A DNA stretch of 64,000 bases from a virus (lineage: Duplodnaviria; Caudoviricetes), in IMG/VR virus record IMGVR_UViG_2706796489_000001, positions 17,542 through 81,541 of that record. One strand, 5' to 3'. The notes below the pieces were generated by a model. It was not told the origin of the DNA, ran no database searches, and saw nothing but the letters and a program-made list of their open reading frames with translations. Below are positions 1 through 64,000 of the stretch, piece by piece. The position numbers were made by a program, and so were the translations under genes. How positions within the stretch are numbered: the first letter of the stretch is position 1; every line of letters starts with the position of its first letter.

Positions 1-69
1 GCCCAGGACCAGCGCCCGAAGGACATGGCAGATGCAACTCGGCAACTGTCGCGCCTCTTCGGAAAATAA
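1..69 (+). CDS. 3' end of upstream gene (position suggests tail assembly chaperone), partial
   Basis: Open frame AQDQRPKDMADATRQLSRLFGK* ends with TAA at 67-69, just before the tape measure start. Confidence 0.5.
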   Translation, partial: AQDQRPKDMADATRQLSRLFGK

Positions 70-74
70 GTGAA

Positions 75-3000
75 ATGGCGACTAAATCCCAGGTTGATCA
101 AGGCCAAGTTGATCTCAACATCAATCAACAGGTCTTCGATGATGTAAGGAAGCTGGAGTCGAGCCTTCAAGGTGTACTGAAGGTCTTGAACTCGGTAAGC
201 TCGGGCTTCAAGGGAATGTCTATTCCCGGAGTCTCCAGCACGAGCACCAGCAACGCCAACCTGGGTAGCCAGATCGCCGTCTTGACCCGCGATGTTCGCT
301 CTCTCCTGGCTGCTGCGAAGCAGTCGGGAGCGATCTCGCAGACCGGCGTTCCTGCGGCCTACAGCTCGGCCGTGAACCAAGGCCGCGTGCAAGGTGCATC
401 GCAAGCCGCAAGGTTCTCGAACAACCGCGTGGAGCTGGAGCTGGCCAATGCTCAGGTCAAGGCCGCAGAACGCCGCTTCGAGATCCTGAAATCCCAGGAC
501 GTGCTGGAAGAGGCGCAGCGCCGCCGCACCGTCACCAGCATCGGCATGCAGACGCAGGCTCGCAAAGAGCTTGCGAACATGGACAAGGCCCAGGCCGAGT
601 ATTCCAAAGCCCTGCTGGCCAACGACGAGCAGGCGGCACGCCTGGCAAAGCAAGAGCTGGTCTCCGGCCGGCAGCGTCTCGACCAGCTGGAAACCGAGCT
701 GAAGCTGCGCCAGGCTGGCGCCCGCGTGCGCCTGGCCAACGCCATGGACGGCGGCACCCGCGCCCAGGTGAACACGGCCGACTTGCAGCTCAAGGCCGTC
801 AACGAGTCCATGGCGCAGATGCGCGCCGCGCAGCGCGAGCAAGACCGCATGATGCGCGCCTCGGAGCAAGCGGCCGAGGCCCAGCGCCGCCAGAATACGG
901 CCCGTGCGGCCCGTGAGAGCGCCCAGGCCGAGCGCTACGCGGCTTCCTATGGTCCGACCAACCAGACGCGCCAGCAGGCCCAGGATCGTGAGGCGGCACG
1001 CGCCCAGTCCGATGCCTACCGGCCGGCGCGCCTGGCCGCGACCCAGACCCAGCTGCTGGCCAACTACACGGCCACGCGGGCGGTGATGGACTCCATGCGC
1101 GCTGGCATCCAGTTCACGCTTCAGTACGAAGAAGAGCTGATGCACTTGCGCACGATCACGAAGGCCACCGATGACCAGATGCGTGGTCTCCAGAGCACGA
1201 TTGAAGCGGTGTCCAATACGACTCGCTACAGCGCCGATGACTTGACCAACGCCGCTGCGGCGTTGTCCGAGACGGGCGTGACCATCAATCAGATGGGCGG
1301 AAGCTTGAAGGCTGTATCTGACCTGGCCACGGCTACGGGCGCAGGCTTCACGATGGCGGTGAACACCGTGACGGGTTCGCTCGGCGCGTTCAAGATGTCG
1401 GCCAACGACACCGTGGACGTGGCCAACATGATCGCTCAAGCGGTCAACTCGTCTCGCCTGACGATGGACAAGCTGAAGACTTCCATCGAAACGGCGGGCG
1501 AGACGGCCAGTCAAGCCGGCGTGTCCTTCAAAGAATTCCTGGCCGCAGCTGCAACCATCGCTGATAGCGGCACCGGCACCGGCCAGACGCTGGGCAACGG
1601 TATGCGCCAGCTGCTTCTGGATCTGGAGAACCCCAGCAAGGGTCTGAAGGACGCGCTCTCGCGCCTTGGCCTGGTGGAAGAAGACATCAACGTCAAGACT
1701 CAAGGTCTCTATGGCGCGTTGATGAACCTGAAGACCGCAGGCTTCACGGCCAGCGATGCGATGAACGTGTTCGAAGCGCGTTCGTCCTCGGCGTTCAACG
1801 CGCTGACTTCGAATCTTCAAAAGATGGAGAGCTTCCAAGAATCTCTCTTGAACACCGACGCTGCAACCCGCGCCAACGCCGACCAGATGGAAACGCTGGG
1901 CGCGCAGTACGACCGTGTGCGCAACCAGACCAACCTCCTGGTGAGCGAAGGCCTGAAGCCCATGGCTGCGGTCTTGACCAACGTGTTCGAAGCGGTGGCC
2001 AATGGTGAAGGCAAGTTGAAGGAGTTCTCGGCCGTCGTTCAAGCCATCGGCGCGCTGTTGACTGGTGGCGCGTTCGCCGTTGGTCTGAGCTGGGCGGCGA
2101 AGCTGATGGGAGGCCTGGCTGCGCTCACCTTCACGTCGGGCGGCGTGGCAGCGCGGATGCTGTCGGCCGCGACCTGGGCCGCAGCTGCTGGTCCCATCGG
2201 TCTGTACGTCGGAGCCGTCGCTGCGGCGGCTGGTGGCCTGGCCTACCTGATCTCGCAGCTGACCAAGACCGAAGATGCATTCGAGAAGCAACGCACGAAG
2301 GTGAACGAGTCCAAGGCGGCGCTGCAAGAGAGCACGCAAGCCTATGACACCATCGGTCGCCGGATCTCCAACGTGCAAGACAAGATGATCGCCATGAACC
2401 GCGACACGTCCGGCGCGATGCTGCGCCGTGAAGTGAACGACGTGGCCAAGCAATTCGAAGAGTACGGTGTGACGCTGGATCGCAGCGCGATCAAGAAGAC
2501 CGAAGATCTCATCGACGCGCTGCAACGCCTGCGCAACGAGCTGGGCAAGCGCTACTCCATCGACGCCAGCATTCTGGCCAACGACATGGAGACGCTGGCC
2601 ATCCGAGCTGGTGACAAGGCGGGTGAAGTCTCTCGCGGCGTGAAGGGTCGTCCTTTCATGTCGGGGAATGTAGATCGAGCCTTGGCCCTTCCTGGCCTCT
2701 ACTCGGGCTACAGCAACTTCGACTTCTTCACTGGCGCGGCGAGCCGCAATGGTCGTCGTCTCGGCACGACCCTGACGGGCGCTCAGTCGTCCGGCTTCCT
2801 GCCGATTGAAGAGCAGTTGAGCACGGCCAACGTCGCGCAGATCGTGCAGTACCTGCGCGACTCGGGCGTCAACGGCGCTGCTGGTGCCGGCGCGGGTCTG
2901 CTGGAGGCCTTCGGCCTGAACGGCAAGAAGGCTCCCAACGATGTGAACTCTATTGGCCAGTCCATCTCTGCCTTCAGCGATCTTCGCCGCATGGCCACGT

Positions 3001-5558
3001 TGCAGCGCTCGCAGTCGTCCGAGGGTTCGGCCGATTACCGCCGCGCTGAAGCCGTGATCCAGCTGGCCGAGAACATGAACGCCAGCCTGACCAAGGTTCA
3101 ACAAGCCGTCTTGGAGCAAGAGAAGGCGACTCGTGATGCTGACCAGGCGCGCAAGACGGAAGCTTCGGCGCAGTATCGCCAAAGCCCGGAAGCGCAGGCG
3201 ATGGCCAAGGAAGTGAGCGACGTGGTCAAGACGGTCAACACCGCCATGGCCTCCCGCGCCAGCAGCCCCACGCAGTCGTTCGAAGCGCTGTGGAACGCGG
3301 TCAAGCAAGCCGAGAGCGGTGGTCGTCAGTTCGGCAGCGATGGCAAGCCCCTGACCAGCTCCAAGGGCGCGGTCGGTGTCTCGCAAATGCTGGAGACCAC
3401 CGGCCCTGAAGCTGCACGCTTGGCTGGTGTCGAGTGGAACAAAGAGTCGTTCTACAACGATTCCAACTACAACGAGAAGCTGGGAAGGGCGTACCTTCAA
3501 TCTTTGCTGTCTCGCTACAGTGGCAACCAGATGCTGGCCACGTCGGCCTACAACTGGGGCATGGGCAACGTTGACCAGCTGATCGGCAAGGGTGATCCCC
3601 GCGTGCCTGGCTCTGGCGTGACCTCGACCGACTTCATGATGAAGCTGCCGGCTGAGACCCGCAACTACAACCAGTCCGTTGGCACGGCCGACTACGCCTC
3701 TGGTCTGGGCGTCTATGGCGCCTACAACCAGCTCATGGCCAACAAGGACATGGCGGCGGCGCGCACGCTGGCCGGCAACAAGCTGCGCGAGCTGACCACG
3801 GCGCTGGAAGCCGCAACGAAGTCGGGCAACGACAGCGTGGTGGACTCCTTGAACGAGCAGATCAAGGCCGTCAACGAGGCCAAGAGCGGTATCGACAAGG
3901 TGTATGCCGGCTCTCGTGCTGCGGCCGAGCAGGCCATCGGCCGCACGTCGCAGGCTCGCCAGCGCAGCTACGCGGATCAGATCGAAGCCGAGCGCCGCCA
4001 GCTGGCCGACGAGAAAGATCCTGAAGTGGTCAAGGCCGCGTTTGAGCGCATCAAGGCGCTCACCAACATGACCTACGAAACGCGCATTCAGGCACTCAAG
4101 GACACCAACGAGGCGAAGTTCAACCCGGCCACCGGCACGACCGAGTACACGCAGGACATCAACGATCAGTTGCTGTCTCTTCAACAGCAATGGGAAGCCG
4201 AGATCGCTAAGGAAACGGCCAACCAGAAGCATGAGATGGAGAACCGCTACAAGATCATCGGTGACAACCAGCTGTCTACGCGCATGAAGACCGAGAACGT
4301 CGATTTCAAGAACCTCATTCAACGCCTGGAAGCCAGCCGCAAAGGCATCAACAAGAACCTGGCTTCGGACTTGAACGACGCCGAAATCAACTCTGGCCTG
4401 CGTGGGTTCCAACGCGACCAGCAGCTCATGAGTGACCCCCGCTACGCTTCGCGCTACAGCGCTGCGCAGCGCGAGTACATGAGCCGTTCTATGGCTGATG
4501 CGCAAGACGTGACGAACAAGGCTCAGTATGAAGCCGTGACGGCGCGCCTGCGCGAGATGGACGCCAACGTGAAGACGTTGCAGAACCTCATCGGCACGTT
4601 CGACAAGACCGTCGGTAGCGACCAGGATGGTCCCCTGTACGCCCAGCGTGACCAGTACGGCGAGAACACCAAGGAATATCAACGCCTGACCAAGGAGATC
4701 GACGCTGCCAATTCGCAACGTCAAACCGCGACCGAGAAGTTGAACTCGCTGGAGACGGATCGAGTGGCGATCCTGCAACAGCAAAAGGATCTGTACGAGA
4801 AGATCAGCCAGGTGCCGCCGCGTCCCGCCAACTTCACTGAAGGCGTGGACATGGTGAACAAGAACTTCTTGAACAAGAACGATCCTACCGAGCAGGCCAT
4901 CGCCGGCTACGGCAGCATGATCGACACCAGCAAGAACTCGCTGGCCACGTTCCTGAGCGACATCGCCACGCGCTCCAAGACGGCCGGGGATGCCTTCAAG
5001 GACTTCGGCCGCAGCGTGGCAAAGTCTTTGCTCGACATCGCCACCCAGTACCTGGCCATGGGCGCGATTCGAGGCCTGCTGTCGCTGGTGGGATCGGTCG
5101 CTGGCGCTGCTGGAGGGGCCGCAGGCGCGTCCGCAGGGGCAGGGGATGTCATGACCCCGACCACGACGGGTTTTGCGAACATGGGCGGCATGGCGCGGGC
5201 TGGCAGCATCCACCGTTTCGCAGGCGGCGGCATGGTCCCGGGAGGCCTGGCCCGCGACTCGGTGCATGCCCTGCTGCGACCGGGCGAGATGGTCATGAAC
5301 ACCGAGGCGGTCTCGGCGGTCGGTGCGGGATACCTGGCTGACCTGAACACGGCCGGCCGGCGCGAGATCCAGGACTCGGCCCCGCCGCGCATGCCCAGCC
5401 AGCAGCGTGAAGCGGACATGACCAACGTCTACGTGGTGGCGCCTGACCACCAGCCGACGATGGGTCCGAAAGACGTGCTCGTTACGATACAAGATGATAT
5501 CTTGCGGAACGGCTTCACCAAGAAACTCATTAAGCAAGTGGCAATGGGGCAAACCTAA
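75..5558 (+). CDS. Tail tape measure protein with internal SLT-type lytic transglycosylase domain
   Basis: 1827 aa, Ala/Gln-rich and helical; TP901-like core; SLT motifs AVKQAESGG, GAVGVSQM, AYNWGMGNV; typical C-terminus FAGGGMVPGG..DSVHALLRPGEMVMN; precedes tail tip genes. Confidence 0.95.
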   Translation: MATKSQVDQGQVDLNINQQVFDDVRKLESSLQGVLKVLNSVSSGFKGMSIPGVSSTSTSNANLGSQIAVLTRDVRSLLAAAKQSGAISQTGVPAAYSSAVNQGRVQGASQAARFSNNRVELELANAQVKAAERRFEILKSQDVLEEAQRRRTVTSIGMQTQARKELANMDKAQAEYSKALLANDEQAARLAKQELVSGRQRLDQLETELKLRQAGARVRLANAMDGGTRAQVNTADLQLKAVNESMAQMRAAQREQDRMMRASEQAAEAQRRQNTARAARESAQAERYAASYGPTNQTRQQAQDREAARAQSDAYRPARLAATQTQLLANYTATRAVMDSMRAGIQFTLQYEEELMHLRTITKATDDQMRGLQSTIEAVSNTTRYSADDLTNAAAALSETGVTINQMGGSLKAVSDLATATGAGFTMAVNTVTGSLGAFKMSANDTVDVANMIAQAVNSSRLTMDKLKTSIETAGETASQAGVSFKEFLAAAATIADSGTGTGQTLGNGMRQLLLDLENPSKGLKDALSRLGLVEEDINVKTQGLYGALMNLKTAGFTASDAMNVFEARSSSAFNALTSNLQKMESFQESLLNTDAATRANADQMETLGAQYDRVRNQTNLLVSEGLKPMAAVLTNVFEAVANGEGKLKEFSAVVQAIGALLTGGAFAVGLSWAAKLMGGLAALTFTSGGVAARMLSAATWAAAAGPIGLYVGAVAAAAGGLAYLISQLTKTEDAFEKQRTKVNESKAALQESTQAYDTIGRRISNVQDKMIAMNRDTSGAMLRREVNDVAKQFEEYGVTLDRSAIKKTEDLIDALQRLRNELGKRYSIDASILANDMETLAIRAGDKAGEVSRGVKGRPFMSGNVDRALALPGLYSGYSNFDFFTGAASRNGRRLGTTLTGAQSSGFLPIEEQLSTANVAQIVQYLRDSGVNGAAGAGAGLLEAFGLNGKKAPNDVNSIGQSISAFSDLRRMATLQRSQSSEGSADYRRAEAVIQLAENMNASLTKVQQAVLEQEKATRDADQARKTEASAQYRQSPEAQAMAKEVSDVVKTVNTAMASRASSPTQSFEALWNAVKQAESGGRQFGSDGKPLTSSKGAVGVSQMLETTGPEAARLAGVEWNKESFYNDSNYNEKLGRAYLQSLLSRYSGNQMLATSAYNWGMGNVDQLIGKGDPRVPGSGVTSTDFMMKLPAETRNYNQSVGTADYASGLGVYGAYNQLMANKDMAAARTLAGNKLRELTTALEAATKSGNDSVVDSLNEQIKAVNEAKSGIDKVYAGSRAAAEQAIGRTSQARQRSYADQIEAERRQLADEKDPEVVKAAFERIKALTNMTYETRIQALKDTNEAKFNPATGTTEYTQDINDQLLSLQQQWEAEIAKETANQKHEMENRYKIIGDNQLSTRMKTENVDFKNLIQRLEASRKGINKNLASDLNDAEINSGLRGFQRDQQLMSDPRYASRYSAAQREYMSRSMADAQDVTNKAQYEAVTARLREMDANVKTLQNLIGTFDKTVGSDQDGPLYAQRDQYGENTKEYQRLTKEIDAANSQRQTATEKLNSLETDRVAILQQQKDLYEKISQVPPRPANFTEGVDMVNKNFLNKNDPTEQAIAGYGSMIDTSKNSLATFLSDIATRSKTAGDAFKDFGRSVAKSLLDIATQYLAMGAIRGLLSLVGSVAGAAGGAAGASAGAGDVMTPTTTGFANMGGMARAGSIHRFAGGGMVPGGLARDSVHALLRPGEMVMNTEAVSAVGAGYLADLNTAGRREIQDSAPPRMPSQQREADMTNVYVVAPDHQPTMGPKDVLVTIQDDILRNGFTKKLIKQVAMGQT

Positions 5559-5953
5559 TGGCTATCGTAGAATCAACCTTCAACTTTCCCGTCCATACTG
5601 TGGGCGAGAAATATTCCGAGAGTGGCACTCGCGTCAAGCTGGGGAACTCGTACCAGTTTGACTCGCCTCCTGTCGGTCCTGATCAACGCATCTTCACCCT
5701 GAACTTCGAGTCGATGATCCGACTGCTGGATGAAACCGGCCAGATGGACACGACCACGATGCGAGAGGTGAACGCAGGCGCGCTGCTGGTCTTCTACGAA
5801 ACCCACCGCCTGTATAAGCCGTTCTACTACCCCCACCCATGGCTGGGAACCATCATCGTCAAATTCAATACGCCTCTCGATCTGCCCAAGGGCATCAAGA
5901 ACGGCGGTGGCTGGTGCGAGGCTTTCAGCGTAGAGCTGATTGAACAGCCGTGA
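5558..5953 (+). CDS. Distal tail / lambda gpM-like minor tail protein
   Basis: Size and position after tape measure; F.YPHPW motif; coupled start/stop. Confidence 0.7.
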   Translation: MAIVESTFNFPVHTVGEKYSESGTRVKLGNSYQFDSPPVGPDQRIFTLNFESMIRLLDETGQMDTTTMREVNAGALLVFYETHRLYKPFYYPHPWLGTIIVKFNTPLDLPKGIKNGGGWCEAFSVELIEQP

Positions 5954-6447
5954 GGAACAATCTTCCGTCCACCCACGTTAAGGATGCCTTCGAGCTTACG
6001 CCGGAGTCTCAGGTAGATCTCATCATGATCGAACTGAACTTGAACGGCGGTGGCCAGATCATCTGCATCACAAGCCGCCAGGAATTCACCTGGCAAGGTC
6101 GCAAGTACGAGTTCCTTCCGAATGCGATTGCTGGTGAAGGCGTCAGCACCCAGGGTGAGGCCAAGCGGCCGAAGTTCACCGTGGCCAACCCTGACGGAGC
6201 CTTCTCGGCGTTCGTCGCGCAGGGCAAGATGGACGGGGCCACCATCACGCGCTACCGCGTCAGCCTGGCGGACATCACCAACAACATCAACCGATTCCAG
6301 ATGAACCGTTGGCGCGTGTCCAAGGTGGCATCCATGACCAAATCCATGTTGACGTTCGAATTGCGCTCGCCACTGGACGGTCAATTCTTCCTGCTTCCTG
6401 CTGAAGCCTTCTATCCCCCGGAGTATCCGCATGTCTCTCTACAGTAA
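5950..6447 (+). CDS. Lambda gpL-like minor tail protein
   Basis: FTWQGRKY..P, RPKFTVAN, GATITRYR, FELRSPLD; position in tail tip cluster. Confidence 0.75.
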   Translation: MRNNLPSTHVKDAFELTPESQVDLIMIELNLNGGGQIICITSRQEFTWQGRKYEFLPNAIAGEGVSTQGEAKRPKFTVANPDGAFSAFVAQGKMDGATITRYRVSLADITNNINRFQMNRWRVSKVASMTKSMLTFELRSPLDGQFFLLPAEAFYPPEYPHVSLQ

Positions 6448-6979
6448 GTACGTCGTCGGCTTTGAAGGCCGGCCCTATGTTGAGGGACGCTACGACTGCT
6501 ATGAACTCGTGCGTTCGTGGTTCAACAAGCACTACGACCTCGGCATGGAGAACTACGCCCGCCCAGACGGCCTGGTGGTTGGTGGTCAGACGGTCTTGTA
6601 CAAGAACATGGAAGCATTGGGTTTCCACATCGACCAGTCGGCTACGCTCAACCGTCTTCAGCTGGGGGATGTGCTGATCATGCAGGTCAACACCCGTGGT
6701 CCAGATCCCAACCACGTTGGCGTTTACGTTGGCAACGGCTACTTCCTGCATCATATGTACGGGCGCAAGTCTGAAGCCGACACGATCACCGAGAAGTGGA
6801 AAGGCCGCATCATGGACATCGCCCGTCACCCTGATGTCGTGGAAGTGAATCGTCTGACCCCCCTCGAAACCGTGAGCATCACCGAGCTGATGCCCCCCAA
6901 CATGAGAATGCGATATGAAGGAATCCCTGCAAGCATTGTGGAACCCGACGGTGGAACGCTGCGGCCTAATACTCCGTGA
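6431..6979 (+). CDS. NlpC/P60 domain tail assembly protein (C-terminal half of lambda gpK type)
   Basis: GRYDCYELV (catalytic Cys) and PNHVGVYVGNGYFLHH (catalytic His). Confidence 0.85.
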   Translation: MSLYSKYVVGFEGRPYVEGRYDCYELVRSWFNKHYDLGMENYARPDGLVVGGQTVLYKNMEALGFHIDQSATLNRLQLGDVLIMQVNTRGPDPNHVGVYVGNGYFLHHMYGRKSEADTITEKWKGRIMDIARHPDVVEVNRLTPLETVSITELMPPNMRMRYEGIPASIVEPDGGTLRPNTP

Positions 6980-7262
6980 CGGAACCATCCTTGAATGTCA
7001 AAATACGCACGAAGATCCACACATTGGTTTCGAGATCTCGGCCGATGATCTTGTGAAGTACGCGAGCCAGGCCGTGGCTACCTGGCACACGCACCCGGCG
7101 ACCAGTTCGAACCTCAGTCCCGACGATTACGAAGCCTTCCTGGCATGGCCTCAGTTGCGGCACTACATCATCTCCGAAAAAGACGTGTGGTGCTTTTTTA
7201 TTAGAAACAACCTGGTGGTGTTATTCGATGAAGAGAATCCATCTGCTTGGGTACTTGAATAA
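6915..7262 (+). CDS. JAB/MPN domain tail assembly protein (N-terminal half of lambda gpK type)
   Basis: ERCGLI...WHTHP..SNLSPDD matches the JAB E-HxH-SxxD motif. Confidence 0.85.
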   Translation: MKESLQALWNPTVERCGLILRDGTILECQNTHEDPHIGFEISADDLVKYASQAVATWHTHPATSSNLSPDDYEAFLAWPQLRHYIISEKDVWCFFIRNNLVVLFDEENPSAWVLE

Positions 7263-7836
7263 GTTCCATCCTGAACCCATTGAGGTCGAAGCCTCGACTC
7301 CTGAAGAAGCCTTGATGTACCTGAAGTACATCCCGGGCCTCGACACCGACACGATGGAAAAGATCCGTGTGCGCGTGCGTGGTTTCGAGTCTGTGGATGC
7401 TCTGCGCGCGCCGACCGACGTGGTGGACCTGTTTGTGGCCCCCACGATGCGCGGGTCTGGCGCCAAGGCCGGGGGCTTCTTCCAGATCATCGTCGGCATC
7501 GTCGTGGTCGTGGTGTCTGCCGTCTTCCAACAATACTACGGGGTGGCGGCGGGCCTGGCCATGATCGCAGGCGGCGTGATCGCCGTGCTCGCGCCGACGC
7601 CCAAGCTCGGGGGAGGGGAGACCGGGCCGGACACCCAGACCTTGTTCCTTCCATCTACCCAAAATACCGTCAAGATCGGAACTCGAAAGCCGATCTTGTA
7701 CGGTCGCATCAAGCACTTCGGCCATTATCTGTCGTTCAACGTGGACGCCAAGCGCTACGACGACAGCGCCATGAACATCTCCGGTTACTGCAACGGCACC
7801 GGAGCCGGTCAAGACTACTATTGCGTGATCAATTAA
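7228..7836 (+). CDS. Lambda gpI-like tail assembly protein
   Basis: Ubiquitin-like N-terminus, Gly-rich hydrophobic middle, P.LYGR..G motif. Confidence 0.8.
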   Translation: MKRIHLLGYLNKFHPEPIEVEASTPEEALMYLKYIPGLDTDTMEKIRVRVRGFESVDALRAPTDVVDLFVAPTMRGSGAKAGGFFQIIVGIVVVVVSAVFQQYYGVAAGLAMIAGGVIAVLAPTPKLGGGETGPDTQTLFLPSTQNTVKIGTRKPILYGRIKHFGHYLSFNVDAKRYDDSAMNISGYCNGTGAGQDYYCVIN

Positions 7837-10800
7837 ATGCACATTGCACCTTTGCGTGGAGCCGGTGGCGGCGGGGGCGGCAGCAGCTCCAAGTACAAGC
7901 GCACCGATGACAACCTCTTCTCCCGAGACACCGTTGAACTGGTCCTCGGGTTGAGCGTTGGTCCCATTCGTGGCCTGACCCGTGGCATGAAGAGCTTCTA
8001 CGTTGGCGGCACCCCGCTGATGTCGGAAGGCGGCGACATGAACTTTCAATCTTTCAACCTGGGCGTCAAGCTCGGGTACGAGAGCGATGGTCCGGTCTCC
8101 TACAAGCTGGGTGGCGAATCCTCCAACAAGTCCGTTGGCACGAAGATGATGAGCGGTACGTGGATCAGTCGGCAGACCGAGCAGACCGTGCGCGGCGTGA
8201 TCGACCAGCTCCAGGTTCGCATCAACTTCCAACAGCTGTACCGCACCGACGACAAGGGTGACTACAACCACACCGCGCAGTTCTACATCCAGTACAAGCC
8301 GGCGTCTTCCGGCTGGTGGCAGAACTATGGCGGCGAGATGGTCCAGATCACGGGCAAGACCACCTCTGGCTACTACGTGGACTTCGTCTTCGACGTGCCG
8401 CGCATCAATGATGACTGGCTCATCCGAGTCATGAAGGTGAACCCGGACAGCACGAACACCAACGTGTGCGACATGGCCTGGGACAGCTTTCAAGCTATCA
8501 CCAAGAGCAATCGTCGCTACAACAAGCTGGCACTGGCCCACATCGTCGCGCTGGCCACCAGCCAGTTCGGCTCCATCCCCGACTTTGCTGGCGTCTACGA
8601 TGGTCGCCTCATCCAGATCCCGACGAACTACAACCCTGACACCAGGCTCTACGACGAGATCACGCCGTGGAACGGCACGTTCAAAACGGGTTGGACGAAC
8701 TGCCCGCCGTGGATCTTGTATGACCTGATCATGAATCCCGACTACGGCCTGCGGAAGTATTACCCGCAGATCACGGTCAACCGCTTCGACTTTTACGACG
8801 CGGCCAAGTGGTGCGATACCTTCGTGCCGAACGGCAAGGGTGGCTATCAGCCGCGCTACACGTTCAACATGGCGCTGCTGGAGGCCAAGGATGGTCTGGA
8901 GATGCTGCAATGGATCGCGGGCAGCTTCGGTGCTGTGATCTTCGATGATGCAACCGGCCAGGTCTATCTGAAAGTGGACAAGTGGGAAGAGCCGAAGATG
9001 CTCTTCACGCCGGAGAACGTTGAAGGTGGAGACTTCAACTACAGCTTCACCGACATGACCACGCGGTACAACGACTACAAGGTGCAGTTCGTCAACCCGG
9101 ATCTCGACTGGAACCAGGATCAACGTCGCGTCTACGATCCCACCCACATCGCTTCGCATGGCAACATCCCGACCGAGATGGTCATGGTGGGATGCACCGA
9201 CGAGCATGAAGCGCTGCGCCGTGGTTACTACCGCATGATCACGGCCTTGACCGAAACGTGCTCGGTCACGTTCAACGTTGCTCGCCTGGGCAAGGTGATC
9301 GACCCGTACATGGTCATCGCTATCGCTGACCCGACCCCTGGCTGGTCCGTCAGCGGCCGGATCAAGGCGTACATGAACAGCTACGTCCAGCTGCGAGATC
9401 CGATCTACTTCACGACGGTGCAGAACTACACCATGACCTTGCAGACCGTAGATGGCCTGGTCAAGGTGGTGGTAAATCCTGAGCGCGTGGGGACGGCTTT
9501 CCAGGTCAAGGTGGTGTCGGGCTTTGTGCCGGATGGTCTGCCGGATCGCACGGTGTTCTCTATCGAGGACAACGGCAACTTCGGCGTGGCCAAGCCCTTC
9601 CGGGTAATGGACATCGAGAACATCGAAGGCAGCGCTGATCGCTTCACGATCATGGCCATCGAGATCAACCGGAACAAGCAGGCCGGCGCGGACAACTGCA
9701 CGCCGGTTGGCAGCGTCCAATACTCGTTCAAGAACCCGCTTATCCCTCCACCCCCGATGAACATTCAGGCGGACTCCGGCACCGAGCAAATGATCATCGC
9801 CCAGGATGGTTCCATCATGGCGCGGATCTTCGCGTATTGGGACGCCCCGCCCAACGTGCTAATCGAGCGCTATGAGATCGAGTGGAAAGAGAGCGATCAA
9901 TCCACCTGGTATTACACGACCAGTCCCAGCGAAAGCGTGTTCCTTGCACCTTGCAAGAGCGGCGTGGCTTACGACATCGTGGTCTGGGCTGTGAACTCGT
10001 TCGGCAATCGCTCGTCGGCGCTGACGCTGTTCAACTATGTCTGCATCGGCAAGACCGCGCCCCCGTCGAACGTCAAGAACTTCACGATCCGCCGCCGCAC
10101 GAATGACATCCTGCTGCAATGGGACGCTATCCCCGACCTCGACCGCAAGGGCTACGAGATCCGCATTGGCACGACGTGGGAGACCGCGACCGTGCTGGTG
10201 ACGGACTACTCCGCTACGCAGTTCGCATGGACGACGACTGAAGGCGGAAGCTACTCGTTCTTGATCAGTGCCATCGACTCGTCGGGTAACTACTCGCTGC
10301 TGCCCACGCTGCAAACGATCTACATTCAAGGGCCGAGCGCGGTCACAGGTGTCATCGCCATCCAGTCGAACAACCGCATCGAGCTGCGCTGGACGCCGAA
10401 CCCTGAAGACAACATCTTGGAATACGAGATCCGGGAGGGTGGCGCGTGGGGTACTGCGGTGTTCCTGGCCAAGGTCAAGTCCACCGGCTACAGCGTCACG
10501 GCCGGTTCCGCTGGCACGCGGATGTTCTGGATCAAGGCCATTGCCTCGCCTGGCGTCTACTCCGAACGTGCATCGTTCGTGACGACCGACGTAGCCCAGC
10601 TGGACGACACCAACATCATCTACACGACGGACGAAGTGGCCAATGGCTTCCTCGGTTCGCGCTACAACATGGTGGTGGTCGGCGGCGAGCTGCGAATGGA
10701 CAGCGGCCGGCAGCGTTCCGAGTACATCTTCCCGGTCACGCTACCCACGCGCTTCCGGGCGCAGAACACGCTGTTCGTGGGTCTTGACGCCATCGTGGAC

Positions 10801-11427
10801 TACAGCACGACTTGGGCGCAGGCCACCTACCCGTGGGACGACCCCAAGGCGCGCACGCCGTGGGTCACGCCCGGCGACATCTCATCCATCGGCTACAAGT
10901 CCGAGATCTCGCTGCGCCGCGAGATCCCTGCGGATGTGCTGCACTCCTGGCCCCTGAACGGCACGCTGGTCTCGGAAGGCTTGTCCGACCGCAACCCCGC
11001 CAACATCCTGGAACAGGAGAACATCACCTACGGCACCGGCAAATACGGCCGAGGCCTGTACGTGGAAAGCGGCACGCCGACGCCAACCAAGCTGCGCTAC
11101 ACGACCATCATCCCGTCCACCTTCAGCTTCAGCGCCTGGGTTCGCCCGATGGATGTTGAGGACGACGTGTGGTTCGTGATGGAACGCGGAGCTGACTGGA
11201 TCGCCGTGGTCTACAACAAGGAACGCGAAGCCGTCATGGTCACTTCGACCGACAGCAAGCAGATCCTCATTCCTTTCAAGATCAACCCTGGTGAACGTTA
11301 CCTGGTCACGCTCGTTCAAGGTAGCGGTGATCGCACCTTGTACGTCGGCCGTGAAGACAACACCTATGCCAAGGGCATGGTCTCCGCCTTCCCGATTGGC
11401 GCTATCACCAGCGTGAGGTACTACTGA
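7837..11427 (+). CDS. Tail tip / central fibre protein (gpJ-like) with FN3 repeats and a C-terminal lectin-like region
   Basis: 1196 aa; GPIRGL, WTNCPPWILYDL, RYTFN motifs; repeated W..P..YEIR FN3 modules; FSFSAWVRP LamG-like strand. Confidence 0.9.
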   Translation: MHIAPLRGAGGGGGGSSSKYKRTDDNLFSRDTVELVLGLSVGPIRGLTRGMKSFYVGGTPLMSEGGDMNFQSFNLGVKLGYESDGPVSYKLGGESSNKSVGTKMMSGTWISRQTEQTVRGVIDQLQVRINFQQLYRTDDKGDYNHTAQFYIQYKPASSGWWQNYGGEMVQITGKTTSGYYVDFVFDVPRINDDWLIRVMKVNPDSTNTNVCDMAWDSFQAITKSNRRYNKLALAHIVALATSQFGSIPDFAGVYDGRLIQIPTNYNPDTRLYDEITPWNGTFKTGWTNCPPWILYDLIMNPDYGLRKYYPQITVNRFDFYDAAKWCDTFVPNGKGGYQPRYTFNMALLEAKDGLEMLQWIAGSFGAVIFDDATGQVYLKVDKWEEPKMLFTPENVEGGDFNYSFTDMTTRYNDYKVQFVNPDLDWNQDQRRVYDPTHIASHGNIPTEMVMVGCTDEHEALRRGYYRMITALTETCSVTFNVARLGKVIDPYMVIAIADPTPGWSVSGRIKAYMNSYVQLRDPIYFTTVQNYTMTLQTVDGLVKVVVNPERVGTAFQVKVVSGFVPDGLPDRTVFSIEDNGNFGVAKPFRVMDIENIEGSADRFTIMAIEINRNKQAGADNCTPVGSVQYSFKNPLIPPPPMNIQADSGTEQMIIAQDGSIMARIFAYWDAPPNVLIERYEIEWKESDQSTWYYTTSPSESVFLAPCKSGVAYDIVVWAVNSFGNRSSALTLFNYVCIGKTAPPSNVKNFTIRRRTNDILLQWDAIPDLDRKGYEIRIGTTWETATVLVTDYSATQFAWTTTEGGSYSFLISAIDSSGNYSLLPTLQTIYIQGPSAVTGVIAIQSNNRIELRWTPNPEDNILEYEIREGGAWGTAVFLAKVKSTGYSVTAGSAGTRMFWIKAIASPGVYSERASFVTTDVAQLDDTNIIYTTDEVANGFLGSRYNMVVVGGELRMDSGRQRSEYIFPVTLPTRFRAQNTLFVGLDAIVDYSTTWAQATYPWDDPKARTPWVTPGDISSIGYKSEISLRREIPADVLHSWPLNGTLVSEGLSDRNPANILEQENITYGTGKYGRGLYVESGTPTPTKLRYTTIIPSTFSFSAWVRPMDVEDDVWFVMERGADWIAVVYNKEREAVMVTSTDSKQILIPFKINPGERYLVTLVQGSGDRTLYVGREDNTYAKGMVSAFPIGAITSVRYY

Positions 11428-11900
11428 TGTCACACATCATCTCCGATGCCTTGGTGACTACCAAGCTTTTGACCGAGGAACAGTTTCGACAGTCCCTCAT
11501 CAACGAAGCGCCGGTGGGCTTCGGCCCCTTCCAGCAGTTCGTCCCCGGTGACTACGAGTATGAGACTGCGCTGTACCGGATCTCGATGGTGTCGAGTTCC
11601 GGCGACCGTGGTGTGATCAACAAGTTGCAGGTTGATGTGGACGTGCCGGACATGATGGACCGTGGTCGCGTGACGATCACGCCGGCCATGGCCGCAGCTG
11701 GCCCGACCTGGGTGTCTTTCAGCCGCCCGTTCCACATTCCTCCTGAGCCTGTAACCAACTTGATGAGCGCGTCGTTCGAATGCGTGGTCCGCGTGTTGCC
11801 GGATTCCGTCACTCGGGCAGGCTTCATGGTCTACCTCCAACGGACGGACAACGGGGAACGAACGGATGGTGTGCTGACCTGGGCCGCGCACTCCTATTAA
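11427..11900 (+). CDS. Tail-associated hypothetical protein
   Basis: Coupled to gpJ-like stop; beta-rich; F..PF...P motif of tail-fibre adaptors. Confidence 0.6.
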   Translation: MSHIISDALVTTKLLTEEQFRQSLINEAPVGFGPFQQFVPGDYEYETALYRISMVSSSGDRGVINKLQVDVDVPDMMDRGRVTITPAMAAAGPTWVSFSRPFHIPPEPVTNLMSASFECVVRVLPDSVTRAGFMVYLQRTDNGERTDGVLTWAAHSY

Positions 11901-11921
11901 ACCTGGGCTTCTCCGGTTCTC

Positions 11922-11933
11922 CCGGATAAAATC
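11922..11933 (+). promoter_or_regulatory. Putative late-promoter element CCGGATAAAATC
   Basis: Intergenic, upstream of tail fibre; similar to CCGGTTAGAATC at 16063 and TAAAATC at 21640 (- strand). Confidence 0.3.
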
Positions 11934-11960
11934 TCACCACGGTAAACGGAAGATTCAACC

Positions 11961-13412
11961 ATGCAAAACTACACCAACATCCCGTCAAGCCAGCGAGTCT
12001 CCGACTCGCTGGCGCTGTTGCTGAACAACGACCTGACGGGGATCTCGCGCAACAGTGGCACGGCCTTCCCGACCATCGGTCTGCAAGTCGGGATGCCCTT
12101 CGTCCATTTGACCGAGCGCAAGCTGTACCGCCTGGAGAGTCTGTCGCCCGTCACCTGGACGCTGGAGCTGGACCTGGCCAAGACCCTGGTCTACTCGGAA
12201 ACCATTGACACGGTGAACGCGCTGGTGGCCACCAAGGTTTCGCTGTCGGGCGGCGTCATGACCGGATTGCTGACCTTGAGCGGCAACCCGACGCAGACCC
12301 TGCACGCGGCCACCAAGGGCTACGTGGATACGGTCGGCGCTACCGCTTCAGCGTCCGCCAATACCCGCGTGCTCAAGACGGGCGACACCATGACCGGCCA
12401 GCTCACGCTGCCGGGAGATCCGACCTTGGATCTTCATGCGGCGACCAAACGCTATGCCGACTACCTGTTCAACACGGTCAACCAGAACAAGGTGAACAAG
12501 GCCGGCGACACGGTGAACGAGATCTACAACACCGGCTGGTATCGCTCGACGGGTAACGTGGGCTGGTACAACCAGACCTACGGTGGCGGCCTGTACATGG
12601 TTGATTCCGTCTACTTGCGCGGCACGGGCGCACAGGGGTTGATCGTCGGCCCTCACCAGCTACTGAACAACGGTCAGATCTACACCGGACGCTACGGCTA
12701 CCTTGAAAACTACTTCGCTTCCAAGAGCGCGGAAGATCGCATCACGGCGGCGAGCACGACCGAATCGGGCAGCGGCTCCTTCTACAACCCGGGCGGCTAT
12801 TACCTGACGCGCTCCGGCGCCTACGTCTACCTCGTCAAGCCGCGCCAGAACTGCAACTGTGACTGCAACTGCAATTGCTCGTGCTTCCCGGCCGGTACGA
12901 TGGTGCTGATGGCCGATGGGACGCAGAAGCTGATCGAGACCATCCAGGTCGGAGATCAAGTCATGGGCTGGGATGGCCAGCCTGATGAAGTTGACTTGAT
13001 GGAATACCCGATCTTGGGCGAGCGCCGCCTGGCTGGCTTTGCTGACGGCTCGTTGAGCTGGTCGGAAGAGCACCTGGCCTGGACGCGCCGCGATGGCCAC
13101 GAGTGGTTCGGCACGCTGGGCAAGAACTGGTGGTATGCCGAGGTACTGGCGGATCACGTCGTCGGCCTGCGCGACAACGCCACGCTGCGGGATCTGGATG
13201 AAGACCGCGACGAGTTCGCGCACGTTAGCGGCTGGGTCAAGCGCAAGCTGGTGGCCGAGAAGGCCGACTACAACACCCAGCTGTACCTGCCGCGCACCAA
13301 GCGCACGCACATGATCATCGTCAACGGCTACCTGATGACGGCCGGCACTGACGGCTTCGCTGTGGACTACACGCAAGTGAACTGGAAAGGACTCCCCCAT
13401 GTTGCTGCATAA
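11961..13412 (+). CDS. Tail fibre with Cys-rich NCNCDCNCNCS motif and C-terminal Hint domain
   Basis: Two G.TMTG.LTL.G.PT..LHAATK.Y.D fibre repeats; GWYRSTGNVGWYNQTYGGG fibre-tip segment; Hint block A CFPAGTMVLMADG from codon 308, block B SEEH; no terminal His-Asn. Confidence 0.85.
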   Translation: MQNYTNIPSSQRVSDSLALLLNNDLTGISRNSGTAFPTIGLQVGMPFVHLTERKLYRLESLSPVTWTLELDLAKTLVYSETIDTVNALVATKVSLSGGVMTGLLTLSGNPTQTLHAATKGYVDTVGATASASANTRVLKTGDTMTGQLTLPGDPTLDLHAATKRYADYLFNTVNQNKVNKAGDTVNEIYNTGWYRSTGNVGWYNQTYGGGLYMVDSVYLRGTGAQGLIVGPHQLLNNGQIYTGRYGYLENYFASKSAEDRITAASTTESGSGSFYNPGGYYLTRSGAYVYLVKPRQNCNCDCNCNCSCFPAGTMVLMADGTQKLIETIQVGDQVMGWDGQPDEVDLMEYPILGERRLAGFADGSLSWSEEHLAWTRRDGHEWFGTLGKNWWYAEVLADHVVGLRDNATLRDLDEDRDEFAHVSGWVKRKLVAEKADYNTQLYLPRTKRTHMIIVNGYLMTAGTDGFAVDYTQVNWKGLPHVAA

Positions 13413-14121
13413 ATCCTTCGTCTCCCCCGAGCTGGTCTTCTCGGACGACAAAGAAGTGGCCAAGGCCAATGAATGGACCTTGCGTGTTCAACCCACGCCT
13501 ACCGGGTTCATCATCCAGTCTGCGGCCTATCAGCTGTATTGGCAGTTCGACCACACGAAGCTCCAGCACGGCGACGACATCCTGCACCTGGTCAAGGCCC
13601 GCAGCGGTGAGGTCAAGATGATCTGGCACTCCGAGACCACGCAGTCCAAGGACGGCATGGCGGCGGCGCTCCAGCGCAACAACATCGACGTGTTCATGCC
13701 GCTGGTGGTCATCGCCATTGCCAAGGACACGTCCGACTTCGTTGCGGTGTTCCAGGCCAACTCGACCCAGACCCTGGGCGACTTCAACGTGCTGCCCGAG
13801 AACCTGGCCACGGCGCGCTCGGACGAGATCTTCCTGGCCGTCGCGCCGCAGATGACGGACATGATCAACCGTTATGGCGAGAAGATGCGCTTGCTCAAGG
13901 GCATCCGCACCAACGACGCCATCGCGGCGCTGGAGGCCCAGGTGGATCTGCTGACCTCGTGGGTGTCGGCGCTGATCCCCGAGGAATTCCGGGACCAGCT
14001 GATCGAGGCCGGAGTTCTAAGGAACAAAGATACCAAAGTGGTTTTTGATGATATGCTTGCGTTCAAGCAGTCGATGCGCTCCCGCGTTGGCACTTATCAA
14101 AAGATCGTCAAGAAAACATGA
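13399..14121 (+). CDS. Hypothetical protein between tail fibre and radical SAM enzyme
   Basis: 240 aa; overlaps both neighbours; helical C-terminus. Confidence 0.75.
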   Translation: MLLHKSFVSPELVFSDDKEVAKANEWTLRVQPTPTGFIIQSAAYQLYWQFDHTKLQHGDDILHLVKARSGEVKMIWHSETTQSKDGMAAALQRNNIDVFMPLVVIAIAKDTSDFVAVFQANSTQTLGDFNVLPENLATARSDEIFLAVAPQMTDMINRYGEKMRLLKGIRTNDAIAALEAQVDLLTSWVSALIPEEFRDQLIEAGVLRNKDTKVVFDDMLAFKQSMRSRVGTYQKIVKKT

Positions 14122-15482
14122 CCACCTTTGTTCTCAAGACGGTCGATGCCGATGGCATCGGCCGTGATTTTTTGTACAACAACATGGCCAGCGTGTTGCG
14201 TGAGATCAGCACCAACACGAAGATCATGCCGCGTGTCACCGAAGAGAAGGTGACGCCGACCCGCCCGGTCATGGTGACGTGGAAGAAGAGCCGCAAGATC
14301 AGCGTGCTCAAGATTCAGCTGGGTCTGTCCTGCAACTACTCCTGCGAATACTGTCTCCAGCGCTTCGTGCCATTCGAGCAAGACACGAGCGCCCGCGATG
14401 TCGAGGCCTTCATGGCCAGCCTGGAGCGCAACGTCACGCTGGCGCCTAACGCCCGCATCCAGTTCTGGGGCGGCGAGCCGCTGGTCTACTGGAAGACCAT
14501 GTTCCCCTTGGCGCGAGCACTGCGCGCCAAGTACCCCGAGGCACAGTTCTCGGTCATCACCAATGGTTCATTGTTGGATTTCGAGAAGGCCTTGTTCCTG
14601 CTGGAGCTGGGCTTTGACGTGGCCATCTCGCACGACGGCCCCGGCCAGTCGATCCGAGGTGCTGACCCGTTCGAAGATCCGCTCACGCGCCAGGCCATTC
14701 TCATGCTCTACCAGCGCCTGCAACCGCTGGGCAAGATGTCCTTCAACGCGATGATCCACAAGAACAACCAGAGCCGCGCTGCGGTTCAAGAGTTCTTCCA
14801 GAAGCTGACCAACGATCCTGACGTGCCGATTGGTGAAGGCGGCTTCATCGACGCCTACGATGAAGGCGGCATGATGCACACGACCATGACCGCGCAAGAG
14901 CACGTCGAGTTCCGCCGGCAGGCGTTCGATGAGATCTCCAATGGTCGAGCCTTGAACTTCGTGTCGGTCGGCCAGAAGATCATGGACTTCTTCGAAACGC
15001 TGGACACTGGCCGCAGCGGCTACCACGTCTGGCAGAAGTGCGGCATGGATAAGGAAGACCGCATCGCGGTCACGCTCAAGGGCGACGTGCTGACGTGCCA
15101 GAACGTCTCAACCACGGCGGTCGCGGCGAACGGTGCCTCGCACCATGTCGGCAACATCGAGCGGATGGAAGAGGTCAAGATCGAAACCAGCAGCCACTGG
15201 CTCGGCCGCGAGAACTGCCGGTCATGCCCGGTGCTTCAGCTGTGCAAAGGCTCCTGCATGTACCTGCAAGGCGACCTGTGGGATGCGAGCTGCGCGGCCT
15301 CGTACAGCGACAACGTGGTCTTGCTGGCCGTGGCCGTGAAAGAGCTGACGGGATGCACGCTCAAGACCATCGAGCCGCTGGGCGACAAGCTCCCTGACTA
15401 CCGGCGCAACGTGTTCGATGACGCCCCCAAGAACGAAACGCACCTTCGGAAAATCATTCCGATCACCCTGGAGAAGAAGTGA
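14118..15482 (+). CDS. Radical SAM enzyme with SPASM domain
   Basis: CNYSCEYC (CX3CX2C, 14331-14354), WGGEP, ITNG, ISHDG; seven-Cys SPASM CX13GX4C...CX2CX5CX3C...C. Confidence 0.95.
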   Translation: MTTFVLKTVDADGIGRDFLYNNMASVLREISTNTKIMPRVTEEKVTPTRPVMVTWKKSRKISVLKIQLGLSCNYSCEYCLQRFVPFEQDTSARDVEAFMASLERNVTLAPNARIQFWGGEPLVYWKTMFPLARALRAKYPEAQFSVITNGSLLDFEKALFLLELGFDVAISHDGPGQSIRGADPFEDPLTRQAILMLYQRLQPLGKMSFNAMIHKNNQSRAAVQEFFQKLTNDPDVPIGEGGFIDAYDEGGMMHTTMTAQEHVEFRRQAFDEISNGRALNFVSVGQKIMDFFETLDTGRSGYHVWQKCGMDKEDRIAVTLKGDVLTCQNVSTTAVAANGASHHVGNIERMEEVKIETSSHWLGRENCRSCPVLQLCKGSCMYLQGDLWDASCAASYSDNVVLLAVAVKELTGCTLKTIEPLGDKLPDYRRNVFDDAPKNETHLRKIIPITLEKK

Positions 15483-15883
15483 TGAACGACCCTCAAGCTC
15501 AAGCTCAACCCCGCGAACCCGGCGACTACATGATCCAGGCGCTGCAACACCAGCGCAACAACGCCATGGACTTGCTGGCGCAGACCCAGATGTCCCTGGG
15601 CATGGCTCAACAAGGCCTGGAGCAAGCCATCGCGCAGAACAAGGCGCTCAACGAGATGAACGAGGCCATGATCAAGGCCAACGCCGAGCTGGAAGGTGAG
15701 CTGGCGCGCCTGCGGTCGGAGAACCAGATCCTGGCCACCAAGCTCGACTCGCACGCGCACTGCGCGCAAGGGGAGGGGGTCTTGACCACGTTGCTCACGG
15801 CCGACAATCCGCCCGCGCATACCCCGCCTCCCCCTCAAGCCCAGGCGGGCGAGCCGGCCACGGCGAGGGGGTCGGAAAGTTGA
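15479..15883 (+). CDS. Coiled-coil hypothetical protein, last gene of the fibre/rSAM operon
   Basis: ATGA overlap with rSAM stop; heptad-like Gln/Leu pattern; Pro-rich tail. Confidence 0.7.
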   Translation: MMNDPQAQAQPREPGDYMIQALQHQRNNAMDLLAQTQMSLGMAQQGLEQAIAQNKALNEMNEAMIKANAELEGELARLRSENQILATKLDSHAHCAQGEGVLTTLLTADNPPAHTPPPPQAQAGEPATARGSES

Positions 15884-16004
15884 CGCCCCACCAGTGGTCG
15901 TGGAAGAGGCGCTGGCGCGTTTTCTGAACGCCGTTGGGGACCAGATAGCAGCACTGGCCAGAAAGCTCCCCAGAGGCCGGAATCGCAGGCCATAGCCCTA
16001 TGTG

Positions 16005-16033
16005 AAAGCGCCCTTGACGGGCGCTTTTTCTTT
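16005..16033 (+). terminator. Intrinsic terminator
   Basis: AAAGCGCCC-TTGAC-GGGCGCTTT followed by TTCTTT. Confidence 0.85.
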
Positions 16034-16062
16034 CCAGAAAACCTTTGGGTAGATGCAACCAT

Positions 16063-16074
16063 CCGGTTAGAATC
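16063..16074 (+). promoter_or_regulatory. Putative late-promoter element CCGGTTAGAATC upstream of lysis cassette
   Basis: TAGAAT is -10-like; similar to the 11922 element. Confidence 0.3.
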
Positions 16075-16098
16075 ATCCCACCTTCACCGGAGTTCACC

Positions 16099-16638
16099 GT
16101 GATCACCATTTCCCCCCAACAGCTCAAGCGGATAATGCCGAACGCCAGCCTGGCTAACACGGAGCTGTACGCGCCTCTGCTGACCTCGCACATGCTCAAG
16201 TGGCACATCGACACTTACGAGCAAGTCACTGCCTTCATCGCCAACGTTGGCCATGAAAGCGGTGAGTTGAAATGGGTCGAAGAGATTGCAAGTGGTGCCG
16301 CTTATGAAGGTCGCCGCGATCTCGGCAACACCGAACCTGGCGATGGCAAGCGGTACAAAGGCCGGGGTCTCATCCAGTTGACGGGCCGGCTCAACTACGT
16401 GTTGATCGGCTTCATGCTGGAGCAAGACTTCATCAACAACCCTGAAAAACTCAAGGAGCCGAAATTCGCATCCGAAAGCGCTTGCGCCTTCTGGTGGAAC
16501 AACTATCTGGATCGCAAAGCAACGAGCGAGACTCAGTTCCGCCAAGTCGTCAAGATCATCAACGGCGGATATAACGGGATGGACGACCGTAGCAAGTTGT
16601 ACGCCCGCGCCCGTGACGTTCTCGCGGAGCAAAAATAA
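16099..16638 (+). CDS. Endolysin, glycoside hydrolase family 19
   Basis: FIANVGHESG, YKGRGLIQLTGRLNY, INGGYNG..DR; GTG start after GGAG. Confidence 0.92.
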   Translation: MITISPQQLKRIMPNASLANTELYAPLLTSHMLKWHIDTYEQVTAFIANVGHESGELKWVEEIASGAAYEGRRDLGNTEPGDGKRYKGRGLIQLTGRLNYVLIGFMLEQDFINNPEKLKEPKFASESACAFWWNNYLDRKATSETQFRQVVKIINGGYNGMDDRSKLYARARDVLAEQK

Positions 16639-17048
16639 TGAACCACAATGACTTCATTGGTCGCCTCATGTTCACGAGTTGGGCGGTCATCGTAGTTATC
16701 TTAGCGGTGACTCCCTCAGACTCTGTTCCCGAGATCAGCAATCTGTATGGAGGAATGTTGCTCACAGTCCTCCTGGCAATTGCAAGCGCGTTCTTGATTG
16801 CTGATCTGGTCATCAACGACTTCATGCCTCCCCGATTCGTGTTTCGCACCGCGATGAAGTGGAGAACATGGGCCTACACTCTGTCGTCTTTCGTATACGC
16901 CGCCCACTTGTTCGTCGTCGCTCGGTCGATTGGATTTGTGGAAGGCGGGACCATCGTCATGTACACGACCATGGTCCTATTCGGATTGCTGCTCTCGTTT
17001 CGCAACATCTTCTGCCTGCGAGGGAAAAAGCGTGCAACCGTTAATTAA
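16638..17048 (+). CDS. Holin-like/antiholin membrane protein (about 4 TM segments)
   Basis: Four hydrophobic stretches and a basic C-terminus; within lysis cassette. Confidence 0.6.
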   Translation: MNHNDFIGRLMFTSWAVIVVILAVTPSDSVPEISNLYGGMLLTVLLAIASAFLIADLVINDFMPPRFVFRTAMKWRTWAYTLSSFVYAAHLFVVARSIGFVEGGTIVMYTTMVLFGLLLSFRNIFCLRGKKRATVN

Positions 17049-17442
17049 ATATATGGCCGCTATGACGGCCATGCTGTGGGGCGTTACCTTCACTGCGGCG
17101 GTGCAAGCTCAAGGCATCGGCTACCGCATTGGGGCTGACCTGGCGAGCATTCCGTTCTCGGCTTACGTGATCGTGGTGATGCTCAGTGGTGTCGGCGGAT
17201 TTGTCTCGACGTTGATCCGGCTGTCGAATGAGTCCGACGAAAAACTTGCGCGGTGGAAGCTCTTCGCCCTGCGAGATATGGCGTCGTCCTTGTTGGCCGG
17301 CATCGTGGTCTTCTTCTGGGCGGAATCCTCCCAGTGGGATTCCGCTCGTGCCGCCATCATGATCACGCTGGCCGGCTTCGGCGGGACCAAGGTGCTTGAC
17401 ATCCTGATGGACAAGTTCTTTTCCAAAAAGGAGCCGCAATGA
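17032..17442 (+). CDS. Holin-like membrane protein (LydA-like)
   Basis: Three to four TM segments, LAGFGG motif, charged C-terminus; start GTG 17032 or ATG 17053. Confidence 0.7.
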   Translation: MQPLIKYMAAMTAMLWGVTFTAAVQAQGIGYRIGADLASIPFSAYVIVVMLSGVGGFVSTLIRLSNESDEKLARWKLFALRDMASSLLAGIVVFFWAESSQWDSARAAIMITLAGFGGTKVLDILMDKFFSKKEPQ

Positions 17443-18005
17443 AGATGATCTCTCTCCAGACCACCATCATTGCGGCCGCAATAGCACTCGCGGTCGGGGG
17501 CATCGGCGGATTGGTCTCGGCATGGAGCCTCACCAGGAACCATTACATCGCCAAGATCGAATCTGAACGATCAGCTGCGAGTGAGGCCGCTCGTATCGCT
17601 GAAGCGAAGTTCAACACCACGGTGGCCAACCTCAAGTCTGCCAGCAGCCGTGAGCTAAATGAAGTATCAACTGCTCTTCAGGAGAAACTGAATGCTGCTG
17701 AAAAGATCAACGATGATTATGCTCGTCGTATCGCCACTGGTTCTCTCGTCCTGCGCGACCCGGGAGCCAGTCGCCCCCGTCAAGTATCCCAGGATCGAAG
17801 TTGCCCCGCCGCCAGCCAACGTGATGGTCAAACGGGAAGCGAACTTTCGACAGAGGCTTCTCAATTTCTTTGGGGAGAAGCCGAGCGAGCTGACCGAAAC
17901 ACCGAAGAATTGAGCGCGTGCCAGGCGGTGGCCGCGAGCTACTGGCAACTGATCAACAAGTATGGCCTGGAGATCGAAGCTCTCACGGCCACCATGATGA
18001 AGTAA
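17439..18005 (+). CDS. i-spanin (Rz-like)
   Basis: N-terminal TM then coiled coil; C-terminal L.ACQ motif. Confidence 0.85.
   Translation: MKMISLQTTIIAAAIALAVGGIGGLVSAWSLTRNHYIAKIESERSAASEAARIAEAKFNTTVANLKSASSRELNEVSTALQEKLNAAEKINDDYARRIATGSLVLRDPGASRPRQVSQDRSCPAASQRDGQTGSELSTEASQFLWGEAERADRNTEELSACQAVAASYWQLINKYGLEIEALTATMMK
17692..17913 (+). CDS. o-spanin (Rz1-like lipoprotein) embedded in i-spanin
   Basis: Alternative frame inside Rz; lipobox LSSC; Pro-rich mature part. Confidence 0.85.
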   Translation: MLLKRSTMIMLVVSPLVLSSCATREPVAPVKYPRIEVAPPPANVMVKREANFRQRLLNFFGEKPSELTETPKN

Positions 18006-18014
18006 GGACTGAAG

Positions 18015-18635
18015 ATGGCCACCAACCCTCTTATCCCTAACAACGCAGATGGCCAGAAGGTGATCCTGGTCGTAGCACCCGTAGTGAATGCCGGAGATAA
18101 CATCGTGCCTATCAAGATGCTTTATGGAAGCGGCGCGCCGTCGAATGCTGACGGCGACGAGAAAGACTTCTACATGAACATCGACAACTACTATCTCTTC
18201 GGTCCCAAGACCCAGGGTCTGTGGGGGACCGGCATCAACCTGCGTGAGAAGGGAGAGCAAGGCCCGCCCGGGGACATCAACCTGGAGAAGATCGAAGAGA
18301 TCATCGGACCTTCTGGCGCGAATGCCGAAATCGTGATCGACCTCTCGCTGGTCAAGTCGGTGTTCAAGATCAAGCTCAATGCTTCGATGAACAAGATCAC
18401 GCTGGTGAACACGACCACGGCCGACGCTTCGATTGCGCGCACCTTCACGGCTGTGCTGGAGCAAGGCACCGGCAGCAACGAAGTCACCGACTGGGACGCC
18501 CGTATCCGTTGGCCCGATGGTCTGCCGCCTGAGCTGTCGTATCAGATCTCCACCTACGACATCTTCCACTTCCTGTCGCTCAATCGCGGTGACTCGTTCA
18601 TCCCGATGCGCGTTGCGGCCAACGCCCCGGTGTAA
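18015..18635 (+). CDS. Virion appendage-like protein with a short collagen-like motif
   Basis: G.GAPSNADG..KDFY, GEQGPPGD, W...IRWP.G.PP fibre-type motifs. Confidence 0.6.
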   Translation: MATNPLIPNNADGQKVILVVAPVVNAGDNIVPIKMLYGSGAPSNADGDEKDFYMNIDNYYLFGPKTQGLWGTGINLREKGEQGPPGDINLEKIEEIIGPSGANAEIVIDLSLVKSVFKIKLNASMNKITLVNTTTADASIARTFTAVLEQGTGSNEVTDWDARIRWPDGLPPELSYQISTYDIFHFLSLNRGDSFIPMRVAANAPV

Positions 18636-18639
18636 CCCC

Positions 18640-20253
18640 ATGCGCAACATCATCGCAACCGAATTGAGCCGTGCCGGCGCTGCCCAGAACGCGGTGGTGC
18701 TGGCCAAGGGCTTCATGAAGTTCCTGGACCGGCACACGGGTCTTGACCCGGATACTGGCCCCGCCGCCAACGTCGTCATCAACCCGATGGGCATTGCCGC
18801 ACACAACCTCCAGAACGCAATCTCCGCGCTGGGCTGGCCAGGCGGCGCGGCCTGGGCCGACCACAACGTGGACTTGATCCAAGGCTACTTCTTCATGTGG
18901 CAGGCCACGGGAGATCGCCTCTACTTCGACCGCTTCCTGGCGGCGGTCGATGGCTACCGCGTGGGCTTCTACGCCGGCCAGGAGATCCCGAGCCAGCGCA
19001 GCATCTGGCGCGCCAACTACCTGCTCAACAGCAAGCGCCTGTACACGAACAGCGGCCAGACGGTGCCGCGTGGCGCGCCGTTCGACGTGCCTGGTGGCAT
19101 CCCCACGCCCGTGGCCAACCCCAGCTCGGCCACGATGGGGAACTTCCCGCGCACCGACCTGAAGTTCGCGGAGATCCTGACGCTGGCCTATCCGAAGACC
19201 CAGCGCCAGGACCACCAGGCCATGCCGCCCTCGGTCTTTCTGACCGTGACCGATTTCGTGTCCAACCTGCGCGACGGCAACGGCGGTGTAGCGCTGCCCT
19301 ACACGCCTGGTGCTGCACCCGCGAGCCTCGGTGCTTCGCCGCGCCTCATGCGCCGCGACAACTGGTCCGGCATGTGCGACACGGCCTATCAGCATCCGGC
19401 GACCTACGCGCTGCTGGGCGCGGAAGCCGAGTACCTGAACGTGGCCCAGATGTACAACGATAGCCAGCTGGCCTACCGCGACAAGTCCGGCATCCTCGGT
19501 CCTTTCGCCACGCGGTTCAACTGGAACCGGCCGGACAACACGGCCGGCGTGAACGTCTGGACCATGACCGACCGGCCCGAGGACAATGCCGCGACCTTCT
19601 ACGGCGCAGCGCGCTTGTGGGAAACGATGGTGGTCAATGGCATCACGCCGCCTGTGACGTTGACCGCGACGTGCCAGCAGTACGTGACCTGGCTCACCAG
19701 CTTTCTCCAGGCGAACGCGGGCAAGACCCCGAACGTCTTTCCGACGAACTGGGCCGCGCCTTCGACTACGGGGGACGACGCGACCATCGCGGCCCTGCAT
19801 CTGTCTGGTGTGGTGAGCATGGCGCGTGCTGGCGTGGCCACGAGCGCGTTGGCCGGCTTGATGCGAGCTTGCTACCTCTCGATCAAGGCCAACTACACCA
19901 AGATGGACCCTTCCTCGACGCACGCGGACATGAGCGGGACCATCGGTCCTGATCCGTCGCAAGGCTACTTCTTCACGGGAGTGGGCGGCATCGTCCTGCG
20001 AGCGCTGGGCCAGTACGCATCGTGGGCGACTCGTCGTGCTCCGGCGTTCACGCGCCCCGTGGTGCAAAGCCGATTCTTGCTGGAATCGGGCGCGGGTCGC
20101 ATCCGCCTGGTAGATGGAAACCGAATCATGAAGGAACAGGGCTACGTGCCGAAGCCTCCTGTGGTCAAGTTCCGGTTGATGCTGGAAGGCGGGGACTCGG
20201 CGCTACTACGCCAGCCGGCAAGCGGCACTGGCAACCTGATGCTTGAGCCATAA
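18640..20253 (+). CDS. Putative virion-associated glycoside-hydrolase-like helical protein
   Basis: 537 aa; GY..MWQATGDRLYF...FYAGQEIP...WRANYLLN resembles phage appendage hydrolase-like proteins (recognised by eye only). Confidence 0.45.
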   Translation: MRNIIATELSRAGAAQNAVVLAKGFMKFLDRHTGLDPDTGPAANVVINPMGIAAHNLQNAISALGWPGGAAWADHNVDLIQGYFFMWQATGDRLYFDRFLAAVDGYRVGFYAGQEIPSQRSIWRANYLLNSKRLYTNSGQTVPRGAPFDVPGGIPTPVANPSSATMGNFPRTDLKFAEILTLAYPKTQRQDHQAMPPSVFLTVTDFVSNLRDGNGGVALPYTPGAAPASLGASPRLMRRDNWSGMCDTAYQHPATYALLGAEAEYLNVAQMYNDSQLAYRDKSGILGPFATRFNWNRPDNTAGVNVWTMTDRPEDNAATFYGAARLWETMVVNGITPPVTLTATCQQYVTWLTSFLQANAGKTPNVFPTNWAAPSTTGDDATIAALHLSGVVSMARAGVATSALAGLMRACYLSIKANYTKMDPSSTHADMSGTIGPDPSQGYFFTGVGGIVLRALGQYASWATRRAPAFTRPVVQSRFLLESGAGRIRLVDGNRIMKEQGYVPKPPVVKFRLMLEGGDSALLRQPASGTGNLMLEP

Positions 20254-20285
20254 GAAAAAGCCCCGGATCTCTCCGGGGCTTTTTC
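20254..20285. terminator. Bidirectional intrinsic terminator between convergent blocks
   Basis: GAAAAAGCCCCGGA-TCTC-TCCGGGGCTTTTTC. Confidence 0.9.
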
Positions 20286-20293
20286 ATTCACGC

Positions 20294-21586
20294 TTAGACG
20301 ATGATGTGTCGCCGGATCGTGAGTTGGGCAATCTGCACCCAGATCTCGCTGTCGATGTCGGTGATGTTGGAGTTGCCCAGCAGCACCTGGAGGTGCGCCG
20401 CGTTCTCCGGCACCACGACCGAAAGGATGATGGTTCCATCTTCCTCGTCCAGCCCGTTGGTGGCCATCAGGAACTCGGTCGTGACCCCGCCCCAGCTGGA
20501 GTTGGCATAGTAGAGCGCCAGCATGTTGTTCCAGCTACCATCGGGGAGCGTGGTCGGCGTGCTGGTGGCCTTGAGCTTGACGCGCACCGTGATGTCCAGG
20601 ATCTCACCCGGAGTCACGTCCATCGCGCCGATGGTGGCCGGCGAGGACTCCCCGGCCGAACTCAGGCGCGCCACACGTTGCCAGCGGCCCCGGATGTCGG
20701 GGTCATTGGCCACCAGCGTGCAGATGCCATCCGGGCCGGGGTTCACGCCAGCGGCGGCGCCTGCGGTTCCGCTGTCGGTGGCGAACAGCCCACCCGGGAA
20801 GACGTTGTACGGGTCGTTGTCGTAGGTCGTCAGCGCCGTCACACCATCGGCTTCTTGCAGCGCGCCCGCGAACTTCGGATCTTTCAGCGCGTAGGCCGCG
20901 AGCAAGCCGCAACCATGCGCCGTCAGGTGGGTCAGATCGTAGGAGGCCTTGACCGGAAAGATCTTCCAGCCCGTGGGATCTTGCAGCGCGGCGTTCGCGT
21001 CGATCATCGGGTAGCCGGTCTGGTTGCGCAGCATCTGGATCTTGTAGTTCCAGCGCGTGAGCGTGGCTTCGCTACCCGGCAAGTCCCCACGCGGCGGCAC
21101 GGTCCACAGCACGGGCTTGATGCCGACGCTGTCGAGCGCGGCGCACATCCGCTTGACGGCGGCGATGCCGTCGTCCACGGCGGTGTTGTCCTGGAAGTTG
21201 TTGGAGCCGACCGCGATCACGCACAGGCGCGGCGGCGGGTCCATGGCCAACACGCCGCTCAACTGCGTGCTCTCGGCCTGCTGGGCGGTCTGGCCACCAA
21301 CAGCGTTCTCGCCCCGGAAGCGCAGGCGCTGGTGCGAGAGGAAGCACAGGCGGTAGAGCCAGCCCTTGCGCTGGACGCGACCGTCAGCGGTGAGGGAATC
21401 CCCGATGGCCGTGATGCCGATGTGCTGGCGCGTGGTGCCGTAGGGGGCTTGGGTCTTGACGTAGGTGGAGAGGACGGATTCAGGCACGTTGGCGTTCTTT
21501 TCAGGGTTGCCATTCAGCGCAACCAGACGAGTCGTCGGGCCGATGCTGGTGACATTGGGTTGCTGGGAGAGGTATTCATCAGCCAT
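20294..21586 (-). CDS. SGNH/GDSL esterase, probably virion-associated
   Basis: Block I GDSLT, block III GSNN, block V DLTH; beta-rich C-terminal domain. Confidence 0.85.
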   Translation of the reverse strand: MADEYLSQQPNVTSIGPTTRLVALNGNPEKNANVPESVLSTYVKTQAPYGTTRQHIGITAIGDSLTADGRVQRKGWLYRLCFLSHQRLRFRGENAVGGQTAQQAESTQLSGVLAMDPPPRLCVIAVGSNNFQDNTAVDDGIAAVKRMCAALDSVGIKPVLWTVPPRGDLPGSEATLTRWNYKIQMLRNQTGYPMIDANAALQDPTGWKIFPVKASYDLTHLTAHGCGLLAAYALKDPKFAGALQEADGVTALTTYDNDPYNVFPGGLFATDSGTAGAAAGVNPGPDGICTLVANDPDIRGRWQRVARLSSAGESSPATIGAMDVTPGEILDITVRVKLKATSTPTTLPDGSWNNMLALYYANSSWGGVTTEFLMATNGLDEEDGTIILSVVVPENAAHLQVLLGNSNITDIDSEIWVQIAQLTIRRHIIV

Positions 21587-21639
21587 TTAGGCGACTCCAT
21601 CGGGTTAAGGCCGTTGGCCGGATAGCGGATAGGTGCAAG

Positions 21640-21646
21640 GATTTTA
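21640..21646 (-). promoter_or_regulatory. Putative late-promoter element TAAAATC
   Basis: Lies between terminator and SGNH start; same heptamer as at 11927. Confidence 0.25.
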
Positions 21647-21691
21647 CTTCGGAGACCGAGAAGGTGTAAGGATTTATCATGCGCGAAACGA

Positions 21692-21722
21692 CAAAAAGCC
21701 CGCCACCGAAAGGTGGCGGGCT
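21692..21722 (-). terminator. Intrinsic terminator of the replication/nucleotide operon
   Basis: AGCCCGCCACC-TTTC-GGTGGCGGGCT then TTTTTGT on - strand. Confidence 0.85.
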
Positions 21723-21735
21723 AGGGGTTGAACCG

Positions 21736-22359
21736 CTACGACGCCAGCACTTCGGCGTAGATGCGGTTCATGGCGGCGCGCAGTTCGTCTTGCTCGTTCT
21801 TCTGGTTGATGATGACGTGATCGAACAGTTCATCGGGCAGCGGGATCTCGGAGACGTGCGACGTGTCCGGTTGAGGTGCCCACGGCGCGACGACCTTCAC
21901 GAACGTCGTGTCGAACGTCTGCTCCAGCATGTCGTACTCGGTGCCGAAGCGAAGATCGTCCACGAGGATGACATGGCCAGGGCTGACACGATGATGCTGT
22001 TCGATCTTGAGCTGGGCCAGGCGCGTCCAGATGAGCGGGTGGATGAGGTTGCGCCCCCACTCGGTTCCCATGGTTTGCTGGAGACGACGCGGCGTGATCC
22101 CGAACAGCTCCTTGATGGGGAGCGACTTCATCATCGCGTCTTCCATCGAGTGGATCGCCGCGTCAGGGGAATCCCCCATGTAGATCAAGAGCGTGGCCAG
22201 CATGTTCTTGATCGGCGCGGCGAACTTCACCACATCCAGGCCGTGCGCCGAGACCAGGTGCTTGGTTGAAGTGGTCTTGCCGTGGGAGGCCGCGCCATGG
22301 ATGGCGATGACTTTGATGGGGCTACGACGTTCCCCAACAGCGCAGGTTGAGTCAGTCAT
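21736..22359 (-). CDS. Deoxynucleoside monophosphate kinase
   Basis: P-loop GAASHGKTT, FAAPIK, TPRRLQQTMGTEWGR, VDDLRF. Confidence 0.9.
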   Translation of the reverse strand: MTDSTCAVGERRSPIKVIAIHGAASHGKTTSTKHLVSAHGLDVVKFAAPIKNMLATLLIYMGDSPDAAIHSMEDAMMKSLPIKELFGITPRRLQQTMGTEWGRNLIHPLIWTRLAQLKIEQHHRVSPGHVILVDDLRFGTEYDMLEQTFDTTFVKVVAPWAPQPDTSHVSEIPLPDELFDHVIINQKNEQDELRAAMNRIYAEVLAS

Positions 22360-23674
22360 TACTCGACCCCCCAGAATCGCTCCCAGCGCCCGAACTGGAC
22401 GAGGGAGAGGGGTCAGCTTGGGTGGAGCTGGAAAACGCATCCTGGATCTCCTGGAGCGGTTTGACGGGGGCGTCGTGAAAATGCGGGTCCAGCGGGTACG
22501 GATAGCCGCCTCGGCCCTTCGTTTCCGTCCTGATATCTTTGTGGAAAGTCAAGCCACCATGGTCACTTGACTTCTCCAGCGATTCCTGAACACGAATCGC
22601 GCCGAACGGAAGGATGAACTCCGCGCCAGGCTGGCCGCTCAGGGGGTTGGGGTCGGGTGCGCCGACCGCCGATACCCGGCCGCGTGTGAACGTGGTGGTG
22701 ATCGGCAGCTCGGCCGTTCCCAGGTTACGCAACACGTTCTGTTGCATGTGACGCTGGACCAGCTCCTTGCCGCGAGCGTGCAGGGCGTGCTCTTCCGGCG
22801 ACCAGCTGCGGCGCAGGATCATCGGCTGGTGGTTGGACGCGAGATCTCGCTGGAGCGCTTCAGCCTCGACCTGGTAGCGGTATTGCCGCCAGCCACGCAG
22901 GTTGCCGAACTGCATCTCGGTGCCGCCCATGGGCCGGCACTGGTGCTCGGTGGGCGACGAGTGAACCGGCCGCGACGAGACGAGATGGTCATGACGCTGG
23001 AACTCTTTGTCGTACTGCGCGTTGCCGTCGAACGGTGCAAAGCTCACGCGGGCGCAGCGCGCCGTCGAGAGCTTGAGCTGGCTGGCCAGCGGGATATCAC
23101 GGCGTTCTTTCTCGGTGACGTATGGCAAGTGCCATTCATCGAAGCCCAGCGGGGTCGGCGTCGAGACATCGAGCGCCGTCATGATCTCGATGGCCAGATC
23201 CTGGATGGTCGGGTCGGCGTCAGGGTGGCAGCGCAGTTGTTCCCAGTTGCTCCAGTCGGTCGAAGTGACCAGCGTGTTCATGTACTGGTACGGCTCGGTG
23301 ACGCGGTTGGCCACTTGCTTGTGCGCGCCCAGCTTCATCATGATCCACGAGCCGAAGGCCGAGATCTTGGCCAGCGCGAGCCAAGTAGCCTTCACGCCCC
23401 ACAGTCGCCAGCCGGTCAGCTCTTCACCGGCCTGCATGCCGGGTTGATTGCGGCCCCACGAGACCGGCGCGGCCGGCTCGCGGCGGATCTGCCGCAGCAT
23501 CTTGGCAGTCGGGATAGCCCGCGACGAACCCGCGTTGCGGCTGAAGGCGCGGTGGGTCATGAACTCGGCGTGAACGATGCGCGGATATCGCAGCGCCAGC
23601 GTGGTCACGCGGAGGCCAGCAGGCGAGATCGAATCTTCGATGACGACTGCGGTGATGGTAGGTTTAAGGTTCAT
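22352..23674 (-). CDS. thyX: Flavin-dependent thymidylate synthase with C-terminal extension
   Basis: THRAFSRNAGSSRAIP, HKQVANR, STARCARVS, HSSPTEH motifs. Confidence 0.88.
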   Translation of the reverse strand: MNLKPTITAVVIEDSISPAGLRVTTLALRYPRIVHAEFMTHRAFSRNAGSSRAIPTAKMLRQIRREPAAPVSWGRNQPGMQAGEELTGWRLWGVKATWLALAKISAFGSWIMMKLGAHKQVANRVTEPYQYMNTLVTSTDWSNWEQLRCHPDADPTIQDLAIEIMTALDVSTPTPLGFDEWHLPYVTEKERRDIPLASQLKLSTARCARVSFAPFDGNAQYDKEFQRHDHLVSSRPVHSSPTEHQCRPMGGTEMQFGNLRGWRQYRYQVEAEALQRDLASNHQPMILRRSWSPEEHALHARGKELVQRHMQQNVLRNLGTAELPITTTFTRGRVSAVGAPDPNPLSGQPGAEFILPFGAIRVQESLEKSSDHGGLTFHKDIRTETKGRGGYPYPLDPHFHDAPVKPLQEIQDAFSSSTQADPSPSSSSGAGSDSGGSSND

Positions 23675-23733
23675 ATGTCCTCTTGTTGAAAGACCCGCCG
23701 CCGCCCCGGGCGACGGGTGGCCTGCCGATGGGA

Positions 23734-24348
23734 TTACGACTCGGTGTGAGCAGCACCATCCTTGTCGGCACGCGCTTCAGCCGCTTGGTCCGAGTAGCCG
23801 CTGGCGCCGTAGCGTGCGGTCTTGCCCGAGAGCAGCTTTTCGTTGTTGGCGATGAACAGCTGTTCGAGCGTGAAGCCCAGCAGCTCGGCGGTCATGTTGA
23901 TGAGGTACAGCAGCTGGCCGAAGAGGATGGCCAGGTCGGCGCGGCCGTTGACCAGGTGTTCGTCCGAGCGCAGCGCCAGGCCGGCCAGCGCGCCCGTGAC
24001 CGAACCCATCATGAAGGTCAGCTTGGCCAGGCGGTCGGTCAAGGTGTCTTCTTCCTGGAACGCGATGGGGGCCATGATCATGCGCATGTCTTCGCCGGCC
24101 GCATCGAAGCCGATGCCGATGTACCAGCAGCTGTCGTGCAGCTCTTCGAACATGCCCTGGCGCGGCGTGGGTTCGCCTTCCTTGCGCGCCGTGTCGGCGT
24201 CCTTGCCGTAGATGGCCACGCGCTTGACCTGGCTGGCGAATTCACCGACCTCGGTGAAGCAGCCGATGATGGCATGACGCAGGCGCTTGGGCAGCGGGAA
24301 CGGCTTCTCGGTTTGCAGAGCGCCTTGTTGGTAGGTTTTGATGTCCAT
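23734..24348 (-). CDS. MazG-like nucleotide pyrophosphohydrolase
   Basis: EVGEF...KR...EELHDSCWY; N.EKL..RY motif. Confidence 0.75.
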   Translation of the reverse strand: MDIKTYQQGALQTEKPFPLPKRLRHAIIGCFTEVGEFASQVKRVAIYGKDADTARKEGEPTPRQGMFEELHDSCWYIGIGFDAAGEDMRMIMAPIAFQEEDTLTDRLAKLTFMMGSVTGALAGLALRSDEHLVNGRADLAILFGQLLYLINMTAELLGFTLEQLFIANNEKLLSGKTARYGASGYSDQAAEARADKDGAAHTES

Positions 24349-24692
24349 TAGTATGCCTCTTTTTCAGCGGTGAACCACTTGGTTCTGGGTTGGGAGATAA
24401 CGGGTACTGCGTACTGGATGATGTAGTCGCCATCACGCGCCTGCACCATCGAGATCTTGCCTTCATCGTGGGAGACACGCACCTTGGCAAGGATCGGTTG
24501 ATCGACCTCCGGCCAGCTGCGCTCCCACGCCTTCTTGCGCGAGACGATGCGATGGATGTTGTCGGGAGCGCCCCAGCCCCGCATCGCTGTCTCTTTGATC
24601 ACAGTCACCACCTCGGTGATCGTGACCCCCAATTGTTGCACTATGGTCTGGGGACCATAGCCCTTTTCAAGAAGTTGTTTTATGTTTGTCAT
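24348..24692 (-). CDS. Hypothetical protein, possible N-terminal HTH
   Basis: Start MTNIKQ overlaps Rad50 stop; coupled. Confidence 0.6.
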   Translation of the reverse strand: MTNIKQLLEKGYGPQTIVQQLGVTITEVVTVIKETAMRGWGAPDNIHRIVSRKKAWERSWPEVDQPILAKVRVSHDEGKISMVQARDGDYIIQYAVPVISQPRTKWFTAEKEAY

Positions 24693-26701
24693 TGCTTCAA
24701 CGGCAACTCGTAGATGTGATCTGCAATCGGCCGCTTGTGAGTTACCAGGATGACTTGCCGGATGTTGGGTGACAAGCGGCGCAGACACTCCGCAGTGAAG
24801 GCAGCTCGTTCCTCGTCCATCCCTTCGTCCACTTCATCCGCTTGGAAAGACGAGAAGATGTTGTTGGTCATGATCTGCCCAAGGCCGATACGGATGGCCA
24901 AGTTGGCCACGGCCTTGCCCGAGCCGGACAACGTAGCGATGTCCGACCCATCAACCTGGATGTCAAAGTCCTCCGAGATGGTGATGTTGTTGCGAACGCC
25001 GCCCGTCATCTGAGAGAGCAAAAGGGACGACACCTGATTCAAGGAAGGCACCAAGAACGACTTGATGACCACCTTGGCTTCCTGCACTGCCAGGCGGGCG
25101 CGAGCCAGCCCATCAGCTTCTTCCAAGATCGAATCTTTCAACGCGACCTTGGCTTCGTAGTCGGCCAGCGTGGTGGCGAACGCGGCGATCTCGATGTCGT
25201 ATTGCTTCACATGCGCCAGGCGCGTGATCAGCGACTCGACCTCGGCTTCCGAGTTCTCCAGCTCCACCATGCGTGCTTGCTTGCGCGGGTAGTCGGCCAT
25301 GAAGTTGTTGTAGACGCGCTGCTGTTCGTTGAACGAGACCATGGCCGCGTCGAACTCGCGGCGCGTGCGCAAGTCCGCAGCGCGATCCGGCATGGCTTCA
25401 AGACGAAGCGTCAGCTCTTCCAGCTCGACCATGGTCTCCGACAGCAGCTTGCTGGCCGCTTCCATGGCCTCTTCATACTCCAGCGAAGCCTGATTGAAGT
25501 CGGTCTCGGCCTTCGCCTCGTCGTACTCGTGCTGTTCCTTCATGCGCTCCCAACGCAACGCATGATCCTTACCCAGCTGTTCGATAACAGCTTCGTTGGA
25601 CACGACCTTGGCCTCGGCGTTGATCTGCGCCAGCGTGAGCGCCGGAGCTTCGCATTCCACGACGGCCTTCCAGTCGGGGTGCTCCAGCTCTTCGGCCACC
25701 GGCCAGTGATGCGCGCAGGCGGGGCAGACGTGCTCACCGCGCTCGATCAGCTTCTGCTTGGACAGCCAGGCCTGGTGCTGGTGGTGCTGGGAGCGCAGCT
25801 CGTCCAGCTCGGCCGGCGTGTACTTCGGCACAACCAGCTCGGGCAGCTTCAGCTCGGGGAAGACCAGATCCGGCACCACACGCTTGACGGGCTTGGAGAG
25901 CGCGTCGCGGGCCTGCATGCGCCGTTGGGCGGTGGCGCTCGCCTCCAGCACCTGGCCGCGCAGCACCTGGCGCTCGTCAATCAGCAGCTGAAGGGTGTCC
26001 ACCGTCTCCAGCACGCTGGAGACGGGCTGCTGCGGCTCGACAGGCACCGTGGCCAGCTCGGCCTTCAGGCGCCGGAACTCGTCCACCAGCGGGCGCGCCT
26101 GGGTCAGCTGTTCGACCAAGACCACTTCGGGCAAGTAGTCCTGGGGCTGCTGCGGCTCCTGCGGCCGGACCAGCACCTCGGCCATGCCCTCGGCGCGGCG
26201 GCGCTTCTCCAGCGCTTCCTTGCCCAGGTCATCAGCGATGCCGTCCAGGATGTGCAGGCCGATGGTCTGGTCCACCAGCTTCTTGCGCTCGGCCGGCAGC
26301 GAGTCCGACAGCTTCTCGATCTGGCCTTGCAGGCAGGCGTTGGCCATGGCGTAGACGGGGTAGCCGTAGCCGAACAGTTCCACGATGCGCTGGTTGACGG
26401 GCTTGGTGCCAGTGGCCATCGGCTCACCCGCGTTGTCGTAGATCGTGGCGTTCTTGAGCGTGCGTTCGACGCGGTAGCGGTTGCCCCGGGCCGTGAATTC
26501 CAGCTCGACGTTCAGGTCTTTCTTGTAGCCCGTGGCCGACACGCGCAGCGCCTGCACACCCCACAGGGCGAAGGCGATCATCTCCAGGATGACCGACTTG
26601 CCGGACTCGTTCTTGCCGATGATCGCGGTCTGGCCTTCACCGAATTCGAGCGTGGTGTCGTCGTGGCGGTAGCCGTTCTGAATGCGGATCTTATGCAGCA
26701 T
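24689..26701 (-). CDS. Rad50/SbcC-like ATPase
   Basis: Walker A GKNESGKS, coiled coil with CPAC zinc hook, LSGSG signature, ADEVDE Walker B, VTH H-loop. Confidence 0.92.
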   Translation of the reverse strand: MLHKIRIQNGYRHDDTTLEFGEGQTAIIGKNESGKSVILEMIAFALWGVQALRVSATGYKKDLNVELEFTARGNRYRVERTLKNATIYDNAGEPMATGTKPVNQRIVELFGYGYPVYAMANACLQGQIEKLSDSLPAERKKLVDQTIGLHILDGIADDLGKEALEKRRRAEGMAEVLVRPQEPQQPQDYLPEVVLVEQLTQARPLVDEFRRLKAELATVPVEPQQPVSSVLETVDTLQLLIDERQVLRGQVLEASATAQRRMQARDALSKPVKRVVPDLVFPELKLPELVVPKYTPAELDELRSQHHQHQAWLSKQKLIERGEHVCPACAHHWPVAEELEHPDWKAVVECEAPALTLAQINAEAKVVSNEAVIEQLGKDHALRWERMKEQHEYDEAKAETDFNQASLEYEEAMEAASKLLSETMVELEELTLRLEAMPDRAADLRTRREFDAAMVSFNEQQRVYNNFMADYPRKQARMVELENSEAEVESLITRLAHVKQYDIEIAAFATTLADYEAKVALKDSILEEADGLARARLAVQEAKVVIKSFLVPSLNQVSSLLLSQMTGGVRNNITISEDFDIQVDGSDIATLSGSGKAVANLAIRIGLGQIMTNNIFSSFQADEVDEGMDEERAAFTAECLRRLSPNIRQVILVTHKRPIADHIYELPLKQ

Positions 26702-27701
26702 TGTGGCGCTCCTTGTACATGGCCAGCGTCTTGTCAGCGATGGCTTGCGGCACCTCGTGCTTGGCGAGGCAACGCGAGATAACGTCGATGGTGTCGAACG
26801 ACTCGGCTTGGACGGAGATGTCCACGAAGTCCTCGCCGTTGTTCTGGATCAGCTTGGTGGTGATCGCCCAGGCGTCGATGGCGAAGTCCACCTTCTCGCC
26901 AGGCTTGAGCGCGATGCGCAGCGCCTTGTCATGGAAGAAGGTCGGATCTTCGGCCACCTTGGCGCGCACGTCTTCCAGCGCCAGGGTGATGTACTTCTCG
27001 CCATCCTGGTCTTCACCGTGGGAGTACGGCTGCATCGACCCGGTGTAGAGGATCTTCACGTCGCCCATCTCGTACTCACAAGCATTGTGGTCATGACCCG
27101 AGACCAGGAACTTGCAGTACGGTCGCAGCTCGGTGAGCGGGATGCAGTTGTGCGGCTCGTCATCGAACGTCACGCGATCCCAGTGGCCCACGCACATATC
27201 GAATTCGTAGCCTTGCTCGGTGAGCAGCTTGGCTTGCTCACGCGAGTTGCGAAACGGATGCCAGGGCAACAGGCCGATGCGCAGCACCGAGTCGTGGAAC
27301 ACCAGGATTTCGGGGTCGTCCTCGGTGATGATCAGGCGGTCGCCCGATTCGATCATGCGGGCCAGGATGGCATAAGACGACACCTTGCCCACGTCACGCG
27401 AGGCATCGTGGTTGCCACGAATCACGACGATGTGCAGGTCGTCATGGTTCATGTAGGCGTCCATGAGGACGTTGAAGAAGTCCATCACGACGGAGTTGGG
27501 GACGGCGAACTGGTCGAACACGTCACCCACGATGATGGCCACGTCCAGGCCTTCGGTGTTCAGCTCTTCTTCCAGCTGCACCCACTGGCTGGCTTCGCGC
27601 TCGCCACGGCGGTCCAGCGGAACGCCGGTTTCAAACTTGCGGCCAAGGTGGGGATCTCCGATCAACCCGATCTTCTTGCCATGCAGTTCAATGATCTTCA
27701 T
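26691..27701 (-). CDS. Mre11/SbcD-like metallophosphoesterase nuclease
   Basis: GDPHLG, GDVFD, GNHD, GHWD, SGHDH, YTGS motifs. Confidence 0.92.
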   Translation of the reverse strand: MKIIELHGKKIGLIGDPHLGRKFETGVPLDRRGEREASQWVQLEEELNTEGLDVAIIVGDVFDQFAVPNSVVMDFFNVLMDAYMNHDDLHIVVIRGNHDASRDVGKVSSYAILARMIESGDRLIITEDDPEILVFHDSVLRIGLLPWHPFRNSREQAKLLTEQGYEFDMCVGHWDRVTFDDEPHNCIPLTELRPYCKFLVSGHDHNACEYEMGDVKILYTGSMQPYSHGEDQDGEKYITLALEDVRAKVAEDPTFFHDKALRIALKPGEKVDFAIDAWAITTKLIQNNGEDFVDISVQAESFDTIDVISRCLAKHEVPQAIADKTLAMYKERHNAA

Positions 27702-27715
27702 GTCTTGGTTTCCGG

Positions 27716-27747
27716 TAAAAAGCCCTCGGTGTTTTACGCCGAGGGCT
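27716..27747 (-). terminator. Intrinsic terminator
   Basis: AGCCCTCGG stem and complement, followed by TTTTA on - strand. Confidence 0.7.
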
Positions 27748-27765
27748 GTACTGCGTTGTTGAAGG

Positions 27766-28350
27766 CTAGAGTTCGAAGGCCGGGTGCGGCGTCGAATGAG
27801 CCTTGGCGGCGAGCAGCACCTTGATCTGGTGCAGCACGTCGTGCAGCGCGTTGTGGGCGTCACCTTCGAACGGGATGAGGCTTTCCAGCGCCGGGGGATC
27901 TTGCGGGTAGTAGCGACCACGCAGGAACGAGTTCATGTCGTTGGTCATGCGGAAGTGGAACGGGTTGCCCACGCCGAATTCCTTGAAATAGGATTCCAGG
28001 AACGGGTATTCGAAGTGCGACGGCTTGGCCCACAGGCGCGGCTGATCGTTGTAGGGATCGAGGTCGGCTTGAACCCAGTCGCGGAAAGCGTTGACCACCA
28101 CGTTCGGCTTCTCGCCACGGCCCATGATCGAGAGCAGCAGATCCTTCTTGTCTTTCATCCACCAGCTGCGGGTGTCTTCTTGCCAGAAGCGCGTCGGCGG
28201 CATCATCAGGCAGCGGTCGAACATATGCGGCGAGACGGTGCCTTCGGCCAGGTTGAACTTGACGGCGGCGATCTGAATGATCGCGGTCGTTTCCGGCTGC
28301 GTGCCAGTGGTTTCCAAGTCAACCATAACGTCGGGGAACAGTTGAGTCAT
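27766..28350 (-). CDS. DEDDh 3'-5' exonuclease
   Basis: MVDLETTG...HNALHD. Confidence 0.88.
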   Translation of the reverse strand: MTQLFPDVMVDLETTGTQPETTAIIQIAAVKFNLAEGTVSPHMFDRCLMMPPTRFWQEDTRSWWMKDKKDLLLSIMGRGEKPNVVVNAFRDWVQADLDPYNDQPRLWAKPSHFEYPFLESYFKEFGVGNPFHFRMTNDMNSFLRGRYYPQDPPALESLIPFEGDAHNALHDVLHQIKVLLAAKAHSTPHPAFEL

Positions 28351-28793
28351 GACAGAAGTTCCAGAGTGAATTGTTGAAGAGAGCGAGAGGGAATGTCATG
28401 CCACTTGACCGACTTCATATCGTTGTCGATCATGCGGATGAAGGCTTCGGCATCCACCACATGCCACAGGTTGGTGACGATGTGGTTGATGAAGAAGTAG
28501 TAGCGACCGCCTGCGGCCAGGGTCTGGCGGGCGCAAGCCATCTGGTTCTTGGTGATGTTGCCGAAGGAGAACGACGTGGCATTCTCGGATTCCTTGACCT
28601 CGGCGTAGAACATCTTGCCGTAAGCCGAGACCAGGTAGTCGGCCGGCTGGGCGTCCTTGCGGGCCAGGCGGTCTTGCTGCTGGCCCATCACGAATAGGGT
28701 GTCGGTGAAGCGTTGAACGTGGACCCGCTTGCCGTGGGGCTTCCACCAGGACTCGAAATAGTCCTCGGAGATCTTTCCTTTGCTGCGAGCCAT
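28347..28793 (-). CDS. PD-(D/E)xK nuclease, RecU-like Holliday junction resolvase
   Basis: PADY....GKMFYAEVKES...NQ. Confidence 0.7.
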   Translation of the reverse strand: MARSKGKISEDYFESWWKPHGKRVHVQRFTDTLFVMGQQQDRLARKDAQPADYLVSAYGKMFYAEVKESENATSFSFGNITKNQMACARQTLAAGGRYYFFINHIVTNLWHVVDAEAFIRMIDNDMKSVKWHDIPSRSLQQFTLELLS

Positions 28794-28867
28794 GGTCCGT
28801 CCTTCAAGAATGAAGGTTGCATTATAGGCCGGAATACACCGGAGTGGTGCATCCGGCCTAGGTCTTT

Positions 28868-29176
28868 TTAATAGACCACGCAATCGGCGCTGTTGCAGCG
28901 CCAGCCCAGGGTGTCACGATGCACGTTCTCGGTGGTGCCGCAGCTGGCGCACTTGTGCGGCACCAGGGTGAAGCGCGGCACGCCGGTATGGTGCTGGCCC
29001 TGGAAGTTGTCCAGGGTGCGGGTCCAGATGCGCCCGTCGTGCCGGCCGACGAACGTCACCGAAGGGAACTCGCTGCCCTCCAGGGTGATGTGACCGAGGC
29101 CGAGGACTAGGTAGGTGTGGCCGTTGACATGCGTGTACTCGCGGCCATCAATGACTTCGGTGAGGCTCATGATCAT
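28868..29176 (-). CDS. DUF1653-like small protein
   Basis: YTHVNGHTYLVLG...GRIWTR..DNF; C-terminal CxxC. Confidence 0.65.
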   Translation of the reverse strand: MIMSLTEVIDGREYTHVNGHTYLVLGLGHITLEGSEFPSVTFVGRHDGRIWTRTLDNFQGQHHTGVPRFTLVPHKCASCGTTENVHRDTLGWRCNSADCVVY

Positions 29177-29403
29177 TTCCCTTCGATGAGGTTGAGTTTG
29201 CGGTGGGCCTTGTTCAACAACTCCATGGCCAGGGCAATGGCTTCCTTCGGGGTCAAGTGAATCCGAAGATCACGATTGCCGCCTTCCAGCTCGTGCAGCT
29301 CCACCACCATGCCTTCAGCCAGGGCAGCGCCGGAGCGCACGGTGAAGGTGTTGACCTCGATCAGCGGCGAGGCCCGCTTGTTGAATCGTTCATCTGCCTT
29401 CAT
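29173..29403 (-). CDS. Hypothetical protein
   Basis: MKADERF start with SD; coupled. Confidence 0.6.
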   Translation of the reverse strand: MKADERFNKRASPLIEVNTFTVRSGAALAEGMVVELHELEGGNRDLRIHLTPKEAIALAMELLNKAHRKLNLIEGK

Positions 29404-29411
29404 GACAGCTC

Positions 29412-30758
29412 CTATTGGTTCTCGTGCAGTCGCACGAACACGGGGTTTTTCAACGACCCGTCTTTGGTGATCTCGATGGCTTCGATCACGGCGCGCTTGC
29501 CGACCACCGTATCCTTGCCGGCGCGCCACCACAGCACGCGGGTGGCCAGGTCGAAGCCCGAGCCGCACTTCGAATCGAAGTGGTTGCCGTGCTCGTCCAC
29601 GCCGCGCACATGGATGCCGCCCAGGCTTCCTTGCAGGGCCGAGTTCTTCTTGCCTTCGTAGATGTCGTAGATCTCGCCGTCGAACGTCTGCAAGGGCTTG
29701 CCCTTGAGCCAGTTCTTGCTGCGCTTGTACTCGTAGACGCCTTGGGCATTCTTGATCATCAGACCTTCGTAGCCATCGGCCACTGCCTTCTTCAGCGCGG
29801 CCGACAGCTCTTCATGGCTGTGCGCCCACTTGACAGGGCTGGGACGCAGGATGAGGTCGTCACCGTAGATCTTTCGCATCTGTTCCATGGCGTCCAGCAG
29901 GCGCAAGCTGCGGGCTTCCTGGTTCATCAGGCACTCGCCGTTGTTCCACTGGTCCAGCGGAATCCAGTCGAAGAGGTGGTAGCGCAGCTTGGACTTGTCC
30001 GCGCCTTCCTTCTTCGATTCCATGGTGGCGTTCCAGGTGTTGGATTTGCCACCAGGGTTGAGGCGCTGGTCCATGATCTCGCCATCGAACACGATGCCGC
30101 CGTCGTCGCCGCGCCCCAGGAAGAAGCGCAGCTCGTCCAGCTGGTCATCGAACATATCACCCAGCCAGCCCTTGCGTTGGTCCAGGCCGTCACGCGAGCG
30201 CATCTCGAAACCGAGGATCGGACCGTCGCCGGGGCGCGGCGTGGTCTTGATGAGCGTGGTCACGCGCTGGCCGTCGAACTTCAGTTCGTACATGGCGGGG
30301 AAGGGGACTTCGGTCTCACCAGGCAACCACTTCTCGGCCAGCATCACGTTGAACACGGGGATGAAGCCGGGGATGATCTTGTTGATCTCGGTTGCGCCGA
30401 AGCCCACGCGCAGGTTCTTGCGCAGCACGCAGGCCAGGGCTTCAGCCGTGTCCTTCGTGTACATGCTCAGGATCTCGATGATCTCGCTCTTGGCCGCCTT
30501 GCCGGTCAGCTCGCGGTCGGACAGCTTGTCCAGCAGCATGAAGAAGAGGTCGATGGGCTTGGAGTTCTCGGCAGCGTACTCGGTCGGCATGTCGAAGTCT
30601 TTGACGCCGAACGTGACGAACGGGGTGAGCGCCTGGAAGATCAGCTCATGAGCGGTGCTGGGAGCCGCGCCCATTCGCATGAAGGCTTCGGCCTTCTCGA
30701 TGCGACTGCTGGTGGCGGCGGCTTCCTGCATGAAGCGAACGAAGCGATGAACAGTCAT
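29412..30758 (-). CDS. lig: ATP-dependent DNA ligase
   Basis: Motif I ELKFDGQR, FDGE, EGLMIK, WLKGK, CGSGF, NPVFVR. Confidence 0.95.
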   Translation of the reverse strand: MTVHRFVRFMQEAAATSSRIEKAEAFMRMGAAPSTAHELIFQALTPFVTFGVKDFDMPTEYAAENSKPIDLFFMLLDKLSDRELTGKAAKSEIIEILSMYTKDTAEALACVLRKNLRVGFGATEINKIIPGFIPVFNVMLAEKWLPGETEVPFPAMYELKFDGQRVTTLIKTTPRPGDGPILGFEMRSRDGLDQRKGWLGDMFDDQLDELRFFLGRGDDGGIVFDGEIMDQRLNPGGKSNTWNATMESKKEGADKSKLRYHLFDWIPLDQWNNGECLMNQEARSLRLLDAMEQMRKIYGDDLILRPSPVKWAHSHEELSAALKKAVADGYEGLMIKNAQGVYEYKRSKNWLKGKPLQTFDGEIYDIYEGKKNSALQGSLGGIHVRGVDEHGNHFDSKCGSGFDLATRVLWWRAGKDTVVGKRAVIEAIEITKDGSLKNPVFVRLHENQ

Positions 30759-30760
30759 TC

Positions 30761-30964
30761 TTAATCCTTGTAAAGGTCAACCCACTTTTGCTCTTTGGAA
30801 TCCCAATACTCCTGAGCAATCATGGTGTAGGTGGAGAACCACACGGTCCCTGGCGCTGCGGTACTTACCTGTCCCGTTTTCTGGTCGGTGTACCGCAGCG
30901 TTCCGTGGCGCGGCCGGTCTTCAGTTGTTCTTGAATTCTTGCCAGTTGACATTGGGAGCCTCAT
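30761..30964 (-). CDS. Hypothetical protein (start uncertain)
   Basis: Fills the gap before ligase; overlaps upstream gene. Confidence 0.4.
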   Translation of the reverse strand: MRLPMSTGKNSRTTEDRPRHGTLRYTDQKTGQVSTAAPGTVWFSTYTMIAQEYWDSKEQKWVDLYKD

Positions 30965-31202
30965 CGCATTGTTCGATCATCCACGTCTCGGCCTCGACCA
31001 CGGCGTCCAGCAGCTGCTGGTCGAAGTCCTCGCCCGTGGACTCTTCGCCCCACTTGTCGAAGATCTCGTTGTGGGTCATGCGACCTTCCAACACTTCGAC
31101 CTGGGCGTCCAGGCAGTGCTTGAGCATGTTCGGGATGAACTTGCGGCACTCAGCCAGACGGTTCAGCTCGCCGCCGATCTCTTCGTTGGTGCGCATACCC
31201 AT
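30921..31202 (-). CDS. Hypothetical protein
   Basis: Operon spacing, acidic. Confidence 0.7.
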   Translation of the reverse strand: MGMRTNEEIGGELNRLAECRKFIPNMLKHCLDAQVEVLEGRMTHNEIFDKWGEESTGEDFDQQLLDAVVEAETWMIEQCDEAPNVNWQEFKNN

Positions 31203-31203
31203 G

Positions 31204-31443
31204 TCACTTCCCCTCGATCATGCGGCGAATGTCCTGGGCCAGGATCGGGTACTCGCGCTCGCACGCATCAGCGTAGGCACGCAGGGCCGGCACGGCGAAC
31301 TTGTCGTGGTCCAGGTCCAGCACGAAGTAGCTGGCGCCGGCACGATCACCGCCCGGTTCGTCGCGGCCATCACGGCGAGTCACCAGGTACTTCTCGTACA
31401 GGCCTTGAGGTTGGACGCTGTTGGTCTTCAGATCATCTTGCAT
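31204..31443 (-). CDS. Hypothetical phage protein
   Basis: GLYEKY.V.R.DG...YFVLDL.HD.FA..AL.AYA motif; SD AAGGA. Confidence 0.7.
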   Translation of the reverse strand: MQDDLKTNSVQPQGLYEKYLVTRRDGRDEPGGDRAGASYFVLDLDHDKFAVPALRAYADACEREYPILAQDIRRMIEGK

Positions 31444-31453
31444 GGTTGTTCCT

Positions 31454-32077
31454 TTACGCGGGGTTGGACAAGTGAACCCGCTGGCCACCGCGCATGACCA
31501 GCTCGTTGTAGCGGATGAGAAAGGCGTTGCGCGAGTCGCTGTGGCTCATCGGCTCGCTCAGGTATTCGGAGATCGGGCGGGGAAGGTGGAACGCCAGCGA
31601 GGCGGTGGTGATGCCAACGTCTTCCAGGCAACCCCAGTGATCGTTGTTGCCCAGCAGCGTGAGCTTTTCAATGGCCAGCGCCAGAAGATCTGCGTGGCGC
31701 ACGCGGTCGTCATGGCGGGGGTCAAAGCCGAACCACATGCCCATGAAGTACGCCAGCTCGCTCTCGATGCGGCGGTAGTCGGGCAGCAGCTTCTTGAGCG
31801 GCGACGTGATGTCGCCCATCAGCGCTTCGGTCGCGTCGTGCATCAGGCCGTCGAATTGCAGCTGGTAGTCCATCGGGTACTTCTCGGCCAACAGCTTGGA
31901 GACCAAGATGCTGTGGTGGGCGACGTTGTAGACGCCGCCCGGGATCTGGCCGCAGTAGCGGCCCGTCGAGGCCAGACCGCTGGCCACGTCGATGATCTTG
32001 AGGTGCGTGTTGGATGCGATGTTGGACCAGTCGAAATACTTGCCCGACACCAGAGAGACATCATTGCGGTGAATCAT
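31454..32077 (-). CDS. HD-domain 5'-deoxynucleotidase-like (YfdR/YfbR-type) protein
   Basis: RYCGQ...YNVAHHS...LMHDATEA.MGDI.SPLK. Confidence 0.85.
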   Translation of the reverse strand: MIHRNDVSLVSGKYFDWSNIASNTHLKIIDVASGLASTGRYCGQIPGGVYNVAHHSILVSKLLAEKYPMDYQLQFDGLMHDATEALMGDITSPLKKLLPDYRRIESELAYFMGMWFGFDPRHDDRVRHADLLALAIEKLTLLGNNDHWGCLEDVGITTASLAFHLPRPISEYLSEPMSHSDSRNAFLIRYNELVMRGGQRVHLSNPA

Positions 32078-32729
32078 CGCTTTCTCCTTTGTTGGCCGCG
32101 TCGAGGTTGTGCTGCGCGACCAGCAACTCCCATTCTTCCTTCTTGATGCGCCGGCAACCTTCCAACCCATCCTGGTTCCACACGGCGCACTCGCCCTTGA
32201 CCTTGTAGCCTTTGGCTTCCTGCGCCCTTGCATAGGCTACGATGTCCGGCGTCCACAGCGCATAAGGACCAGCCTTGCCCAGGTACAAGAAGCCGACTTC
32301 GTGGAGCGGAGGCCAGCCGATGTGTCGGAAGCCTTCTTCGGTTTCCTTGCCGTTCTCGATCTTCACGTAGTTGAGCGTGAGGGGGATCTTGTAGGCATCA
32401 ACCACGTTGCGCGGCAACGTCTCGATCTTGGGTTGTTCCTTGAAACGCTTCTCCCAGAACGTGCCTTGCTTCGGATGGCACGTCTTGTTGCGCCCGCGAG
32501 GCTTGGTGAAGTCCGGGTGATGGTGGCCACGGGCGAAGGTCACGCCCAGCAGGACACCAGTATCGACGTGACGATAGGCGTTTTCCACCTGGGCCTCGTC
32601 GCTGATCTCCTTGATCAGCGCGTGGCGTGCACCGTCCGTAGCGATCACGTCGCGGATGTGCGCCTGCACCAGTTCAAGGGCTTGACCATCTTCGATGAGG
32701 TAGTAGAGAGCGGGGATATTTGGGGTCAT
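32061..32729 (-). CDS. Hypothetical protein
   Basis: MTPNIP start overlaps upstream stop. Confidence 0.7.
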   Translation of the reverse strand: MTPNIPALYYLIEDGQALELVQAHIRDVIATDGARHALIKEISDEAQVENAYRHVDTGVLLGVTFARGHHHPDFTKPRGRNKTCHPKQGTFWEKRFKEQPKIETLPRNVVDAYKIPLTLNYVKIENGKETEEGFRHIGWPPLHEVGFLYLGKAGPYALWTPDIVAYARAQEAKGYKVKGECAVWNQDGLEGCRRIKKEEWELLVAQHNLDAANKGESDDSPQ

Positions 32730-32953
32730 TCCAGTATGTCCTCGATAACGGCGATCTGGTCGGAGTCCAGCTCGTCGCGGTTGTTTTCCAGGTACTCCGC
32801 GACCCATCCCCGATACGGGATGGACAGCCGGAGCGCTTTGCAGATTCGGGCATGAAGGAAGCTGCGGTCATCCCACGGTTTGTCCGTGATGTGTGCCAGA
32901 GCTTCCTTCAACATCTTGCCCTCATCCGAGTTCTTTCGGATGTGCGGAATCAT
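32726..32953 (-). CDS. Hypothetical protein
   Basis: ATGA coupling to PolA stop. Confidence 0.65.
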   Translation of the reverse strand: MIPHIRKNSDEGKMLKEALAHITDKPWDDRSFLHARICKALRLSIPYRGWVAEYLENNRDELDSDQIAVIEDILE

Positions 32954-35682
32954 GCTGCCTTCTTCTCCTTCTTGGGACCATCAAGGATGTAGTCCACGAT
33001 GGCCTGGCGCTCTTCGTCGTTCGCCGCCTTGCCCCAGCGGTCGGCCGATACAGCCGGCACACCATCCTGGATTTCCATGAGTTCGATCTGCCCGTTCGGA
33101 GCTTTGTCCAGGCTCCACGGTTGCAGCGTCTTGCCCACGGCGAGCGAAGAGTCCAGCTTCAGGTTGTTGATGAGACCAGCGGGTTCGATCATGACCTCGT
33201 AGAGATCCTTCATGAACGCCACGGCTTGAGAACGCGGCACCGAGTAGACCAGCTCGTCGTGGATCAACAGGAAGAAGCGGGCGCGGTAGCCCTTCTCCTT
33301 GATGACATCCTTCATGCGGCGGATCTTGCGCTTGGCCAACGCCGCGCACAAGCCCTGCACCATGGAGTTGACGGCCTGGTTGCCCGCGCGGCGGTTGATC
33401 TTCTTGATGACGACTTCACCGAAGTTGGCGATGGCCGGCACGCCATACTGCTGGAACTTCTGCCGCATGGCGTTCATCCACTCAATCGTGGATTCGAAGC
33501 GGTCACGGCGGTGATGATCCGGCAGCTCGACATAGCCCTGATCACGCGAGGCTTCGATGACGCCCAGGCGCCAGGCTTCGCCCTGCGGGAAGGTGTTGCG
33601 GTACTTGTCGGACTGTTCCCACATCTCGTCCGAAGTCCATCCCATTTCCTTGGCCGTGGTCCCCAGCGCGCCGGAGTACCAGTAGCCGAAGTTGGAGACC
33701 TTGCCGATCTTGGTCCGCATCTTCTTCTTGTCGGGATGAACGTCGTACTCGTCCGGCGACATGCCTGTGATACCGAGCACCGCCAGGCGGTGCAGATCTC
33801 GGTGAGGCCGCTGGCCATATGCTTCGAAGAAGCCCGCATCACCCGAGTATTCCCCGATGATGACCAGCTCCACCGCCGACCAGTCGGCCGACACCAGGAT
33901 GTGCTCTTCCCCCTCGGCGTCATCATCGTCCGCTTCGAAGAAGCCCCGCACATACTGGGACTCCCCGAACTTGGCCAACTGCTGGCCGTTGGGGGTTGCG
34001 CACGCGGAGCGCCGGCTGGCCAGCAAGCTGGACAAGACCGGATAAACGCGGTTGGTCTCGGGGTCAATGAGGTTCAGGTACGGCGTGATGTACAGCTTCA
34101 CGCGCTGGGCGATACCCGCCATGGCGCCGTAGGTCTGGAACACCCCCAGGCCGGCCCGGAATCGGTCGTAGGCGGGCCGCAGCTCGTCGGGTAATACCCA
34201 GGTAGCCATGTCCTCCACGGCCTCGCCCTGGGCGTCGATTTCGCGCCCATTGCTGTCTTCGATGAAACCCTTCAGCTCGCCCTCGGCGTACTTCTTGATC
34301 CAGCGGCGGCGCAGCTCGGCGCGGCAATCACCATCGGATTGGGTCTTGCCGTTGACCAGCATGAAGCTGCCGCGCATCAGGTCGTAGAGCACCACGCGCA
34401 TCGGCATGTAGTGAACCAGGTTCAACCCCTTCGATTCGGGCTTGCCCTTCTCCAGCGCCCATGCTGCCGACACCGGGGAGCGAACCTGCATCACCTGAGC
34501 GAAGTCATCCTCGCTGTCCGGGCTGTTGGCCCAGTCGATGATCTGCTTGCGGTACTTGGCCGCGTTGCCGGTCCCCTTGTTCTCATCGAAGTACCACTTG
34601 TCGTACTTGGCCAGCTTCTCGTGGATGTCGTCCGGGAACGGCAGCAAGCCCCGGATGGCCTTCTTCATGTCGCGCAGCGCCTGCGCTTCCATGGAGCGCT
34701 CGACAGTGCGGCGGTCGTAGACGGCCTGAGTGTTCATCTTGATGCCGTGTTGCCAGACCTGGGAGGCCTCGCGCACGAACGGCATCTCTTGATCCAGGTA
34801 GGTCTGGAACACGGGCGGGTTGGTCTGCATGATGTAGGCCAGCACGCGATGGAACAGCTTCACGCACCAGTAGGCGTCATCAACGCCGTAGCTGGCCACT
34901 TCCTCGCCGGTCAACTGGCCCATGTGGACCTTGCCGTCCAGCGTCTGCTGGAACGTGGCCATGTCGTAGTCGAACCACGACTTCACAGCACGCTTGAGGT
35001 CGTAGCCGATGCGGATGGCGTTGACGAAGCCGTTGTACGAGTGCTCGGCGTCCGACTCCTTGGCGATGACCTTGTACAAGATCTCTTCTTGCTCGTTGGT
35101 CATCTCCTGGCCTGGCTCGAAGCCGGCGAACACGCGCTGCACGATGGGCAGGATCTTCTCGATCCCACCCAGGCCTGGCCCATAGAAGTTCTCGCGGAAG
35201 TAGGTGTCGGGCGAGTAGGCCGACACGCACAACTGCATCGAGCACAGCACGCGCTCGCCCAGGTCGTGACCCAGGGACTTCATCATCATCGTCCACTCGT
35301 AGTTCGCGTTGTGGATGATCCAGTAGGCATCGGGATTCTTCTTCTCGATGATCTGGCGAGCCTTCTCCCACGGCACGCGGTTCTCCACGTCAGCGTGAGC
35401 GAGGTTGATGTAGTAGGCCTGATCCTTCTTGTTCTCATCAGCGTAGATCGAGAAGCCCGTCACGGTCGTGCGGTTCACGTCGAACACCAGCTTCGTGTTC
35501 GACGCCTTCTGACCTTCCTCGTTGGTCTTCATGAAGCGGTTCAGACCATCGTGGCGGTCGGCGTCGTGGGTTTCGATATCGAAGCCCACGAACTTCGCCT
35601 CGCTGACTTGCGCGATCAAGTCGGGCAGCAGCTGGTCGATGTTGCGAGCATCGACCAGGATCTTGTTCTCCGGCAACAGCAT
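32950..35682 (-). CDS. Family A DNA polymerase with 3'-5' exonuclease
   Basis: ExoI FDIETHD, ExoIII YGVDDA, motif A ADWSAVEL, motif B KVSNFGYWY, motif C IHDELV. Confidence 0.95.
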   Translation of the reverse strand: MLLPENKILVDARNIDQLLPDLIAQVSEAKFVGFDIETHDADRHDGLNRFMKTNEEGQKASNTKLVFDVNRTTVTGFSIYADENKKDQAYYINLAHADVENRVPWEKARQIIEKKNPDAYWIIHNANYEWTMMMKSLGHDLGERVLCSMQLCVSAYSPDTYFRENFYGPGLGGIEKILPIVQRVFAGFEPGQEMTNEQEEILYKVIAKESDAEHSYNGFVNAIRIGYDLKRAVKSWFDYDMATFQQTLDGKVHMGQLTGEEVASYGVDDAYWCVKLFHRVLAYIMQTNPPVFQTYLDQEMPFVREASQVWQHGIKMNTQAVYDRRTVERSMEAQALRDMKKAIRGLLPFPDDIHEKLAKYDKWYFDENKGTGNAAKYRKQIIDWANSPDSEDDFAQVMQVRSPVSAAWALEKGKPESKGLNLVHYMPMRVVLYDLMRGSFMLVNGKTQSDGDCRAELRRRWIKKYAEGELKGFIEDSNGREIDAQGEAVEDMATWVLPDELRPAYDRFRAGLGVFQTYGAMAGIAQRVKLYITPYLNLIDPETNRVYPVLSSLLASRRSACATPNGQQLAKFGESQYVRGFFEADDDDAEGEEHILVSADWSAVELVIIGEYSGDAGFFEAYGQRPHRDLHRLAVLGITGMSPDEYDVHPDKKKMRTKIGKVSNFGYWYSGALGTTAKEMGWTSDEMWEQSDKYRNTFPQGEAWRLGVIEASRDQGYVELPDHHRRDRFESTIEWMNAMRQKFQQYGVPAIANFGEVVIKKINRRAGNQAVNSMVQGLCAALAKRKIRRMKDVIKEKGYRARFFLLIHDELVYSVPRSQAVAFMKDLYEVMIEPAGLINNLKLDSSLAVGKTLQPWSLDKAPNGQIELMEIQDGVPAVSADRWGKAANDEERQAIVDYILDGPKKEKKAA

Positions 35683-35697
35683 CGTGTGCTCCTTGGA

Positions 35698-36138
35698 TCA
35701 GGCGCGGCGGGGACGAATGTCCAGGACCATCTCGTAGCGGCCCATGGCCAGCGGCACGGTCGGCCGGTTCTCGATGGTCACGACCACGCCCAGCTCGTTG
35801 GCGGTCTTGACCAGCAGTTCGGCCTGGGCGCGCACGCGGTTCTCGGCGTCCTTGAGCGTCAGCGCCGGCCCGGTCTGGCGGGCCAGGAAGTCGTTGATCT
35901 CGGTGCGGGTCACGACGACCGGGATCACCGGGCCGTCGAGCTTCCAGCCCTTCTTGCCCTTGGTGGCCACGCGGTACTTGCCCTTGCACAGGATGGCGTC
36001 GGTGCCGATGCGTTCGAACTCGTAGAACGAGAACTCGTTGCTCGTGACCAGCGTGTCGCGGTTCAGCTTTTCCCAGGCCGCGAGCATGTAGGGTTCGGGT
36101 TCGGGGTAGCTGGGGCAGTGGTAGGGGAGCATGTCCAT
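35698..36138 (-). CDS. Hypothetical protein
   Basis: Operon context, codon usage. Confidence 0.7.
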   Translation of the reverse strand: MDMLPYHCPSYPEPEPYMLAAWEKLNRDTLVTSNEFSFYEFERIGTDAILCKGKYRVATKGKKGWKLDGPVIPVVVTRTEINDFLARQTGPALTLKDAENRVRAQAELLVKTANELGVVVTIENRPTVPLAMGRYEMVLDIRPRRA

Positions 36139-36141
36139 GAC

Positions 36142-36357
36142 TTAGATTCCTTCTTCGAGAACGGCCACTTGAGTGGCCAGGGTGCAGATGGCCAGGGCCA
36201 CGAGGCCATGGGGGTTGTTCGCCTTCACAGTGGCCATGAGCTGGGTGATGATCTCTTGGCATTTCTGCTGGTCTTCAGCAGGCATCGCGCGCAGTTCGTC
36301 TTGAGCTTCCATGAGGTCAAGTCGCGCCTTACGCAACTCGTCTTGCTTCGTGGTCAT
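36142..36357 (-). CDS. Hypothetical protein
   Basis: MTTKQDE start overlaps exonuclease stop. Confidence 0.6.
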   Translation of the reverse strand: MTTKQDELRKARLDLMEAQDELRAMPAEDQQKCQEIITQLMATVKANNPHGLVALAICTLATQVAVLEEGI

Positions 36358-37136
36358 AGGAGAAATCCTTTCAGGATGGATTCGATTTGCGACGGGTTGG
36401 GTTTCCCGAAGGTCATGCGCTTGATCAGGTCGTCGTTGGGTACGTCGCGGAACCCGGCAACGGTCCACATGGCCTTCAGGGTGGCTTCGTTTTCCTTGAC
36501 CCACGTCAAAGACGCCGGCCGCAATGCCAAAGCGTCGGCAAACATCTCCCAGTCGAGCTTCCGGGAATTTTCGAAGTAGTCGAGCCATAGTGCTTTGTCC
36601 GTTTTTTCCCAGGCCACGTCCCCGAAGAGATGTATGCCTTTGATGGTGTCAGATTTATCGCCCACGAGGGTCTTGTACAACCGAACTTCAGTCCAGTCGG
36701 TGTTCTCGTAGGTCGTGTTGTCTCGACCATGGATGGTCACGTTCACGCCGTCACACAGCGCGAGGAAGTCGCCGTCGTTGGAGTAGATCTTGATGCGTTG
36801 ACCCGTCCCGATGCGCGGTCGAACCAGCGCGCTGATCACGTCGTCGCCCTCGTAGTGGGGGACTTCGACCTGGATCACACGAGTATGCAGCAGCACTTGC
36901 TTGAACAAGTCCTGGATCTTGTAGAACTCGTCACTCGCTCTTATCCGTTTGCTCTTGTACAGCGGGTAGATATCCTGGCGGTACTTCTTGGAATGGTAGC
37001 CATCCCAGACGTAGATGACAGGATCTCCAACGGGATACGTCAGCTCGATGTCGGCCAACACGCCGCGAATCAAGCCGGTGGCTTCGAACATGCGGCGGAA
37101 GGTGTTGTTTCCGTCAACGATGTGAACTGTGGTCAC
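36354..37136 (-). CDS. 5'-3' exonuclease / flap endonuclease (RNase H-like, T5 D15 type)
   Basis: HIVDGNN, VWDG, YKSKR, EGDDVI, SNDGD, LVGDKSDTIKGI. Confidence 0.9.
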   Translation of the reverse strand: MTTVHIVDGNNTFRRMFEATGLIRGVLADIELTYPVGDPVIYVWDGYHSKKYRQDIYPLYKSKRIRASDEFYKIQDLFKQVLLHTRVIQVEVPHYEGDDVISALVRPRIGTGQRIKIYSNDGDFLALCDGVNVTIHGRDNTTYENTDWTEVRLYKTLVGDKSDTIKGIHLFGDVAWEKTDKALWLDYFENSRKLDWEMFADALALRPASLTWVKENEATLKAMWTVAGFRDVPNDDLIKRMTFGKPNPSQIESILKGFLL

Positions 37137-37140
37137 GGTG

Positions 37141-37341
37141 TCATACCTGCTTGAAAATGTGGAACTGCTCGACATCCGCGTGCCATGCTTTGGCACACTT
37201 GGCGACGACCCGATTGCACTCACGCTTAGTCTTAAACTGCGTGGCTTCGGTAGGCTTGAAGGTGCCACCGAAGTCTCCGGTTCCATCAGGGTCGAGAAGC
37301 CAATAGCCGGGGTGTGTACGACTTGAGAAATAGATAATCAT
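37141..37341 (-). CDS. Hypothetical protein
   Basis: SD AAGGA and ATG at 37341, directly after the terminator. Confidence 0.55.
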   Translation of the reverse strand: MIIYFSSRTHPGYWLLDPDGTGDFGGTFKPTEATQFKTKRECNRVVAKCAKAWHADVEQFHIFKQV

Positions 37342-37355
37342 GTCGGTCCTTGAGA

Positions 37356-37389
37356 AAAGAAAAGGGCGGAAGGTTTTATCCTTCCACCC
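37356..37389 (-). terminator. Intrinsic terminator overlapping the 3' end of the structured element
   Basis: GGGTGGAAGG-ATAAAA-CCTTCCGCCC-TTTTCTTTT. Confidence 0.8.
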
Positions 37390-37571
37390 TTTGATGGCTC
37401 CAGTCGCTGTTCGGCGTTGCTGGAGGGTCTTTAGCGAAAGCACGCATAGCGGACCCTGGGGCGTTGCCGAACTGAAGGTGCCGAGGTTTCCCGCCTACAT
37501 CGTGATGGTTGCTTCCCCATCACAAGCTCCCCTCGGGTCCGTCCACCTTCACAACTGGAGCCATCAAAGGG
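37387..37571 (-). ncRNA. Candidate 185-nt structured ncRNA or ssDNA element with a three-way junction
   Basis: Perfect 18-bp terminal inverted repeat (37387-37404/37554-37571) enclosing two nested multi-helix arms; intergenic. Confidence 0.65.
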
Positions 37572-37598
37572 CCGCGCCCTTGTGAAGCGCGGCCCCTT
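37566..37598 (-). terminator. Terminator-like hairpin after SSB (weak U tract)
   Basis: GGGCCGCGC/GCGCGGCCC stem followed by TTTG on - strand. Confidence 0.5.
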
Positions 37599-37601
37599 GC
37601 C

Positions 37602-38309
37602 TTACTCGTCGCCGCCTTCGTCCTGAGTCATCTCGCCCACCAACTCCCAGGTCATGATGCCCCAGGTGTTGTTGTTCTTGTTGCTCTTGGCTTCGAAGGA
37701 AACGACCACTTCAACGCACTTGCCCAGCAGGCCGGCGTTCTGCACCGCCTTGTAGAAGCTTTCCCACGCCGACCAGTTCGTGGTCGAGGTGGAATAGCCA
37801 GCGCGCTGACCGGCCTTGGCCAGCTCGACGCCCTTGGGCGACTTGATGTCTTCCAGCAGCACCATCGGCACATCGACCGAACGGTACGGACGGGCCTTCG
37901 GGTCCAGCGCCACGGCCTTCTGGATGGCCTCGTTCCACGGCACGCCCTTGTCGGACATGGCGCCGTCGTAGGTGGACCAGTATTGCGCGGGGTTGCCGGC
38001 CTTGATGGATTGCTTGCACGAGAAGCCCACGCCGTCGGTCATGTCGATGTAGGCCTTGAAGCTGGAAACCAGCTCTTGGGTCTGACCGACCAGCAGGCCG
38101 AACTCCTTGCACTTGACCCAGACATCGACGGTCATGCCGCCAGCCATCAGGGTTTCCATCGACATCTTCTGGCCAGTGGTGGCCACCGCGCCGCCCGAGG
38201 GTTGGGTCGTGGCTACCGCCGTGTTGGCCGGCGCTTGCTGGGCGACTTGTGCGGCTGCACCAGCGGCGTTCTGCGCGGCTTGAATGGCGGCTTGGATAGG
38301 ATCACTCAT
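37602..38309 (-). CDS. Single-stranded DNA-binding protein (putative)
   Basis: Position in replication module, aromatic-rich OB-like core, acidic tail QDEGGDE, strong SD. Confidence 0.65.
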   Translation of the reverse strand: MSDPIQAAIQAAQNAAGAAAQVAQQAPANTAVATTQPSGGAVATTGQKMSMETLMAGGMTVDVWVKCKEFGLLVGQTQELVSSFKAYIDMTDGVGFSCKQSIKAGNPAQYWSTYDGAMSDKGVPWNEAIQKAVALDPKARPYRSVDVPMVLLEDIKSPKGVELAKAGQRAGYSTSTTNWSAWESFYKAVQNAGLLGKCVEVVVSFEAKSNKNNNTWGIMTWELVGEMTQDEGGDE

Positions 38310-38344
38310 TTTAATGCTCCAGGGTATGTTTCAGTTTCGATATG

Positions 38345-38379
38345 TCTCACCAACTTGGTGAGATGGCAAGATCATACCA
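38345..38379 (-). promoter_or_regulatory. Extended -10 promoter (TGGTATGAT) with downstream 19-bp palindrome TCTCACCAA-C-TTGGTGAGA
   Basis: Intergenic, upstream of SSB; perfect palindrome 38345-38363. Confidence 0.5.
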
Positions 38380-38408
38380 TGGTTGTTAAAGGATGGAAGA
38401 TCCATTTA

Positions 38409-38807
38409 TCAGATAAATGTGAAGTTCTCGTCCTCCGGTTTGTGTGCTGCATTAGTCGAGTCAACCAGTTTGTTGAACTGGTCAACAGGTATGTCCCAGT
38501 GCTGGTGAGCATCAACATCCACCATCACGTCATGCTCGGTGCCGCACGGCGTGTCGTAGGTGATGAACACGAGATGCCCCATGATCATGATGGCCTGGGG
38601 ACCAACAGGTTGGGTGTCCAGTTCCACGATGTCACGAGCGGCTTCGAATACCGGGAAGTGCTTGCCCAACAGATCGTTGATGGCCTCGTGGTTGTCGCAG
38701 ACCACCTCTTCCAAGATGATCTCCAGCTCAACCTTCTTGGCCTTCGGGTCGTCCTTCCAGGTGTGTAGCTTGACCAGGTAGGCGAAGGGAACTTTTCCTG
38801 TGACCAT
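38409..38807 (-). CDS. Hypothetical protein
   Basis: SD GGAGG; acidic. Confidence 0.7.
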   Translation of the reverse strand: MVTGKVPFAYLVKLHTWKDDPKAKKVELEIILEEVVCDNHEAINDLLGKHFPVFEAARDIVELDTQPVGPQAIMIMGHLVFITYDTPCGTEHDVMVDVDAHQHWDIPVDQFNKLVDSTNAAHKPEDENFTFI

Positions 38808-38816
38808 GATGGCCTC

Positions 38817-39953
38817 CTATTGCATGCGCTTCTGGATGTCGCCCAGGGACCACTTGTCCGGGAAGTTCTTGGTCATGTAGACCGAGATCTCGCAAGCCGC
38901 GTTGTAGACCCAGCGAGGCACCTGAACGGGAGAGCCGAGGATCGCAAGATCCACCATGTCGGTGTTCAACTGGAAGGCATTGGCCCAGGCCACGATCTGT
39001 TTGGCGTGAGCGAGCTTGCCTTCGATGCCGCCGTAAGAGGTGTGGTAGTCGTCGCCCAAGACCTCTTGGCCATACGCCATGTCGGGCTTGGCCGGCGCTT
39101 CAACGAAGCAGTCGATCAACTCGCCACTGGGGCTGCGGCGTTCACGCACGCGCCACCCGAGGTTCGCACCGACCACCGAGGGTGGCGTGGCGTAGTGCGG
39201 GATGCTTTCCCACTTTTCGCGGTTGAACGGCATGTCTTCCAGGTCTTCCATCGCCAGATGAACCTTCCCGGATTCTCGGTGCGTGTGCTTCCAGATGACG
39301 GACGACAAGGGGGAGGGTTCAGGCGTCTGGTCCGCCTTGTTCCGCAGCCAGTAGATGGCATTGTCCAGGCTCATCGTGTCAAAGCCCGGGATGTTGCAGA
39401 AGCTGATAGCACGTCGGGCTTTCTCCAGATCGTGCTTGTAGCCGATGTTCACCCAGCCTTGCCGTTCCATCTCATCCTGGTCGGCGTCGGCGCTGGCCAG
39501 CGGGGTGGTGTAGAGCGTGCGCACCTCTTTTCCGTTCTCGTCGCAGTTGGCGAGCGCCTGAGCGTCGATGTCTTCCCAGGTGCCGTTGGAATGGAACACC
39601 TGATGCACCGGAGTTGCCATGGGGATACGTTGGTTGGCAAGCCACTGGGCTGCAACCTTCTCCGCTTCCTCTTTGCTGGCCAGCCCTCTCGCAATCTGAA
39701 AGACACGCCGGCCTTTGCACCCCCAACGGTTCACGTCCTCGAAAACATCGGTGCCATCAATCCGCACGCACCAGCCGCTGCCGATGGTGTCGCAGACATA
39801 CACCCCCTCAACCCAATCCAGGTCGGGGCGCACGCCATCATGGCGCTTGACGGCCTTCGTGGTGGCGCGCGCCGCTTTCCAGGCAGCGAAGGGAGTGACC
39901 ACGCTCGCGGTCTTCTCCCAGGCTTGGAACTCTTCCAGTTCTTTGTCGATCAT
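38817..39953 (-). CDS. Hypothetical mosaic protein
   Basis: 378 aa, coupled to helicase stop. Confidence 0.65.
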   Translation of the reverse strand: MIDKELEEFQAWEKTASVVTPFAAWKAARATTKAVKRHDGVRPDLDWVEGVYVCDTIGSGWCVRIDGTDVFEDVNRWGCKGRRVFQIARGLASKEEAEKVAAQWLANQRIPMATPVHQVFHSNGTWEDIDAQALANCDENGKEVRTLYTTPLASADADQDEMERQGWVNIGYKHDLEKARRAISFCNIPGFDTMSLDNAIYWLRNKADQTPEPSPLSSVIWKHTHRESGKVHLAMEDLEDMPFNREKWESIPHYATPPSVVGANLGWRVRERRSPSGELIDCFVEAPAKPDMAYGQEVLGDDYHTSYGGIEGKLAHAKQIVAWANAFQLNTDMVDLAILGSPVQVPRWVYNAACEISVYMTKNFPDKWSLGDIQKRMQ

Positions 39954-41401
39954 GATGCCTCCATAAACACCGCCATGCTGGCCTTGCGGTCAGCGATCTT
40001 GTTCACGTCGTAGATGCCGCCTTCAATGGCCTCTTCGTCCAGGTTCTGCTGCGACAGCTTGTAGATCTCCTTCGTAGGATCAACCAGGTGGGATTCACGA
40101 GACTTCATCTCGATGATCTTCATGATGCGCTGGTCAATCGAGTCGCGGTATTCCAGCACGTAGATCAGCAGCGGCGTCTCGCGCTTGCCGCGAATGCCCC
40201 GGCGATACGCCTGCATGAAGGAGTCGTCTTGGTAATCTAGCGAAGCGAACACCATAACCCTCAGATGGTTCCAGTTGAACCCGATGCCGGCCGTGGCGGG
40301 CGAGGCCACCACGCAGTCGAGCAAGCCGGCCTGGAACTGTGCGTCGATCTCGGCGCGGCGCGCGGCCGACACCGTACCGTTGATCAGACCCGTGCGCAGG
40401 CCAAGCGACTTGGCCAGCTCCACGATGCGCAGTTGCTCGGGGATGAGTGAGGCGAAGACCGCAATGGGTTCGCCCGACTGCACGGCGTTGCCCAGGTGGA
40501 TCTTCAGGCGCTCATCCTTGCCCGTCGTGCCGACCTTCAGGCCGAACGTCTCGGGATGAGCCATGAGCTGGCGGCAACGAATCGCCGACGTGCCGGGAGA
40601 TCCAGCCGACAAGAACGAATCTTCCAGCTCGACCAGTGCGTCGGCTTCCATCGAGTCGTAGACCTTGCGCTGCGCGGGACTCATGTCGCACAGCTCGGGG
40701 ATGATGACTTTCGACTCCGGCCCGTGGACCTCTTCGAAGGTGTGGCGCACGGCCACGTTCATGAAGATCTGGCGCAGCTTCTCGTGGTTGCGCCACCCAG
40801 TGATCTTGCCACCATCGTCGCGCACGGCGTGGTAGCCCAGGAACGCGCCGTAGGTGCCGTAGAAGCGCGGCTCGATGATGTTCAAGGCCGGGTAGGCCGA
40901 GGTCAGCCGGCCCTTGATGATGGTGCCAGTCATGCCGAGGAAGGTGTCAACTTCCTTCATCGAGTCATAGAGCGCCTGGGTGCGGCCGGAGTCATGACCC
41001 GCGTAGCCCAGGTGCATCTCGTCCACCGTCAAGTGGCCGATCTGCGGGTGATGGTGAAGGATGTTCTCCCAGTCCGAGGACCAGCGGTCAAAGCCCATCA
41101 GCAAGACCTTCGGCTCGCGGCGCAGCAGCATCTGTTCACGTTGTGCCGGCGTGCCGTCGAGGATCAAGACCTCTTCGTCGCGGAAGTGGCTGAATTCCAG
41201 CAAGTCAACCTTGTTCTTGCGCAGGAGCGACTTGGGCATGGCCCACACCGACTTGGTGTTCTTCTCGCTGGCCAGATACCACGAGTACATCGCGGCGCTG
41301 CCGGTCTTCTGCGCGCCAGGGTCCGACAGGTTCAGGCAGCGGCGCGTCTGAATATAGAAGGCCAGGTCAACGATCTGGTGCGGGCGGGGAGTCTTCTTCA
41401 T
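39950..41401 (-). CDS. SNF2-like superfamily 2 helicase
   Basis: PRPHQ Q-motif, DPGAQKT, VDEMH, MTGT, GIGFNW, QAYRRGIR. Confidence 0.9.
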   Translation of the reverse strand: MKKTPRPHQIVDLAFYIQTRRCLNLSDPGAQKTGSAAMYSWYLASEKNTKSVWAMPKSLLRKNKVDLLEFSHFRDEEVLILDGTPAQREQMLLRREPKVLLMGFDRWSSDWENILHHHPQIGHLTVDEMHLGYAGHDSGRTQALYDSMKEVDTFLGMTGTIIKGRLTSAYPALNIIEPRFYGTYGAFLGYHAVRDDGGKITGWRNHEKLRQIFMNVAVRHTFEEVHGPESKVIIPELCDMSPAQRKVYDSMEADALVELEDSFLSAGSPGTSAIRCRQLMAHPETFGLKVGTTGKDERLKIHLGNAVQSGEPIAVFASLIPEQLRIVELAKSLGLRTGLINGTVSAARRAEIDAQFQAGLLDCVVASPATAGIGFNWNHLRVMVFASLDYQDDSFMQAYRRGIRGKRETPLLIYVLEYRDSIDQRIMKIIEMKSRESHLVDPTKEIYKLSQQNLDEEAIEGGIYDVNKIADRKASMAVFMEAS

Positions 41402-41404
41402 GGC

Positions 41405-42109
41405 TTACCTCTTGGGCGGCAACGGACCCAGCGGGTCATCGTCGCGGCGCATGTGACGTTTGAGCACCATCATGCCCAGGTTCTCCAGGGGCATCTGGTG
41501 CAACAGGTCGAAGTCTTCGACCGTCAACGTGGTTTGGATCTTTTCAACCGGCTCGTTGATGACGAGCAGCGACGAGCCGGTCAAGATGATGTTTCGCCGG
41601 CTGTTGTAGCTCAGGGTCTTCAGCTCTTCCAGCAGGCCGGAGTGCTTGTAGGTGAGCTGGGTCATGACCAGCGGTTGTACGTTCGTGCGGCCCAGCTCGG
41701 TCACGAGCTGCGAGAGCGACGGCGCGGTCCACACGGGGCGCACGATCGGCTCCAGCGGGCTGGACAAACGGGACAGGGTGTACAGAGGCCGCAGAAGCTC
41801 GTTGGCGGCGTCTTCGATGAAGTACACCCCTGGGGTATAGGCAGGCTTCGGAAGCGGCAGCATGGCCCGCACAAGGGGGTCAGCGGCCAGGCGTCGGAAG
41901 GCCTCCCAGTGACGCGGGTCCGGCACCTGGGCGCTCACCGGGAAGAGGTGGTTGCAGGGGAACCGCGTCACGGGCCGGACGTTGAAAGGGGAGGGCGCTT
42001 TCATCGACAGAAAGTTGGTCGCCCCGCGCCCCTGGTGCAGGTAGGCCACGCCTTCCTCGCTCCAGTGGACGCCGTAGTGGCTGACATCAGTGATGATTTT
42101 TTCGGTCAT
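41405..42109 (-). CDS. Hypothetical protein
   Basis: Operon coupling. Confidence 0.65.
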   Translation of the reverse strand: MTEKIITDVSHYGVHWSEEGVAYLHQGRGATNFLSMKAPSPFNVRPVTRFPCNHLFPVSAQVPDPRHWEAFRRLAADPLVRAMLPLPKPAYTPGVYFIEDAANELLRPLYTLSRLSSPLEPIVRPVWTAPSLSQLVTELGRTNVQPLVMTQLTYKHSGLLEELKTLSYNSRRNIILTGSSLLVINEPVEKIQTTLTVEDFDLLHQMPLENLGMMVLKRHMRRDDDPLGPLPPKR

Positions 42110-42507
42110 AGTGCTACCAGCTCGGCAATACCCTTGTTGGTGTAGGTTGAGATGTCCAACAGATCGTTCAAGGTCACGTTGAACACCCCCTTCTCGATGG
42201 CCGCGAGCTTATGCGTCGTCCAGCCGATCTTCAGGGCTGCTTCTTGGCGGGTTTGTCGGATCTCCATTGAACGGGAGAAGGCCAGCCGCTCCCCCAGTTT
42301 TTCATGAGTTCGACTGAGGGTTTTATTCATGTTGTCTGAGGAAGCGGTGGATGAACGGTGGGTCGCCTTGACCCCCTTAGCCGCGAGGATCTTCCTGACC
42401 AATGCTTCTGAGATCTGGAAAGACCTGGCGACTGCGGGGCCAGATTGACCATCAAGGTAGCTTTGAACTACCTGTTGGTCGCGCTCATCCTTCGTCATGC
42501 CGATCAA
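42106..42507 (-). CDS. HTH transcriptional regulator (N-terminal HTH plus XRE-like domain)
   Basis: SGPAVARSFQISEALVRKIL and TRQEAALKIGWTTHKLAAIEKG. Confidence 0.75.
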   Translation of the reverse strand: MIGMTKDERDQQVVQSYLDGQSGPAVARSFQISEALVRKILAAKGVKATHRSSTASSDNMNKTLSRTHEKLGERLAFSRSMEIRQTRQEAALKIGWTTHKLAAIEKGVFNVTLNDLLDISTYTNKGIAELVAL

Positions 42508-42737
42508 CCGATCTTGCGATACGGGTAGTTGTGCGGGTTGTTCTTGATGTTGGCGGCAAACGCCGAACCCACCGAGGACGACTTGACGAAAACGGCATCG
42601 ACCACTTGGTCCGGCACGTCGCTGTATTCGTAGATGCCACCACGGTTGAACTTGACGGTCAAGACCCGGGCCTCGGCGTTGTAGTGGTAGCCAGAGATCT
42701 GCGACGATTCCACGGCGGTGAAGTTGATGTTCGACAT
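42504..42737 (-). CDS. KTSC domain protein
   Basis: VESSQI..Y.Y...LTVKF.RGG.YEY.DVP......SVGS.F. Confidence 0.9.
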   Translation of the reverse strand: MSNINFTAVESSQISGYHYNAEARVLTVKFNRGGIYEYSDVPDQVVDAVFVKSSSVGSAFAANIKNNPHNYPYRKIG

Positions 42738-42768
42738 CTTGATTCCTTACTGGAAAGCTTGAGGGGTA

Positions 42769-42797
42769 AAAAAGCGGGGCCGGCGGCCCCGCTTTTT
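42769..42797. terminator. Bidirectional intrinsic terminator
   Basis: AAAAAGCGGGGCC-GGC-GGCCCCGCTTTTT. Confidence 0.85.
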
Positions 42798-42816
42798 CAT
42801 CAGGCGCAGCGCGCCG

Positions 42817-43251
42817 TCAGAGGGGAGAGCACGGGTCGGCCAGGTGCCAGTTCGTGGGCCACGCCACGCGCTTCAGCGGGCCAGGGCGCTTGTCTCGCAT
42901 CAGCACCTTGGCCCACGGCCGCACGTCACGGCGCCAGAGCAGTTGCATCACGGCCGTGGCCACGCGGGCCATGCGGCGCATCGGCGCGCTGGCCAGCAGG
43001 AACAGAGCCAGCAGGCCCAGGCCGGCGAGCAGCAGGGCGATGGCGGGTGCAGCTTGGGCTTGCGCGAGGACTTGATCGACGTAGCTGGCCGGCGCGGACG
43101 AGACCGCAGCGGCCGGTTCGGCGTAGGCGTGGAGGGAGGCGTAGGTGCTGGTTTGCACGATGTCGATGGCTTGTGCCTGGCCGGCAAAGCAAGCTGCCAG
43201 GCCCATGACGGCCCCGACGATGGCGATACGGATGGATCTCATATAGAACAA
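42817..43251 (-). CDS. Membrane/secreted hypothetical protein
   Basis: Signal peptide with LAAC lipobox-like motif and AQA; second TM; SD AAGGAG. Confidence 0.65.
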   Translation of the reverse strand: MFYMRSIRIAIVGAVMGLAACFAGQAQAIDIVQTSTYASLHAYAEPAAAVSSAPASYVDQVLAQAQAAPAIALLLAGLGLLALFLLASAPMRRMARVATAVMQLLWRRDVRPWAKVLMRDKRPGPLKRVAWPTNWHLADPCSPL

Positions 43252-43293
43252 CTCCTTGTGGTTTACCAGTGGTCCGACTGGCGGCGGAAAAGG

Positions 43294-43381
43294 TGGTACA
43301 GGTGGCGGGTATCGAACCTAAACACTCGTCAGTGCGCGCCTTCCGGTTAAGAACCGGGTGCTCTCCTTGAGCTACACCTGT
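43294..43381 (-). tRNA. Atypical tRNA-Lys(CUU) with 16-nt insertion in the T-stem
   Basis: Acceptor ACAGGTG/CACCTGT+A+CCA; D-arm GCTC/GAGC; anticodon loop TT-CTT-AA; T-loop TTCGATA. Confidence 0.7.
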
Positions 43382-43779
43382 TCGGACGTTTCATCTGGGT
43401 TGCCTTTGAGCGCGAACATGATGGCTCGCACCAGGTTGAAGCCAGCGTCACCCGTGGGGTCTTGACTGAAGTCGAACAAGGCATCATCCACGGCCTTGAT
43501 GTTCTGGATGTGCTCGACTTCAGCTTGGGGGATCTCGTGCGGGGTGTTGTAGAGCACGGGCGGCGCTGTCGGGGCGGTGTAGCCCAGCGCGGCCAGGCGC
43601 TCTTGGATACCAGGGAAGGGCTTGCCGGAATGCGAGACGCCCAGGAAGAGGAAGTTCAGGCGCGCTTCCTTGTCCTTGATGACCGAGGTGGGAAGCTTCA
43701 CCCATCCCGTCACGCGAACGGCGGGGCCGTATTGGTCCATCTGGACAGCGCGGGTTTGCAGGTGTTCACCGGATCGCAT
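43372..43779 (-). CDS. Hypothetical protein (stop codon lies inside the tRNA)
   Basis: SD AAGGA; codon usage. Confidence 0.6.
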   Translation of the reverse strand: MRSGEHLQTRAVQMDQYGPAVRVTGWVKLPTSVIKDKEARLNFLFLGVSHSGKPFPGIQERLAALGYTAPTAPPVLYNTPHEIPQAEVEHIQNIKAVDDALFDFSQDPTGDAGFNLVRAIMFALKGNPDETSEQV

Positions 43780-43806
43780 AATGATTCCTTGTTGGAAGAT
43801 TGAAGG

Positions 43807-44088
43807 TTACTTCTTCTTGCCCGAAATGACCAGGGTTCGTTTCAAATTCTTGACGACCCGTTCCTGCGCCGGGGTGAGCGTGCCGCTGGCCAGCAGGTTG
43901 TTGGCGGCGGTGTACCACGTCTGCCGGTCCACGGTCACAGGCTCACGCGGGTCGTCAGGATCGAACGCGGCCTGGACGGTGTTGACCTTGCGCAGCACCG
44001 CCGCCGTCTTGGCCAGCGTATCGACGGCTTCCTTGGTCGAGTACAGGCGCTCGCGGGGAGCTTCATCGTAGGGTTGATCTTGGTTCAC
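43807..44088 (-). CDS. Hypothetical protein
   Basis: GTGA overlap with upstream stop. Confidence 0.55.
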   Translation of the reverse strand: MNQDQPYDEAPRERLYSTKEAVDTLAKTAAVLRKVNTVQAAFDPDDPREPVTVDRQTWYTAANNLLASGTLTPAQERVVKNLKRTLVISGKKK

Positions 44089-44459
44089 AGCTTGATGTCC
44101 ATGTACATGGACGCGCTCGCACGCGCCCGGTGTTTGATGTTGTTCTCGTCGCCACGTTGGAAGATGCCAACCAGCTCCGGGATCTCGGGGTGCGTGGAGA
44201 AGTAGCAGTTCTCCGGCACGAATGGCTTCAGGCGCTCGTTGATGTCTTCGAAGATCGCCTGTCCATGCGCGCACCAGAACGGATGATTCTCGTCATGCAG
44301 CGCTTCACGCAGGCCTTTCGGAATCCATTCTTCCTTCAGGCGGTTGATCTGTTCGATGTCCACGCGGGACAGAACCAAGATCGCTGCATCAACCAGCTTG
44401 CACAGCGACTTGTTCTCCGCGATGTACACCGGACGTTGCTCCGGCAACTCGTAGGCCAT
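44085..44459 (-). CDS. Hypothetical protein
   Basis: SD GAGG; operon spacing. Confidence 0.65.
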   Translation of the reverse strand: MAYELPEQRPVYIAENKSLCKLVDAAILVLSRVDIEQINRLKEEWIPKGLREALHDENHPFWCAHGQAIFEDINERLKPFVPENCYFSTHPEIPELVGIFQRGDENNIKHRARASASMYMDIKL

Positions 44460-44461
44460 GA

Positions 44462-44653
44462 CTACCTCGTCTCGACTTTCGCGCCCTTGGGCAGCGCATA
44501 CAGGGGCGTGATCATGAAGTCCTTGACCGCGCCGGCTTTCTTGAACACGGTCATGGTCTCCTTCCAGGAATCAAGCACCTTCTGGCACTTGAAGAAGCGC
44601 TGGCGCACGCCGCCCCTCGGGTACGTGACCAGCATGACTGCTGCATTACTCAT
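44462..44653 (-). CDS. Hypothetical protein
   Basis: Operon spacing. Confidence 0.55.
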   Translation of the reverse strand: MSNAAVMLVTYPRGGVRQRFFKCQKVLDSWKETMTVFKKAGAVKDFMITPLYALPKGAKVETR

Positions 44654-45212
44654 TGCACAGGTATCCTTTCCCCATCTTGTGGAGTGTTTTGATGACCAAC
44701 TCGCGGTTGAAGTCGATCATGTAGACGTGGTTCAAGACCTCATCCAACGTCGAAGGTCCGCCGACCATGAAGATCTGATCAAGCAGATCCTCGCAGTCGC
44801 GGCGAAGCAATTCTTCTTCATCGGGTGGAGCCTCGTCCTTCTTGTCCTTCTTCGGCCGGCTAGCCGATTGACCTTGCATCACGCACTCCCAGTGCTCGGG
44901 GTTGCAGCACAGGGTGTTGTCGCAGGTGTTGACCAGGCGCCATGGCAGCGGCAACTCAGCCACAGCCGGCACAAGGAACTCGTACACAATGCGGTTCACG
45001 CGCAGGTACTTGCCCTTGTCCATGATCTCGCCATACGGCTTGTCAATCGAGGTGTACATCGACACCGGCATGCCGTAGACGAACTTGTGGCGGATGCGAG
45101 TGCTGGCCGTTGTCTTCTTGCCCGTCCATGGCCAGCACTTGTCCTTCTCCCCGTAGTTCTCGATACGAGGGAGAAGGCGGTCCATCAACAGCTTCAGTTC
45201 GTCGCGGGTCAT
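44646..45212 (-). CDS. His-Cys-box/HNH endonuclease-like protein, catalytic His apparently replaced
   Basis: CWPWTG...YG...NRIVYE...NTCDNTLCCNPEHW. Confidence 0.7.
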   Translation of the reverse strand: MTRDELKLLMDRLLPRIENYGEKDKCWPWTGKKTTASTRIRHKFVYGMPVSMYTSIDKPYGEIMDKGKYLRVNRIVYEFLVPAVAELPLPWRLVNTCDNTLCCNPEHWECVMQGQSASRPKKDKKDEAPPDEEELLRRDCEDLLDQIFMVGGPSTLDEVLNHVYMIDFNRELVIKTLHKMGKGYLCNE

Positions 45213-45214
45213 GG

Positions 45215-45385
45215 TCACTCCAGCGCTTCGAAGTCCGCGAACGGCACGAACGCATTGAGCGTGGGTGCCTCGCAGTTGCTGCACTCCAGCGTGAGGTCGA
45301 GCTTGCCTTCCGGCATGAACTCCCCCACGTCCAGGATCAGGGGCGCGCCGCAGTGAGCGCAAGGGATCGTTGTGGTCGAGGCCAT
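45215..45385 (-). CDS. Small zinc-ribbon protein (56 aa, not in ORF track)
   Basis: MASTTTIPCAHCGAP...ECSNCEAP...; SD GGAGG. Confidence 0.65.
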   Translation of the reverse strand: MASTTTIPCAHCGAPLILDVGEFMPEGKLDLTLECSNCEAPTLNAFVPFADFEALE

Positions 45386-45388
45386 GGT

Positions 45389-45550
45389 TCAACCCTCCAT
45401 GTTCACGTCGCGCACGACGTAGCCGGCCTTGGTTGCAATCCGGGATGCCTGGTCACGGTTGGCGGCGTAGACCGTAATCTGGCGTTCCGGGCCTTCCACG
45501 CCCACCTGGTAGACGTGGCCCTTCGGGGTAGCGATTCCGAGGGTGGTCAT
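45389..45550 (-). CDS. Small hypothetical protein (53 aa, not in ORF track)
   Basis: MTTLGIATPKGHVYQVGVEG...; fills the gap exactly. Confidence 0.6.
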   Translation of the reverse strand: MTTLGIATPKGHVYQVGVEGPERQITVYAANRDQASRIATKAGYVVRDVNMEG

Positions 45551-45552
45551 GG

Positions 45553-45783
45553 TCACAGGTGAACCAGCAGGTTGTCGAAGAATTCCTGCGGCTCACGGGT
45601 GCAGTTGCCACCCGTGTAAGCGCGGATGTGCCGGGTCGTCGTGCTGCTGTACTTGGCCTCGGTCTGCACGTAGCCACGGCCCGGGATGAACGCGGCGACC
45701 GGCGTCTCGTAGGAGAACAGCACCTCGGTGCCGTCCTTCAGGATGATCGTGGTCGAGTTGGTGGTGTTGATCTTCAGCTTCAT
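45553..45783 (-). CDS. Hypothetical phage protein
   Basis: LFSYETPVAA...YSSTTTRHI motif. Confidence 0.75.
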   Translation of the reverse strand: MKLKINTTNSTTIILKDGTEVLFSYETPVAAFIPGRGYVQTEAKYSSTTTRHIRAYTGGNCTREPQEFFDNLLVHL

Positions 45784-46154
45784 GATGATCCGTTTCCTTT
45801 GTTGTCGTAGTAGGCGCGAAGCGCGGCCTGGAGTCCTTCCTTCAGCACCTGGAGACGCGAGCCTGGGCGGCGGTGGTCGTCGATGACTTCTCTCAGTGCC
45901 TTCACCATCGCCGCCGTCACCTGGATCTCGACCGCTTCGCTCGGAGGCGGCGGCTCTTGATACTCAGGTGCGCGCAGCGTCTCGGTCAGCTTGCCGTCTT
46001 TGAAGAAGCAAACTTCACCCCAGCGGTAGATGCGCAGCCAGGCCATCTGTGCGCCGGCCCGCCGCCAATCGGTGCCGGCGTATTCCATGTGGCCATTCTG
46101 GACGATGTGATAGACCGAGGGTCCGGTTTGGACCGCGATCATCATGTCCAGCAT
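45780..46154 (-). CDS. Hypothetical protein
   Basis: MLDMMIAVQ start; coupled. Confidence 0.6.
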   Translation of the reverse strand: MLDMMIAVQTGPSVYHIVQNGHMEYAGTDWRRAGAQMAWLRIYRWGEVCFFKDGKLTETLRAPEYQEPPPPSEAVEIQVTAAMVKALREVIDDHRRPGSRLQVLKEGLQAALRAYYDNKGNGSS

Positions 46155-46164
46155 GGTGTAGCGC

Positions 46165-47130
46165 TTAGTCTTCGTCGTCTTCGTCATCGTCGTCTTCCCC
46201 GATGAGTGCCGAGGGATAGTCGGCACGCGGCACTTCGCTCTGGTCATCGTAGTCCGGCGTGCCGTCGTTGATGTAGACCATCGCGGTCTTGAGCGCCTGC
46301 CGGCCTTCCAGGATCTCGGCTTCGCGCTCGACCCAGCGGTCAGGGTTGATCTCGTCCACGATGTGACGGCGCACCAGCGTGGACAGGTAGCGCGGCTCCA
46401 GCGCGTCCAGTTCCCAGGACGATTCACCGAATTGCTCGGCGTAGCTTTCGAACCGGGCATCGGTGGTCTTGGCCGGGTTCTCGGGCGGGTTTTGCTCTTC
46501 AACCTGTTCCATGTTCAGGGCCAGGCGGCGCAGCTCGAAGCGGTGGCCCGCGAAGGTCTCCAGACGCTCCAGCAGGTCGCGGGTCATGTCGATGCCGGAC
46601 GGGTCATGGTCGCCCAGGTGCAGCACCAGCGAGGACTTCCACTTCAGCGTGGTCTCCGCGAAGTCGCGCAGCACCGTGGACGACGGGTAGCCACGGGCGG
46701 CGAGGATCGGCACACCGAACTGGTGGCACACGTCAGCGAGCACGCCGACCAGTGCTTCCTTCTCGATGATGACGAACACGCGGCGGTCTTGGTTGCGCCA
46801 CATGTCCATGTAGAACTGGTTGGAGCAGGCTTCCACCATCTGGGACGGCGTGGTCCAGGTGCCGCGACGGTCGAATGCACGGGTGCGGTCTTCGAACCAG
46901 TCCCAGTCGAGCAGGCCGGCCATCTTGGCGTCGTTGATCAGGCCGGCCACGCGCTTGTAGCTCTTCATCGTGTTCTCGACGTGAGCGCGGGCGACCAGTT
47001 GGTAGTAGGCTTGGCGAGTGGTGAGGATCAGGCCCATGGCCGCGTACTCTTCACCGATGCCGTGGATAATCGCAATCAGCTCCATCGAGCTGCGATTGAA
47101 CCGCTTGTTGATGTAGGCTTGCTTCATCAT
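46165..47130 (-). CDS. TOPRIM-domain protein (Topo VI-A/Spo11-like architecture)
   Basis: TTRQAYYQLV winged-helix Tyr, IEKEAL, RGYPS, LGDHDPSG DxD motif. Confidence 0.8.
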   Translation of the reverse strand: MMKQAYINKRFNRSSMELIAIIHGIGEEYAAMGLILTTRQAYYQLVARAHVENTMKSYKRVAGLINDAKMAGLLDWDWFEDRTRAFDRRGTWTTPSQMVEACSNQFYMDMWRNQDRRVFVIIEKEALVGVLADVCHQFGVPILAARGYPSSTVLRDFAETTLKWKSSLVLHLGDHDPSGIDMTRDLLERLETFAGHRFELRRLALNMEQVEEQNPPENPAKTTDARFESYAEQFGESSWELDALEPRYLSTLVRRHIVDEINPDRWVEREAEILEGRQALKTAMVYINDGTPDYDDQSEVPRADYPSALIGEDDDDEDDED

Positions 47131-47143
47131 GATTCCTTTCAGG

Positions 47144-47175
47144 AAAAGAGCCACGGTGCTCTCGCACCGTGGCTC
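47144..47175 (-). terminator. Intrinsic terminator
   Basis: GAGCCACGGTGC-GAGA-GCACCGTGGCTC-TTTT. Confidence 0.8.
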
Positions 47176-47204
47176 ACTTCATCTACCCGGCCCAGGGCGG
47201 ATGA

Positions 47205-47720
47205 TTACTTGGCGGCGTCTTCGCCGTTGATCGACTTGAGCAGCAGCGGGTCCAGCTTGAAGAAGGTGGACAGGTGCGTCAGCAGCGCGTTGCCGTTGGC
47301 TTCGATGTTGGCCAGCAGCTCTTCACGCGAGGCCAGCAGCTCGGTCTTGGCCGGCTGGGCTTCGACGGCCGGCTCGGTCACGACGCCATCGACCAGCACG
47401 GCGTCCTTGCCTTCCACGGCGTCGGCCAGGATGGTCGGCTGGATGCCGGCCAGCAGCAGGTCCAGCACCTGGCCGAGGCCGGTGGCGCGGATCAGGCGGG
47501 CTTGTTCGCGCTGTTGCTGCATCTTGGCGAAGGCTTCTTCTTGGGCCTGCGACCATTCGGCCGTGGGCTTCGGAGCGCCGCGCAGGGCGCGGGGAGTCTT
47601 GCCGTCGTTGCCGCCCTTACCCTTGGCGCCGTTGGTCTTGGCGTTGTCGCCGGAAGCGGCGGCGTTGCTCTTACCCTTGGCGTTGGTCTTTTCGGTGGTG
47701 GCGTTGGCGGGATTCGTCAT
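47205..47720 (-). CDS. Hypothetical protein, Lys/Gly/Asn-rich N-terminus
   Basis: SD AAGGA; strongly biased codons. Confidence 0.75.
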   Translation of the reverse strand: MTNPANATTEKTNAKGKSNAAASGDNAKTNGAKGKGGNDGKTPRALRGAPKPTAEWSQAQEEAFAKMQQQREQARLIRATGLGQVLDLLLAGIQPTILADAVEGKDAVLVDGVVTEPAVEAQPAKTELLASREELLANIEANGNALLTHLSTFFKLDPLLLKSINGEDAAK

Positions 47721-47795
47721 GATGAGGGTTCCTTAAAAGGGAAGTGGTGGTGGTGGTGCAGAAAGATGGCCGGATGGCCGAGAAAAACTTGGGGT

Positions 47796-48476
47796 TTACT
47801 TCTCGCTGTAGCGGCGAGCGTGGTTCGTCACCAGACCGAGTTCGATCATGGCGTCGAGGGCGCGCTGGGCGGCAGCGTAGCTGAAGGAGCCGGACGGGCT
47901 GTTCATGGCCAGGTGGATACGGCGCACGGCGCTGGAGCGGTTGATGTGGTGGTCACGCCCCTTGCCCAGGATGGTGTCTTCGGCGTGAACCGAGCCGACC
48001 GCTTGCAGCGCAGCCTGCGGACCCAGGGCTTGGATGAAGGCGTTGGCGTTGGCCATCAGCGCGCTCACCAGTTGTTGGACGTGGGCGACTTGATGGTCTT
48101 CGCCCACGGCTTCGATCACCAGGTGGGAGAGGGCGTTGTAGCGGCGTTCGATCTCGGCCTTGGCGGCTTCGTCGGAGTTCTTCTTGCGTTGGAGCAGGCC
48201 GTCCAGCATGGACTGGTCAGCGCTGGTCCATTCGAGGTTCGTGTTCATCGTTTCGGGTTCCAGGTTCGGCGTCAGGTTCGTATGGCGCATCCACCACTCG
48301 ACATTGTGGCTACGATGCAGGCGAGATTGGATCGCACCCGTGGTCCGCAGCAGGCAGCGGGCGATCTGGGAGATCGTCATGCCGCCTTGCCACATTTCCA
48401 TCAGGTGCGAGTCCTCTGCTACGCCCCAGGCCTGGCCCGCCCTGCGCTTGTCGGGAGTGGGCTGGCAACGGGGCAT
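47796..48476 (-). CDS. Hypothetical protein with N-terminal Myb/GcrA-like HTH
   Basis: W...EDSHLMEMW..GMTISQIARCLLRTTGAIQSRL; a possible internal start at 48248. Confidence 0.55.
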   Translation of the reverse strand: MPRCQPTPDKRRAGQAWGVAEDSHLMEMWQGGMTISQIARCLLRTTGAIQSRLHRSHNVEWWMRHTNLTPNLEPETMNTNLEWTSADQSMLDGLLQRKKNSDEAAKAEIERRYNALSHLVIEAVGEDHQVAHVQQLVSALMANANAFIQALGPQAALQAVGSVHAEDTILGKGRDHHINRSSAVRRIHLAMNSPSGSFSYAAAQRALDAMIELGLVTNHARRYSEK

Positions 48477-48478
48477 GG

Positions 48479-48709
48479 TCAGATCTTCCGGTTGGTCGCC
48501 ACCACGTTGGCGTAGGCACGGCCACGGCCGGTGTTGCCGCGCATTTCGTGCGCGACCTTGTTGTCTTCGAACTTGCGCTGGATGTGGTGGCGCAGCTCGA
48601 TGCCGTCCCATTCTTCGGGCATGTGATCGACAGCGGCCAGCATCTGCTTTTTCACGCTGTCCATCAGGTCGGTGATGAACTTCTTCTTTTGGACCTTATT
48701 CAGAGCCAT
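48479..48709 (-). CDS. Hypothetical protein
   Basis: SD AAGGA. Confidence 0.7.
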   Translation of the reverse strand: MALNKVQKKKFITDLMDSVKKQMLAAVDHMPEEWDGIELRHHIQRKFEDNKVAHEMRGNTGRGRAYANVVATNRKI

Positions 48710-48749
48710 GGTTGTTCCTTGAAAGATGAATGATGAGGGGTAAATAGTA

Positions 48750-48762
48750 CACCAGTTTGGTG
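48750..48762. promoter_or_regulatory. Palindrome CACCA-GTT-TGGTG next to a TACTAT -10-like box
   Basis: Same CACCA-N3-TGGTG core as 38349-38361; intergenic. Confidence 0.35.
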
Positions 48763-48869
48763 AGGAAGATCTATTCTTCAATCAAAATATTTTCCGGTCC
48801 TCCATGAGTTGAGCATGGGGTAGAGGATAAGCCCTTGACAATCAAGGAACTACCCTCCTTATGGATGAC

Positions 48870-49298
48870 TTAGCCGTAGACGATGCGGCCAAAGAAGGCC
48901 GCTTGCAGGATGCTGTCGGCCGCGTCGGCGTCGATGGCGCCCGCGTCGTCGTTGATGATGGCTTGCAGGATCTCGGCGCGCAGCGATTCCCCGAGGTTGG
49001 CGTGGTCGGCCCCGTTGTCCATGGTGCCGGTCAGCAGCGCCGGCAGCGCGTTGCGCAGATCTTGCAGCGTGATCTTCTTGGTGGACTGGGCCTGGTCTTC
49101 GTCGCCCCAGTCTTCGACCACGACCGACAGGTAGTCGTTGTAGTCGTGATTGGGGTTCGGGATGCGCACGGCATCGCGGAAGGCGAACCAGTTGGAGGCG
49201 GGCGTTTCGATGGCCGTGAGGAACACGTCCTTCAGGAATTGCTCGGTGATTTCCAGAGCCAGGACGAGCTGGCCTTCAGCGTTGATTTCAGCTTTCAT
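48870..49298 (-). CDS. Hypothetical phage protein
   Basis: IDADAADSILQAAFFGRIVYG C-terminus. Confidence 0.75.
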   Translation of the reverse strand: MKAEINAEGQLVLALEITEQFLKDVFLTAIETPASNWFAFRDAVRIPNPNHDYNDYLSVVVEDWGDEDQAQSTKKITLQDLRNALPALLTGTMDNGADHANLGESLRAEILQAIINDDAGAIDADAADSILQAAFFGRIVYG

Positions 49299-50088
49299 TT
49301 TCGATCTTCCTTTCGAGTTCTTCGATCTTGAGGTGGGAGGCACGCGAGTCATCGCGTGCCTGTTTCAACTGTTCCTTGAGCACCGTCAACACGACGGAGC
49401 CGGTCGGATACACCGTGCTTACTTGCTTGATCGCGCTCACAAGCTGGCGGCGCTTGAGGCGGAATTCCTTGACGGCTTTCTTCTCGTCGCAGATCTCTTC
49501 CTTCATATCTTCGATGCGCCGTTCCTTCTGGTCTTTCTCATACCAGTCGCAGCTTTCTTCTGCCCACATCCGCGCCAGCTCGTCAGCAGCGCGGGCCGCG
49601 TCCTTTTCATCGTCGTAGACCTCACGAGGCCACATGAGGATTTCGCTGTTCTCCGACTGGTACAGCGCCGGGAAGCAGCGCTTGACGCCGTTCTTGGTGG
49701 CCGGCATCTGGAGCACGAAGCCACGGGCCGACCCTTGGAAGTCTCCTTGCTCATTGTCCATGTACCAGCCGGTGTGATTGATGGAGCCGACCAGCTCGTC
49801 GCTCCAGCCGGTGAAGCGAAAGCCCGTGTCGCGCACTTCCCCGTTGAAGATGGAGAGATTGGTGAAGGCGTATACATAGGGCGTGTCGTTGAAGAAACCG
49901 CTACGGCGCTCGGGGTTGTGGGTTTCCCAACCAAGGGTGCGGCTCATCACGGTCCACGGGTTGTCGTGAAAGCCACGCCAGGTGGCGAACTTTCCATGGC
50001 GCATGCCACTGGTGGCGAATTGCTTGCGCAGTTCCTCCAATCGGATCTTGGCGGATTTCGGGCGCGGGGCGGGGATGTAGCTGGGCAT
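49288..50088 (-). CDS. Hypothetical protein with C-terminal coiled coil
   Basis: SD AAGGA with CAGCACACA leader. Confidence 0.75.
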   Translation of the reverse strand: MPSYIPAPRPKSAKIRLEELRKQFATSGMRHGKFATWRGFHDNPWTVMSRTLGWETHNPERRSGFFNDTPYVYAFTNLSIFNGEVRDTGFRFTGWSDELVGSINHTGWYMDNEQGDFQGSARGFVLQMPATKNGVKRCFPALYQSENSEILMWPREVYDDEKDAARAADELARMWAEESCDWYEKDQKERRIEDMKEEICDEKKAVKEFRLKRRQLVSAIKQVSTVYPTGSVVLTVLKEQLKQARDDSRASHLKIEELERKIENES

Positions 50089-50122
50089 GATGTGTCCTTC
50101 GTCTGTGTGCTGTGTGAGGGGA

Positions 50123-50293
50123 TTACTTGCGGGCAGCGATGGGGATGCTCAGATGTTTCTCCCCGTGGGTGAAGATCAACCCCGTGCCATCGGGGCGCAT
50201 GCTGACATGAACGAGCGCCATGTGGTGAAAGCTCAGTTCGAAGTATTTCAGCGCCTTCTTCAACTCTTCGTAGAGTTCTTCAGCTGTCATCAT
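50123..50293 (-). CDS. Hypothetical protein
   Basis: MMTAEELYEE start; SD GAGG. Confidence 0.55.
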   Translation of the reverse strand: MMTAEELYEELKKALKYFELSFHHMALVHVSMRPDGTGLIFTHGEKHLSIPIAARK

Positions 50294-50673
50294 TTCCTCA
50301 CGTCGATGGTGACTTCCACCCGGCCTTCCGGGGTGTTCACGAAATTCCTGGGCCGGCCCTTGTTGTTGGCGTAGAGACGCAACCACCGGCCGTTGACCAG
50401 CAGCTTCCAGTGAGTCGGCGTGACACCACCCTTGGTCTCGCACAGCGATTCCTGGTAGATAGCCGGCGCCTTCTTGGTCAAGAACGGACCTTCACCCTTG
50501 CCGTACTGGAGATAGCAACCCAGAGTCTGGGTCGCCAGCTCTTCCTGGATCATCCTTTTCATGCCGTCCAGCGTGTCGGAACGCAGCTTGCTTTCTCCAA
50601 TGCACGCCAGCCATCGCATACCCATCGTGTTAGGTCCGTGGGGTTCGATGTCAACCCCGAAGTGGGTTCTCAT
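50290..50673 (-). CDS. Hypothetical protein
   Basis: ATGA coupling. Confidence 0.65.
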   Translation of the reverse strand: MRTHFGVDIEPHGPNTMGMRWLACIGESKLRSDTLDGMKRMIQEELATQTLGCYLQYGKGEGPFLTKKAPAIYQESLCETKGGVTPTHWKLLVNGRWLRLYANNKGRPRNFVNTPEGRVEVTIDVRK

Positions 50674-50996
50674 AGCCAGTCCTTGTGTGCGTCCCAGCCA
50701 GCGCCTTCCGGGTCAACGTCGTCGTCCCGGCCGCGCAGCTCGTTGTTGGTGTCGAAGGCCAGCTGCGCTTCCGCAGCGGTCAAGACACGGGGGTTTTGGA
50801 ACTTCAACTTGCCGGCGATGCCGTCCGCAACGTGGCGGACACGAACACGCAGCACGTTGTGGTCCAGGATCTCGGTCCAGAAGTTCGAACCGTGGCGGAC
50901 CTTGTTGCGATCCAGCATGAACAACGTGACACGAGGGTCATCACGCTTGTTGCAGGCGATGACGAATTGGCCGTGGGTATCAGTCGCGGTTTTCAT
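50670..50996 (-). CDS. Hypothetical protein
   Basis: MKTATDTHG start; coupled. Confidence 0.55.
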   Translation of the reverse strand: MKTATDTHGQFVIACNKRDDPRVTLFMLDRNKVRHGSNFWTEILDHNVLRVRVRHVADGIAGKLKFQNPRVLTAAEAQLAFDTNNELRGRDDDVDPEGAGWDAHKDWL

Positions 50997-51429
50997 AGAT
51001 GTACTTTTCCAGGCTGCGGTTGCCGCGCAGCGTTTCTTCAGGGGTGATGGGGTCGAACATGGTGGAGCAGGGTTCAGCCTTCGCGCCGATCTGCACCGTC
51101 CATCTTTCAGCGCATTCCATGCCGTAGTAGGCCAGGACGGCTTGAGCCATGGCGTGGCGGCGGGAAGCGGGCGTGAGCTTCTTGAACTCTTCTTCGTCCA
51201 GGCCGAAGCATTCACGAGCACGCTTCAACTCGTCCGGGCCTCGTTCCATGAACAAGGTGCCGCGCTCGACCCAGAACTGGTTGTCAGGACCACCAGCATC
51301 CGAGCACGGCGTGACGCGGATGATGCTCACGTAATGCGGCCAGCCTTCGAAGTCGTAGAAGCCGCCGCCTTGCGTCATGTCCACGTCGCCAAAGCGATGA
51401 GCGCGGAAGGTCTTGGTAGGTTGATACAT
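50980..51429 (-). CDS. Hypothetical protein
   Basis: Preceded by palindrome, leader motif and SD. Confidence 0.75.
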   Translation of the reverse strand: MYQPTKTFRAHRFGDVDMTQGGGFYDFEGWPHYVSIIRVTPCSDAGGPDNQFWVERGTLFMERGPDELKRARECFGLDEEEFKKLTPASRRHAMAQAVLAYYGMECAERWTVQIGAKAEPCSTMFDPITPEETLRGNRSLEKYIYENRD

Positions 51430-51453
51430 GGTGTACCTCGTCTGTGTGCTGAA

Positions 51454-51468
51454 GGTTCGTTACGAACC
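51454..51468. repeat. Palindrome copy 1, GGTTCGT-T-ACGAACC
   Basis: 24 nt upstream of ATG 51429. Confidence 0.9.
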
Positions 51469-51473
51469 GTTGG

Positions 51474-51749
51474 TTACTCAGCGGCGGTTTCCAGCGTGGT
51501 GTTGGCCTGGTCCAGCGCGCTCATGACTTCATCCAGCGCGTCAACGGCTTCTCGCATGGAGTCCACTGCGGCCTGCGCCTTCTGACCCTTCTCACCGTCC
51601 TGGATCGACTCGGGCATGTTGTCGAAAGCGTCTTGCTCATCGGCAAGTGGCCCGCTTTCCAGCTCGTCCTTGAGTTCTTCGGCGGAAGCCTTGAGCGCTT
51701 CGATGCGCTCACGCAGGGCTTCCAGCTGCTTGCGGCGGTCCTTGTTCAT
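51474..51749 (-). CDS. Acidic coiled-coil hypothetical phage protein
   Basis: MNKDRRKQL...EQDAFDNMPESIQDGEKG. Confidence 0.75.
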   Translation of the reverse strand: MNKDRRKQLEALRERIEALKASAEELKDELESGPLADEQDAFDNMPESIQDGEKGQKAQAAVDSMREAVDALDEVMSALDQANTTLETAAE

Positions 51750-51988
51750 GCTGCCACCGTGCCATCGTTCGAGTTGTGGTTGAACTGCACGCGGCGACCG
51801 CTGCCGGTCTTGACCGAGTGGACCTCGTTGAACGCGGTGCAAGCGTTGTCCCAGGCGGTCTTGGCCTTGTTCAGCGCTTCAGCGGCGCGGCGCAGGGATT
51901 CCTCGGCGTCGTTGTGCGCGATGATGGCCTGCTGGTAGTTGGCCAGCGCTTGCGTCTGGTTGGACAAGATCTGTTCTTTGTTGGTCAT
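51746..51988 (-). CDS. Hypothetical protein
   Basis: Leader motif and SD. Confidence 0.7.
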   Translation of the reverse strand: MTNKEQILSNQTQALANYQQAIIAHNDAEESLRRAAEALNKAKTAWDNACTAFNEVHSVKTGSGRRVQFNHNSNDGTVAA

Positions 51989-52023
51989 GATGGTCTTTCC
52001 GTTTGTGTGCTGCGGTTGGGGGA

Positions 52024-52200
52024 TTAGCCGATGACGATGTACACCGCGTCGGACTTGTTGAACAGCTTGCTACCCGTGCCTTCGTACAGATAGACATGGC
52101 GACCGTGCGTATCGCTTTCTTTCTGGAAGGTGTGGTCGTCGTGGAGGGGACGAAAGATCGTTCCTTCCTTCAGGTCTTCGAACGTGGTCAGCTCGCTCAT
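52024..52200 (-). CDS. Hypothetical protein
   Basis: MSELTTFEDL start; coupled. Confidence 0.6.
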   Translation of the reverse strand: MSELTTFEDLKEGTIFRPLHDDHTFQKESDTHGRHVYLYEGTGSKLFNKSDAVYIVIG

Positions 52201-52475
52201 GCTTTCTCCAGTTGCTCGCGGTGTTCGGTGAAGGTGGCCGACCAGCGCATGCCGTGGTCGGTGACGATGCCGAGGATCACGCAACCAGTTTCGGCAGCGA
52301 TCTCGTTCAGCACTTCCTGGTCCATGGGCCAGCTCGGGGTGTTGAGGTTCACTTTCTCAGCGACCGCATCAGCGATGATCTCGTTGATGCGGTCGATGAG
52401 CGTAGGCGCCCGGTGCTTGATGGCTTCCTTCAGGTTCACGAAGGAGACGTAGGGGCCGAGGTCGGGTGGCAACAT
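52197..52475 (-). CDS. Hypothetical protein
   Basis: MLPPDLG start. Confidence 0.55.
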   Translation of the reverse strand: MLPPDLGPYVSFVNLKEAIKHRAPTLIDRINEIIADAVAEKVNLNTPSWPMDQEVLNEIAAETGCVILGIVTDHGMRWSATFTEHREQLEKA

Positions 52476-52479
52476 GGCG

Positions 52480-52662
52480 TCAGGCGTCCAGCAGCTGGTT
52501 GGCCATGGCGCAATCGACCCAGGCCGCGCCGTCGGTGTTGAACGTCTGCGCGCTGCGCTCTTCGGGAAAGAGCACCTTGAACCAGAAGTAGCCTTGCGCC
52601 GAATCGGCCACCGCGTAGCCGGCCGCTTTGGCCAGCGATTTCGCATTGAGTTTTCCGCTCAT
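52480..52662 (-). CDS. Hypothetical protein
   Basis: SD AAGGA. Confidence 0.6.
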   Translation of the reverse strand: MSGKLNAKSLAKAAGYAVADSAQGYFWFKVLFPEERSAQTFNTDGAAWVDCAMANQLLDA

Positions 52663-52674
52663 GATGATGAGTCC

Positions 52675-52938
52675 TTAGTTGTTGACGACGAGCGTCAGAT
52701 ACTTGACCGTGGCTTTCGTCAGCGAAAGCTGGTTGGGGGAAGAAGACTTGCGAGCAGCATCAAAGCCCATTCGATAGGCGTCCTCCAGTTGCTGGCAGAT
52801 GCCAGACAGGTTGTGGTTCTGGCCGAAGGGGTTGCCCAGCTGCGCATCGTTCCAACCACGTTGGAAAGACAGGCAGCGGGCCGCTTCGGTGTTCGCGGGG
52901 TGCTCATCAGCCCCCGAGACGGCCGGCGCGGCGTCCAT
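52675..52938 (-). CDS. Hypothetical protein
   Basis: Operon spacing. Confidence 0.55.
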   Translation of the reverse strand: MDAAPAVSGADEHPANTEAARCLSFQRGWNDAQLGNPFGQNHNLSGICQQLEDAYRMGFDAARKSSSPNQLSLTKATVKYLTLVVNN

Positions 52939-52941
52939 GGC

Positions 52942-53646
52942 CTAGTGGAGCGTGCCGTTGCCGGCCACTCGGTTCGGCTCGATCACGGGCGGTGCGGCGT
53001 CGTCGGCCGCACGGGTGGCTTCCAGGCCCATGCCTTCGCGGATGGCCTCGTAGAGTTCCGTACCCGGCGCATACTGGTCCAGGCGGTCCAGGTCGGGCGA
53101 TCCGTCCGCCTTGAGGGGGATGATGGCCATGGCCTCGGAAACGCCGTCAGCGCCGTCCTGCGAGGCCGTGTTGGCCACGGCTCGTTCCATCGCCTGGCGC
53201 AGCACGTCACCGTCGGTGGCGAGGGCGGTGTAGCGCCGCATGCGCGCCTCCTGGTGGAGCATGTGGGACATCTCCATCAGCTGGTTCAGGTAGCTGAAGG
53301 TCAGCTCGGGCGTCGTGAGCTGCACGGGCATCCCGCTCAACGACACGGGCGTTCTGCCCAGGCTCAACAGCAGCGAGTCCGACACGTTCTGGATGGTGTC
53401 GGGGTTCTCGGCCAGGGTCTTGGTGGCCAGATCCACCACCATGTCCTTCAGGCCGGGGATGAGGTTCGGGTCGTCCTGCTGGTGTTCGGCCATCTTGGCC
53501 ATGACGAAATCGCGGATGACGTGTTGCAGCGCTTCCTTCTTCTGGCCGTAGTAGAAGCGCGCCGTGTTGTTGGTGGCGTTGTAGATCAGCGCCGCGCAGC
53601 AGGTCATGATGACTTGAACCGGGTGGGTCTTCAGGTTGGTTTCCAT
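52942..53646 (-). CDS. Hypothetical protein
   Basis: METNLKT start directly after palindrome. Confidence 0.7.
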   Translation of the reverse strand: METNLKTHPVQVIMTCCAALIYNATNNTARFYYGQKKEALQHVIRDFVMAKMAEHQQDDPNLIPGLKDMVVDLATKTLAENPDTIQNVSDSLLLSLGRTPVSLSGMPVQLTTPELTFSYLNQLMEMSHMLHQEARMRRYTALATDGDVLRQAMERAVANTASQDGADGVSEAMAIIPLKADGSPDLDRLDQYAPGTELYEAIREGMGLEATRAADDAAPPVIEPNRVAGNGTLH

Positions 53647-53659
53647 CTTTCTCTCTTTC

Positions 53660-53674
53660 GGTTCGTTACGAACC
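53660..53674. repeat. Palindrome copy 2
   Basis: Contains the TAA stop of 53666..54013; 13 nt upstream of ATG 53646. Confidence 0.9.
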
Positions 53675-54013
53675 AGTGCGGGGCTGAAGCCCCATGGTTT
53701 GGTATAGCTCGGCCAGGAGTTCAGGCGAGAGATCCAGCGATTCAATATCGCGGGAATACTTGTGACCTTCGCAGTTCACGTAGGCCTTCAACCGGACAGC
53801 CGTCCACTCGTAGCGGTGGCCCATGTCGATATCGAGGCCTTGTTCGAAGACGGCCTCGATCACCGGGGTCACGCGGTTGGTCGCTTCGAACTCTTTCTGC
53901 GCCACGTTGGACATGACGTAGTTGAAAGCCCCCACCCCGAAGACGACACGCTTTCCTTCGATCTCCCAGTGGCCACCGTTCCAACCATCGACGTGCTTCA
54001 GTTGCGTACTCAT
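53666..54013 (-). CDS. Hypothetical protein
   Basis: MSTQLKHVDG start; SD GGAGG. Confidence 0.65.
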   Translation of the reverse strand: MSTQLKHVDGWNGGHWEIEGKRVVFGVGAFNYVMSNVAQKEFEATNRVTPVIEAVFEQGLDIDMGHRYEWTAVRLKAYVNCEGHKYSRDIESLDLSPELLAELYQTMGLQPRTGS

Positions 54014-54015
54014 CT

Positions 54016-54990
54016 TTAGTCCTCCACGCTCCACTTGAACCCGCAAGCGTCCATGTCGGCCTTGAACTCCGCCATCAAGCCAGGCAGACGGGCGTTCAGC
54101 AGCGCCTCCAGCTCGGCACGCGGAAGGCACAGCTGTTCGTCGGTGACTTCGGGCCAGACGGCGCTGCTGCGCGCTGCCTTCAGGTCGCGTTCCTTGCCTT
54201 CCGAGAAGAGCGTCGGAATCTGTTCGAAGCGGATGTAGCCGCTGCGGTGATTGCGCAGGTTGGCCACATGGTCGTTCAGCGCCTTCGCCCAGGCCTCGGC
54301 CGTCATCGGATCGCTGAACGGGCAGGTGGCCCACTTGGCTGCATAGCCGACCAGGGTGTAGTTGTCGCTGTACTTGTGCGTGCCGGGTTCGTTGTTACGC
54401 TCATGCCCGATGGCCTCGACCTCGAACGGAGACCAGGCGGGGTTGGTCGTGGCCGTAGTCACCAGGAACTCGATGCGCGCCTTCATCCAGGCCAGGAACC
54501 TGCCGCTCTTGATCGGCACCGGGAACGGGCTATTGCCCATGTAGGCAACATCATCCCAGGCCCACGGCTCGCCCTTGAGCTTGCCGTTGTGGTCGCGGTT
54601 GCTGGCATGGTAGAGCACGTTGCCCGGGTAATGCATCGGACCATCGGTGCTCGTGAGGTGCCACTTGATCAGATGCGCGATCTCGGGGTAGTGCTTGGTG
54701 ATGTCCTCGTGGATGCTGCCGCAGGTTTCGACGCGATCCCCGTAGATCTTGATGTTCTGCGTGGGGTTGTAGATCGTGCCGGTGATGGCGAAGTCGTTGT
54801 GGCCGTTCTTGCAGTTGTCATCGAAGCGCACCGACACGTCGATGGTCTTCAAGACACCATCCTCGCGGAACCTGCGGCGGGCCGTGAACTTCTGGATATT
54901 GAACGTGCGGATACCGCGCCGGCCGATGGCCTTGTGTTCCACGGTTTCCAGTTCGCCTTCGATGCCCAAGAGGGTGTGCTTAACTTTCAT
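54016..54990 (-). CDS. Hypothetical phage protein
   Basis: RFDDNCKNGHNDFAITG...WHL.STDGPMHY; leader motif and SD. Confidence 0.8.
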   Translation of the reverse strand: MKVKHTLLGIEGELETVEHKAIGRRGIRTFNIQKFTARRRFREDGVLKTIDVSVRFDDNCKNGHNDFAITGTIYNPTQNIKIYGDRVETCGSIHEDITKHYPEIAHLIKWHLTSTDGPMHYPGNVLYHASNRDHNGKLKGEPWAWDDVAYMGNSPFPVPIKSGRFLAWMKARIEFLVTTATTNPAWSPFEVEAIGHERNNEPGTHKYSDNYTLVGYAAKWATCPFSDPMTAEAWAKALNDHVANLRNHRSGYIRFEQIPTLFSEGKERDLKAARSSAVWPEVTDEQLCLPRAELEALLNARLPGLMAEFKADMDACGFKWSVED

Positions 54991-55025
54991 GATGCTTCCT
55001 TCGTCTGTGTGCTGTGGATGATGGC

Positions 55026-55604
55026 TTACGCCTCGACTTCAACGTCCTGCGGCAAGTCGGTGAAGTAAGCGGGCGGCAGGCCGAACGCCTGGTGAAACCG
55101 TGCGCTGTCACGCACAAAGTTGTTCGGCAGCAGCGACAGATGGTGCTCGGGAACCGAGGTCTCGTTGGAGTTCGAAACAACCTGATAGGTCACTTCTTCC
55201 ACCTTCTCGCCGTCGCCGTTGTAGGTGCTGACAACCTGCACGCTCTGGATGAGGCACAGGACCGCTTGACGGTACACCAGCGTTCCTGCGGCGTACTTTC
55301 CGGGCGGCGCGTTCTCCAGGTATTCCTGGATCTCACGATCATGGTAGGTGCATTCCTGCACCAAGGCCTCTGGCAGCTGGATCACCGACTTGAGGTGGAC
55401 CCTGCCGCTTTGGCCGGCGATGAGGCGCAGCATCGGCAGGTTGTACAGGCTGCTGAAGGAGCTGTAACCCGACGACAGCGAGTGGATGCGGCGCGCCATG
55501 TTGATGTCGGACGTGGGTTCGCCGGAGTTGTCATCCGCCTTCCAGAGGATGATGCCGTTGGCGGCGATGCCGTCGGCCATGATGAGCGGGGAGTTGTTAG
55601 CCAT
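55026..55604 (-). CDS. Hypothetical protein
   Basis: MANNSPL start; SD AAGGAG. Confidence 0.65.
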   Translation of the reverse strand: MANNSPLIMADGIAANGIILWKADDNSGEPTSDINMARRIHSLSSGYSSFSSLYNLPMLRLIAGQSGRVHLKSVIQLPEALVQECTYHDREIQEYLENAPPGKYAAGTLVYRQAVLCLIQSVQVVSTYNGDGEKVEEVTYQVVSNSNETSVPEHHLSLLPNNFVRDSARFHQAFGLPPAYFTDLPQDVEVEA

Positions 55605-55773
55605 TGCCGTGCTCCTTGATGAGATCTTCGATCTCGGTGTTGTCGAAGCGAGAAAGTTCGTCACGAACTTTTTGTTCCTCGCCGGGGATGTTGGATCGCT
55701 GCGCCAGCGACAGACGAGTGAGGATGCCGGCACGAACTGCGATCACGGGAGCGAGATCCTTGAACGTGCTCAT
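55597..55773 (-). CDS. Small hypothetical protein (58 aa, not in ORF track)
   Basis: MSTFKDLAPVIAVRAGIL...; fills the gap. Confidence 0.55.
   Translation of the reverse strand: MSTFKDLAPVIAVRAGILTRLSLAQRSNIPGEEQKVRDELSRFDNTEIEDLIKEHGNG
55653..55671. repeat. Palindrome copy 3, AAAGTTCGT-C-ACGAACTTT (central C, inside a CDS)
   Basis: Core 55656-55668. Confidence 0.85.
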
Positions 55774-55777
55774 GGCG

Positions 55778-56041
55778 TCAGATCCCCGATACGTCTTCGC
55801 TGGTGAGACCCACCGCGATGACCGGGTGCTGGGTGCCCATGATCTGAACGATCAGGCCGTGACCCTTCTTGAGCAGTTCGATCTCGTCGTCGCTCAGGCG
55901 CCAGACCGACATCATCCACTTCTGGCCATCTTGCTCCAGGTCGATGATCGGCAGATCGCCGCATTCGCCCTGCGTTTCGGTGTCCCATTCCTTGGGCGCT
56001 TTCAGAACGCGGGTGGCGTTTGAGGGGTGCAAAATGTCCAT
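55778..56041 (-). CDS. Hypothetical protein
   Basis: CGDLPI...MMSVWRLS.DE; SD AAGGA. Confidence 0.7.
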   Translation of the reverse strand: MDILHPSNATRVLKAPKEWDTETQGECGDLPIIDLEQDGQKWMMSVWRLSDDEIELLKKGHGLIVQIMGTQHPVIAVGLTSEDVSGI

Positions 56042-56044
56042 TCT

Positions 56045-56230
56045 TTATCCTTCGGTCTTGGGTTGTTGTTCGGCCCGCGCTTGACGCACGCCGCCGCACT
56101 TCTCGGGCTGCTTGCATTCGCACAGGTAGACGGAGGTGCCGCCGACGTAGCGGGCGGTCGGACACTTTTCCATCGCGGTGACGGTGAAGAGGGGATATTC
56201 CTTGTTCCCCCACTTGGCTTTGCTGGTCAT
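56045..56230 (-). CDS. Small Cys-rich hypothetical protein
   Basis: ATGA coupling. Confidence 0.55.
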   Translation of the reverse strand: MTSKAKWGNKEYPLFTVTAMEKCPTARYVGGTSVYLCECKQPEKCGGVRQARAEQQPKTEG

Positions 56231-56424
56231 TTGACGCTCGCCTGTTTGAAGGTTTCGTAGGCCTGGATGATGGATTCAGTCCAGTTGATGATCCCGTTCC
56301 AGTGGAGCCAGTGTTCCATCAGCTCGCGGGTCGAAGAAATGCGGATCTCTTCGTCGGACAAGCCGCGCTCACGCAGAACGTCGATGATGTGGGGCGGAAG
56401 ATCTTCCACCTTGGTGAGGACCAT
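56227..56424 (-). CDS. Hypothetical protein
   Basis: Leader motif and SD AAGGAG. Confidence 0.7.
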   Translation of the reverse strand: MVLTKVEDLPPHIIDVLRERGLSDEEIRISSTRELMEHWLHWNGIINWTESIIQAYETFKQASVK

Positions 56425-56515
56425 GAGGTCTCCTTGGTTTGTGTGCTGTGGGCGGATAATAGCCTGAAGGATGGATCTTGCCTAGTCCCCCTTCTCGGGC
56501 CAGCAGATCGCGCAA

Positions 56516-56635
56516 CTATTGGAGAACCCTGTAGTAGCGCCAGTACGGGCCGGCGTGACGACGGAACAGCTTCGGATTGGTGAATGCGCCGCAGCTGTAG
56601 AACTCTTCTTTCGTGATGCGGCGTATCGTGGCCAT
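56516..56635 (-). CDS. Small basic protein (39 aa, not in ORF track)
   Basis: MATIRRITKEEFYSCGAFTNPKLFRRHAGPYWRYYRVLQ*; starts 2 nt after upstream stop. Confidence 0.5.
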   Translation of the reverse strand: MATIRRITKEEFYSCGAFTNPKLFRRHAGPYWRYYRVLQ

Positions 56636-56637
56636 GG

Positions 56638-56994
56638 TCAGAAGTTGTAGGTGATGGCTTGGTGGACCACGGCGCGCCGCTTGGAGACGAAGCGCACCGA
56701 GGCGCTGTAGCTGGCGCAGCCGCAGCAGTCATATTCGTGGGCGCAGCCCCAGGCCGAGAACGTGTGCATCAACGCCTCCTGCCACTTCTTGCGATCCGCG
56801 CCACGCGGGACGATCACGCTGAAGAGGCGGACAGGGCCATGCGACGGCTCGTCGTAGTAGGAATCTGGCCGGTGGATGTTGCGGCCGCGCAGCACCTTGG
56901 CCACGCCCAGGTACTCGTGCTCGTCCAGGTGCTTGAACGTGCCGACGTACCTGTGAGTCTTGCGCAGTTCAACAGATTGGATCGAAGCCATCAT
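56638..56994 (-). CDS. Hypothetical phage protein with Cys cluster
   Basis: GCAHEYDCCGC motif. Confidence 0.75.
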   Translation of the reverse strand: MMASIQSVELRKTHRYVGTFKHLDEHEYLGVAKVLRGRNIHRPDSYYDEPSHGPVRLFSVIVPRGADRKKWQEALMHTFSAWGCAHEYDCCGCASYSASVRFVSKRRAVVHQAITYNF

Positions 56995-57464
56995 GCCTCC
57001 GGGTGTTTGATCGTGGCGACGTGGTACTCATCGCCGCGAGCGTGGTTGTCGGCCCAGTCGGTCGCGTCTTCCACCGACTCGAAAGGCCCGACCATGTGGA
57101 TGCCGTCGATCACGTTGCCGAACAACAGCACATGGCGGTCGTCTTTCTCGGTCGAGAGGACGGCTTGGTTGATGTGCTCGATGACGCGGCGCGCCCAGCC
57201 ATTGAAGACGAGTTCATCATCGTCATCGTAGAGCGACATGACCAGGCGCTCGTAGGTCGTGCAGATCAGCAGGCCACGCGGCGAGCTGGCTTCGAAGTAG
57301 CCCGCCAAGGCGCCGGTCCCCACGTCACGAACCGTGATGGTCTCGACGCGGTAGCCATGCAGATGAGTGGGCTTGCCCCACTTGAAGACCTCGATGCACC
57401 AGCCGTCGGATAAGCCGGACTGCACCAGGTTCAACGCAGTGTCTTGAGCAACAGGTAAACGCAT
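56991..57464 (-). CDS. Hypothetical protein
   Basis: Palindrome and SD upstream. Confidence 0.7.
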   Translation of the reverse strand: MRLPVAQDTALNLVQSGLSDGWCIEVFKWGKPTHLHGYRVETITVRDVGTGALAGYFEASSPRGLLICTTYERLVMSLYDDDDELVFNGWARRVIEHINQAVLSTEKDDRHVLLFGNVIDGIHMVGPFESVEDATDWADNHARGDEYHVATIKHPEA

Positions 57465-57478
57465 GATTCATCCTTGAA

Positions 57479-57493
57479 GGTTCGTTACGAACC
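57479..57493. repeat. Palindrome copy 4
   Basis: 14 nt upstream of ATG 57464. Confidence 0.9.
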
Positions 57494-57499
57494 TACTAG

Positions 57500-57655
57500 T
57501 TATCCGATCTCGCGCTGACGAGCGCAAGCCTCTTCTTCGGTGTCGAACTCTTCAATCGACCCGTCTTGGTGCTGGACCAACCAGGGTTTGGAGAAGAGCG
57601 CCGAGTGGGTCTCATCGAGAGACGCACGTTCGATTACGTCAGTCTTGTAATTCAT
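57500..57655 (-). CDS. Small acidic protein (51 aa, not in ORF track)
   Basis: MNYKTDVIERAS...EEFDTEEEACARQREIG*; SD AAGG. Confidence 0.6.
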   Translation of the reverse strand: MNYKTDVIERASLDETHSALFSKPWLVQHQDGSIEEFDTEEEACARQREIG

Positions 57656-57658
57656 GAT

Positions 57659-58114
57659 TCACCCTTCCTTCGGTTTACGGTCTTTCAGGAACCGCTCTTG
57701 GTGGACACCCGACTCGACGGCCAGGTCGATGAGATCCTGCCACCGCAGATGCCAGATGCGGCCGGACCCGAGGTGCTTGACCATCGGACTTCCGCCGACG
57801 CTGTGCAGCAGTTCGAATTCGCCCAGCTCGGGGTGCGCCGCCGATCCGAGAGCCACCGTCATGACCAGCTTCTCTTTCTCGATCATCTCCCCGTGGCTGG
57901 AGTTGTAGCGATGGGCGATGCGCTCACCGATGCGCTTCATCGCTTCGGGCGAGCGAATGATGCCATCGGGGTACTTGTCGCGTTGTCGGCTTGCATCGAC
58001 CAGCTTGGCGGGCAAGTGGCCGATATGGCGACCGTGAAAGTCCTGGAGCTGGCCACCAGATTCGCCGTAGCTGAAGATGATGTGATTGGGGACGCGATGG
58101 GGATTATGGCTCAT
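57659..58114 (-). CDS. Hypothetical protein
   Basis: MSHNPHR start. Confidence 0.6.
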   Translation of the reverse strand: MSHNPHRVPNHIIFSYGESGGQLQDFHGRHIGHLPAKLVDASRQRDKYPDGIIRSPEAMKRIGERIAHRYNSSHGEMIEKEKLVMTVALGSAAHPELGEFELLHSVGGSPMVKHLGSGRIWHLRWQDLIDLAVESGVHQERFLKDRKPKEG

Positions 58115-58118
58115 GTCA

Positions 58119-58310
58119 CTAGTCCTTGATGGAGACGCAGGCACCCACACGATTGCCGTTCGAATCGCACAGGGTGATCTTGTCGGAGAAGTCGTTGCCC
58201 GCTCTTTCGATCCGGTCAGCGAGGTCTCGCAAGATCCACGCCAGCTCGGTTGCGGGTTCGTCAAAGGCGCTGCCGCCGCCTTTGATGGTGATGGTCGCGG
58301 AGTCGAACAT
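58119..58310 (-). CDS. Hypothetical phage protein
   Basis: SAF.....EL..ILR.LA...D.NGNRVG motif. Confidence 0.7.
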   Translation of the reverse strand: MFDSATITIKGGGSAFDEPATELAWILRDLADRIERAGNDFSDKITLCDSNGNRVGACVSIKD

Positions 58311-58312
58311 GA

Positions 58313-58726
58313 CTACAACCCCGCATGTTGACCACGGGTTGCGCCGCAGTGCAGGCAGATGTTTTCGGCCGTGCCAGGGGCTTGTTCGTACCCGTTGCAC
58401 TTGCCCTGGATCGTGCCGGCCAGCGGTTTGACCAGGTGGCGCAGCGCCGTGTCGATGTGGTCGTCGTCCATGTAGACGTACATATCGACAACGAGGACGC
58501 GGCGGGCGGGGACGAAAATGCCCAGCGTCGTACCTTCGAGGACGAACTTGGGGCTGTTCATGTCGCCCCACATGCAGTCCCAGCGAAAGCGCATGTTGAT
58601 GTCTTTCGTCTTGTCGATGTTCTTGATCGACGGATCGCGCTGGCGGTACAGCTCGCGGTTGGCTTCGATGTTGGTGTGCTTGAGCAGCGTGGCCAGGCGT
58701 GCCAGGTGTTCAGGTTTGATCTTCAT
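58313..58726 (-). CDS. Hypothetical protein with C-terminal Zn-finger-like CxxC
   Basis: ATGA coupling; SD AAGG. Confidence 0.7.
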   Translation of the reverse strand: MKIKPEHLARLATLLKHTNIEANRELYRQRDPSIKNIDKTKDINMRFRWDCMWGDMNSPKFVLEGTTLGIFVPARRVLVVDMYVYMDDDHIDTALRHLVKPLAGTIQGKCNGYEQAPGTAENICLHCGATRGQHAGL

Positions 58727-58929
58727 GAGAAGGTTCCCTTTATCAACTTTGGATCTTCATGCCGCTGGGTGATATCGCAGTGGATGGCTTCACCCAAAGC
58801 GAAGTGTCGGTAGTGGTGACGGCCACATAGCGGGCATTCAAGGATCACATCACCAGAGAAGCGCTCAGGCAACGTGACTCGAAAATACACGTCGCAGCCT
58901 TTGCAGTAATGCAAAGTCGGGAGATTCAT
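58723..58929 (-). CDS. Small zinc-ribbon protein
   Basis: CKGC...CPLCGRHH. Confidence 0.65.
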   Translation of the reverse strand: MNLPTLHYCKGCDVYFRVTLPERFSGDVILECPLCGRHHYRHFALGEAIHCDITQRHEDPKLIKGTFS

Positions 58930-59171
58930 TTCACCCTTTCGACGCAGACGAGATACCGCACGGGTTGCCCCACGGCGAACGCGGGGATGGCGGTGTAGAG
59001 GGAGGTGGCGAACTCGCGGCCCTGCCATTGAGCAGGGCGGCGTGATGCCGGTGGGTTGAGCGACCGCATCATGACGGGGTAGCCGCTGACGGTCGTTTCG
59101 AGATAGGCACGTTGCCCGACTTCCAGGGTTGACAGAACGTGCAGTCGGCTACCTTTTCGGATGCCGGTCAT
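58926..59171 (-). CDS. Hypothetical protein
   Basis: Coupled. Confidence 0.6.
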   Translation of the reverse strand: MTGIRKGSRLHVLSTLEVGQRAYLETTVSGYPVMMRSLNPPASRRPAQWQGREFATSLYTAIPAFAVGQPVRYLVCVERVK

Positions 59172-59174
59172 GGT

Positions 59175-59384
59175 TCAGCGGTAGTAGCGCAAGCCATCAT
59201 CGGCCGCGACAAACCACTTCTTCATGATGCGAGTGCCGGGGTGGCAGCATTGCTCAACCGGGAAGTCCCGGTAGTGAGTCGCGCCGTATCCACGCTTGAC
59301 CTCGCTGGCGGTCGGCGGGCGGTGATACGTGAGAATCTTCACGTCACCGCGCACTGGCAACCCGTGCTTCAGGTTCTTTGCCAT
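59175..59384 (-). CDS. Hypothetical phage protein
   Basis: HRPPT..E...GYGATHYRDF...DDGLRYY. Confidence 0.75.
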   Translation of the reverse strand: MAKNLKHGLPVRGDVKILTYHRPPTASEVKRGYGATHYRDFPVEQCCHPGTRIMKKWFVAADDGLRYYR

Positions 59385-59393
59385 GGTTGATCC

Positions 59394-59690
59394 TTAGAAG
59401 TTCGTTACGAACCAGTAGCTCACGCCGTCGAACAGCTTGACCAGCATCAGCCACATGAAAGACGGCACGGGCATATCGCGCCACATACCCACAGCCATCA
59501 TGGGCAACACGATGATGGCCACCAGGCATCCGATTGCCACATCGGGCTTTGGTTCACCATCGTCGGGCTTGCGGAAGAAGACCAGGCGCACGAGGATCGT
59601 GGTGAGCATCAGCCACATCACCATGAGGACGATGGGAATGAGGATCGGGTTAAGCCCGATGAAAACGAGGATGAGGAAGACGATCCACAT
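59394..59690 (-). CDS. Membrane hypothetical protein
   Basis: Several hydrophobic segments; C-terminal WFVTNF encoded by the palindrome. Confidence 0.6.
   Translation of the reverse strand: MWIVFLILVFIGLNPILIPIVLMVMWLMLTTILVRLVFFRKPDDGEPKPDVAIGCLVAIIVLPMMAVGMWRDMPVPSFMWLMLVKLFDGVSYWFVTNF
59400..59412. repeat. Palindrome copy 5
   Basis: 15 nt upstream of ATG 59384. Confidence 0.9.
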
Positions 59691-59692
59691 GG

Positions 59693-60022
59693 CTATCGGC
59701 TCCCCTCGGACAGCAGCGAGCGCAGCATGTCCTCGTAGGCCTCGACTTCGCTCTGATAGCCGTCGTCCGGGTCGCTGTCAACCAGCGAGTAGGCCAGCAG
59801 CAGACGCTCGGCGGCGGCGATGACGTGCAGCCCGCCCTGGTCGATGGCCATGATCGACCAGCCGGACCGGAACTTACCGTGCTCGTTCTTGATGCCGCTG
59901 ATTTCCGAGATACGGTCCCCGAAACGATCCGTCGTCCAGTAGAGGACGGACACCTTCTCATCCTCAGAAGGCTTGATGACCTCGATGAGGAACTTGAGCA
60001 GCATCAGCTTGTACTTTTCCAT
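59693..60022 (-). CDS. Hypothetical protein
   Basis: MEKYKL start after palindrome and SD. Confidence 0.65.
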   Translation of the reverse strand: MEKYKLMLLKFLIEVIKPSEDEKVSVLYWTTDRFGDRISEISGIKNEHGKFRSGWSIMAIDQGGLHVIAAAERLLLAYSLVDSDPDDGYQSEVEAYEDMLRSLLSEGSR

Positions 60023-60036
60023 GATTGATCCTTGAA

Positions 60037-60051
60037 GGTTCGTTACGAACC
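60037..60051. repeat. Palindrome copy 6
   Basis: Contains the TAA stop of 60043..60345; 14 nt upstream of ATG 60022. Confidence 0.9.
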
Positions 60052-60345
60052 ACGCTGGATATCGTCGTAGATATCCCACGCGGCGAGCCAGACCACGTTG
60101 CGGTGGACTTCGAAGTCTTCCAGCACGGCCACGTCGTCCATGCCGCAGCTCACGAGCCACTGGCGCATCACAGCGATATCCATGCGGTTCAGCTGGAGCT
60201 TCACGTCCTTGTAGGACGTGACGATGGCCACGGCGGTCTCGTTGGGGCCAGGGCGAGCGATCAGACGCATCTGATCTTCGGTCAAGTCCAGCTTGAGTTG
60301 ACCGCACGACGATTGCCATTGGTGGAGGACTTCGGTTTCCATCAC
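60043..60345 (-). CDS. Hypothetical phage protein
   Basis: EL.D..VHRNVVWLAAWDI-type motif. Confidence 0.7.
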   Translation of the reverse strand: MMETEVLHQWQSSCGQLKLDLTEDQMRLIARPGPNETAVAIVTSYKDVKLQLNRMDIAVMRQWLVSCGMDDVAVLEDFEVHRNVVWLAAWDIYDDIQRGS

Positions 60346-60533
60346 ACACGCTCCTTGGTCGAGTCACGAATGATCTTGCCATCCTGGGTCAGGATGACGA
60401 CGGCGCCAACGAACCCGTCAGCATCCCGGCGCACCTTGCGCACGAGATCGTTGTAGACGTTCTTGGCTTGCTTGCCGTTGTGGCCGTCGAATTCTTTCTT
60501 GCCGTTGATGGCAACTGTGAACGATTGGCGCAT
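60342..60533 (-). CDS. Hypothetical protein
   Basis: SD AAGGAG. Confidence 0.65.
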   Translation of the reverse strand: MRQSFTVAINGKKEFDGHNGKQAKNVYNDLVRKVRRDADGFVGAVVILTQDGKIIRDSTKERV

Positions 60534-60542
60534 GGTATCTCC

Positions 60543-61046
60543 TTACAGGACTTGAGCGCGCAGCCTCTGGCCAAATTGGGCCAGGAGGAACTTGTCGAAG
60601 GTGGCGAACTTATCAGGATTGCCGTCAGCGAAGAACGGTTCGATGAGGATTTCGTTGGCGAAGCTGGGCTTGACGACCACTACCAGCTCGATCTTGCCAG
60701 GGTCTTCCTCGATGTCAGTGTTGTAGGCGACCAGCTTGAACTTGAGCTTGTCATCGTCCGAGTAGCGCAGATCGAACGAGACCGACAGACCGAGGTGATG
60801 AGTCGGCTGACCATTGTCCATGTTTGGGAATTCGAAGACTTCCTCCAACTTGACCAGTTCGATCTTGGCCATCTTGACCGTGTTGGTGTAGTCGCGGAGT
60901 TGATCGCCCAAGGTTTCGAGTTCAGCGTCCACCATCATGGCATGAGCGTGGAGGATGTTCTCCATGACATGGATCGACTGTTCGAGAGCCTTGCGCCCCT
61001 CGTGATAAACCCGCATCCACTTGGCAAACGATTGAGCGTAGTTCAT
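60543..61046 (-). CDS. Hypothetical protein
   Basis: Palindrome upstream. Confidence 0.7.
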   Translation of the reverse strand: MNYAQSFAKWMRVYHEGRKALEQSIHVMENILHAHAMMVDAELETLGDQLRDYTNTVKMAKIELVKLEEVFEFPNMDNGQPTHHLGLSVSFDLRYSDDDKLKFKLVAYNTDIEEDPGKIELVVVVKPSFANEILIEPFFADGNPDKFATFDKFLLAQFGQRLRAQVL

Positions 61047-61058
61047 GTTCTGCCCTTT

Positions 61059-61073
61059 GGTTCGTTACGAACC
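61059..61073. repeat. Palindrome copy 7
   Basis: 12 nt upstream of ATG 61046. Confidence 0.9.
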
Positions 61074-61075
61074 AT

Positions 61076-61552
61076 TCAGTAGGTGACGTTGATGCGCAAC
61101 GCCTGGTTGAAGATTTCCGCGATGTAGTCACGAACGTCGTTTCGATTTCGACCGGAAACCGTGATGCTGACGCCGTGGCCGAGACTGGGACGAACCGTGA
61201 TCGTGTGTTCAGTCCATCCGTCGTAGCAACCATGCGTGTCCATGTGGTGGAAAGCTGTGTGAAAGACCAGCTTCTCGGGCGTGGATTCGGTCAACTGCAT
61301 CGACGTGCCGTAATCGAAGCCGCCACCACTGGGCAAGTGCTGGCTCACCAGGTCATGCATGCGCTTGCTGTGAACGTCGAGCCAATGCTGCTTGACCTCG
61401 GGGTTGGAATCGGTGGCCATGCGGTTCACGTAAGCGGCCATGCGCATCGCCAGCACGGCGAATATCGGGTAGACGTTGGTGCTCGGCCTGGGGTCAATGG
61501 GACCGGAGCGGGACTTGACCATGTGCTTGGCGGCTTGAACGAGCTGGTTCAT
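61076..61552 (-). CDS. Hypothetical phage protein
   Basis: LPSGGGFD.G...FHHMD..G.YDGWTEH...V.PSL motif. Confidence 0.8.
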   Translation of the reverse strand: MNQLVQAAKHMVKSRSGPIDPRPSTNVYPIFAVLAMRMAAYVNRMATDSNPEVKQHWLDVHSKRMHDLVSQHLPSGGGFDYGTSMQLTESTPEKLVFHTAFHHMDTHGCYDGWTEHTITVRPSLGHGVSITVSGRNRNDVRDYIAEIFNQALRINVTY

Positions 61553-61624
61553 GGGTTGAGTTCCAAAGAGGTGTACGGGGCTTTCGCTGGGTTTCTTGCG
61601 CTGCCGGGGCCGGGGTAGCCGGGA

Positions 61625-61637
61625 GTTCGTTACGAAC
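61625..61637. repeat. Palindrome copy 8
   Basis: Intergenic, about 72 nt upstream of ATG 61552. Confidence 0.9.
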
Positions 61638-61786
61638 CATCAACGGATAGGGCTGGGGAGCACGAGGACGAGCTAGGAGCGAGGGGAAGGGGTTGTGGCT
61701 ACCTGGGCTAGGGTTGGCTGGAAAAATCGCGCTGCGGGCTTGTATCCGCATCAGCCATTCGGCCTAGACCAGGGCGTGGCAGGCCT

Positions 61787-61888
61787 CTAGCGGCCCGAGA
61801 AATAGCCGATGACCAGGTAGGCGAGGATTCCGAAGCAGACACTGCCGAAGAAGATCGCTTCGGCGTCTTTTTTAAGGTTTTGGAGCAT
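61787..61888 (-). CDS. Small single-TM peptide (33 aa, not in ORF track)
   Basis: MLQNLKKDAEAIFFGSVCFGILAYLVIGYFSGR*. Confidence 0.45.
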   Translation of the reverse strand: MLQNLKKDAEAIFFGSVCFGILAYLVIGYFSGR

Positions 61889-61991
61889 AGGGTTTACCCT
61901 CGAAATGGGTCAAAAAGTGGTCAAAAAGTGAGCAGAATCTGCGGCGCAGAGCGGGAGCAGGAGACGGGGGATTTATCATATACACCCTACC

Positions 61992-62004
61992 TAAGTCCTT
62001 GATT
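61992..62004 (-). promoter_or_regulatory. IHF consensus site
   Basis: AATCAAGGACTTA matches WATCAANNNNTTR exactly; AT-rich context. Confidence 0.5.
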
Positions 62005-62010
62005 TGCAAG

Positions 62011-62034
62011 GAGCGGGAGCGGGAGCGGGAGCGG
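62011..62034 (+). repeat. Tandem repeat (GAGCGG)x4
   Basis: Read directly from sequence. Confidence 0.9.
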
Positions 62035-62068
62035 GAAATGGAGCAGATTCGCAGGCCTGAAGATGGCA

Positions 62069-62443
62069 TTTTGGGTGGAGACAAATGCTCATTTCTTTTT
62101 TATAGGTATATTTATTTACCCTATAAATGGTGGCCCTTAAACATCAGAAAAAACGAATTATCTCCACCCAAAAGGAGATCGAGAAAATTGCTCTGTCCCT
62201 CAATGGTCTAGCCTGGCGGAAAATCCTTTGTGGTCAATAGGTTAGACCCTGTGTATATGATAAATCCCCAAGACCCAAGATCGGATCTTGCGAAAACAGA
62301 GGTCGGGGACAGTGCGAACCGAAAAATTATCCGATAAATGGAAGAAACTCATCGGTGTACTTTTCGGCCCGCTGTCTCCACCCAAAATTTCAGGCGCGGG
62401 CGGTAGCCGGCCAAAAGGATGAGACGGGAATCCCCACCCAAAG
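62069..62443. repeat. Iteron-like TCTCCACCCAAAA repeats
   Basis: Inverted copy 62069-62081, direct copies 62161-62173 and 62375-62387, variant TCCCCACCCAAAG 62431-62443. Confidence 0.8.
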
Positions 62444-62595
62444 GGGGACGGACTCCGTAGAGGGCGCGGGCGTGGTAGCGGTGTTTAACCTTTTCGTGAC
62501 GCCCTGCCCACTGTTGTATTTGCGCAACAACTTTTGAAGTTACTTGACTTTCCCTCAAAAGTGCGCTACCACGCCAACGCCCAATTTAACTCCAA

Positions 62596-62910
62596 TCATT
62601 TGTCCCTTATATTCCAGGCGAGCCGCAGCTTGTCCGCCAACGCGACCAGGGAATCGGCCACTTCAACGCGCTTGCGGGTCGATTTGCGGCGAACGCGAAC
62701 CCGCTCAACCGCCTGGACCTCATCGAGCCAATCGAAATCCCCATCTTTCTCGGCAGCGCGAATCTCTTCCCGCATCCGATTCCGTTCCAACTTCGCGTTG
62801 CGGTTTTCATTGGCCGCACGGCGAAACAGATCCTGCTTCCATTGCAGTTGGGCGCTTACGCCGCTGCTAATGACCTTGGAATAGCTACCGATGAGCGGAT
62901 CTTGCGACAT
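62596..62910 (-). CDS. Hypothetical charged helical protein
   Basis: Palindrome and GGAAGA upstream. Confidence 0.65.
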   Translation of the reverse strand: MSQDPLIGSYSKVISSGVSAQLQWKQDLFRRAANENRNAKLERNRMREEIRAAEKDGDFDWLDEVQAVERVRVRRKSTRKRVEVADSLVALADKLRLAWNIRDK

Positions 62911-62929
62911 AATTTTTTCTTCCGACTTG

Positions 62930-62946
62930 AAGTTCGTAACGAACTT
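62930..62946. repeat. Palindrome copy 9, AAGTTCGT-A-ACGAACTT
   Basis: About 20 nt upstream of ATG 62910. Confidence 0.9.
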
Positions 62947-63000
62947 TTGACCTACCGTTTACCGAAGTTGAGTTGCCCAATTCAAACTTGAATTGAGGCC

Positions 63001-63050
63001 GTATAGGCGCGACTTCGCTACCACGCCAGCTTCACGGGCCGCGCCTATAC
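63001..63050. repeat. 11-bp inverted repeat GTATAGGCGCG/CGCGCCTATAC with 28-nt spacer
   Basis: Read directly; spacer contains the CGCTACCACGCC motif. Confidence 0.75.
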
Positions 63051-63060
63051 GAACTTGTCA

Positions 63061-63085
63061 AAAAGCCCCTACCCGAGGGTAGGGG
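63061..63085 (-). terminator. Intrinsic terminator
   Basis: CCCCTACCC-TC-GGGTAGGGG-CTTTTT on - strand. Confidence 0.8.
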
Positions 63086-63123
63086 AAAAGCCAAGCCGCC
63101 AGGGTCGCGGCTTGACTGGGGCG

Positions 63124-63825
63124 TTATGCCGTCACGGCCGCATCTTCAGCATGGACCGAGTAACCCATGTCCACGATGTGGGCCATCAGGGACTTGATGA
63201 ATACGGCGCGGTCATCGTCGCTCATGGCTTGCATCTGCGCGGCGATGGTTGCCGCGTAGGCCTCGGGGCCGGTGGCCGATGCGAGCGGGGCCACGTCTTC
63301 AACCACTTCGGGCGCTTGATCGGGGCCGGCCGTGGGCGCGGGCGGGGTAGCGGGCTTTTGCGCCTTTTCGCGCTTCGCATTGCCACCCGCAAAGCCGAAT
63401 TTGGTCCAAAGCGATTCAATGTCAGTCACGCCGACATGCCCCGTAAGCCACGCGCATACGGCCTTGATGGCGTCGGCCTGCGACAGGTCATGCAGGGCCG
63501 TCACATTCAGGCCGCGCTCCGCCGCGATGCACGCGATAGCTACCCCCTTTTCGGCGTACTTCTTGAACCGGGCGAAGAACTGGCCGCGCGCCTCATCGCG
63601 GGTCGCGTCGTCCATGGTCTCCCAGGCCTTGCCGTGCGTGGCCATGGCCGCATCCAGTTGCAGCGCCTTGCGCAGGTCGGCGGCGTAGCCGCGTTCATTG
63701 GCCTTGCCATCCAGCACGGCATGGGCGATGACGGCGGCGTAACCGCCCAGGTCGGCGCGCATGGCCTTGACGATAGCGGCGCGAGTGACCGAGATAGAAG
63801 TGGTCGGGGTAGCGGTCGTTTGCAT
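63124..63825 (-). CDS. Ala-rich hypothetical early protein
   Basis: SD AAAGGA; palindrome upstream. Confidence 0.75.
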   Translation of the reverse strand: MQTTATPTTSISVTRAAIVKAMRADLGGYAAVIAHAVLDGKANERGYAADLRKALQLDAAMATHGKAWETMDDATRDEARGQFFARFKKYAEKGVAIACIAAERGLNVTALHDLSQADAIKAVCAWLTGHVGVTDIESLWTKFGFAGGNAKREKAQKPATPPAPTAGPDQAPEVVEDVAPLASATGPEAYAATIAAQMQAMSDDDRAVFIKSLMAHIVDMGYSVHAEDAAVTA

Positions 63826-63847
63826 GGTGAAGTCCTTTAAGAGGTTT

Positions 63848-63862
63848 GGTTCGTAACGAACC
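63848..63862. repeat. Palindrome copy 10, GGTTCGT-A-ACGAACC
   Basis: 22 nt upstream of ATG 63825. Confidence 0.9.
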
Positions 63863-64000
63863 TTTGTAAACCGTAGGGGCGAAGTTGCCCCGGCCCTCCT
63901 GGGCCTGGCTACCAGGGAGACATTCCCCGATTGCTTAGGTATAAGTGTACCTAGCTTTTATGGGACGTGCAACCACATAAACCCCAGGATGTCAACCCCA

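What the first reader, a model, noticed from the sequence alone, without database searches (positions are those of the whole stretch)
11961..15883. Candidate RiPP-like system that modifies a virion tail fibre: fibre(Cys-repeat)-Hint, accessory protein, radical SAM/SPASM enzyme, coiled-coil protein
Seen: four translationally coupled genes form one unit between a putative promoter at 11922 and a terminator at 16005, inside the tail module. The fibre ends its structural part in NCNCDCNCNCS, immediately followed by a Hint domain. Two genes downstream is a radical SAM enzyme with a complete SPASM domain. Established: SPASM-domain rSAM enzymes (AlbA, CteB, PapB, NxxcB) cross-link Cys thiols to carbons of neighbouring residues in peptides, and their genes sit next to the substrate gene. 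Inference: the phage enzyme installs thioether cross-links, or loads a metal cluster, on the fibre tip, and the Hint domain then cleaves itself off. This would be post-translational chemistry on a receptor-binding protein. I know of no characterisation of such a system.
Basis: partly seen in the sequence, partly recalled or inferred. Interest (0 to 1): 0.92.

Follow-up and report, generated by a model that had tools for sequence, protein, structure and literature searches.

The report
Self-cleaving Asn-Cys fibre tail with radical-SAM enzyme
A tail fibre of an Achromobacter phage ends in an Asn-Cys ladder, then a self-cleaving Hint domain, and it sits two genes from a dedicated radical-SAM enzyme; the ladder and enzyme recur together in almost every related phage sampled, so these viruses probably cross-link their fibre tips by peptide-antibiotic-type chemistry that no searched paper describes.

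Summary
Four overlapping genes lie between the gpJ-like tip protein and the lysis genes. They encode a 483-aa fibre (NCNCDCNCNCS, then a complete Hint fold whose Cys1 is C308), a 240-aa protein of unknown fold, a radical SAM enzyme with a 7-Cys SPASM domain, and a small helical protein.

The key result is co-occurrence. The enzyme family is on more than 590 viral contigs and in 201 species genomes. In 110 of 113 loci with enough upstream DNA, a co-directional upstream protein carries an (Asn/Ala/Asp-Cys)3-8 ladder, nearly always as its extreme C-terminus. Only a minority, including this window, add a Hint domain. Removing the Hint would recreate the free C-terminal tail that the other phages encode directly.

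Best reading (about 0.55):
- The Hint cuts itself off at Ser307|Cys308.
- The enzyme then installs Cys-to-Asn/Asp thioethers, as NxxcB and PapB do, on a virion protein.

This chemistry is inferred, not shown. The 240-aa protein is a real family with unknown function. It is mutually exclusive with an Ig-domain protein found in other loci. The coiled-coil gene is not a conserved part, and the promoter was not confirmed.

The scan has already noted the ladder and enzyme pair on other DNA. New here are the Hint fusion and a minimal, oxygenase-free version, very probably in the cultured phage JWF.

The parts
11961..13412 (+). Tail-fibre gene (483 aa). It has an N-terminal fibre part, a C-terminal Asn-Cys ladder and a Hint domain.
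   Evidence: ORF. PHROG tail-fibre hits and Pfam Shufflon_N and Hom_end_hint. It follows the gpJ-like gene 7837-11427. It falls in cluster c2 with the ladder-tailed proteins of other loci.
12849..12881 (+). Asn/Asp-Cys ladder NCNCDCNCNCS (aa 297-307). It is the predicted substrate of the rSAM enzyme and the predicted mature C-terminus after Hint cleavage.
   Evidence: Sequence. The same ladder type ends the upstream protein in 110 of 113 related loci. It is disordered in the monomer model.
12882..13409 (+). Hint domain (aa 308-483). Cys1 is C308, block B is S368-x-x-H371, and N455-G456 are conserved. There is no terminal His-Asn and no downstream extein.
   Evidence: Pfam hit. Cys1 aligns with PI-SceI Cys1. 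Invariant residues over 38 homologues are.
13399..14121 (+). Accessory protein 'c12' (240 aa). It has an N-terminal beta domain and a C-terminal helical bundle. Its function is unknown.
   Evidence: No Pfam, PHROG or NCBIfam hit. A profile search found 364 cluster representatives. The model has pLDDT 90. No structural match was found. It is present in 26 of 113 loci and never occurs with c3.
14118..15482 (+). Radical SAM / SPASM enzyme (454 aa; phrog_1802).
   Evidence: Family hits. Invariant Cys pattern. The closest solved structures by sequence are the RiPP maturases 8vpo and 5wgg (CteB) and anSME 4k37.
15479..15883 (+). Small helical protein (134 aa). It is translationally coupled but clade-specific, and probably not part of the conserved system.
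   Evidence: ORF. tblastn found homologues only in L001 and L003.
16004..16035 (+). Terminator-like hairpin plus T-run that closes the unit.
   Evidence: Sequence. Fold energy -17.2 kcal/mol. The consensus scan did not list it.

Best explanation
This is a protein-level, RiPP-like maturation system for a virion tail fibre.

Proposed steps:
1. The fibre is made with a C-terminal Asn/Asp-Cys ladder fused to a Hint domain.
2. The Hint performs an N-to-S acyl shift at Ser307-Cys308. The thioester is then resolved, most simply by water. This releases the 176-residue Hint and leaves the ladder as a free, flexible C-terminal tail, which is the form most related phages encode directly.
3. The rSAM/SPASM enzyme abstracts a hydrogen atom from the Asn/Asp (or Ala) residues of the ladder. 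It joins neighbouring Cys thiols to those carbons. The resulting thioether staples lie within a chain or between the chains of the presumably trimeric fibre.
4. The result would be a reduction-proof, protease-resistant distal tip.

The 240-aa c12 protein probably helps this step or fibre assembly, as a substrate-presenting partner or chaperone.

Shown: the gene content, the motifs, the Hint fold and the near-obligate pairing of ladder and enzyme.
Inferred: the cleavage, the order of events, the thioether chemistry, the trimeric state and the role of c12.
For: 1. Pairing. The enzyme family is on more than 590 viral contigs and in 201 species genomes.
   - 63 of 65 viral loci had the ladder upstream.
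   - 51 of 53 genomic loci with at least 3 kb upstream had it.
   - In a joint HMM table, 110 of 113 loci had it in a co-directional upstream ORF.
   - In a looser (xC)3 control count, hits elsewhere were Arg/Ser/Gly-rich off-frame junk and none was of the NCNC type.
   - The ladder-bearing proteins range from about 95 to about 690 aa and come from different phage backbones, so the tail tracks the enzyme and not the fibre body.
2. Position. 62 viral and 52 genomic ladders lie within 6 residues of the C-terminus.
3. Composition. In 75 distinct tails the non-Cys positions are N 67%, A 12.5% and D 11%. NxxcB makes a Cys-to-Asn beta-thioether and tolerates Ala, Gln and Asp as acceptor (PMC9389541). 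PapB links Cys to Asp/Glu and to C-terminal residues (PMC12373016). Every N in the ladder is the N of an NxxC motif.
4. Enzyme. It has the rSAM motif and a full 7-Cys SPASM pattern. Its best family and structure matches are peptide and protein maturases.
5. Hint. Cys1, S/T-x-x-H and the whole fold are conserved. There is no terminal Asn, so only N-terminal cleavage is possible. All four other (NC)n-Hint proteins examined have an rSAM gene 0-3 genes downstream. Two of those rSAM genes clearly belong to this family.
Against: - No mass spectrometry, virion proteomics or genetics exists for any member, so the chemistry rests on analogy.
- The enzyme scores far below the curated cut-off of every named maturase family, so it cannot be filed with a known reaction.
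- anSME, which oxidises Cys and does not cross-link it, aligns over the full length about as well as the thioether formers.
- Most relatives also carry 2OG-Fe(II) oxygenase-like genes (87 of 113). This suggests further or different chemistry on the same tail.
- No RiPP recognition element was found in the enzyme or in c12.
- If the Hint stays attached, the ladder would be an internal linker, unlike in the other loci.
Confidence: 0.55

Rival explanations
1. The enzyme does act on the ladder, but the reaction is not thioether formation. Candidates are anSME-like oxidation of Cys to formylglycine, dehydro-residue formation, epimerisation, or C-C or C-N cross-links at Asn/Asp. In relatives these could work together with the oxygenases.
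For: anSME aligns over the full length (residues 67-381, 1e-13; 4k37 at 1e-8). No named thioether family passes its cut-off. 87 of 113 loci carry 2OG-oxygenase-like genes, which fits Asn/Asp hydroxylation as an alternative chemistry.
Against: The anSME substrate motif C/S-x-P/A-x-R is absent from the fibre. The strict alternation of Cys with N/A/D fits a donor-acceptor pattern. Only seven conserved SPASM Cys were seen, without the extra upstream Cys of anSME. That last comparison comes from my own knowledge of anSME and was not tested structurally.
Confidence: 0.2
2. The Hint does not cleave. It stays on the fibre as a distal domain, so the ladder is an internal linker that the enzyme modifies or that binds a metal.
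For: Cleavage has not been observed. About half of this Hint family lacks a ladder and sits at the end of varied adhesin-like proteins. One of these is in a type IVb pilus locus.
Against: Cys1, the block B S/T-x-x-H motif and the fold are invariant across 38 members, which suggests selection for catalysis. Relatives end exactly where cleavage would occur. The residue before Cys1 is small (Ser, Thr or Cys) in every member listed.
Confidence: 0.12
3. The ladder is not the enzyme's substrate. The enzyme acts on c12/c3, on another phage or host molecule, or builds a cofactor. On this view the ladder is a metal-binding or disulfide zipper that travels in the same mobile fibre module.
For: c3 or c12 is also present in 106 of 113 loci. 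No direct enzyme-substrate evidence exists.
Against: c3 and c12 are unrelated families, and c12 has no conserved Cys. The ladder stays with the enzyme across unrelated fibre bodies and phage types, sometimes as three tandem ~100-aa ladder proteins. SPASM enzymes characteristically act on neighbouring peptide or protein substrates (established knowledge).
Confidence: 0.07

Closest known systems
NxxcB / NxxcA (streptococcal RaS-RiPP, beta-thioether)
   Same: An rSAM/SPASM-type enzyme sits next to a substrate with NxxC motifs. The acceptor is Asn, with Ala, Gln and Asp tolerated (PMC9389541). This matches the N/A/D usage of the phage ladders.
   Different: The NxxcB substrate is a short leader-bearing peptide from a quorum-sensing-regulated bacterial cluster. 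Here the substrate is the C-terminal tail of a virion fibre, with overlapping NxxC registers and no leader peptidase. Enzyme homology to NxxcB was not tested, because no model was available.
PapB/freyrasin and CteB/SCIFF (ranthipeptide maturases)
   Same: These are rSAM/SPASM enzymes that make multiple Cys thioethers to Asp/Glu or other residues. PapB also handles C-terminal residues (PMC12373016). They give partial sequence matches.
   Different: Scores are far below the family cut-offs: 55.7 against 340 bits for PapB and 43.9 against 425 bits for the SCIFF maturase. No N-terminal RRE was detected. The substrate here is a structural protein.
QhpD / QhpC of quinohemoprotein amine dehydrogenase
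   Same: It is a precedent for an rSAM/SPASM enzyme installing Cys-to-Asp/Glu thioethers in a protein subunit and not in a secreted peptide (my knowledge). There is a weak match to TIGR03906.
   Different: The score is 46 against a cut-off of 453 bits. The context is a periplasmic enzyme subunit, with no repeat ladder, no virion and no Hint.
Anaerobic sulfatase-maturating enzyme (anSME, PDB 4K36-4K39)
   Same: It is an rSAM/SPASM enzyme acting on Cys in a folded-protein substrate. The alignment covers the full length.
   Different: The score is 51 against a cut-off of 349 bits. The sulfatase motif is absent. anSME gives formylglycine and no cross-link.
Hedgehog Hog domain and bacterial intein-like (BIL) domains
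   Same: The Hint fold, Cys1 and the T/S-x-x-H motif are shared. These are C-terminal autoprocessing domains that leave via a thioester. This one also has a short conserved C-terminal extension after the Hint core.
   Different: There is no sterol-recognition region and no evidence of an adduct. The domain sits on a phage fibre, directly after a Cys ladder, and is genetically coupled to an rSAM enzyme.
Self-cleaving intramolecular chaperone domains of phage fibres and tailspikes (Peptidase_S74, e.g. K1F endosialidase, T5 pb1)
   Same: A C-terminal domain of a fibre is thought to remove itself after assembly (my knowledge). An S74-bearing fibre gene lies next to one (NC)n-Hint gene.
   Different: The fold and the chemistry differ: a Ser-Lys protease there, a Hint thioester here. 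No enzyme-modified tail is known for S74 fibres.

Membership tests
Radical SAM superfamily (PF04055) | CX3CX2C cluster motif and a core domain above the Pfam gathering score | tested here: met
   37.7 bits against a cut-off of 29.5. C72, C76 and C79 are invariant in 24 homologues.
SPASM domain (TIGR04085) | The seven-Cys pattern CX9-15GX4C, gap, CX2CX5CX3C, gap, C, and a score above the cut-off | tested here: met
   34.5 bits against a cut-off of 27. C308, G322, C327, C367, C370, C376, C380 and C392 are invariant.
PapB family ranthipeptide maturase (NF047865) | Whole-protein score above the curated cut-off (340 bits) | tested here: not met
   55.7 bits, and only the N-terminal 120 positions match.
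SCIFF maturase / CteB (TIGR03974) | Score above 425 bits and an N-terminal RRE domain | tested here: not met
   43.9 bits. 5wgg matches only residues 52-175. The N-terminal extension before the core is only about 55 aa. An RRE was not tested structurally.
Anaerobic sulfatase maturase (TIGR03942) | Score above 349 bits and a substrate with the C/S-x-P/A-x-R motif | tested here: not met
   51.2 bits. The fibre's Cys residues lie only in the ladder and the Hint, with no such motif.
QhpD (TIGR03906) | Score above 453 bits | tested here: not met
   46.2 bits, a partial match.
NxxC RaS-RiPP system | A substrate with repeated NxxC motifs next to the rSAM enzyme | tested here: met
   In NCNCDCNCNCSC every N or D lies three residues before a Cys. 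The ladder neighbours the enzyme in 110 of 113 loci.
NxxC RaS-RiPP system | Enzyme orthologous to NxxcB, and a leader peptide with quorum-sensing regulation | not tested
   The libraries used hold no NxxcB model. The substrate here is a 483-aa fibre and not a leader-core peptide.
Hint superfamily | Nucleophilic Cys/Ser at position 1, block B T/S-x-x-H, and the Hint fold | tested here: met
   C308 aligns with PI-SceI Cys1. S368 and H371 are conserved or invariant. Foldseek gives probability 1.00 to BIL2, inteins and Hedgehog.
Intein (protein splicing) | A C-terminal His-Asn and a downstream +1 Cys/Ser/Thr extein residue | tested here: not met
   The core ends in ...VNGYLMTAG, with Thr-Ala where His-Asn would be. 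About 25 more residues and the stop codon follow, with no extein.
Hedgehog-type Hog domain | A Hint followed by an adduct-recognition region that transfers a nucleophile to the thioester | not testable with these tools
   A conserved ~25-aa extension follows the Hint core (Y470 and W475 are conserved). Nothing shows adduct transfer.
Phage tail fibre | Fibre-type sequence repeats and a position in the tail module after the tip or host-specificity protein | tested here: met
   PHROG tail-fibre families reach 5e-9, and Shufflon_N scores above its cut-off. The gene follows the gpJ-like gene here and in most relatives. Presence in virions was not tested.

The most novel reading that the evidence does not exclude
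The Hint thioester is not simply hydrolysed. As Hedgehog hands its thioester to cholesterol, the fibre would pass its activated C-terminus to a nucleophile. Candidates are a ladder thiol (giving a thiolactone or macrocycle), another fibre chain, c12, or a cell-envelope molecule. Together with rSAM thioethers this would give a covalently closed or covalently anchored receptor-binding tip. One observation hints that thioester-coupled tail chemistry is a wider theme: ladder-less members of the same Hint family sit next to other modifying enzymes. These are a class-V aminotransferase/desulfurase-like gene, a sulfotransferase, and three rSAM genes.
Probability: 0.1. Interest if true: 0.95.

Novelty: new variant of a known kind. 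Interest (0 to 1): 0.8.

Why it matters
- **New kind of virion chemistry.** If the reading is right, phages use radical-SAM peptide cross-linking to harden or shape the distal tip of a host-recognition fibre. This chemistry is known from RiPP natural products and a few enzyme subunits. I found no paper reporting such a covalent modification of a virion protein.
- **Scale.** The pairing occurs on hundreds of viral contigs and in prophages of about 200 bacterial species, mostly Burkholderiales. It is a common, overlooked feature and not a curiosity.
- **Tractability.** This window offers the smallest version: fibre, one helper and one enzyme, with no oxygenases. It lies in what is very probably a cultured phage (JWF), and phage 2-1 is a second isolate, so the idea can be tested directly.
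- **Other uses.** The Hint fusion suggests a self-removing handle for making free C-terminal tails, which could interest protein engineers. The enzyme may be a useful thioether ligase for tails on folded proteins.

Tried and rejected
- c12 fold searches gave nothing usable. Foldseek against PDB had no hit at E <= 0.001. VIA-align wide reached at most Z 5.5, and only on a helical hairpin. ESM Atlas by shape gave TM <= 0.37. Atlas by features scored < 0.9.
- Profile comparisons of c12 with c3 and with the oxygenase-like c4 found no relationship.
- I considered that c12 might be a cryptic oxygenase. I rejected this because it has no conserved His.
- The promoter scan found no sigma-70-like site.
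- A search for oxygenase-like genes in the rest of the window and in the complete genome found none.
- Eight literature searches found no description of the system: plus 58 and 73 for identifiers. The one cyanophage paper that mentions a phage rSAM maturase calls it an 'antibiotic synthesis gene' without analysis.
- The original JWF genome paper is not held. NC_029075 is not in the searchable phage collection.
- The greedy ORF caller mis-picked antisense ORFs in this GC-rich DNA. The final counts therefore use stop-to-stop + strand frames and HMMs.

Full report
**What is in the window**

Four + strand ORFs overlap end to start:
- 11961-13412 (483 aa)
- 13399-14121 (240 aa)
- 14118-15482 (454 aa)
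- 15479-15883 (134 aa)

A gpJ-like tip protein (7837-11427; phrog_31, 5e-177) and a 157-aa ORF lie upstream. An endolysin lies downstream at 16045. A hairpin at 16004-16028 (-17.2 kcal/mol) with a T-run closes the unit. The consensus scan found no sigma-70-like promoter, so the promoter proposed at 11922 is unconfirmed.

**Which genome this is**

The window is bases 17542-81541 of a complete 81,541-bp virus record with direct terminal repeats. Several facts point to Achromobacter phage JWF:
- JWF (NC_029075.1) is reported as 81,541 bp with 118 ORFs (PMC9959647; PMC10457797).
- The annotation of the closest public relative, Achromobacter phage 2-1, names NC_029075_p30 as the PHROG reference for its rSAM gene. 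Phage 2-1 has 78% DNA identity and 80% rSAM identity to the window.
- That accession is missing from the searchable collection, as expected for the window's own record.

So the window is very probably phage JWF. This is an inference.

**The fibre**

The N-terminal 296 residues hit tail-fibre PHROGs and Shufflon_N. Residues 297-307 read NCNCDCNCNCS (nt 12849-12881).

C308 begins a Hint domain:
- It aligns residue for residue with Cys1 of the PI-SceI intein.
- Pfam Hom_end_hint scores 3e-12.
- In 38 homologues C308, H371 (in W-S-E-E-H, the block B S/T-x-x-H motif), N455 and G456 are invariant.
- An AlphaFold model of aa 262-483 (pLDDT 85) matches complete Hint domains: BIL2 6y75 (E 2e-7, TM 0.78 by target), the Prp8 intein, Hedgehog 1at0 and the Clostridium BIL domain 2lwy.
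- The ladder itself is disordered in the monomer model.
- The core ends ...VNGYLMTAG, with Thr-Ala where inteins have His-Asn. About 25 conserved residues and the stop codon follow.

This is therefore not a splicing intein. It is a Hog/BIL-like domain able to cut only at its N-terminal junction.

**The enzyme**

It passes Pfam Radical_SAM and the NCBIfam SPASM domain model, and it belongs to phrog_1802 (2e-74). The CX3CX2C motif (C72/76/79) and the seven SPASM Cys, with G322, are invariant in 24 homologues of 46-87% identity.

It is below the cut-off of every named maturase family. The best matches are geopeptide, PapB, Nif11-type, anSME, CcpM, QhpD and SCIFF, each at 44-63 bits against cut-offs of 340-519.

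The closest solved structures by sequence are:
- 8vpo, an RS-SPASM structure cited in the cyclopropylglycine synthase paper PMC10878394
- CteB 5wgg
- anSME 4k37

All three are peptide- or protein-modifying enzymes.

**The decisive test: co-occurrence**

The family has thousands of metagenomic members. It matched more than 590 IMG/VR contigs and 201 species genomes, mostly Burkholderiales prophages.
- Best 80 viral loci: 63 of 65 with at least 3 kb upstream carry an (xC)>=3 ladder in a co-directional upstream frame. 62 ladders lie within 6 residues of the C-terminus and 10 are followed by a Hint-sized tail.
- Independent genomic set: 51 of 53 loci carry a strict NCxCxC ladder, and 52 ladders are C-terminal.
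- Joint HMM table of 113 loci: the ladder is present in 110.
- Control: (xC)3 hits elsewhere in the same DNA are Arg/Ser/Gly-rich off-frame junk. None is of the NCNC type.

The ladder-bearing proteins range from about 95 to about 690 aa. They include three tandem ~100-aa proteins in L004/L005 and the side-fibre fragment of the myovirus Ralstonia phage RSP15, which ends NCQCGN. So the tail tracks the enzyme, and not any particular fibre body.

**The ladder**

In 75 distinct tails there are 3-8 xC units. The non-Cys positions are N 67%, A 12.5% and D 11%. A beta-strand-like motif (roughly N-G-S-Q-I-x-L-R-x-V-x-Y-x-F) precedes the ladder.

NxxcB forms a Cys-to-Asn beta-thioether and tolerates Ala, Gln and Asp as acceptor but not Ser/Thr in place of Cys (PMC9389541). 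PapB links Cys to Asp/Glu and also to C-terminal residues (PMC12373016). In the ladder every N or D lies three residues before a Cys, so overlapping NxxC registers exist.

**The Hint is an optional module**

Only 12 of 113 loci have it. The same Hint family, 42 proteins in all, ends varied proteins:
- 20 have three or more xC units directly before Cys1, and one more (P0129) has shorter NC motifs there.
- All four ladder-bearing members examined have an rSAM gene 0-3 genes downstream. They lie on different backbones, including an SU10-like phage (L170) and a lambda-like phage (L172), and those two rSAM genes belong to this same family.
- Three ladder-less members were examined. One sits before three rSAM genes (L086), one before a class-V aminotransferase-type gene (L087), and one in a type IVb pilus locus before a sulfotransferase (L088).

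Because nearly all Hint-less relatives end at the ladder, the simplest reading is that Hint cleavage at Ser307|Cys308 recreates that free C-terminal tail.

**Accessory genes**

Most relatives carry two further genes between fibre and enzyme:
- c3, about 285 aa, whose C-terminal third I read from its alignment as Ig-like (not tested with a domain or fold search).
- One or more 2OG-Fe(II) oxygenase-like proteins. c13 and c20 pass Pfam. c4 is related to c13 at 98.5% hhalign probability.

The window has neither, and its whole genome has no such oxygenase.

Instead it has c12, the 240-aa protein:
- It is a real family, with 364 cluster representatives.
- Its confident model (pLDDT 90) shows a beta domain plus a helical bundle.
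- It matches nothing in PDB or the ESM Atlas.
- Its invariant residues are E179, D183, K223 and R227, with no Cys or His.
- c3 (80 loci) and c12 (26 loci) never co-occur, which suggests analogous roles. c12 is unrelated to c3 and c4 at profile level.

The 134-aa protein has homologues only in the two nearest relatives, so it is not part of the conserved system.

**Mechanism proposed**

1. Hint autoproteolysis.
2. A free ladder tail.
3. rSAM-catalysed Cys-to-Asn/Asp thioethers, within or between the chains of the fibre.

Steps shown: gene content, motifs, folds and pairing. Steps inferred: the cleavage, the order of events, the bond type, the trimeric state and the c12 role.

Rivals:
- Another Cys or Asn chemistry, such as anSME-like oxidation.
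- A Hint that does not cleave.
- A different substrate for the enzyme.

**Comparison with the known, and novelty**

The chemistry class (rSAM/SPASM cross-linking of a neighbouring Cys-rich substrate) is known from ranthipeptides and sactipeptides. At protein level it is known from QhpD and anSME. The Hint class is known from Hedgehog and BIL domains. New here are the target (a virion fibre tail), the obligate C-terminal ladder, and in this clade the fusion to a self-removing Hint.

Eight literature searches found no description.

This scan has already reported the ladder and enzyme pair on other DNA. My counts agree with those notes. The additions here are the Hint variant, the exclusivity of c12 and c3, and the minimal oxygenase-free form in a probably cultured phage.

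**Limits**

- Only the best 80 loci of each collection were read.
- Loci within a set are related, so the counts are not independent events.
- No structure model of the enzyme was made.
- Nothing here shows that the protein is modified.

Noticed in passing
window 14139-14165 (+), and the same place in L001, L003, L006-L012, L021, L089: A 12-bp GC-rich hairpin followed by a T-run lies 21 nt inside the rSAM ORF. The scan flagged it as terminator-like. It is kept in the whole Hint/c12 clade: 93% of cells are paired, and 3 pairs carry compensatory changes. It is absent from other clades. It may be an attenuator that keeps the enzyme sub-stoichiometric to the fibre.
   Followed up: partly
L087 (P0142), L088 (P0158), L086 (P0137): Members of the same Hint family without a ladder end other adhesin-like proteins. 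One is followed by a class-V aminotransferase/desulfurase-type gene. One lies in a type IVb pilus locus (bundlin, T2SSE/F) before a sulfotransferase. One lies before three rSAM genes. Many carry a single Cys 2-5 residues before Cys1.
   Followed up: partly
L003-L168 (113 loci): The Ig-domain protein c3 (80 loci) and the window's c12 (26 loci) are never found together. 2OG-Fe(II) oxygenase-like genes are in 87 loci but in none of the 11 Hint + c12 loci.
   Followed up: yes
L004 and L005, 4578-5499: Three tandem ORFs of about 95-110 aa each end in their own Asn-Cys ladder (NCNCNCACNC, NCNCNCNC, NCNCACNC). This resembles the multiple precursor genes of a RiPP cluster.
   Followed up: no
L172 8662-9039: A PanD-like aspartate decarboxylase gene (Pfam Asp_decarbox, a self-processing pyruvoyl enzyme family) lies between the c3 gene and the rSAM gene of a lambda-like phage with an (NC)n-Hint fibre.
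   Followed up: no
L161, L167, and L096, L102, L160, L166 and others: There are variant tails. One type has a YCSYCSYCSYCTYC run before the NCNCDC ladder. Another has a recurrent second motif, NCNCG-[AG]-FNC-[RY]-[TS], just upstream of the main ladder.
   Followed up: no
L040, L049, L056 and L002 (RSP15): Some loci insert up to five extra ~240-290-aa genes of unknown family (c41, c58, c59, c60, c108) between the ladder protein and the enzyme. No Pfam hits were found for them.
   Followed up: no
window 18015-18635 (+): A 206-aa protein hits tail-fibre PHROGs (phrog_9017, 2e-18). It lies after the lysis cassette, apart from the main tail module, and is followed by a 606-aa ORF.
   Followed up: no

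Follow-up and report, generated by a model that had tools for sequence, protein, structure and literature searches.

A probable structured RNA of a new family between the SSB-like and exonuclease genes of an 81.5-kb phage

The window, that is, the whole stretch of DNA analysed, comprises 64,000 nucleotides of the IMG/VR virus record IMGVR_UViG_2706796489_000001 (positions 17,542 to 81,541), which has a length of 81,541 bp and direct terminal repeats of 1,466 bp. The element described here lies in the replication module, where every gene around it is encoded on the minus strand. A single homologue of the element was retrieved, on IMGVR_UViG_3300017560_000009 (L003, L028 and L050; called L003 below). 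The genes of the locus and the sites before the SSB-like gene, in window coordinates and from upstream to downstream, are the following:

39950-41401, minus strand: helicase
38817-39953, minus strand: phrog_25727 protein
38409-38807, minus strand: ORF of 132 aa
38371-38379, minus strand: extended -10-like sequence TGGTATGAT before the SSB-like gene, conserved in L003
38340-38362, minus strand: CTCACCAA-G-TTGGTGAG, a near-perfect palindrome within the SSB-like gene's 5' leader that is also conserved in L003
37602-38309, minus strand: SSB-like protein of 235 aa, upstream of the element, with a predicted gp32-like OB-fold core and an acidic C-terminal tail
37141-37341, minus strand: ORF of 66 aa with its own RBS, between the terminator T2 (below) and the exonuclease gene
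36354-37136, minus strand: 5'-3' exonuclease / RNase H with a GTG start, downstream of the element
32950-35682, minus strand: family-A DNA polymerase, farther downstream

An earlier note on this DNA had placed the element beside an SSB gene. The position is correct, and the identity of the gene is borne out in part. The 235-aa protein was without match in the Pfam and PHROG search, and its family comprises 55 relatives, all of them annotated as 'hypothetical' and none with a Pfam domain on record. The AlphaFold model has a mean pLDDT of 82, with a disordered N-terminal region and the acidic tail at the end, and the cores of T4 gp32 and the RB69 SSB were among its best matches in the PDB, at a low TM of about 0.3. 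Judged from this model the protein appears to be a gp32-like OB-fold SSB, and the label 'SSB-like' is reasonable but not proven. The 66-aa ORF had no Pfam or PHROG match either. It is missing from L003, which is otherwise collinear and where the exonuclease gene comes directly after T2, and its presence in the window would fit another indel at an insertion hot spot.

The extended -10-like TGGTATGAT is a candidate promoter of a transcript that would read into the element. A sigma-70 scan in which the -35 hexamer was required reported no promoter from TGGTATGAT to the exonuclease gene, and between the SSB-like gene and the element there is neither a promoter-like site nor room for one. A search of the phage genome for a T7-type RNA polymerase was empty, as were its controls. 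The palindrome lies just downstream of TGGTATGAT, where it could serve as an operator or form a hairpin in the leader. Two further features of the window were recorded. The tRNA-Lys(CUU) at 43294-43381 on the minus strand is unusually long (88 nt); Achromobacter phage 2-1, whose gene order matches the window, has an annotated tRNA-Lys(ctt) of 87 nt upstream of its helicase module. Close to the window's right end, long inverted repeats are clustered at 61967-62582: a 19-nt perfect pair (61967/62251), a 16-nt perfect pair (62068/62373) and a 35-nt imperfect pair (62062/62146).

The element comprises about 190 non-coding bases and is a three-way junction formed by a closing helix (P1) and two long irregular arms (P2 and P3). 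Its parts are the following:

37387-37571, minus strand: whole element, P1 with arms P2 and P3, from the folds and a 63-pair consensus with L003
37551-37571, minus strand: P1 5' strand CCCUUUGAUGGCUCCAGUUGU, whose outer CCCUUU is common to the 3' strand of the hairpin T1 (below)
37387-37407, minus strand: P1 3' strand GCGACUGGAGCCAUCAAAGGG, whose outer AAAGGG is common to the 5' strand of T2
37473-37550, minus strand: arm P2, formed by GAAGGUG/CACCUUC, a 7-nt bulge, CCGAGG/CCUCGG, GUGAUGG/CCAUCAC and the loop GGAAGCAA
37509-37516, minus strand: apical loop L2, GGAAGCAA, complementary to L3 and a candidate kissing loop
37409-37472, minus strand: arm P3, formed by GUUCGGC/GCCGAAC, symmetric AAC/AAC and CCC/CCA internal loops, AGGGUC/GACCCU and GCG-UGCUUU-CGC
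37437-37442, minus strand: apical loop L3, UGCUUU, partner of L2

This architecture agrees with the one that the earlier note had drawn from the letters of the sequence. The 18-bp perfect inverted repeat (37387-37404/37554-37571) was listed by the repeat finder, all inner helices sit where they had been placed, and the linkers of 0-2 nt at the junction were borne out in the fold. The extension of P1 on the minus strand was likewise found: 18 Watson-Crick pairs are followed by U-G, G-C and U-G, which gives 21 bp. Folding returned the three-way junction on both strands, with z = -5.8 on the plus strand and -6.0 on the minus strand, and 0 of 200 shuffles folded as well as the element. With DNA parameters the single strands also fold strongly (z -7.8 and -6.6 for the two strands). 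Among 4068 windows of 200 nt covering the whole 81.5-kb genome, the minus-strand window of the element ranks first in GC-corrected folding energy, with a z of -3.59 against -3.50 for the next window. Since this margin is narrow, folding energy alone is not decisive, and the decisive evidence is the covariation given below.

The element is flanked by two hairpins, T1 and T2, and by two copies of a short direct repeat:

37566-37598, minus strand: T1, hairpin after the SSB-like gene, at the position homologous to the single terminator of the relatives
37566-37572, minus strand: first copy of the direct repeat GCCCTTT, at the end of T1, left boundary of the inserted block
37351-37392, minus strand: T2, a 13-bp hairpin (37361-37392) followed by the U-tract UCUUUUCUCA
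37361-37367, minus strand: second copy of GCCCTTT, at the end of T2, right boundary of the inserted block

At the T1 position the relatives contain a hairpin followed by TTTTTT or TTTTTCT, that is, by 5-6 Ts. In the window T1 is followed by UUUGAUGG without a U-tract, the only Us being the UUU before GAUGG, which are paired within the stem, and the terminator scan did not report it. Both the window and L003 have T1, then TTTGATGG, then the element and T2, with a T-tract only after T2. The latter hairpin has the form of an intrinsic terminator, a G+C-rich stem of 13 pairs followed by TCTTTTCTCA, and was the sole terminator-like site that the scan reported within 36500-38800. Its stem-loop and first Us are identical in L003, where the U-tract is slightly different. 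On this alignment with the relatives, the block formed by the element and its own strong terminator T2 is shown to sit within the U-tract of their T1. The region 37342-37604 of the minus strand, which contains the element and both hairpins, folds with z = -9.1. In this fold T1, P1 and T2 are three abutting helices without linkers, the same being true of L003, and the outer six pairs of P1 (CCCUUU/AAAGGG) can alternatively pair inside T1 and inside T2.

Covariation was assessed with the L003 copy and amounts to one pairwise comparison. Aligned with each other, the copies show 85% identity, 23 substitutions and 5 gap columns, a divergence similar to that of the flanking genes (83% and 73% identity). 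Although 16 of the 23 substitutions fall at paired positions, none of the 63 consensus pairs is broken, and all are paired in both sequences. The earlier note had looked to compensatory changes in a homologous region, and six pairs with double compensatory changes were found, distributed over four helices: two in P1, three in apical P2 and one in P3, those of P1 being adjacent (CU/AG in the window, UC/GA in L003). Four more pairs changed on one side to G-U, two of them in P3. When the partners were slid by 1-3 columns as a control, pairing fell to 27-49% and the double changes to zero. Six pair positions contain a G-U in one or both sequences, and read on the plus strand each of them would become an A-C mismatch; the covariance model scored 239 bits on the minus strand against 28 bits on the plus strand. 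The G-U pairs are valid only on the minus strand, which is the sense of the flanking genes, and an RNA is therefore favoured.

Inverted repeats can acquire mirrored changes that look compensatory, without selection, by template-switch mutation, and G-T wobbles are tolerated in DNA. The element could still play a role at the DNA level. A real and selected RNA structure on the minus strand is nevertheless the highly probable explanation of the pattern. An indel breaks every overlapping reading frame between the two copies, and a peptide-coding reading was rejected because these frames differ between them. A search of the protein database with a spurious 81-aa ORF that overlaps the element found no similar called protein.

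The apical loops L2 and L3 can form five Watson-Crick pairs and one G-U in the window and six Watson-Crick pairs in L003, where a G to A change turns the G-U into A-U. They contain the only Watson-Crick run of at least four among all unpaired segments of the element, with P of about 0.007 for random loops. Since the arms are of similar length, a kissing contact between L2 and L3 would be geometrically plausible. In arm P3 an apical block of 30 nt is invariant between the two phages. Two further motifs were considered and discarded. Pairing of the 7-nt bulge with P3 is broken by the L003 change, and the 8 GGA (CsrA-type) motifs, one of which is lost in L003, were judged to be no clear enrichment.

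The view that the element is not a tRNA, a tmRNA or a recognised riboswitch was upheld. With Rfam 15 at gathering thresholds the search of the window found only the tRNA at 43297-43381, and the element matched no family. A permissive search of 37200-37750 gave BjrC68 as the best match, at 18.6 bits against a threshold of 39 and covering only T2, and the Infernal check thus ended without a family match at either setting. ARAGORN placed the element in no tRNA or tmRNA family. As for the bacterial Y RNAs (YrlA-like), PF05731 (TROVE, Ro/Rsr) was absent and no Rfam Y RNA was matched. The proposal of a novel phage ncRNA is supported by the lack of an Rfam match, by the compensatory changes and by the G-U pairs on the transcribed minus strand. 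The element is new as an RNA family and a member of none of the systems with which it was compared.

The distribution among relatives was examined at the same locus and in whole genomes. Another 41 distinct syntenic loci were fetched from IMG/VR, metagenomes and genomes, of which 39 were usable. In about 35 relatives the element is missing: the SSB-like gene is followed by a single G+C-rich hairpin and its T-tract, and then by an RBS and the start of the exonuclease gene, with gaps of 10-75 nt between the two genes. The covariance model did not find the element in 11 whole genomes of relatives either, these being 10 rated at least 90% complete by CheckV and the complete isolate Achromobacter phage 2-1. 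A distant relative (L042:3170-3642, IMGVR_UViG_3300014055_000004) has 471 nt without an ORF of at least 60 aa in the same position, including a T-arm-like GGGTTCGACTCCCC...CGCCACC stretch. This gap was set aside as a structured RNA, with no ARAGORN, tRNA or Rfam match and a z of only -1.8.

Phage 2-1 is a cultured, close relative, and its whole genome contains no element. At the site of the element it has a normal T1 with a U-tract and then an unannotated ORF of 153 aa with an HNH motif, EVDHVVPL...HVPWNLEV...NRSKHN (L001:3469-3930, minus strand, OQ974181), which fills the 515-bp 'empty' gap between the SSB-like and RNase H genes. By its motif this ORF is probably a free-standing homing endonuclease at the site of the element. 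The exonuclease of phage 2-1 is 88.5% identical to that of L003, and the one of the window is 72-75% identical to both. The simplest history compatible with these identities would be that the element was already present before L003 and phage 2-1 diverged, and that it was later lost or replaced in the latter. Such a loss or replacement would make the element dispensable and the site an insertion hot spot. Judging from this close cultured relative without it, the element is non-essential. It is a lineage-specific insertion, the known carriers being two phages of about 80 kb with Achromobacter-like hosts.

Searches beyond the syntenic loci were in agreement. The element is single-copy in the phage genome, and no copy was identified by blastn against the INPHARED phages and the PLSDB plasmids. 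IMG/VR was also scanned for exact patterns taken from P1, the apex of P3, the junction and T2, which returned only the L003 phage and three chance matches (L004, L005 and L059); the covariance model rejected these three. Burkholderia paludis was chosen for the bacterial genomes as host of a related prophage, with about 950 genomes searched in all: BLAST found no copy in 400 genomes of its family and 400 of its order, nor did the covariance model in 150 genomes from the same family and order. A 27-nt junction stretch (GGCACCTTCAGTTCGGCAACGCC...) was matched with 89-93% identity in about 20 genomes of the B. paludis family and at L052:1500-1530. It was rejected as a chance match: in L052, the case examined, it is antisense to a long conserved protein-coding ORF, close to the 3' end of the latter, and it recurs across genomes because the gene is orthologous.

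The interpretation that we prefer, tentatively but ahead of the others, is composite: the element would be a dispensable new RNA that is transcribed together with the SSB-like gene, forms the 3' end of its mRNA, probably undergoes processing at the long stem and is recognised by a partner. As T1 is without a U-tract, transcripts from the promoter of the SSB-like gene would read through it, copy the element and stop mostly at T2, and the element would thus form the 3' tail of that mRNA, in which T1, P1 and T2 would stack as three abutting helices. RNase III substrates are uninterrupted double-stranded RNAs of about two helical turns, and a long perfect helix such as P1 is typical by this standard. 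P1 has the length in question, being of 21 bp alone and of 15 bp when T1 and T2 are fully formed, and this perfect duplex would be cut by the RNase III of the host. The enzyme cuts intramolecular stems in vivo, affecting maturation and stability (PMC6212723). Cutting would separate a SSB-like mRNA capped by T1 from a compact RNA of about 150-190 nt; alternatively, the element would stay in place as a nuclease-resistant 3' end. The parallel arms with their loop-loop contact and the invariant apical block suggest recognition by a specific partner, which could be a protein or another RNA. A point against the composite reading is that two elaborate arms are more than a site for processing or stabilisation would require.

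A possible, if unlikely, alternative is that the structure acts purely in cis, in the 3'-UTR or between the cistrons, as a nuclease-resistant cap or a processing site with no separate RNA and no partner. It would then determine how stable the SSB-like mRNA is and in what proportion the SSB-like protein and the downstream replication proteins are made. The location between a disabled and a strong terminator, where the relatives have one leaky terminator, is in keeping with such a role, as are the long perfect duplex of P1 and the fact that the element is dispensable. Simple hairpins would do for this purpose, however, and here two irregular arms, the loop complementarity and the 30-nt block are all kept.

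Rather improbable is a relic or a non-autonomous mobile DNA, MITE-like or palindrome-associated, that landed in the terminator and whose structure serves transposition. The 18-bp perfect terminal inverted repeats, the 7-nt direct repeat flanking the inserted block and the hot spot, with the HNH gene in phage 2-1 and the 66-aa ORF in the window, are what suggests it. MITEs are multi-copy, whereas this element has one genome copy, without dispersed copies in the searched sets: genomes, plasmids, phages and IMG/VR beyond the one relative. Inverted repeats and GCCCTTT are both present, but the right copy of the latter lies beyond T2 and not beside the right arm, so that T2 is found between arm and direct repeat, unlike the TIR-plus-TSD layout. 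The search of the phage genome for a Y1 transposase found none. Every pair has been conserved although the copies have diverged by 15%, and selection in the phage is thereby implied.

An improbable but more ambitious possibility is a new class of phage regulatory or counter-defence RNA, in which the compact three-way junction with its kissing loops would bind one particular factor of the host or of the phage. A nuclease or an immune sensor would be examples, as would the gp32-like SSB that the phage itself encodes. The phage would have acquired this RNA as a cassette that brought its own terminator, and the cassette would be interchangeable with homing-endonuclease genes at the hot spot in the replication module.

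We regard as quite improbable a switch responsive to a ligand or a protein, in which P1 would compete with T2 (through AAAGGG) and with T1 (through CCCUUU) and the binding of a factor would adjust how much transcription continues into the genes of the exonuclease and the polymerase. In its favour are an architecture resembling that of purine riboswitches (P1, two parallel arms and kissing loops), the 6 nt that the P1 3' strand has in common with the terminator, and the lack of space for a separate promoter before the downstream genes. But 15 perfect pairs of P1 remain even with T1 and T2 fully formed, and the exchange of six pairs is nearly neutral in energy, with T2 forming anyway. The junction is almost without unpaired conserved nucleotides for a binding pocket, and the relatives run the same operon without the element.

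A folded ssDNA signal that serves for priming, as a single-strand origin or as a nuclease decoy is very improbable, and the proposal of the earlier note in this sense did not prosper. The location between the SSB-like and exonuclease genes and the strong folds obtained with DNA parameters are in its favour. The element is absent, however, from the 11 whole genomes, including that of the cultured phage, and from the roughly 35 syntenic loci, and it lies in sense orientation between two terminators. One-sided changes all yield G-U on the transcribed strand. Cumulative GC skew has no feature at the site, its minimum being at 19.8 kb of the window, where gene orientation switches.

Hardly credible is a retron-like msr-msd template or mimic, the decoy idea of the earlier note, for its sole retron-like trait, an 18-bp inverted repeat around hairpins that recalls a1/a2, is not specific to retrons, a search of the whole 81.5-kb genome for PF00078 (reverse transcriptase) had no match where control genomes did, and Infernal found no retron-like Rfam family.

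To our knowledge, apart from the tRNAs, a function has been established for few of the structured RNAs that virulent phages encode. The pRNA, the put RNA, the RNA anti-CRISPRs and the cabRNA each uncovered a new mechanism. The present element is a well-defined fold of 190 nt with clear boundaries, and a clean case of an RNA cassette inserted into an intrinsic terminator that it disables. Natural 'minus' alleles, in phage 2-1 and many relatives, together with a cultured close relative make experiments straightforward. If it were merely an mRNA 3' cap, the result would be a modest annotation.

Several known systems share traits with the element. Like the T7 R-sites, lambda sib and the stems of rRNA precursors, it has a long perfect duplex formed from the flanks of a structured RNA, and like the phage RNase III sites it lies between cistrons of an operon, where a cut would give the mRNA upstream a hairpin that protects its 3' end. 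Each T7 site consists of one hairpin of about 60 nt that contains an internal loop, whereas P1 encloses a covarying three-way junction of 150 nt. The 3'-UTR sRNAs CpxQ and SroC also follow a stop codon, without an evident promoter of their own, and end at the intrinsic terminator of the operon; they are short, Hfq-dependent and have single-stranded seeds, in contrast to this almost fully paired, three-armed element.

Purine riboswitches also have a P1 whose 3' strand extends into the terminator, and two arms of similar length whose apical loops are complementary. The element is about 2.5 times larger, its P1 is far too stable for ligand dependence, its junction has almost no unpaired conserved nucleotides and there was no Rfam match. 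The phi29 pRNA (about 120-174 nt) is also phage-encoded, with a three-way junction and complementary loops. It belongs to protein-primed phages and is found at the genome end, whereas the element is dispensable and lies in the replication module of an 81-kb genome with direct terminal repeats.

The Correia elements of Neisseria share the terminal inverted repeats and the intergenic insertion; they are co-transcribed into mRNAs in which RNase III cuts the hairpins, a condition like the one predicted here. They occur in hundreds of copies with TA duplications, whereas this element is single-copy. The retron msr-msd shares the terminal inverted repeats around internal hairpins and differs in that no reverse transcriptase was found here. 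By analogy, then, the element would work most like a structured RNA bracketed by an RNase III site or like an RNA derived from a 3'-UTR, and in shape it resembles an oversized junction of the purine-riboswitch type or the phi29 pRNA.

Follow-up and report, generated by a model that had tools for sequence, protein, structure and literature searches.

Palindromes repeated across the early-gene arm of a JWF-type phage and its relatives: candidate sites for a dimeric phage protein

Ten palindromes in the early-gene arm

The 64,000-nt stretch of DNA analysed here, referred to as the window, most probably belongs to Achromobacter phage JWF, a siphovirus whose genome of 81,541 bp carries a 1,466 bp terminal repeat. 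The right copy of this exact direct repeat spans positions 62535-64000 of the window (80076-81541 of the genome). In an exact motif scan, GTTCGT-N-ACGAAC is found ten times in the window, always within the last 12.4 kb, and the minus strand carries every gene near the palindromes. An earlier note on this DNA had described ten copies confined to the early region; the scan confirms it and all ten sites are real, six of the coordinates given there being off by one base. No match was obtained in 100 shuffles and the chance expectation is zero. The remaining 51 kb of the window hold no exact copy and, when up to two mismatches are allowed, just four weak matches against 2.7 expected; since this is near expectation, the motif is limited to the right-hand (early-gene) arm of JWF. 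The complete genome contains 12 copies because two of the ten, at 62932 and 63849, sit in the terminal repeat. The palindrome mostly extends to 15 bp (R-GTTCGT-N-ACGAAC-Y), and its arms are invariant while the central base varies on the plus strand (T in seven copies, A in two, C in one), as had been claimed.

The start codon lies 13-25 nt downstream of the motif end on the minus strand in eight of the ten copies, with a Shine-Dalgarno sequence in between (3-10 nt downstream of the motif), in agreement with the proximity to starts noticed earlier; the other two copies stand 51 and 72 nt from a start codon. By comparison, 25% of random positions fall within 35 nt of a start. Copy 1 (51455-51467, on the minus strand like all the others) reads GTTCGTAACGAAC on the sense strand and is located 6 nt past the stop codon of the preceding gene, at 25 nt from the ATG of 50980-51429, the leader CAGCACACAGAC coming after the palindrome. 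The central TAA of copies 2 (53661-53673) and 6 (60038-60050) is the stop codon of the upstream genes 53666-54013 and 60043-60342, and these copies precede the ATGs of 52942-53646 and 59693-60022 by 14 and 15 nt, respectively. Copies 4 (57480-57492) and 7 (61060-61072) occupy spacers of 35 and 29 nt, at 15 nt from the ATG of 56991-57464 and 13 nt from that of 60543-61046. Copy 5 (59400-59412) is read through by the upstream ORF 59394-59690, which ends in FVTNF and a stop, and is placed 15 nt from the ATG of 59175-59384. Copy 3 (55656-55668), with a sense-strand G at its centre where its ortholog in phage 2-1 has an A, falls within a 58-aa ORF (55597-55773) about 50 nt from the ATG of 55026-55604, and copy 8 (61625-61637) lies in a non-coding stretch of 234 nt, 72 nt from the ATG of 61076-61552. 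The two copies of the terminal repeat both have a sense-strand T at their centre: copy 9 (62932-62944) is found 21 nt from the ATG of 62596-62910, downstream of a strong terminator (63085-63066), and copy 10 (63849-63861), 23 nt from the ATG of the first gene (63124-63825), forms the end of a leader of about 95 nt that is nearly invariant across three genomes.

The middle and late regions of JWF display ordinary sigma-70-type promoters after terminators. Around the palindromes, the best promoter scores within 70 nt upstream of the sites equal those at random positions in four genomes, the aligned flanks show no conserved -35 or -10 elements, and a sigma-70 consensus scan recovers 3 promoters against 3.6 expected. 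Two promoter-like sites exist in the arm (61913-61884 and 56484-56456), with the nearest palindrome 250-800 bp away. The sites thus neither overlap nor adjoin sigma-70-type promoters and are therefore not classical operators, which occlude a promoter from positions between -35 and about +20; this removes one part of the earlier proposal of an operator for a dimeric phage regulator; the dyad symmetry, the lineage specificity and the early-arm location remain in its favour. Intrinsic terminators, with a G+C-rich stem and a run of T behind it, were also considered and rejected, as a terminator scan calls none of the ten JWF copies, whose tail is YTTC.

Palindromes of related lineages

JWF is part of a clade of siphoviruses of about 80 kb and prophages of Achromobacter, Burkholderia and relatives, which includes an integrase-bearing prophage. 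A motif scan of relatives, the check suggested in the earlier note, has now revealed that the close relatives phage 2-1 and G001 retain the identical motif. Across the 29 copies of these three genomes, which are just 75-80% identical, 12 of 12 arm bases are invariant and the centre base varies. Further lineages carry about ten copies each of an odd palindrome of their own, in the same arm and most densely at the genome end: GTTCAA-S-TTGAAC in a Burkholderia paludis prophage and IMG/VR proviruses, GTTCAC-S-GTGAAC and GTGCGAC-N-GTCGCAC in the metagenomic phages G003 and G004, respectively, and the unrelated palindromes TTACTAG-N-CTAGTAA in Lumi and TTTACCT-S-AGGTAAA in Seuss. No repeated palindrome was found in another relative, EAb13. 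Confinement to the arm was confirmed genome-wide for G001 (10 of 10 copies), G004 (10 of 10) and G003 (12 of 13 matches, the one outside having one mismatch).

Perfect 6-N-6 or 7-N-7 palindromes, falling within the 13-21 bp range of the dyad-symmetric sites of classical repressors, are present in all six lineages. The outer GTTC..GAAC is common to JWF, B. paludis and G003, and the two inner positions have changed symmetrically. At the genome terminus of G003, G004, Lumi and B. paludis, tandem copies are spaced 27-38 bp apart. That each related lineage has its own version of the palindrome in the same arm is the new, comparative finding of this analysis. A motif whose sequence shifts by lineage while number, placement and symmetry stay constant implies a putative co-evolving reader.

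DNA site, RNA hairpin and other readings

The palindromes are interpreted here as double-stranded DNA sites, which we infer to be bound by a dimeric sequence-specific phage protein whose specificity would co-diverge in each lineage; a probability of roughly 0.45 is given to this reading. A serious rival, though rather unlikely in itself, is a hairpin in early mRNA, with a stem of 6-7 bp and a UAA-type triloop, located just 5' of ribosome-binding sites, whose reader would be an RNA-binding protein or a nuclease of the phage. Its role would be repression of translation, processing or stabilisation of polycistronic early transcripts, or attenuation of transcription. This alternative, raised in the earlier note in the form of RNA-processing hairpins, has been weakened, in part by the comparison of lineages at the innermost pair of the palindrome. 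Complementarity reaches this centre-adjacent pair in every family consensus (T/A, A/T, C/G, C/G, G/C, T/A), a symmetry maintained at a position that no hairpin could pair, since a loop cannot be as short as 1 nt. The same pair, which would belong to the loop, is also where variation concentrates, as a hairpin would have it.

The DNA-site reading is further favoured by hybrid and intragenic sites. The hybrid site GTGCAA-G-TTGAAC, which introduces a G.A clash in the middle of the stem, is kept at the two terminal genes of three prophages with differing flanks, and phage 2-1 and G001 share a conserved intragenic copy about 250 nt into a gene, far from any start. Over six genomes, just 27 of 59 sites fall within 35 nt of a start. 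The terminal tandem arrays point in the same direction. Moreover, the 29 copies of the JWF group contain no G.U pair or compensatory change, and the sole free base is the loop centre, on which hairpin-binding proteins usually depend most. Among 55 early and middle proteins, none belongs to a detected RNA-binding or RNase family, no Rfam match was obtained and the fold z-scores of the native contexts are unremarkable. RNase III would need a longer stem; sites of the T7 type, with about 20 bp of double-stranded RNA and often an internal loop, were rejected on the same grounds, extended pairing being found in just 2-3 contexts.

In support of the RNA hairpin, every copy falls in a transcribed leader or between cistrons, no promoter being next to it, and at orthologous junctions the position follows the downstream start and not the upstream stop. 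The hairpin is predicted in eight of ten native contexts, with energies of roughly -4.6 to -8 kcal/mol. The close association of eight of the ten JWF sites with ribosome-binding sites also counts for it and against a DNA site. The base at the sense-strand (mRNA) centre is a purine in 42 of the 59 sites of the six genomes, a strand asymmetry not expected of a symmetric dimer. Many copies of G003 and G004 are followed by 3-5 T after the stem, a run resembling a weak intrinsic terminator, and the terminal arrays of these two phages include variants with 0- or 2-nt centres, which a hairpin would tolerate better than a dimer.

It is improbable that the palindromes are mainly joints for the exchange of gene cassettes, similar to the PeSLs (promoter-early stem-loops) discussed below, at which unrelated early genes are swapped by recombination with regulation as a secondary effect. 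Homology between JWF, phage 2-1 and G001 does break off 0-3 nt from a site in several cases, some matches between genomes consist of the site and the ribosome-binding block alone, gene order is rearranged around the sites, and the literature describes PeSLs as repeats that combine a terminator and a promoter, in early regions that are hyperplastic (PMC4122927). Against this idea, an identical core of 13-15 bp is not long enough for homologous recombination, the promoter component is missing, and mosaic breakpoints occur at gene boundaries anyway, with which the sites coincide. Among the ten genes that directly follow a JWF site, four lack a homologue in the two close relatives, but the excess over other genes (about 6 of 26) is not significant. 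Strict dyad symmetry, terminal arrays and lineage-wide replacement of the motif would be left unexplained.

Very improbable is the view that the palindromes are promoters of an unrecognised phage RNA polymerase, either hairpins like those of the N4 virion RNA polymerase, as the earlier note had contemplated, or motifs of the kind that Thermus phage P23-45 uses as pre-early promoters: a short conserved motif before early genes, clustered at the entering genome end, in an arm with few sigma-70 promoters, would suit it, as would the N4-type shape (a 5-7 bp stem with a 3-nt loop) and the precedent of cryptic RNA polymerases in siphoviruses of about 80 kb (PMC10770324), but no T7-like polymerase is encoded (PF00940 absent), DxDGD is missing from ORFs of at least 150 aa except for one 218-aa ORF in the head-gene region, the tape-measure protein contains PhageMin_Tail and SLT (tail, lysozyme-like) domains alone, the middle and late regions use promoters of the ordinary type, transcripts beginning about 11 nt away from the loop centre would have leaders of just 7-10 nt at several genes, and the hybrid and intragenic sites do not fit.

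Candidate reader, possible mode of action and known systems

The earlier note had pointed to two HTH proteins, at 42106 and 47796. The second is not supported, having just a weak MarR-like match and no homologue in the Burkholderia prophage. We infer that the best candidate reader is the first (42106-42498, minus strand), a protein of 130 aa whose N-terminal HTH has three helices and whose C-terminal HTH is XRE-like. Clear homologues are found in JWF, phage 2-1, G001, the Burkholderia prophages, G003, G004 and Lumi; the match in Seuss is weak and syntenic, so that Seuss is the exception among the palindrome lineages tested, and a search of 42 kb of EAb13 gave none, so that the protein co-occurs with the palindromes, which EAb13 also lacks in repeated form. 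In its second recognition helix, WTTHK goes with GT(T/G)CG half-sites and WTVHK with GT(T/G)CA half-sites, a correlation that amounts to about two independent contrasts. Domain support for the protein is weak (Pfam E values of 0.004-0.01, fold matches of 0.3-1.5), which counts against the DNA-site reading together with the absence of an adjoining sigma-70 promoter and the lack of enrichment of isolated half-sites in the arm. ParB-family proteins (PF02195) gave no match in the genome, with positive controls.

About ten sites across a 12-kb early arm, densest at the genome end, would allow one protein to act on the whole arm. This regulator would probably turn off early (host-takeover) expression after the first minutes and, in integrated relatives, may keep the early arm silent; the integrase-bearing prophage in the lineage means that a silencing system is needed. 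Because the sites are inside operons and not on promoters, the action would proceed by roadblocking, looping or coating of transcribed DNA rather than by promoter occlusion. Only tentatively, the silencing of 12 kb by a single dimeric regulator on about ten intra-operon sites may represent an undescribed form of early-arm control, in which site/regulator pairs would define specificity classes like heteroimmunity groups, common to virulent and integrated members of the clade.

To our knowledge, the logic by which early (host-takeover) genes are controlled has not been described for most non-model phages. The palindromes provide one compact and easily testable signal for a whole clade, and their lineage variants are natural specificity swaps for experiments. 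JWF-type phages are considered for Achromobacter therapy, for which it is useful to know whether the early arm is under a silencing system linked to temperate relatives. A solution for one case, be it a DNA site or an RNA hairpin, would probably account for a widespread class of start-associated repeats.

Several known systems share part of these features. The T7 early region has about ten RNase III sites, which are irregular intercistronic hairpins of about 50 nt with differing sequences; the JWF palindromes resemble them in number and in their position before ribosome-binding sites, and differ in their short and identical stems. The three hairpin promoters of the N4 virion RNA polymerase, near the genome end, have stems of 5-7 bp and 3-nt loops, sizes and a location before early genes that are similar in JWF, where, unlike in N4, neither a virion RNA polymerase nor any other from the phage was detected and ten sites are distributed over 12 kb. 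On plasmid RK2, the ParB-family protein KorB recognises 12 copies of a 13-bp 6-N-6 palindrome (TTTAGC-S-GCTAAA), and the C1 operators of phage P1 are dispersed, asymmetric and on promoters. Like these multi-site regulons, JWF has about a dozen short sites over many operons, with a free centre base and some of them distant from promoters; unlike KorB, the reader would not be a ParB-family protein, and unlike C1 operators the sites are symmetric and off promoters. PeSL cassettes of T4-type phages are longer and composite, with an early promoter as one of their parts (PMC2839356, PMC4122927). The JWF element is likewise a repeated stem-loop-forming motif at gene junctions of a variable early region, where homology often breaks, but it lacks an attached promoter and its conserved core is just 13-15 bp. 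Finally, Cluster K mycobacteriophages contain 11-19 well-conserved 13-bp repeats, the start-associated sequences (SAS), in the non-structural half of the genome, at the starts of a subset of genes; the SAS is asymmetric, precedes the start codon by a few bp and includes the Shine-Dalgarno sequence, the extended form, ESAS, has inverted repeats with imperfect 17-bp arms 4-13 bp apart and a consensus that varies by subcluster, and the function of both is unexplained (PMC3203893). The JWF element is also a repeated 13-bp motif tied to a subset of gene starts in one part of the genome, and it differs from SAS and ESAS in being a perfect 6-N-6 (7-N-7) palindrome upstream of the Shine-Dalgarno sequence, with some copies intragenic.

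Palindromes of the early arm in JWF and its close relatives

We infer that the genome in the window is that of Achromobacter phage JWF, a siphovirus whose tail proteins include tape-measure and GpJ-like ones and whose replication genes (family A DNA polymerase, SbcCD-like nuclease, ligase and helicase) form a T5-like set. It comprises 81,541 bp with an exact direct terminal repeat of 1,466 bp, and both AT skew and a gene model based on codon usage assign every gene beyond about 20 kb, up to the right end, to the minus strand. Since ordinary promoters follow terminators about every 5-10 kb, the repeated palindromes lie inside operons. An exact pattern scan for GTTCGTNACGAAC gave ten matches in the window (51455, 53661, 55656, 57480, 59400, 60038, 61060, 61625, 62932 and 63849) and none in 100 shuffles, bearing out the earlier note, which had reported ten copies and none in the first 51 kb. 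With up to two mismatches allowed, the remaining 51 kb yielded just 4 weak matches where 2.7 were expected. The copies at 62932 and 63849 fall within the terminal repeat and are found again at the left end, which brings the number to 12 genome-wide. Read on the minus strand, the site is GTTCGT-A-ACGAAC in seven of the ten copies, with G at the centre in one and T in the two repeat copies. The motif is usually longer (R-GTTCGT-N-ACGAAC-Y), with R..Y pairing at the seventh position not above the independence expectation; isolated half-sites are not enriched in the early arm (the last ~12 kb). As had been claimed earlier, most copies are close to starts: eight of the ten end 13-25 nt upstream of a start codon with a Shine-Dalgarno sequence in between. 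Two copies supply the stop codon of the preceding gene through their central TAA, the upstream ORF reads through one copy, and one other lies within a 58-aa ORF. TTCAAGGA, often found 3' of the motif, is the general ribosome-binding context of the phage and is present at motif-less genes too.

Achromobacter phage 2-1, with ~75-80% identity to JWF in the aligned parts, has nine copies within the final 12 kb and two in its left repeat, and a close relative from IMG/VR (G001, 80,420 bp) carries ten, all in the last 12.3 kb and with no one-mismatch match elsewhere. Across 29 copies in the three genomes no arm base differs, and the centre base changes between orthologous copies, so that the variable centre and invariant arms noticed earlier hold in the relatives too. 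A copy that lies ~250 nt into a gene has been kept in both phage 2-1 and G001.

Other repeated elements were also observed. CAGCACACA(G/A)AC followed by an AGGA-type Shine-Dalgarno sequence occurs on the minus strand at 50101-50112, 51440-51451, 52001-52012, 55003-55014 and 56437-56448, and also at 38438-38449 (6 occurrences versus 0.02 expected by chance). It fills gaps of ~35 nt ahead of genes without a palindrome, directly follows a palindrome once (51440), and may be a CA-rich translation leader. Three exact copies of GGCGTGGTAGCG, one of them inverted (62469-62480, plus strand; 62564-62575 and 63016-63027, minus strand), lie in non-coding DNA around the terminal-repeat boundary, are kept in phage 2-1 and G001, and may act in packaging, as an origin or as a regulator site. 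A minus-strand leader of ~95 nt (63862-63960), which separates a candidate promoter (TTGnnn-17-TACACT) from the first palindrome, holds CCCTGG-N2/3-CCAGGG and the hairpin GGGGC-AACTTC-GCCCC, and hardly varies among three genomes that are ~75% identical in coding DNA. The early arm has just one good sigma-70-like promoter (TTGACC-18-TATGCT, 61913-61884), which precedes a 33-codon ORF with a hydrophobic stretch (61787-61888, minus strand), located in an AT-rich non-coding region of 0.7 kb.

Lineage-specific palindromes in distant relatives

A scan of the whole genome and of relatives, proposed in the earlier note, found the motif confined to the early arm in G001 and, apart from the terminal-repeat copies at the left end, in JWF. 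The main new result is that the early arm of distant JWF relatives carries a distinct palindrome in each lineage. A Burkholderia paludis MSh1 contig (G002, NZ_JPGL01000001) encodes a JWF-like DNA polymerase with 64% identity, and JWF proteins map on it as a complete, circularly permuted genome of ~80 kb (contig ~182,500-262,500; 58-60% G+C). Because DNA of ~70% G+C flanks it on both sides and a tyrosine integrase lies at one end (retrieved stretch L141:3131-4477), this genome is an integrated prophage, and JWF-type phages therefore have temperate relatives. It is permuted where the lysis genes and the minus-strand block converge; at the equivalent junction JWF has a GDSL-lipase-like gene. A strong match to the Tae4 domain (type VI secretion amidase effector) was observed at the right edge of the prophage, in gene L145:363-998 (contig 260,363-260,998).

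The JWF motif is absent from the early arm of this prophage, which instead carries GTTCAA-S-TTGAAC at about nine places, a sequence also present in several IMG/VR proviruses. In the whole B. paludis genome the JWF motif occurs four times, always with G/C at the centre, which is consistent with common codons and uninformative; a DNA search with the JWF terminal repeat gave no similarity there, and a 14-mer of the motif gave only single chance matches in IMG/VR. At L159:~1560-1591 and at ~214,150-214,176 of the B. paludis contig, one palindrome is without its left arm, lost through tandem expansion of the hexamer GCAAGT to three copies, and the orthologous site is perfect in sister prophages. 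Two metagenomic phages were retrieved by homology to a JWF protein with two helix-turn-helix (HTH) matches. G003 carries GTTCAC-S-GTGAAC in 8 exact and 5 one-mismatch copies, confined to the last 11.6 kb except for one one-mismatch match, and G004 carries (AA)GTGCGAC-N-GTCGCAC(TT) in 10 exact copies within 12 kb and in none elsewhere. In Xylophilus phage Lumi the terminal repeat holds three copies of TTACTAG-N-CTAGTAA, of which two form a tandem, and Caulobacter phage Seuss has five copies of TTTACCT-S-AGGTAAA ahead of the first genes after gaps. No repeated palindrome was found in the first 42 kb of the more distant Acinetobacter phage EAb13. Site density peaks at the genome end in every lineage, with a spacing of ~0.03-1 kb that widens to 2-5 kb further in.

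An unrelated phage of ~57 kb (IMGVR_UViG_3300037511_000152, L189) carries nine copies of GAAGT-W-ACTTC at 347-20205, with the same core, GTAAC, as JWF, and shares the Toprim/DUF2399 'topoisomerase' gene. One copy immediately precedes an AAGGAG ribosome-binding site, and a perfect TTGACA-17-TATACT promoter lies 3 bp downstream of another.

Duplex DNA site versus other readings

In every palindrome family the consensus is complementary up to the base beside the centre, and this innermost pair could not form in a hairpin. GTTC..GAAC is common to JWF, B. paludis and G003, with the two inner positions replaced symmetrically (GT/AC, AA/TT, AC/GT). The hybrid site GTGCAA-G-TTGAAC would suffer a G.A clash in mid-stem, yet three prophages with differing flanks have kept it at the two terminal genes. 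Tandem copies 27-38 bp apart are found at the terminus of four lineages. Together, the symmetry down to the innermost pair, the hybrid and intragenic sites and the terminal tandems favour duplex DNA that would be read by a symmetric dimer, and we give a rough probability of 0.45 to the palindromes being duplex DNA sites bound by a phage protein.

A role as an RNA element is possible but less probable. It would suit the position of the sites inside operons with no adjoining sigma-70-type promoter and, for eight of the ten JWF copies, at ribosome-binding sites. A hairpin is predicted in eight of ten native JWF contexts, site variation is concentrated at the innermost pair, centres of 0 or 2 nt are present in terminal arrays, and T-runs follow the G003 and G004 copies. 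The sense-strand centre is a purine in 42 of 59 sites, although the copies are not independent and leaders are rich in purines. This reading is opposed by the innermost pair, the broken stem of the hybrid and the conserved intragenic copy, and also by the 29 JWF-type copies, which show no G.U pair or compensatory change and whose sole free base is the middle of the would-be loop. No Rfam family matched at the sites, and Pfam and PHROG scans of the 55 early and middle proteins revealed no RNA-binding protein, RNase or sigma factor. Over six genomes, 27 of 59 sites lie within 35 nt of a start versus 25% by chance; much of the closeness to ribosome-binding sites is therefore explainable by genome packing, if a dense genome tolerates an invariant element of 13 bp mainly in its short spacers.

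It is improbable that the palindromes are mainly a recombination joint. In comparisons of close relatives homology often breaks at a site, so that the sites may double as PeSL-like cassette boundaries or be carried along as such. A promoter for an unknown polymerase is very improbable, and the N4-type hairpin promoter raised in the earlier note fails, as no phage RNA polymerase was found in JWF by PF00940 or by a DxDGD scan of ORFs of at least 150 aa (bar one 218-aa ORF). The rest of the probability falls to other readings.

If the sites are read as duplex DNA, a dimeric phage protein would bind them and lower the expression of the whole early arm, leading to its shut-off during lytic growth and to its silencing in integrated relatives. 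This would be achieved by blocking the elongating polymerase or bridging sites, and not by covering promoters. No sigma-70 promoter was found at the sites by consensus scan, information profile or extended -10 search, a position-weight scan of sites versus random positions in four genomes was negative, and no conserved -35/-10 emerged from the aligned motif flanks of the JWF group. Classical promoter-occluding operators were thus rejected by four types of scan. The operator for a dimeric phage regulator proposed earlier agrees with the dyad symmetry, the lineage specificity and the restriction to the early arm, but not with the missing adjoining promoter.

Candidate readers and known systems

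Among the 55 early and middle proteins, Pfam and PHROG revealed no regulator beyond weak HTH matches, and a ParB/KorB-type reader was ruled out, as the JWF genome has no ParB. The two-HTH protein (42106-42498, minus strand), one of two candidates named earlier, is the only recurrent DNA-binding candidate. It shows weak matches to HTH_23 (residues 12-42), HTH_3 (residues 86-130) and PHROG 1303 ('DNA binding protein'), and its structure model has a confident N-terminal three-helix bundle with weak fold matches to XRE-type regulators, such as 434 Cro, C.AhdI, CylR2 and SinR. G001, phage 2-1, the Burkholderia prophages, G003, G004 and Lumi all encode a clear homologue. The match in Seuss, gp077, is weak though syntenic and carries the annotation of a Cro/C1 regulator, and a search over 42 kb of EAb13 gave no homologue. 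In phage 2-1 the alignment falls in two frames (L007:11259-11655; record 61259-61655), which suggests a frameshift or sequencing error near the C-terminus; the record annotates a longer ORF at this locus.

Within the JWF motif group neither of the two putative recognition helices varies, and both differ between groups: helix WTTHK accompanies half-site GT(T/G)CG (JWF, G004) and WTVHK accompanies GT(T/G)CA (B. paludis, G003). This correlation amounts to about two independent contrasts and is therefore a lead, not proof. The other candidate, at 47796, is not supported: its sole match, to a MarR-like protein, is weak, and the B. paludis prophage has no homologue. The first early gene (63124-63825) is conserved in all JWF-type lineages; its predicted helical bundle has a best Z of 5.3, at noise level, and therefore gives no clue to a site-reading role. 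The terminal genes of Lumi and Seuss have no sequence similarity to JWF gene 1.

Exact-sequence and keyword searches of the searchable literature found no mention of the JWF palindrome. Among the nearest described elements are PeSL cassettes and the SAS/ESAS repeats of Cluster K mycobacteriophages, the latter with no function assigned (PMC3203893), and the JWF palindromes differ from both in defining features. They also fail the defining tests of N4 hairpin promoters and of T7 RNase III sites. A similar logic is found in the multi-site regulons of KorB and P1 C1.
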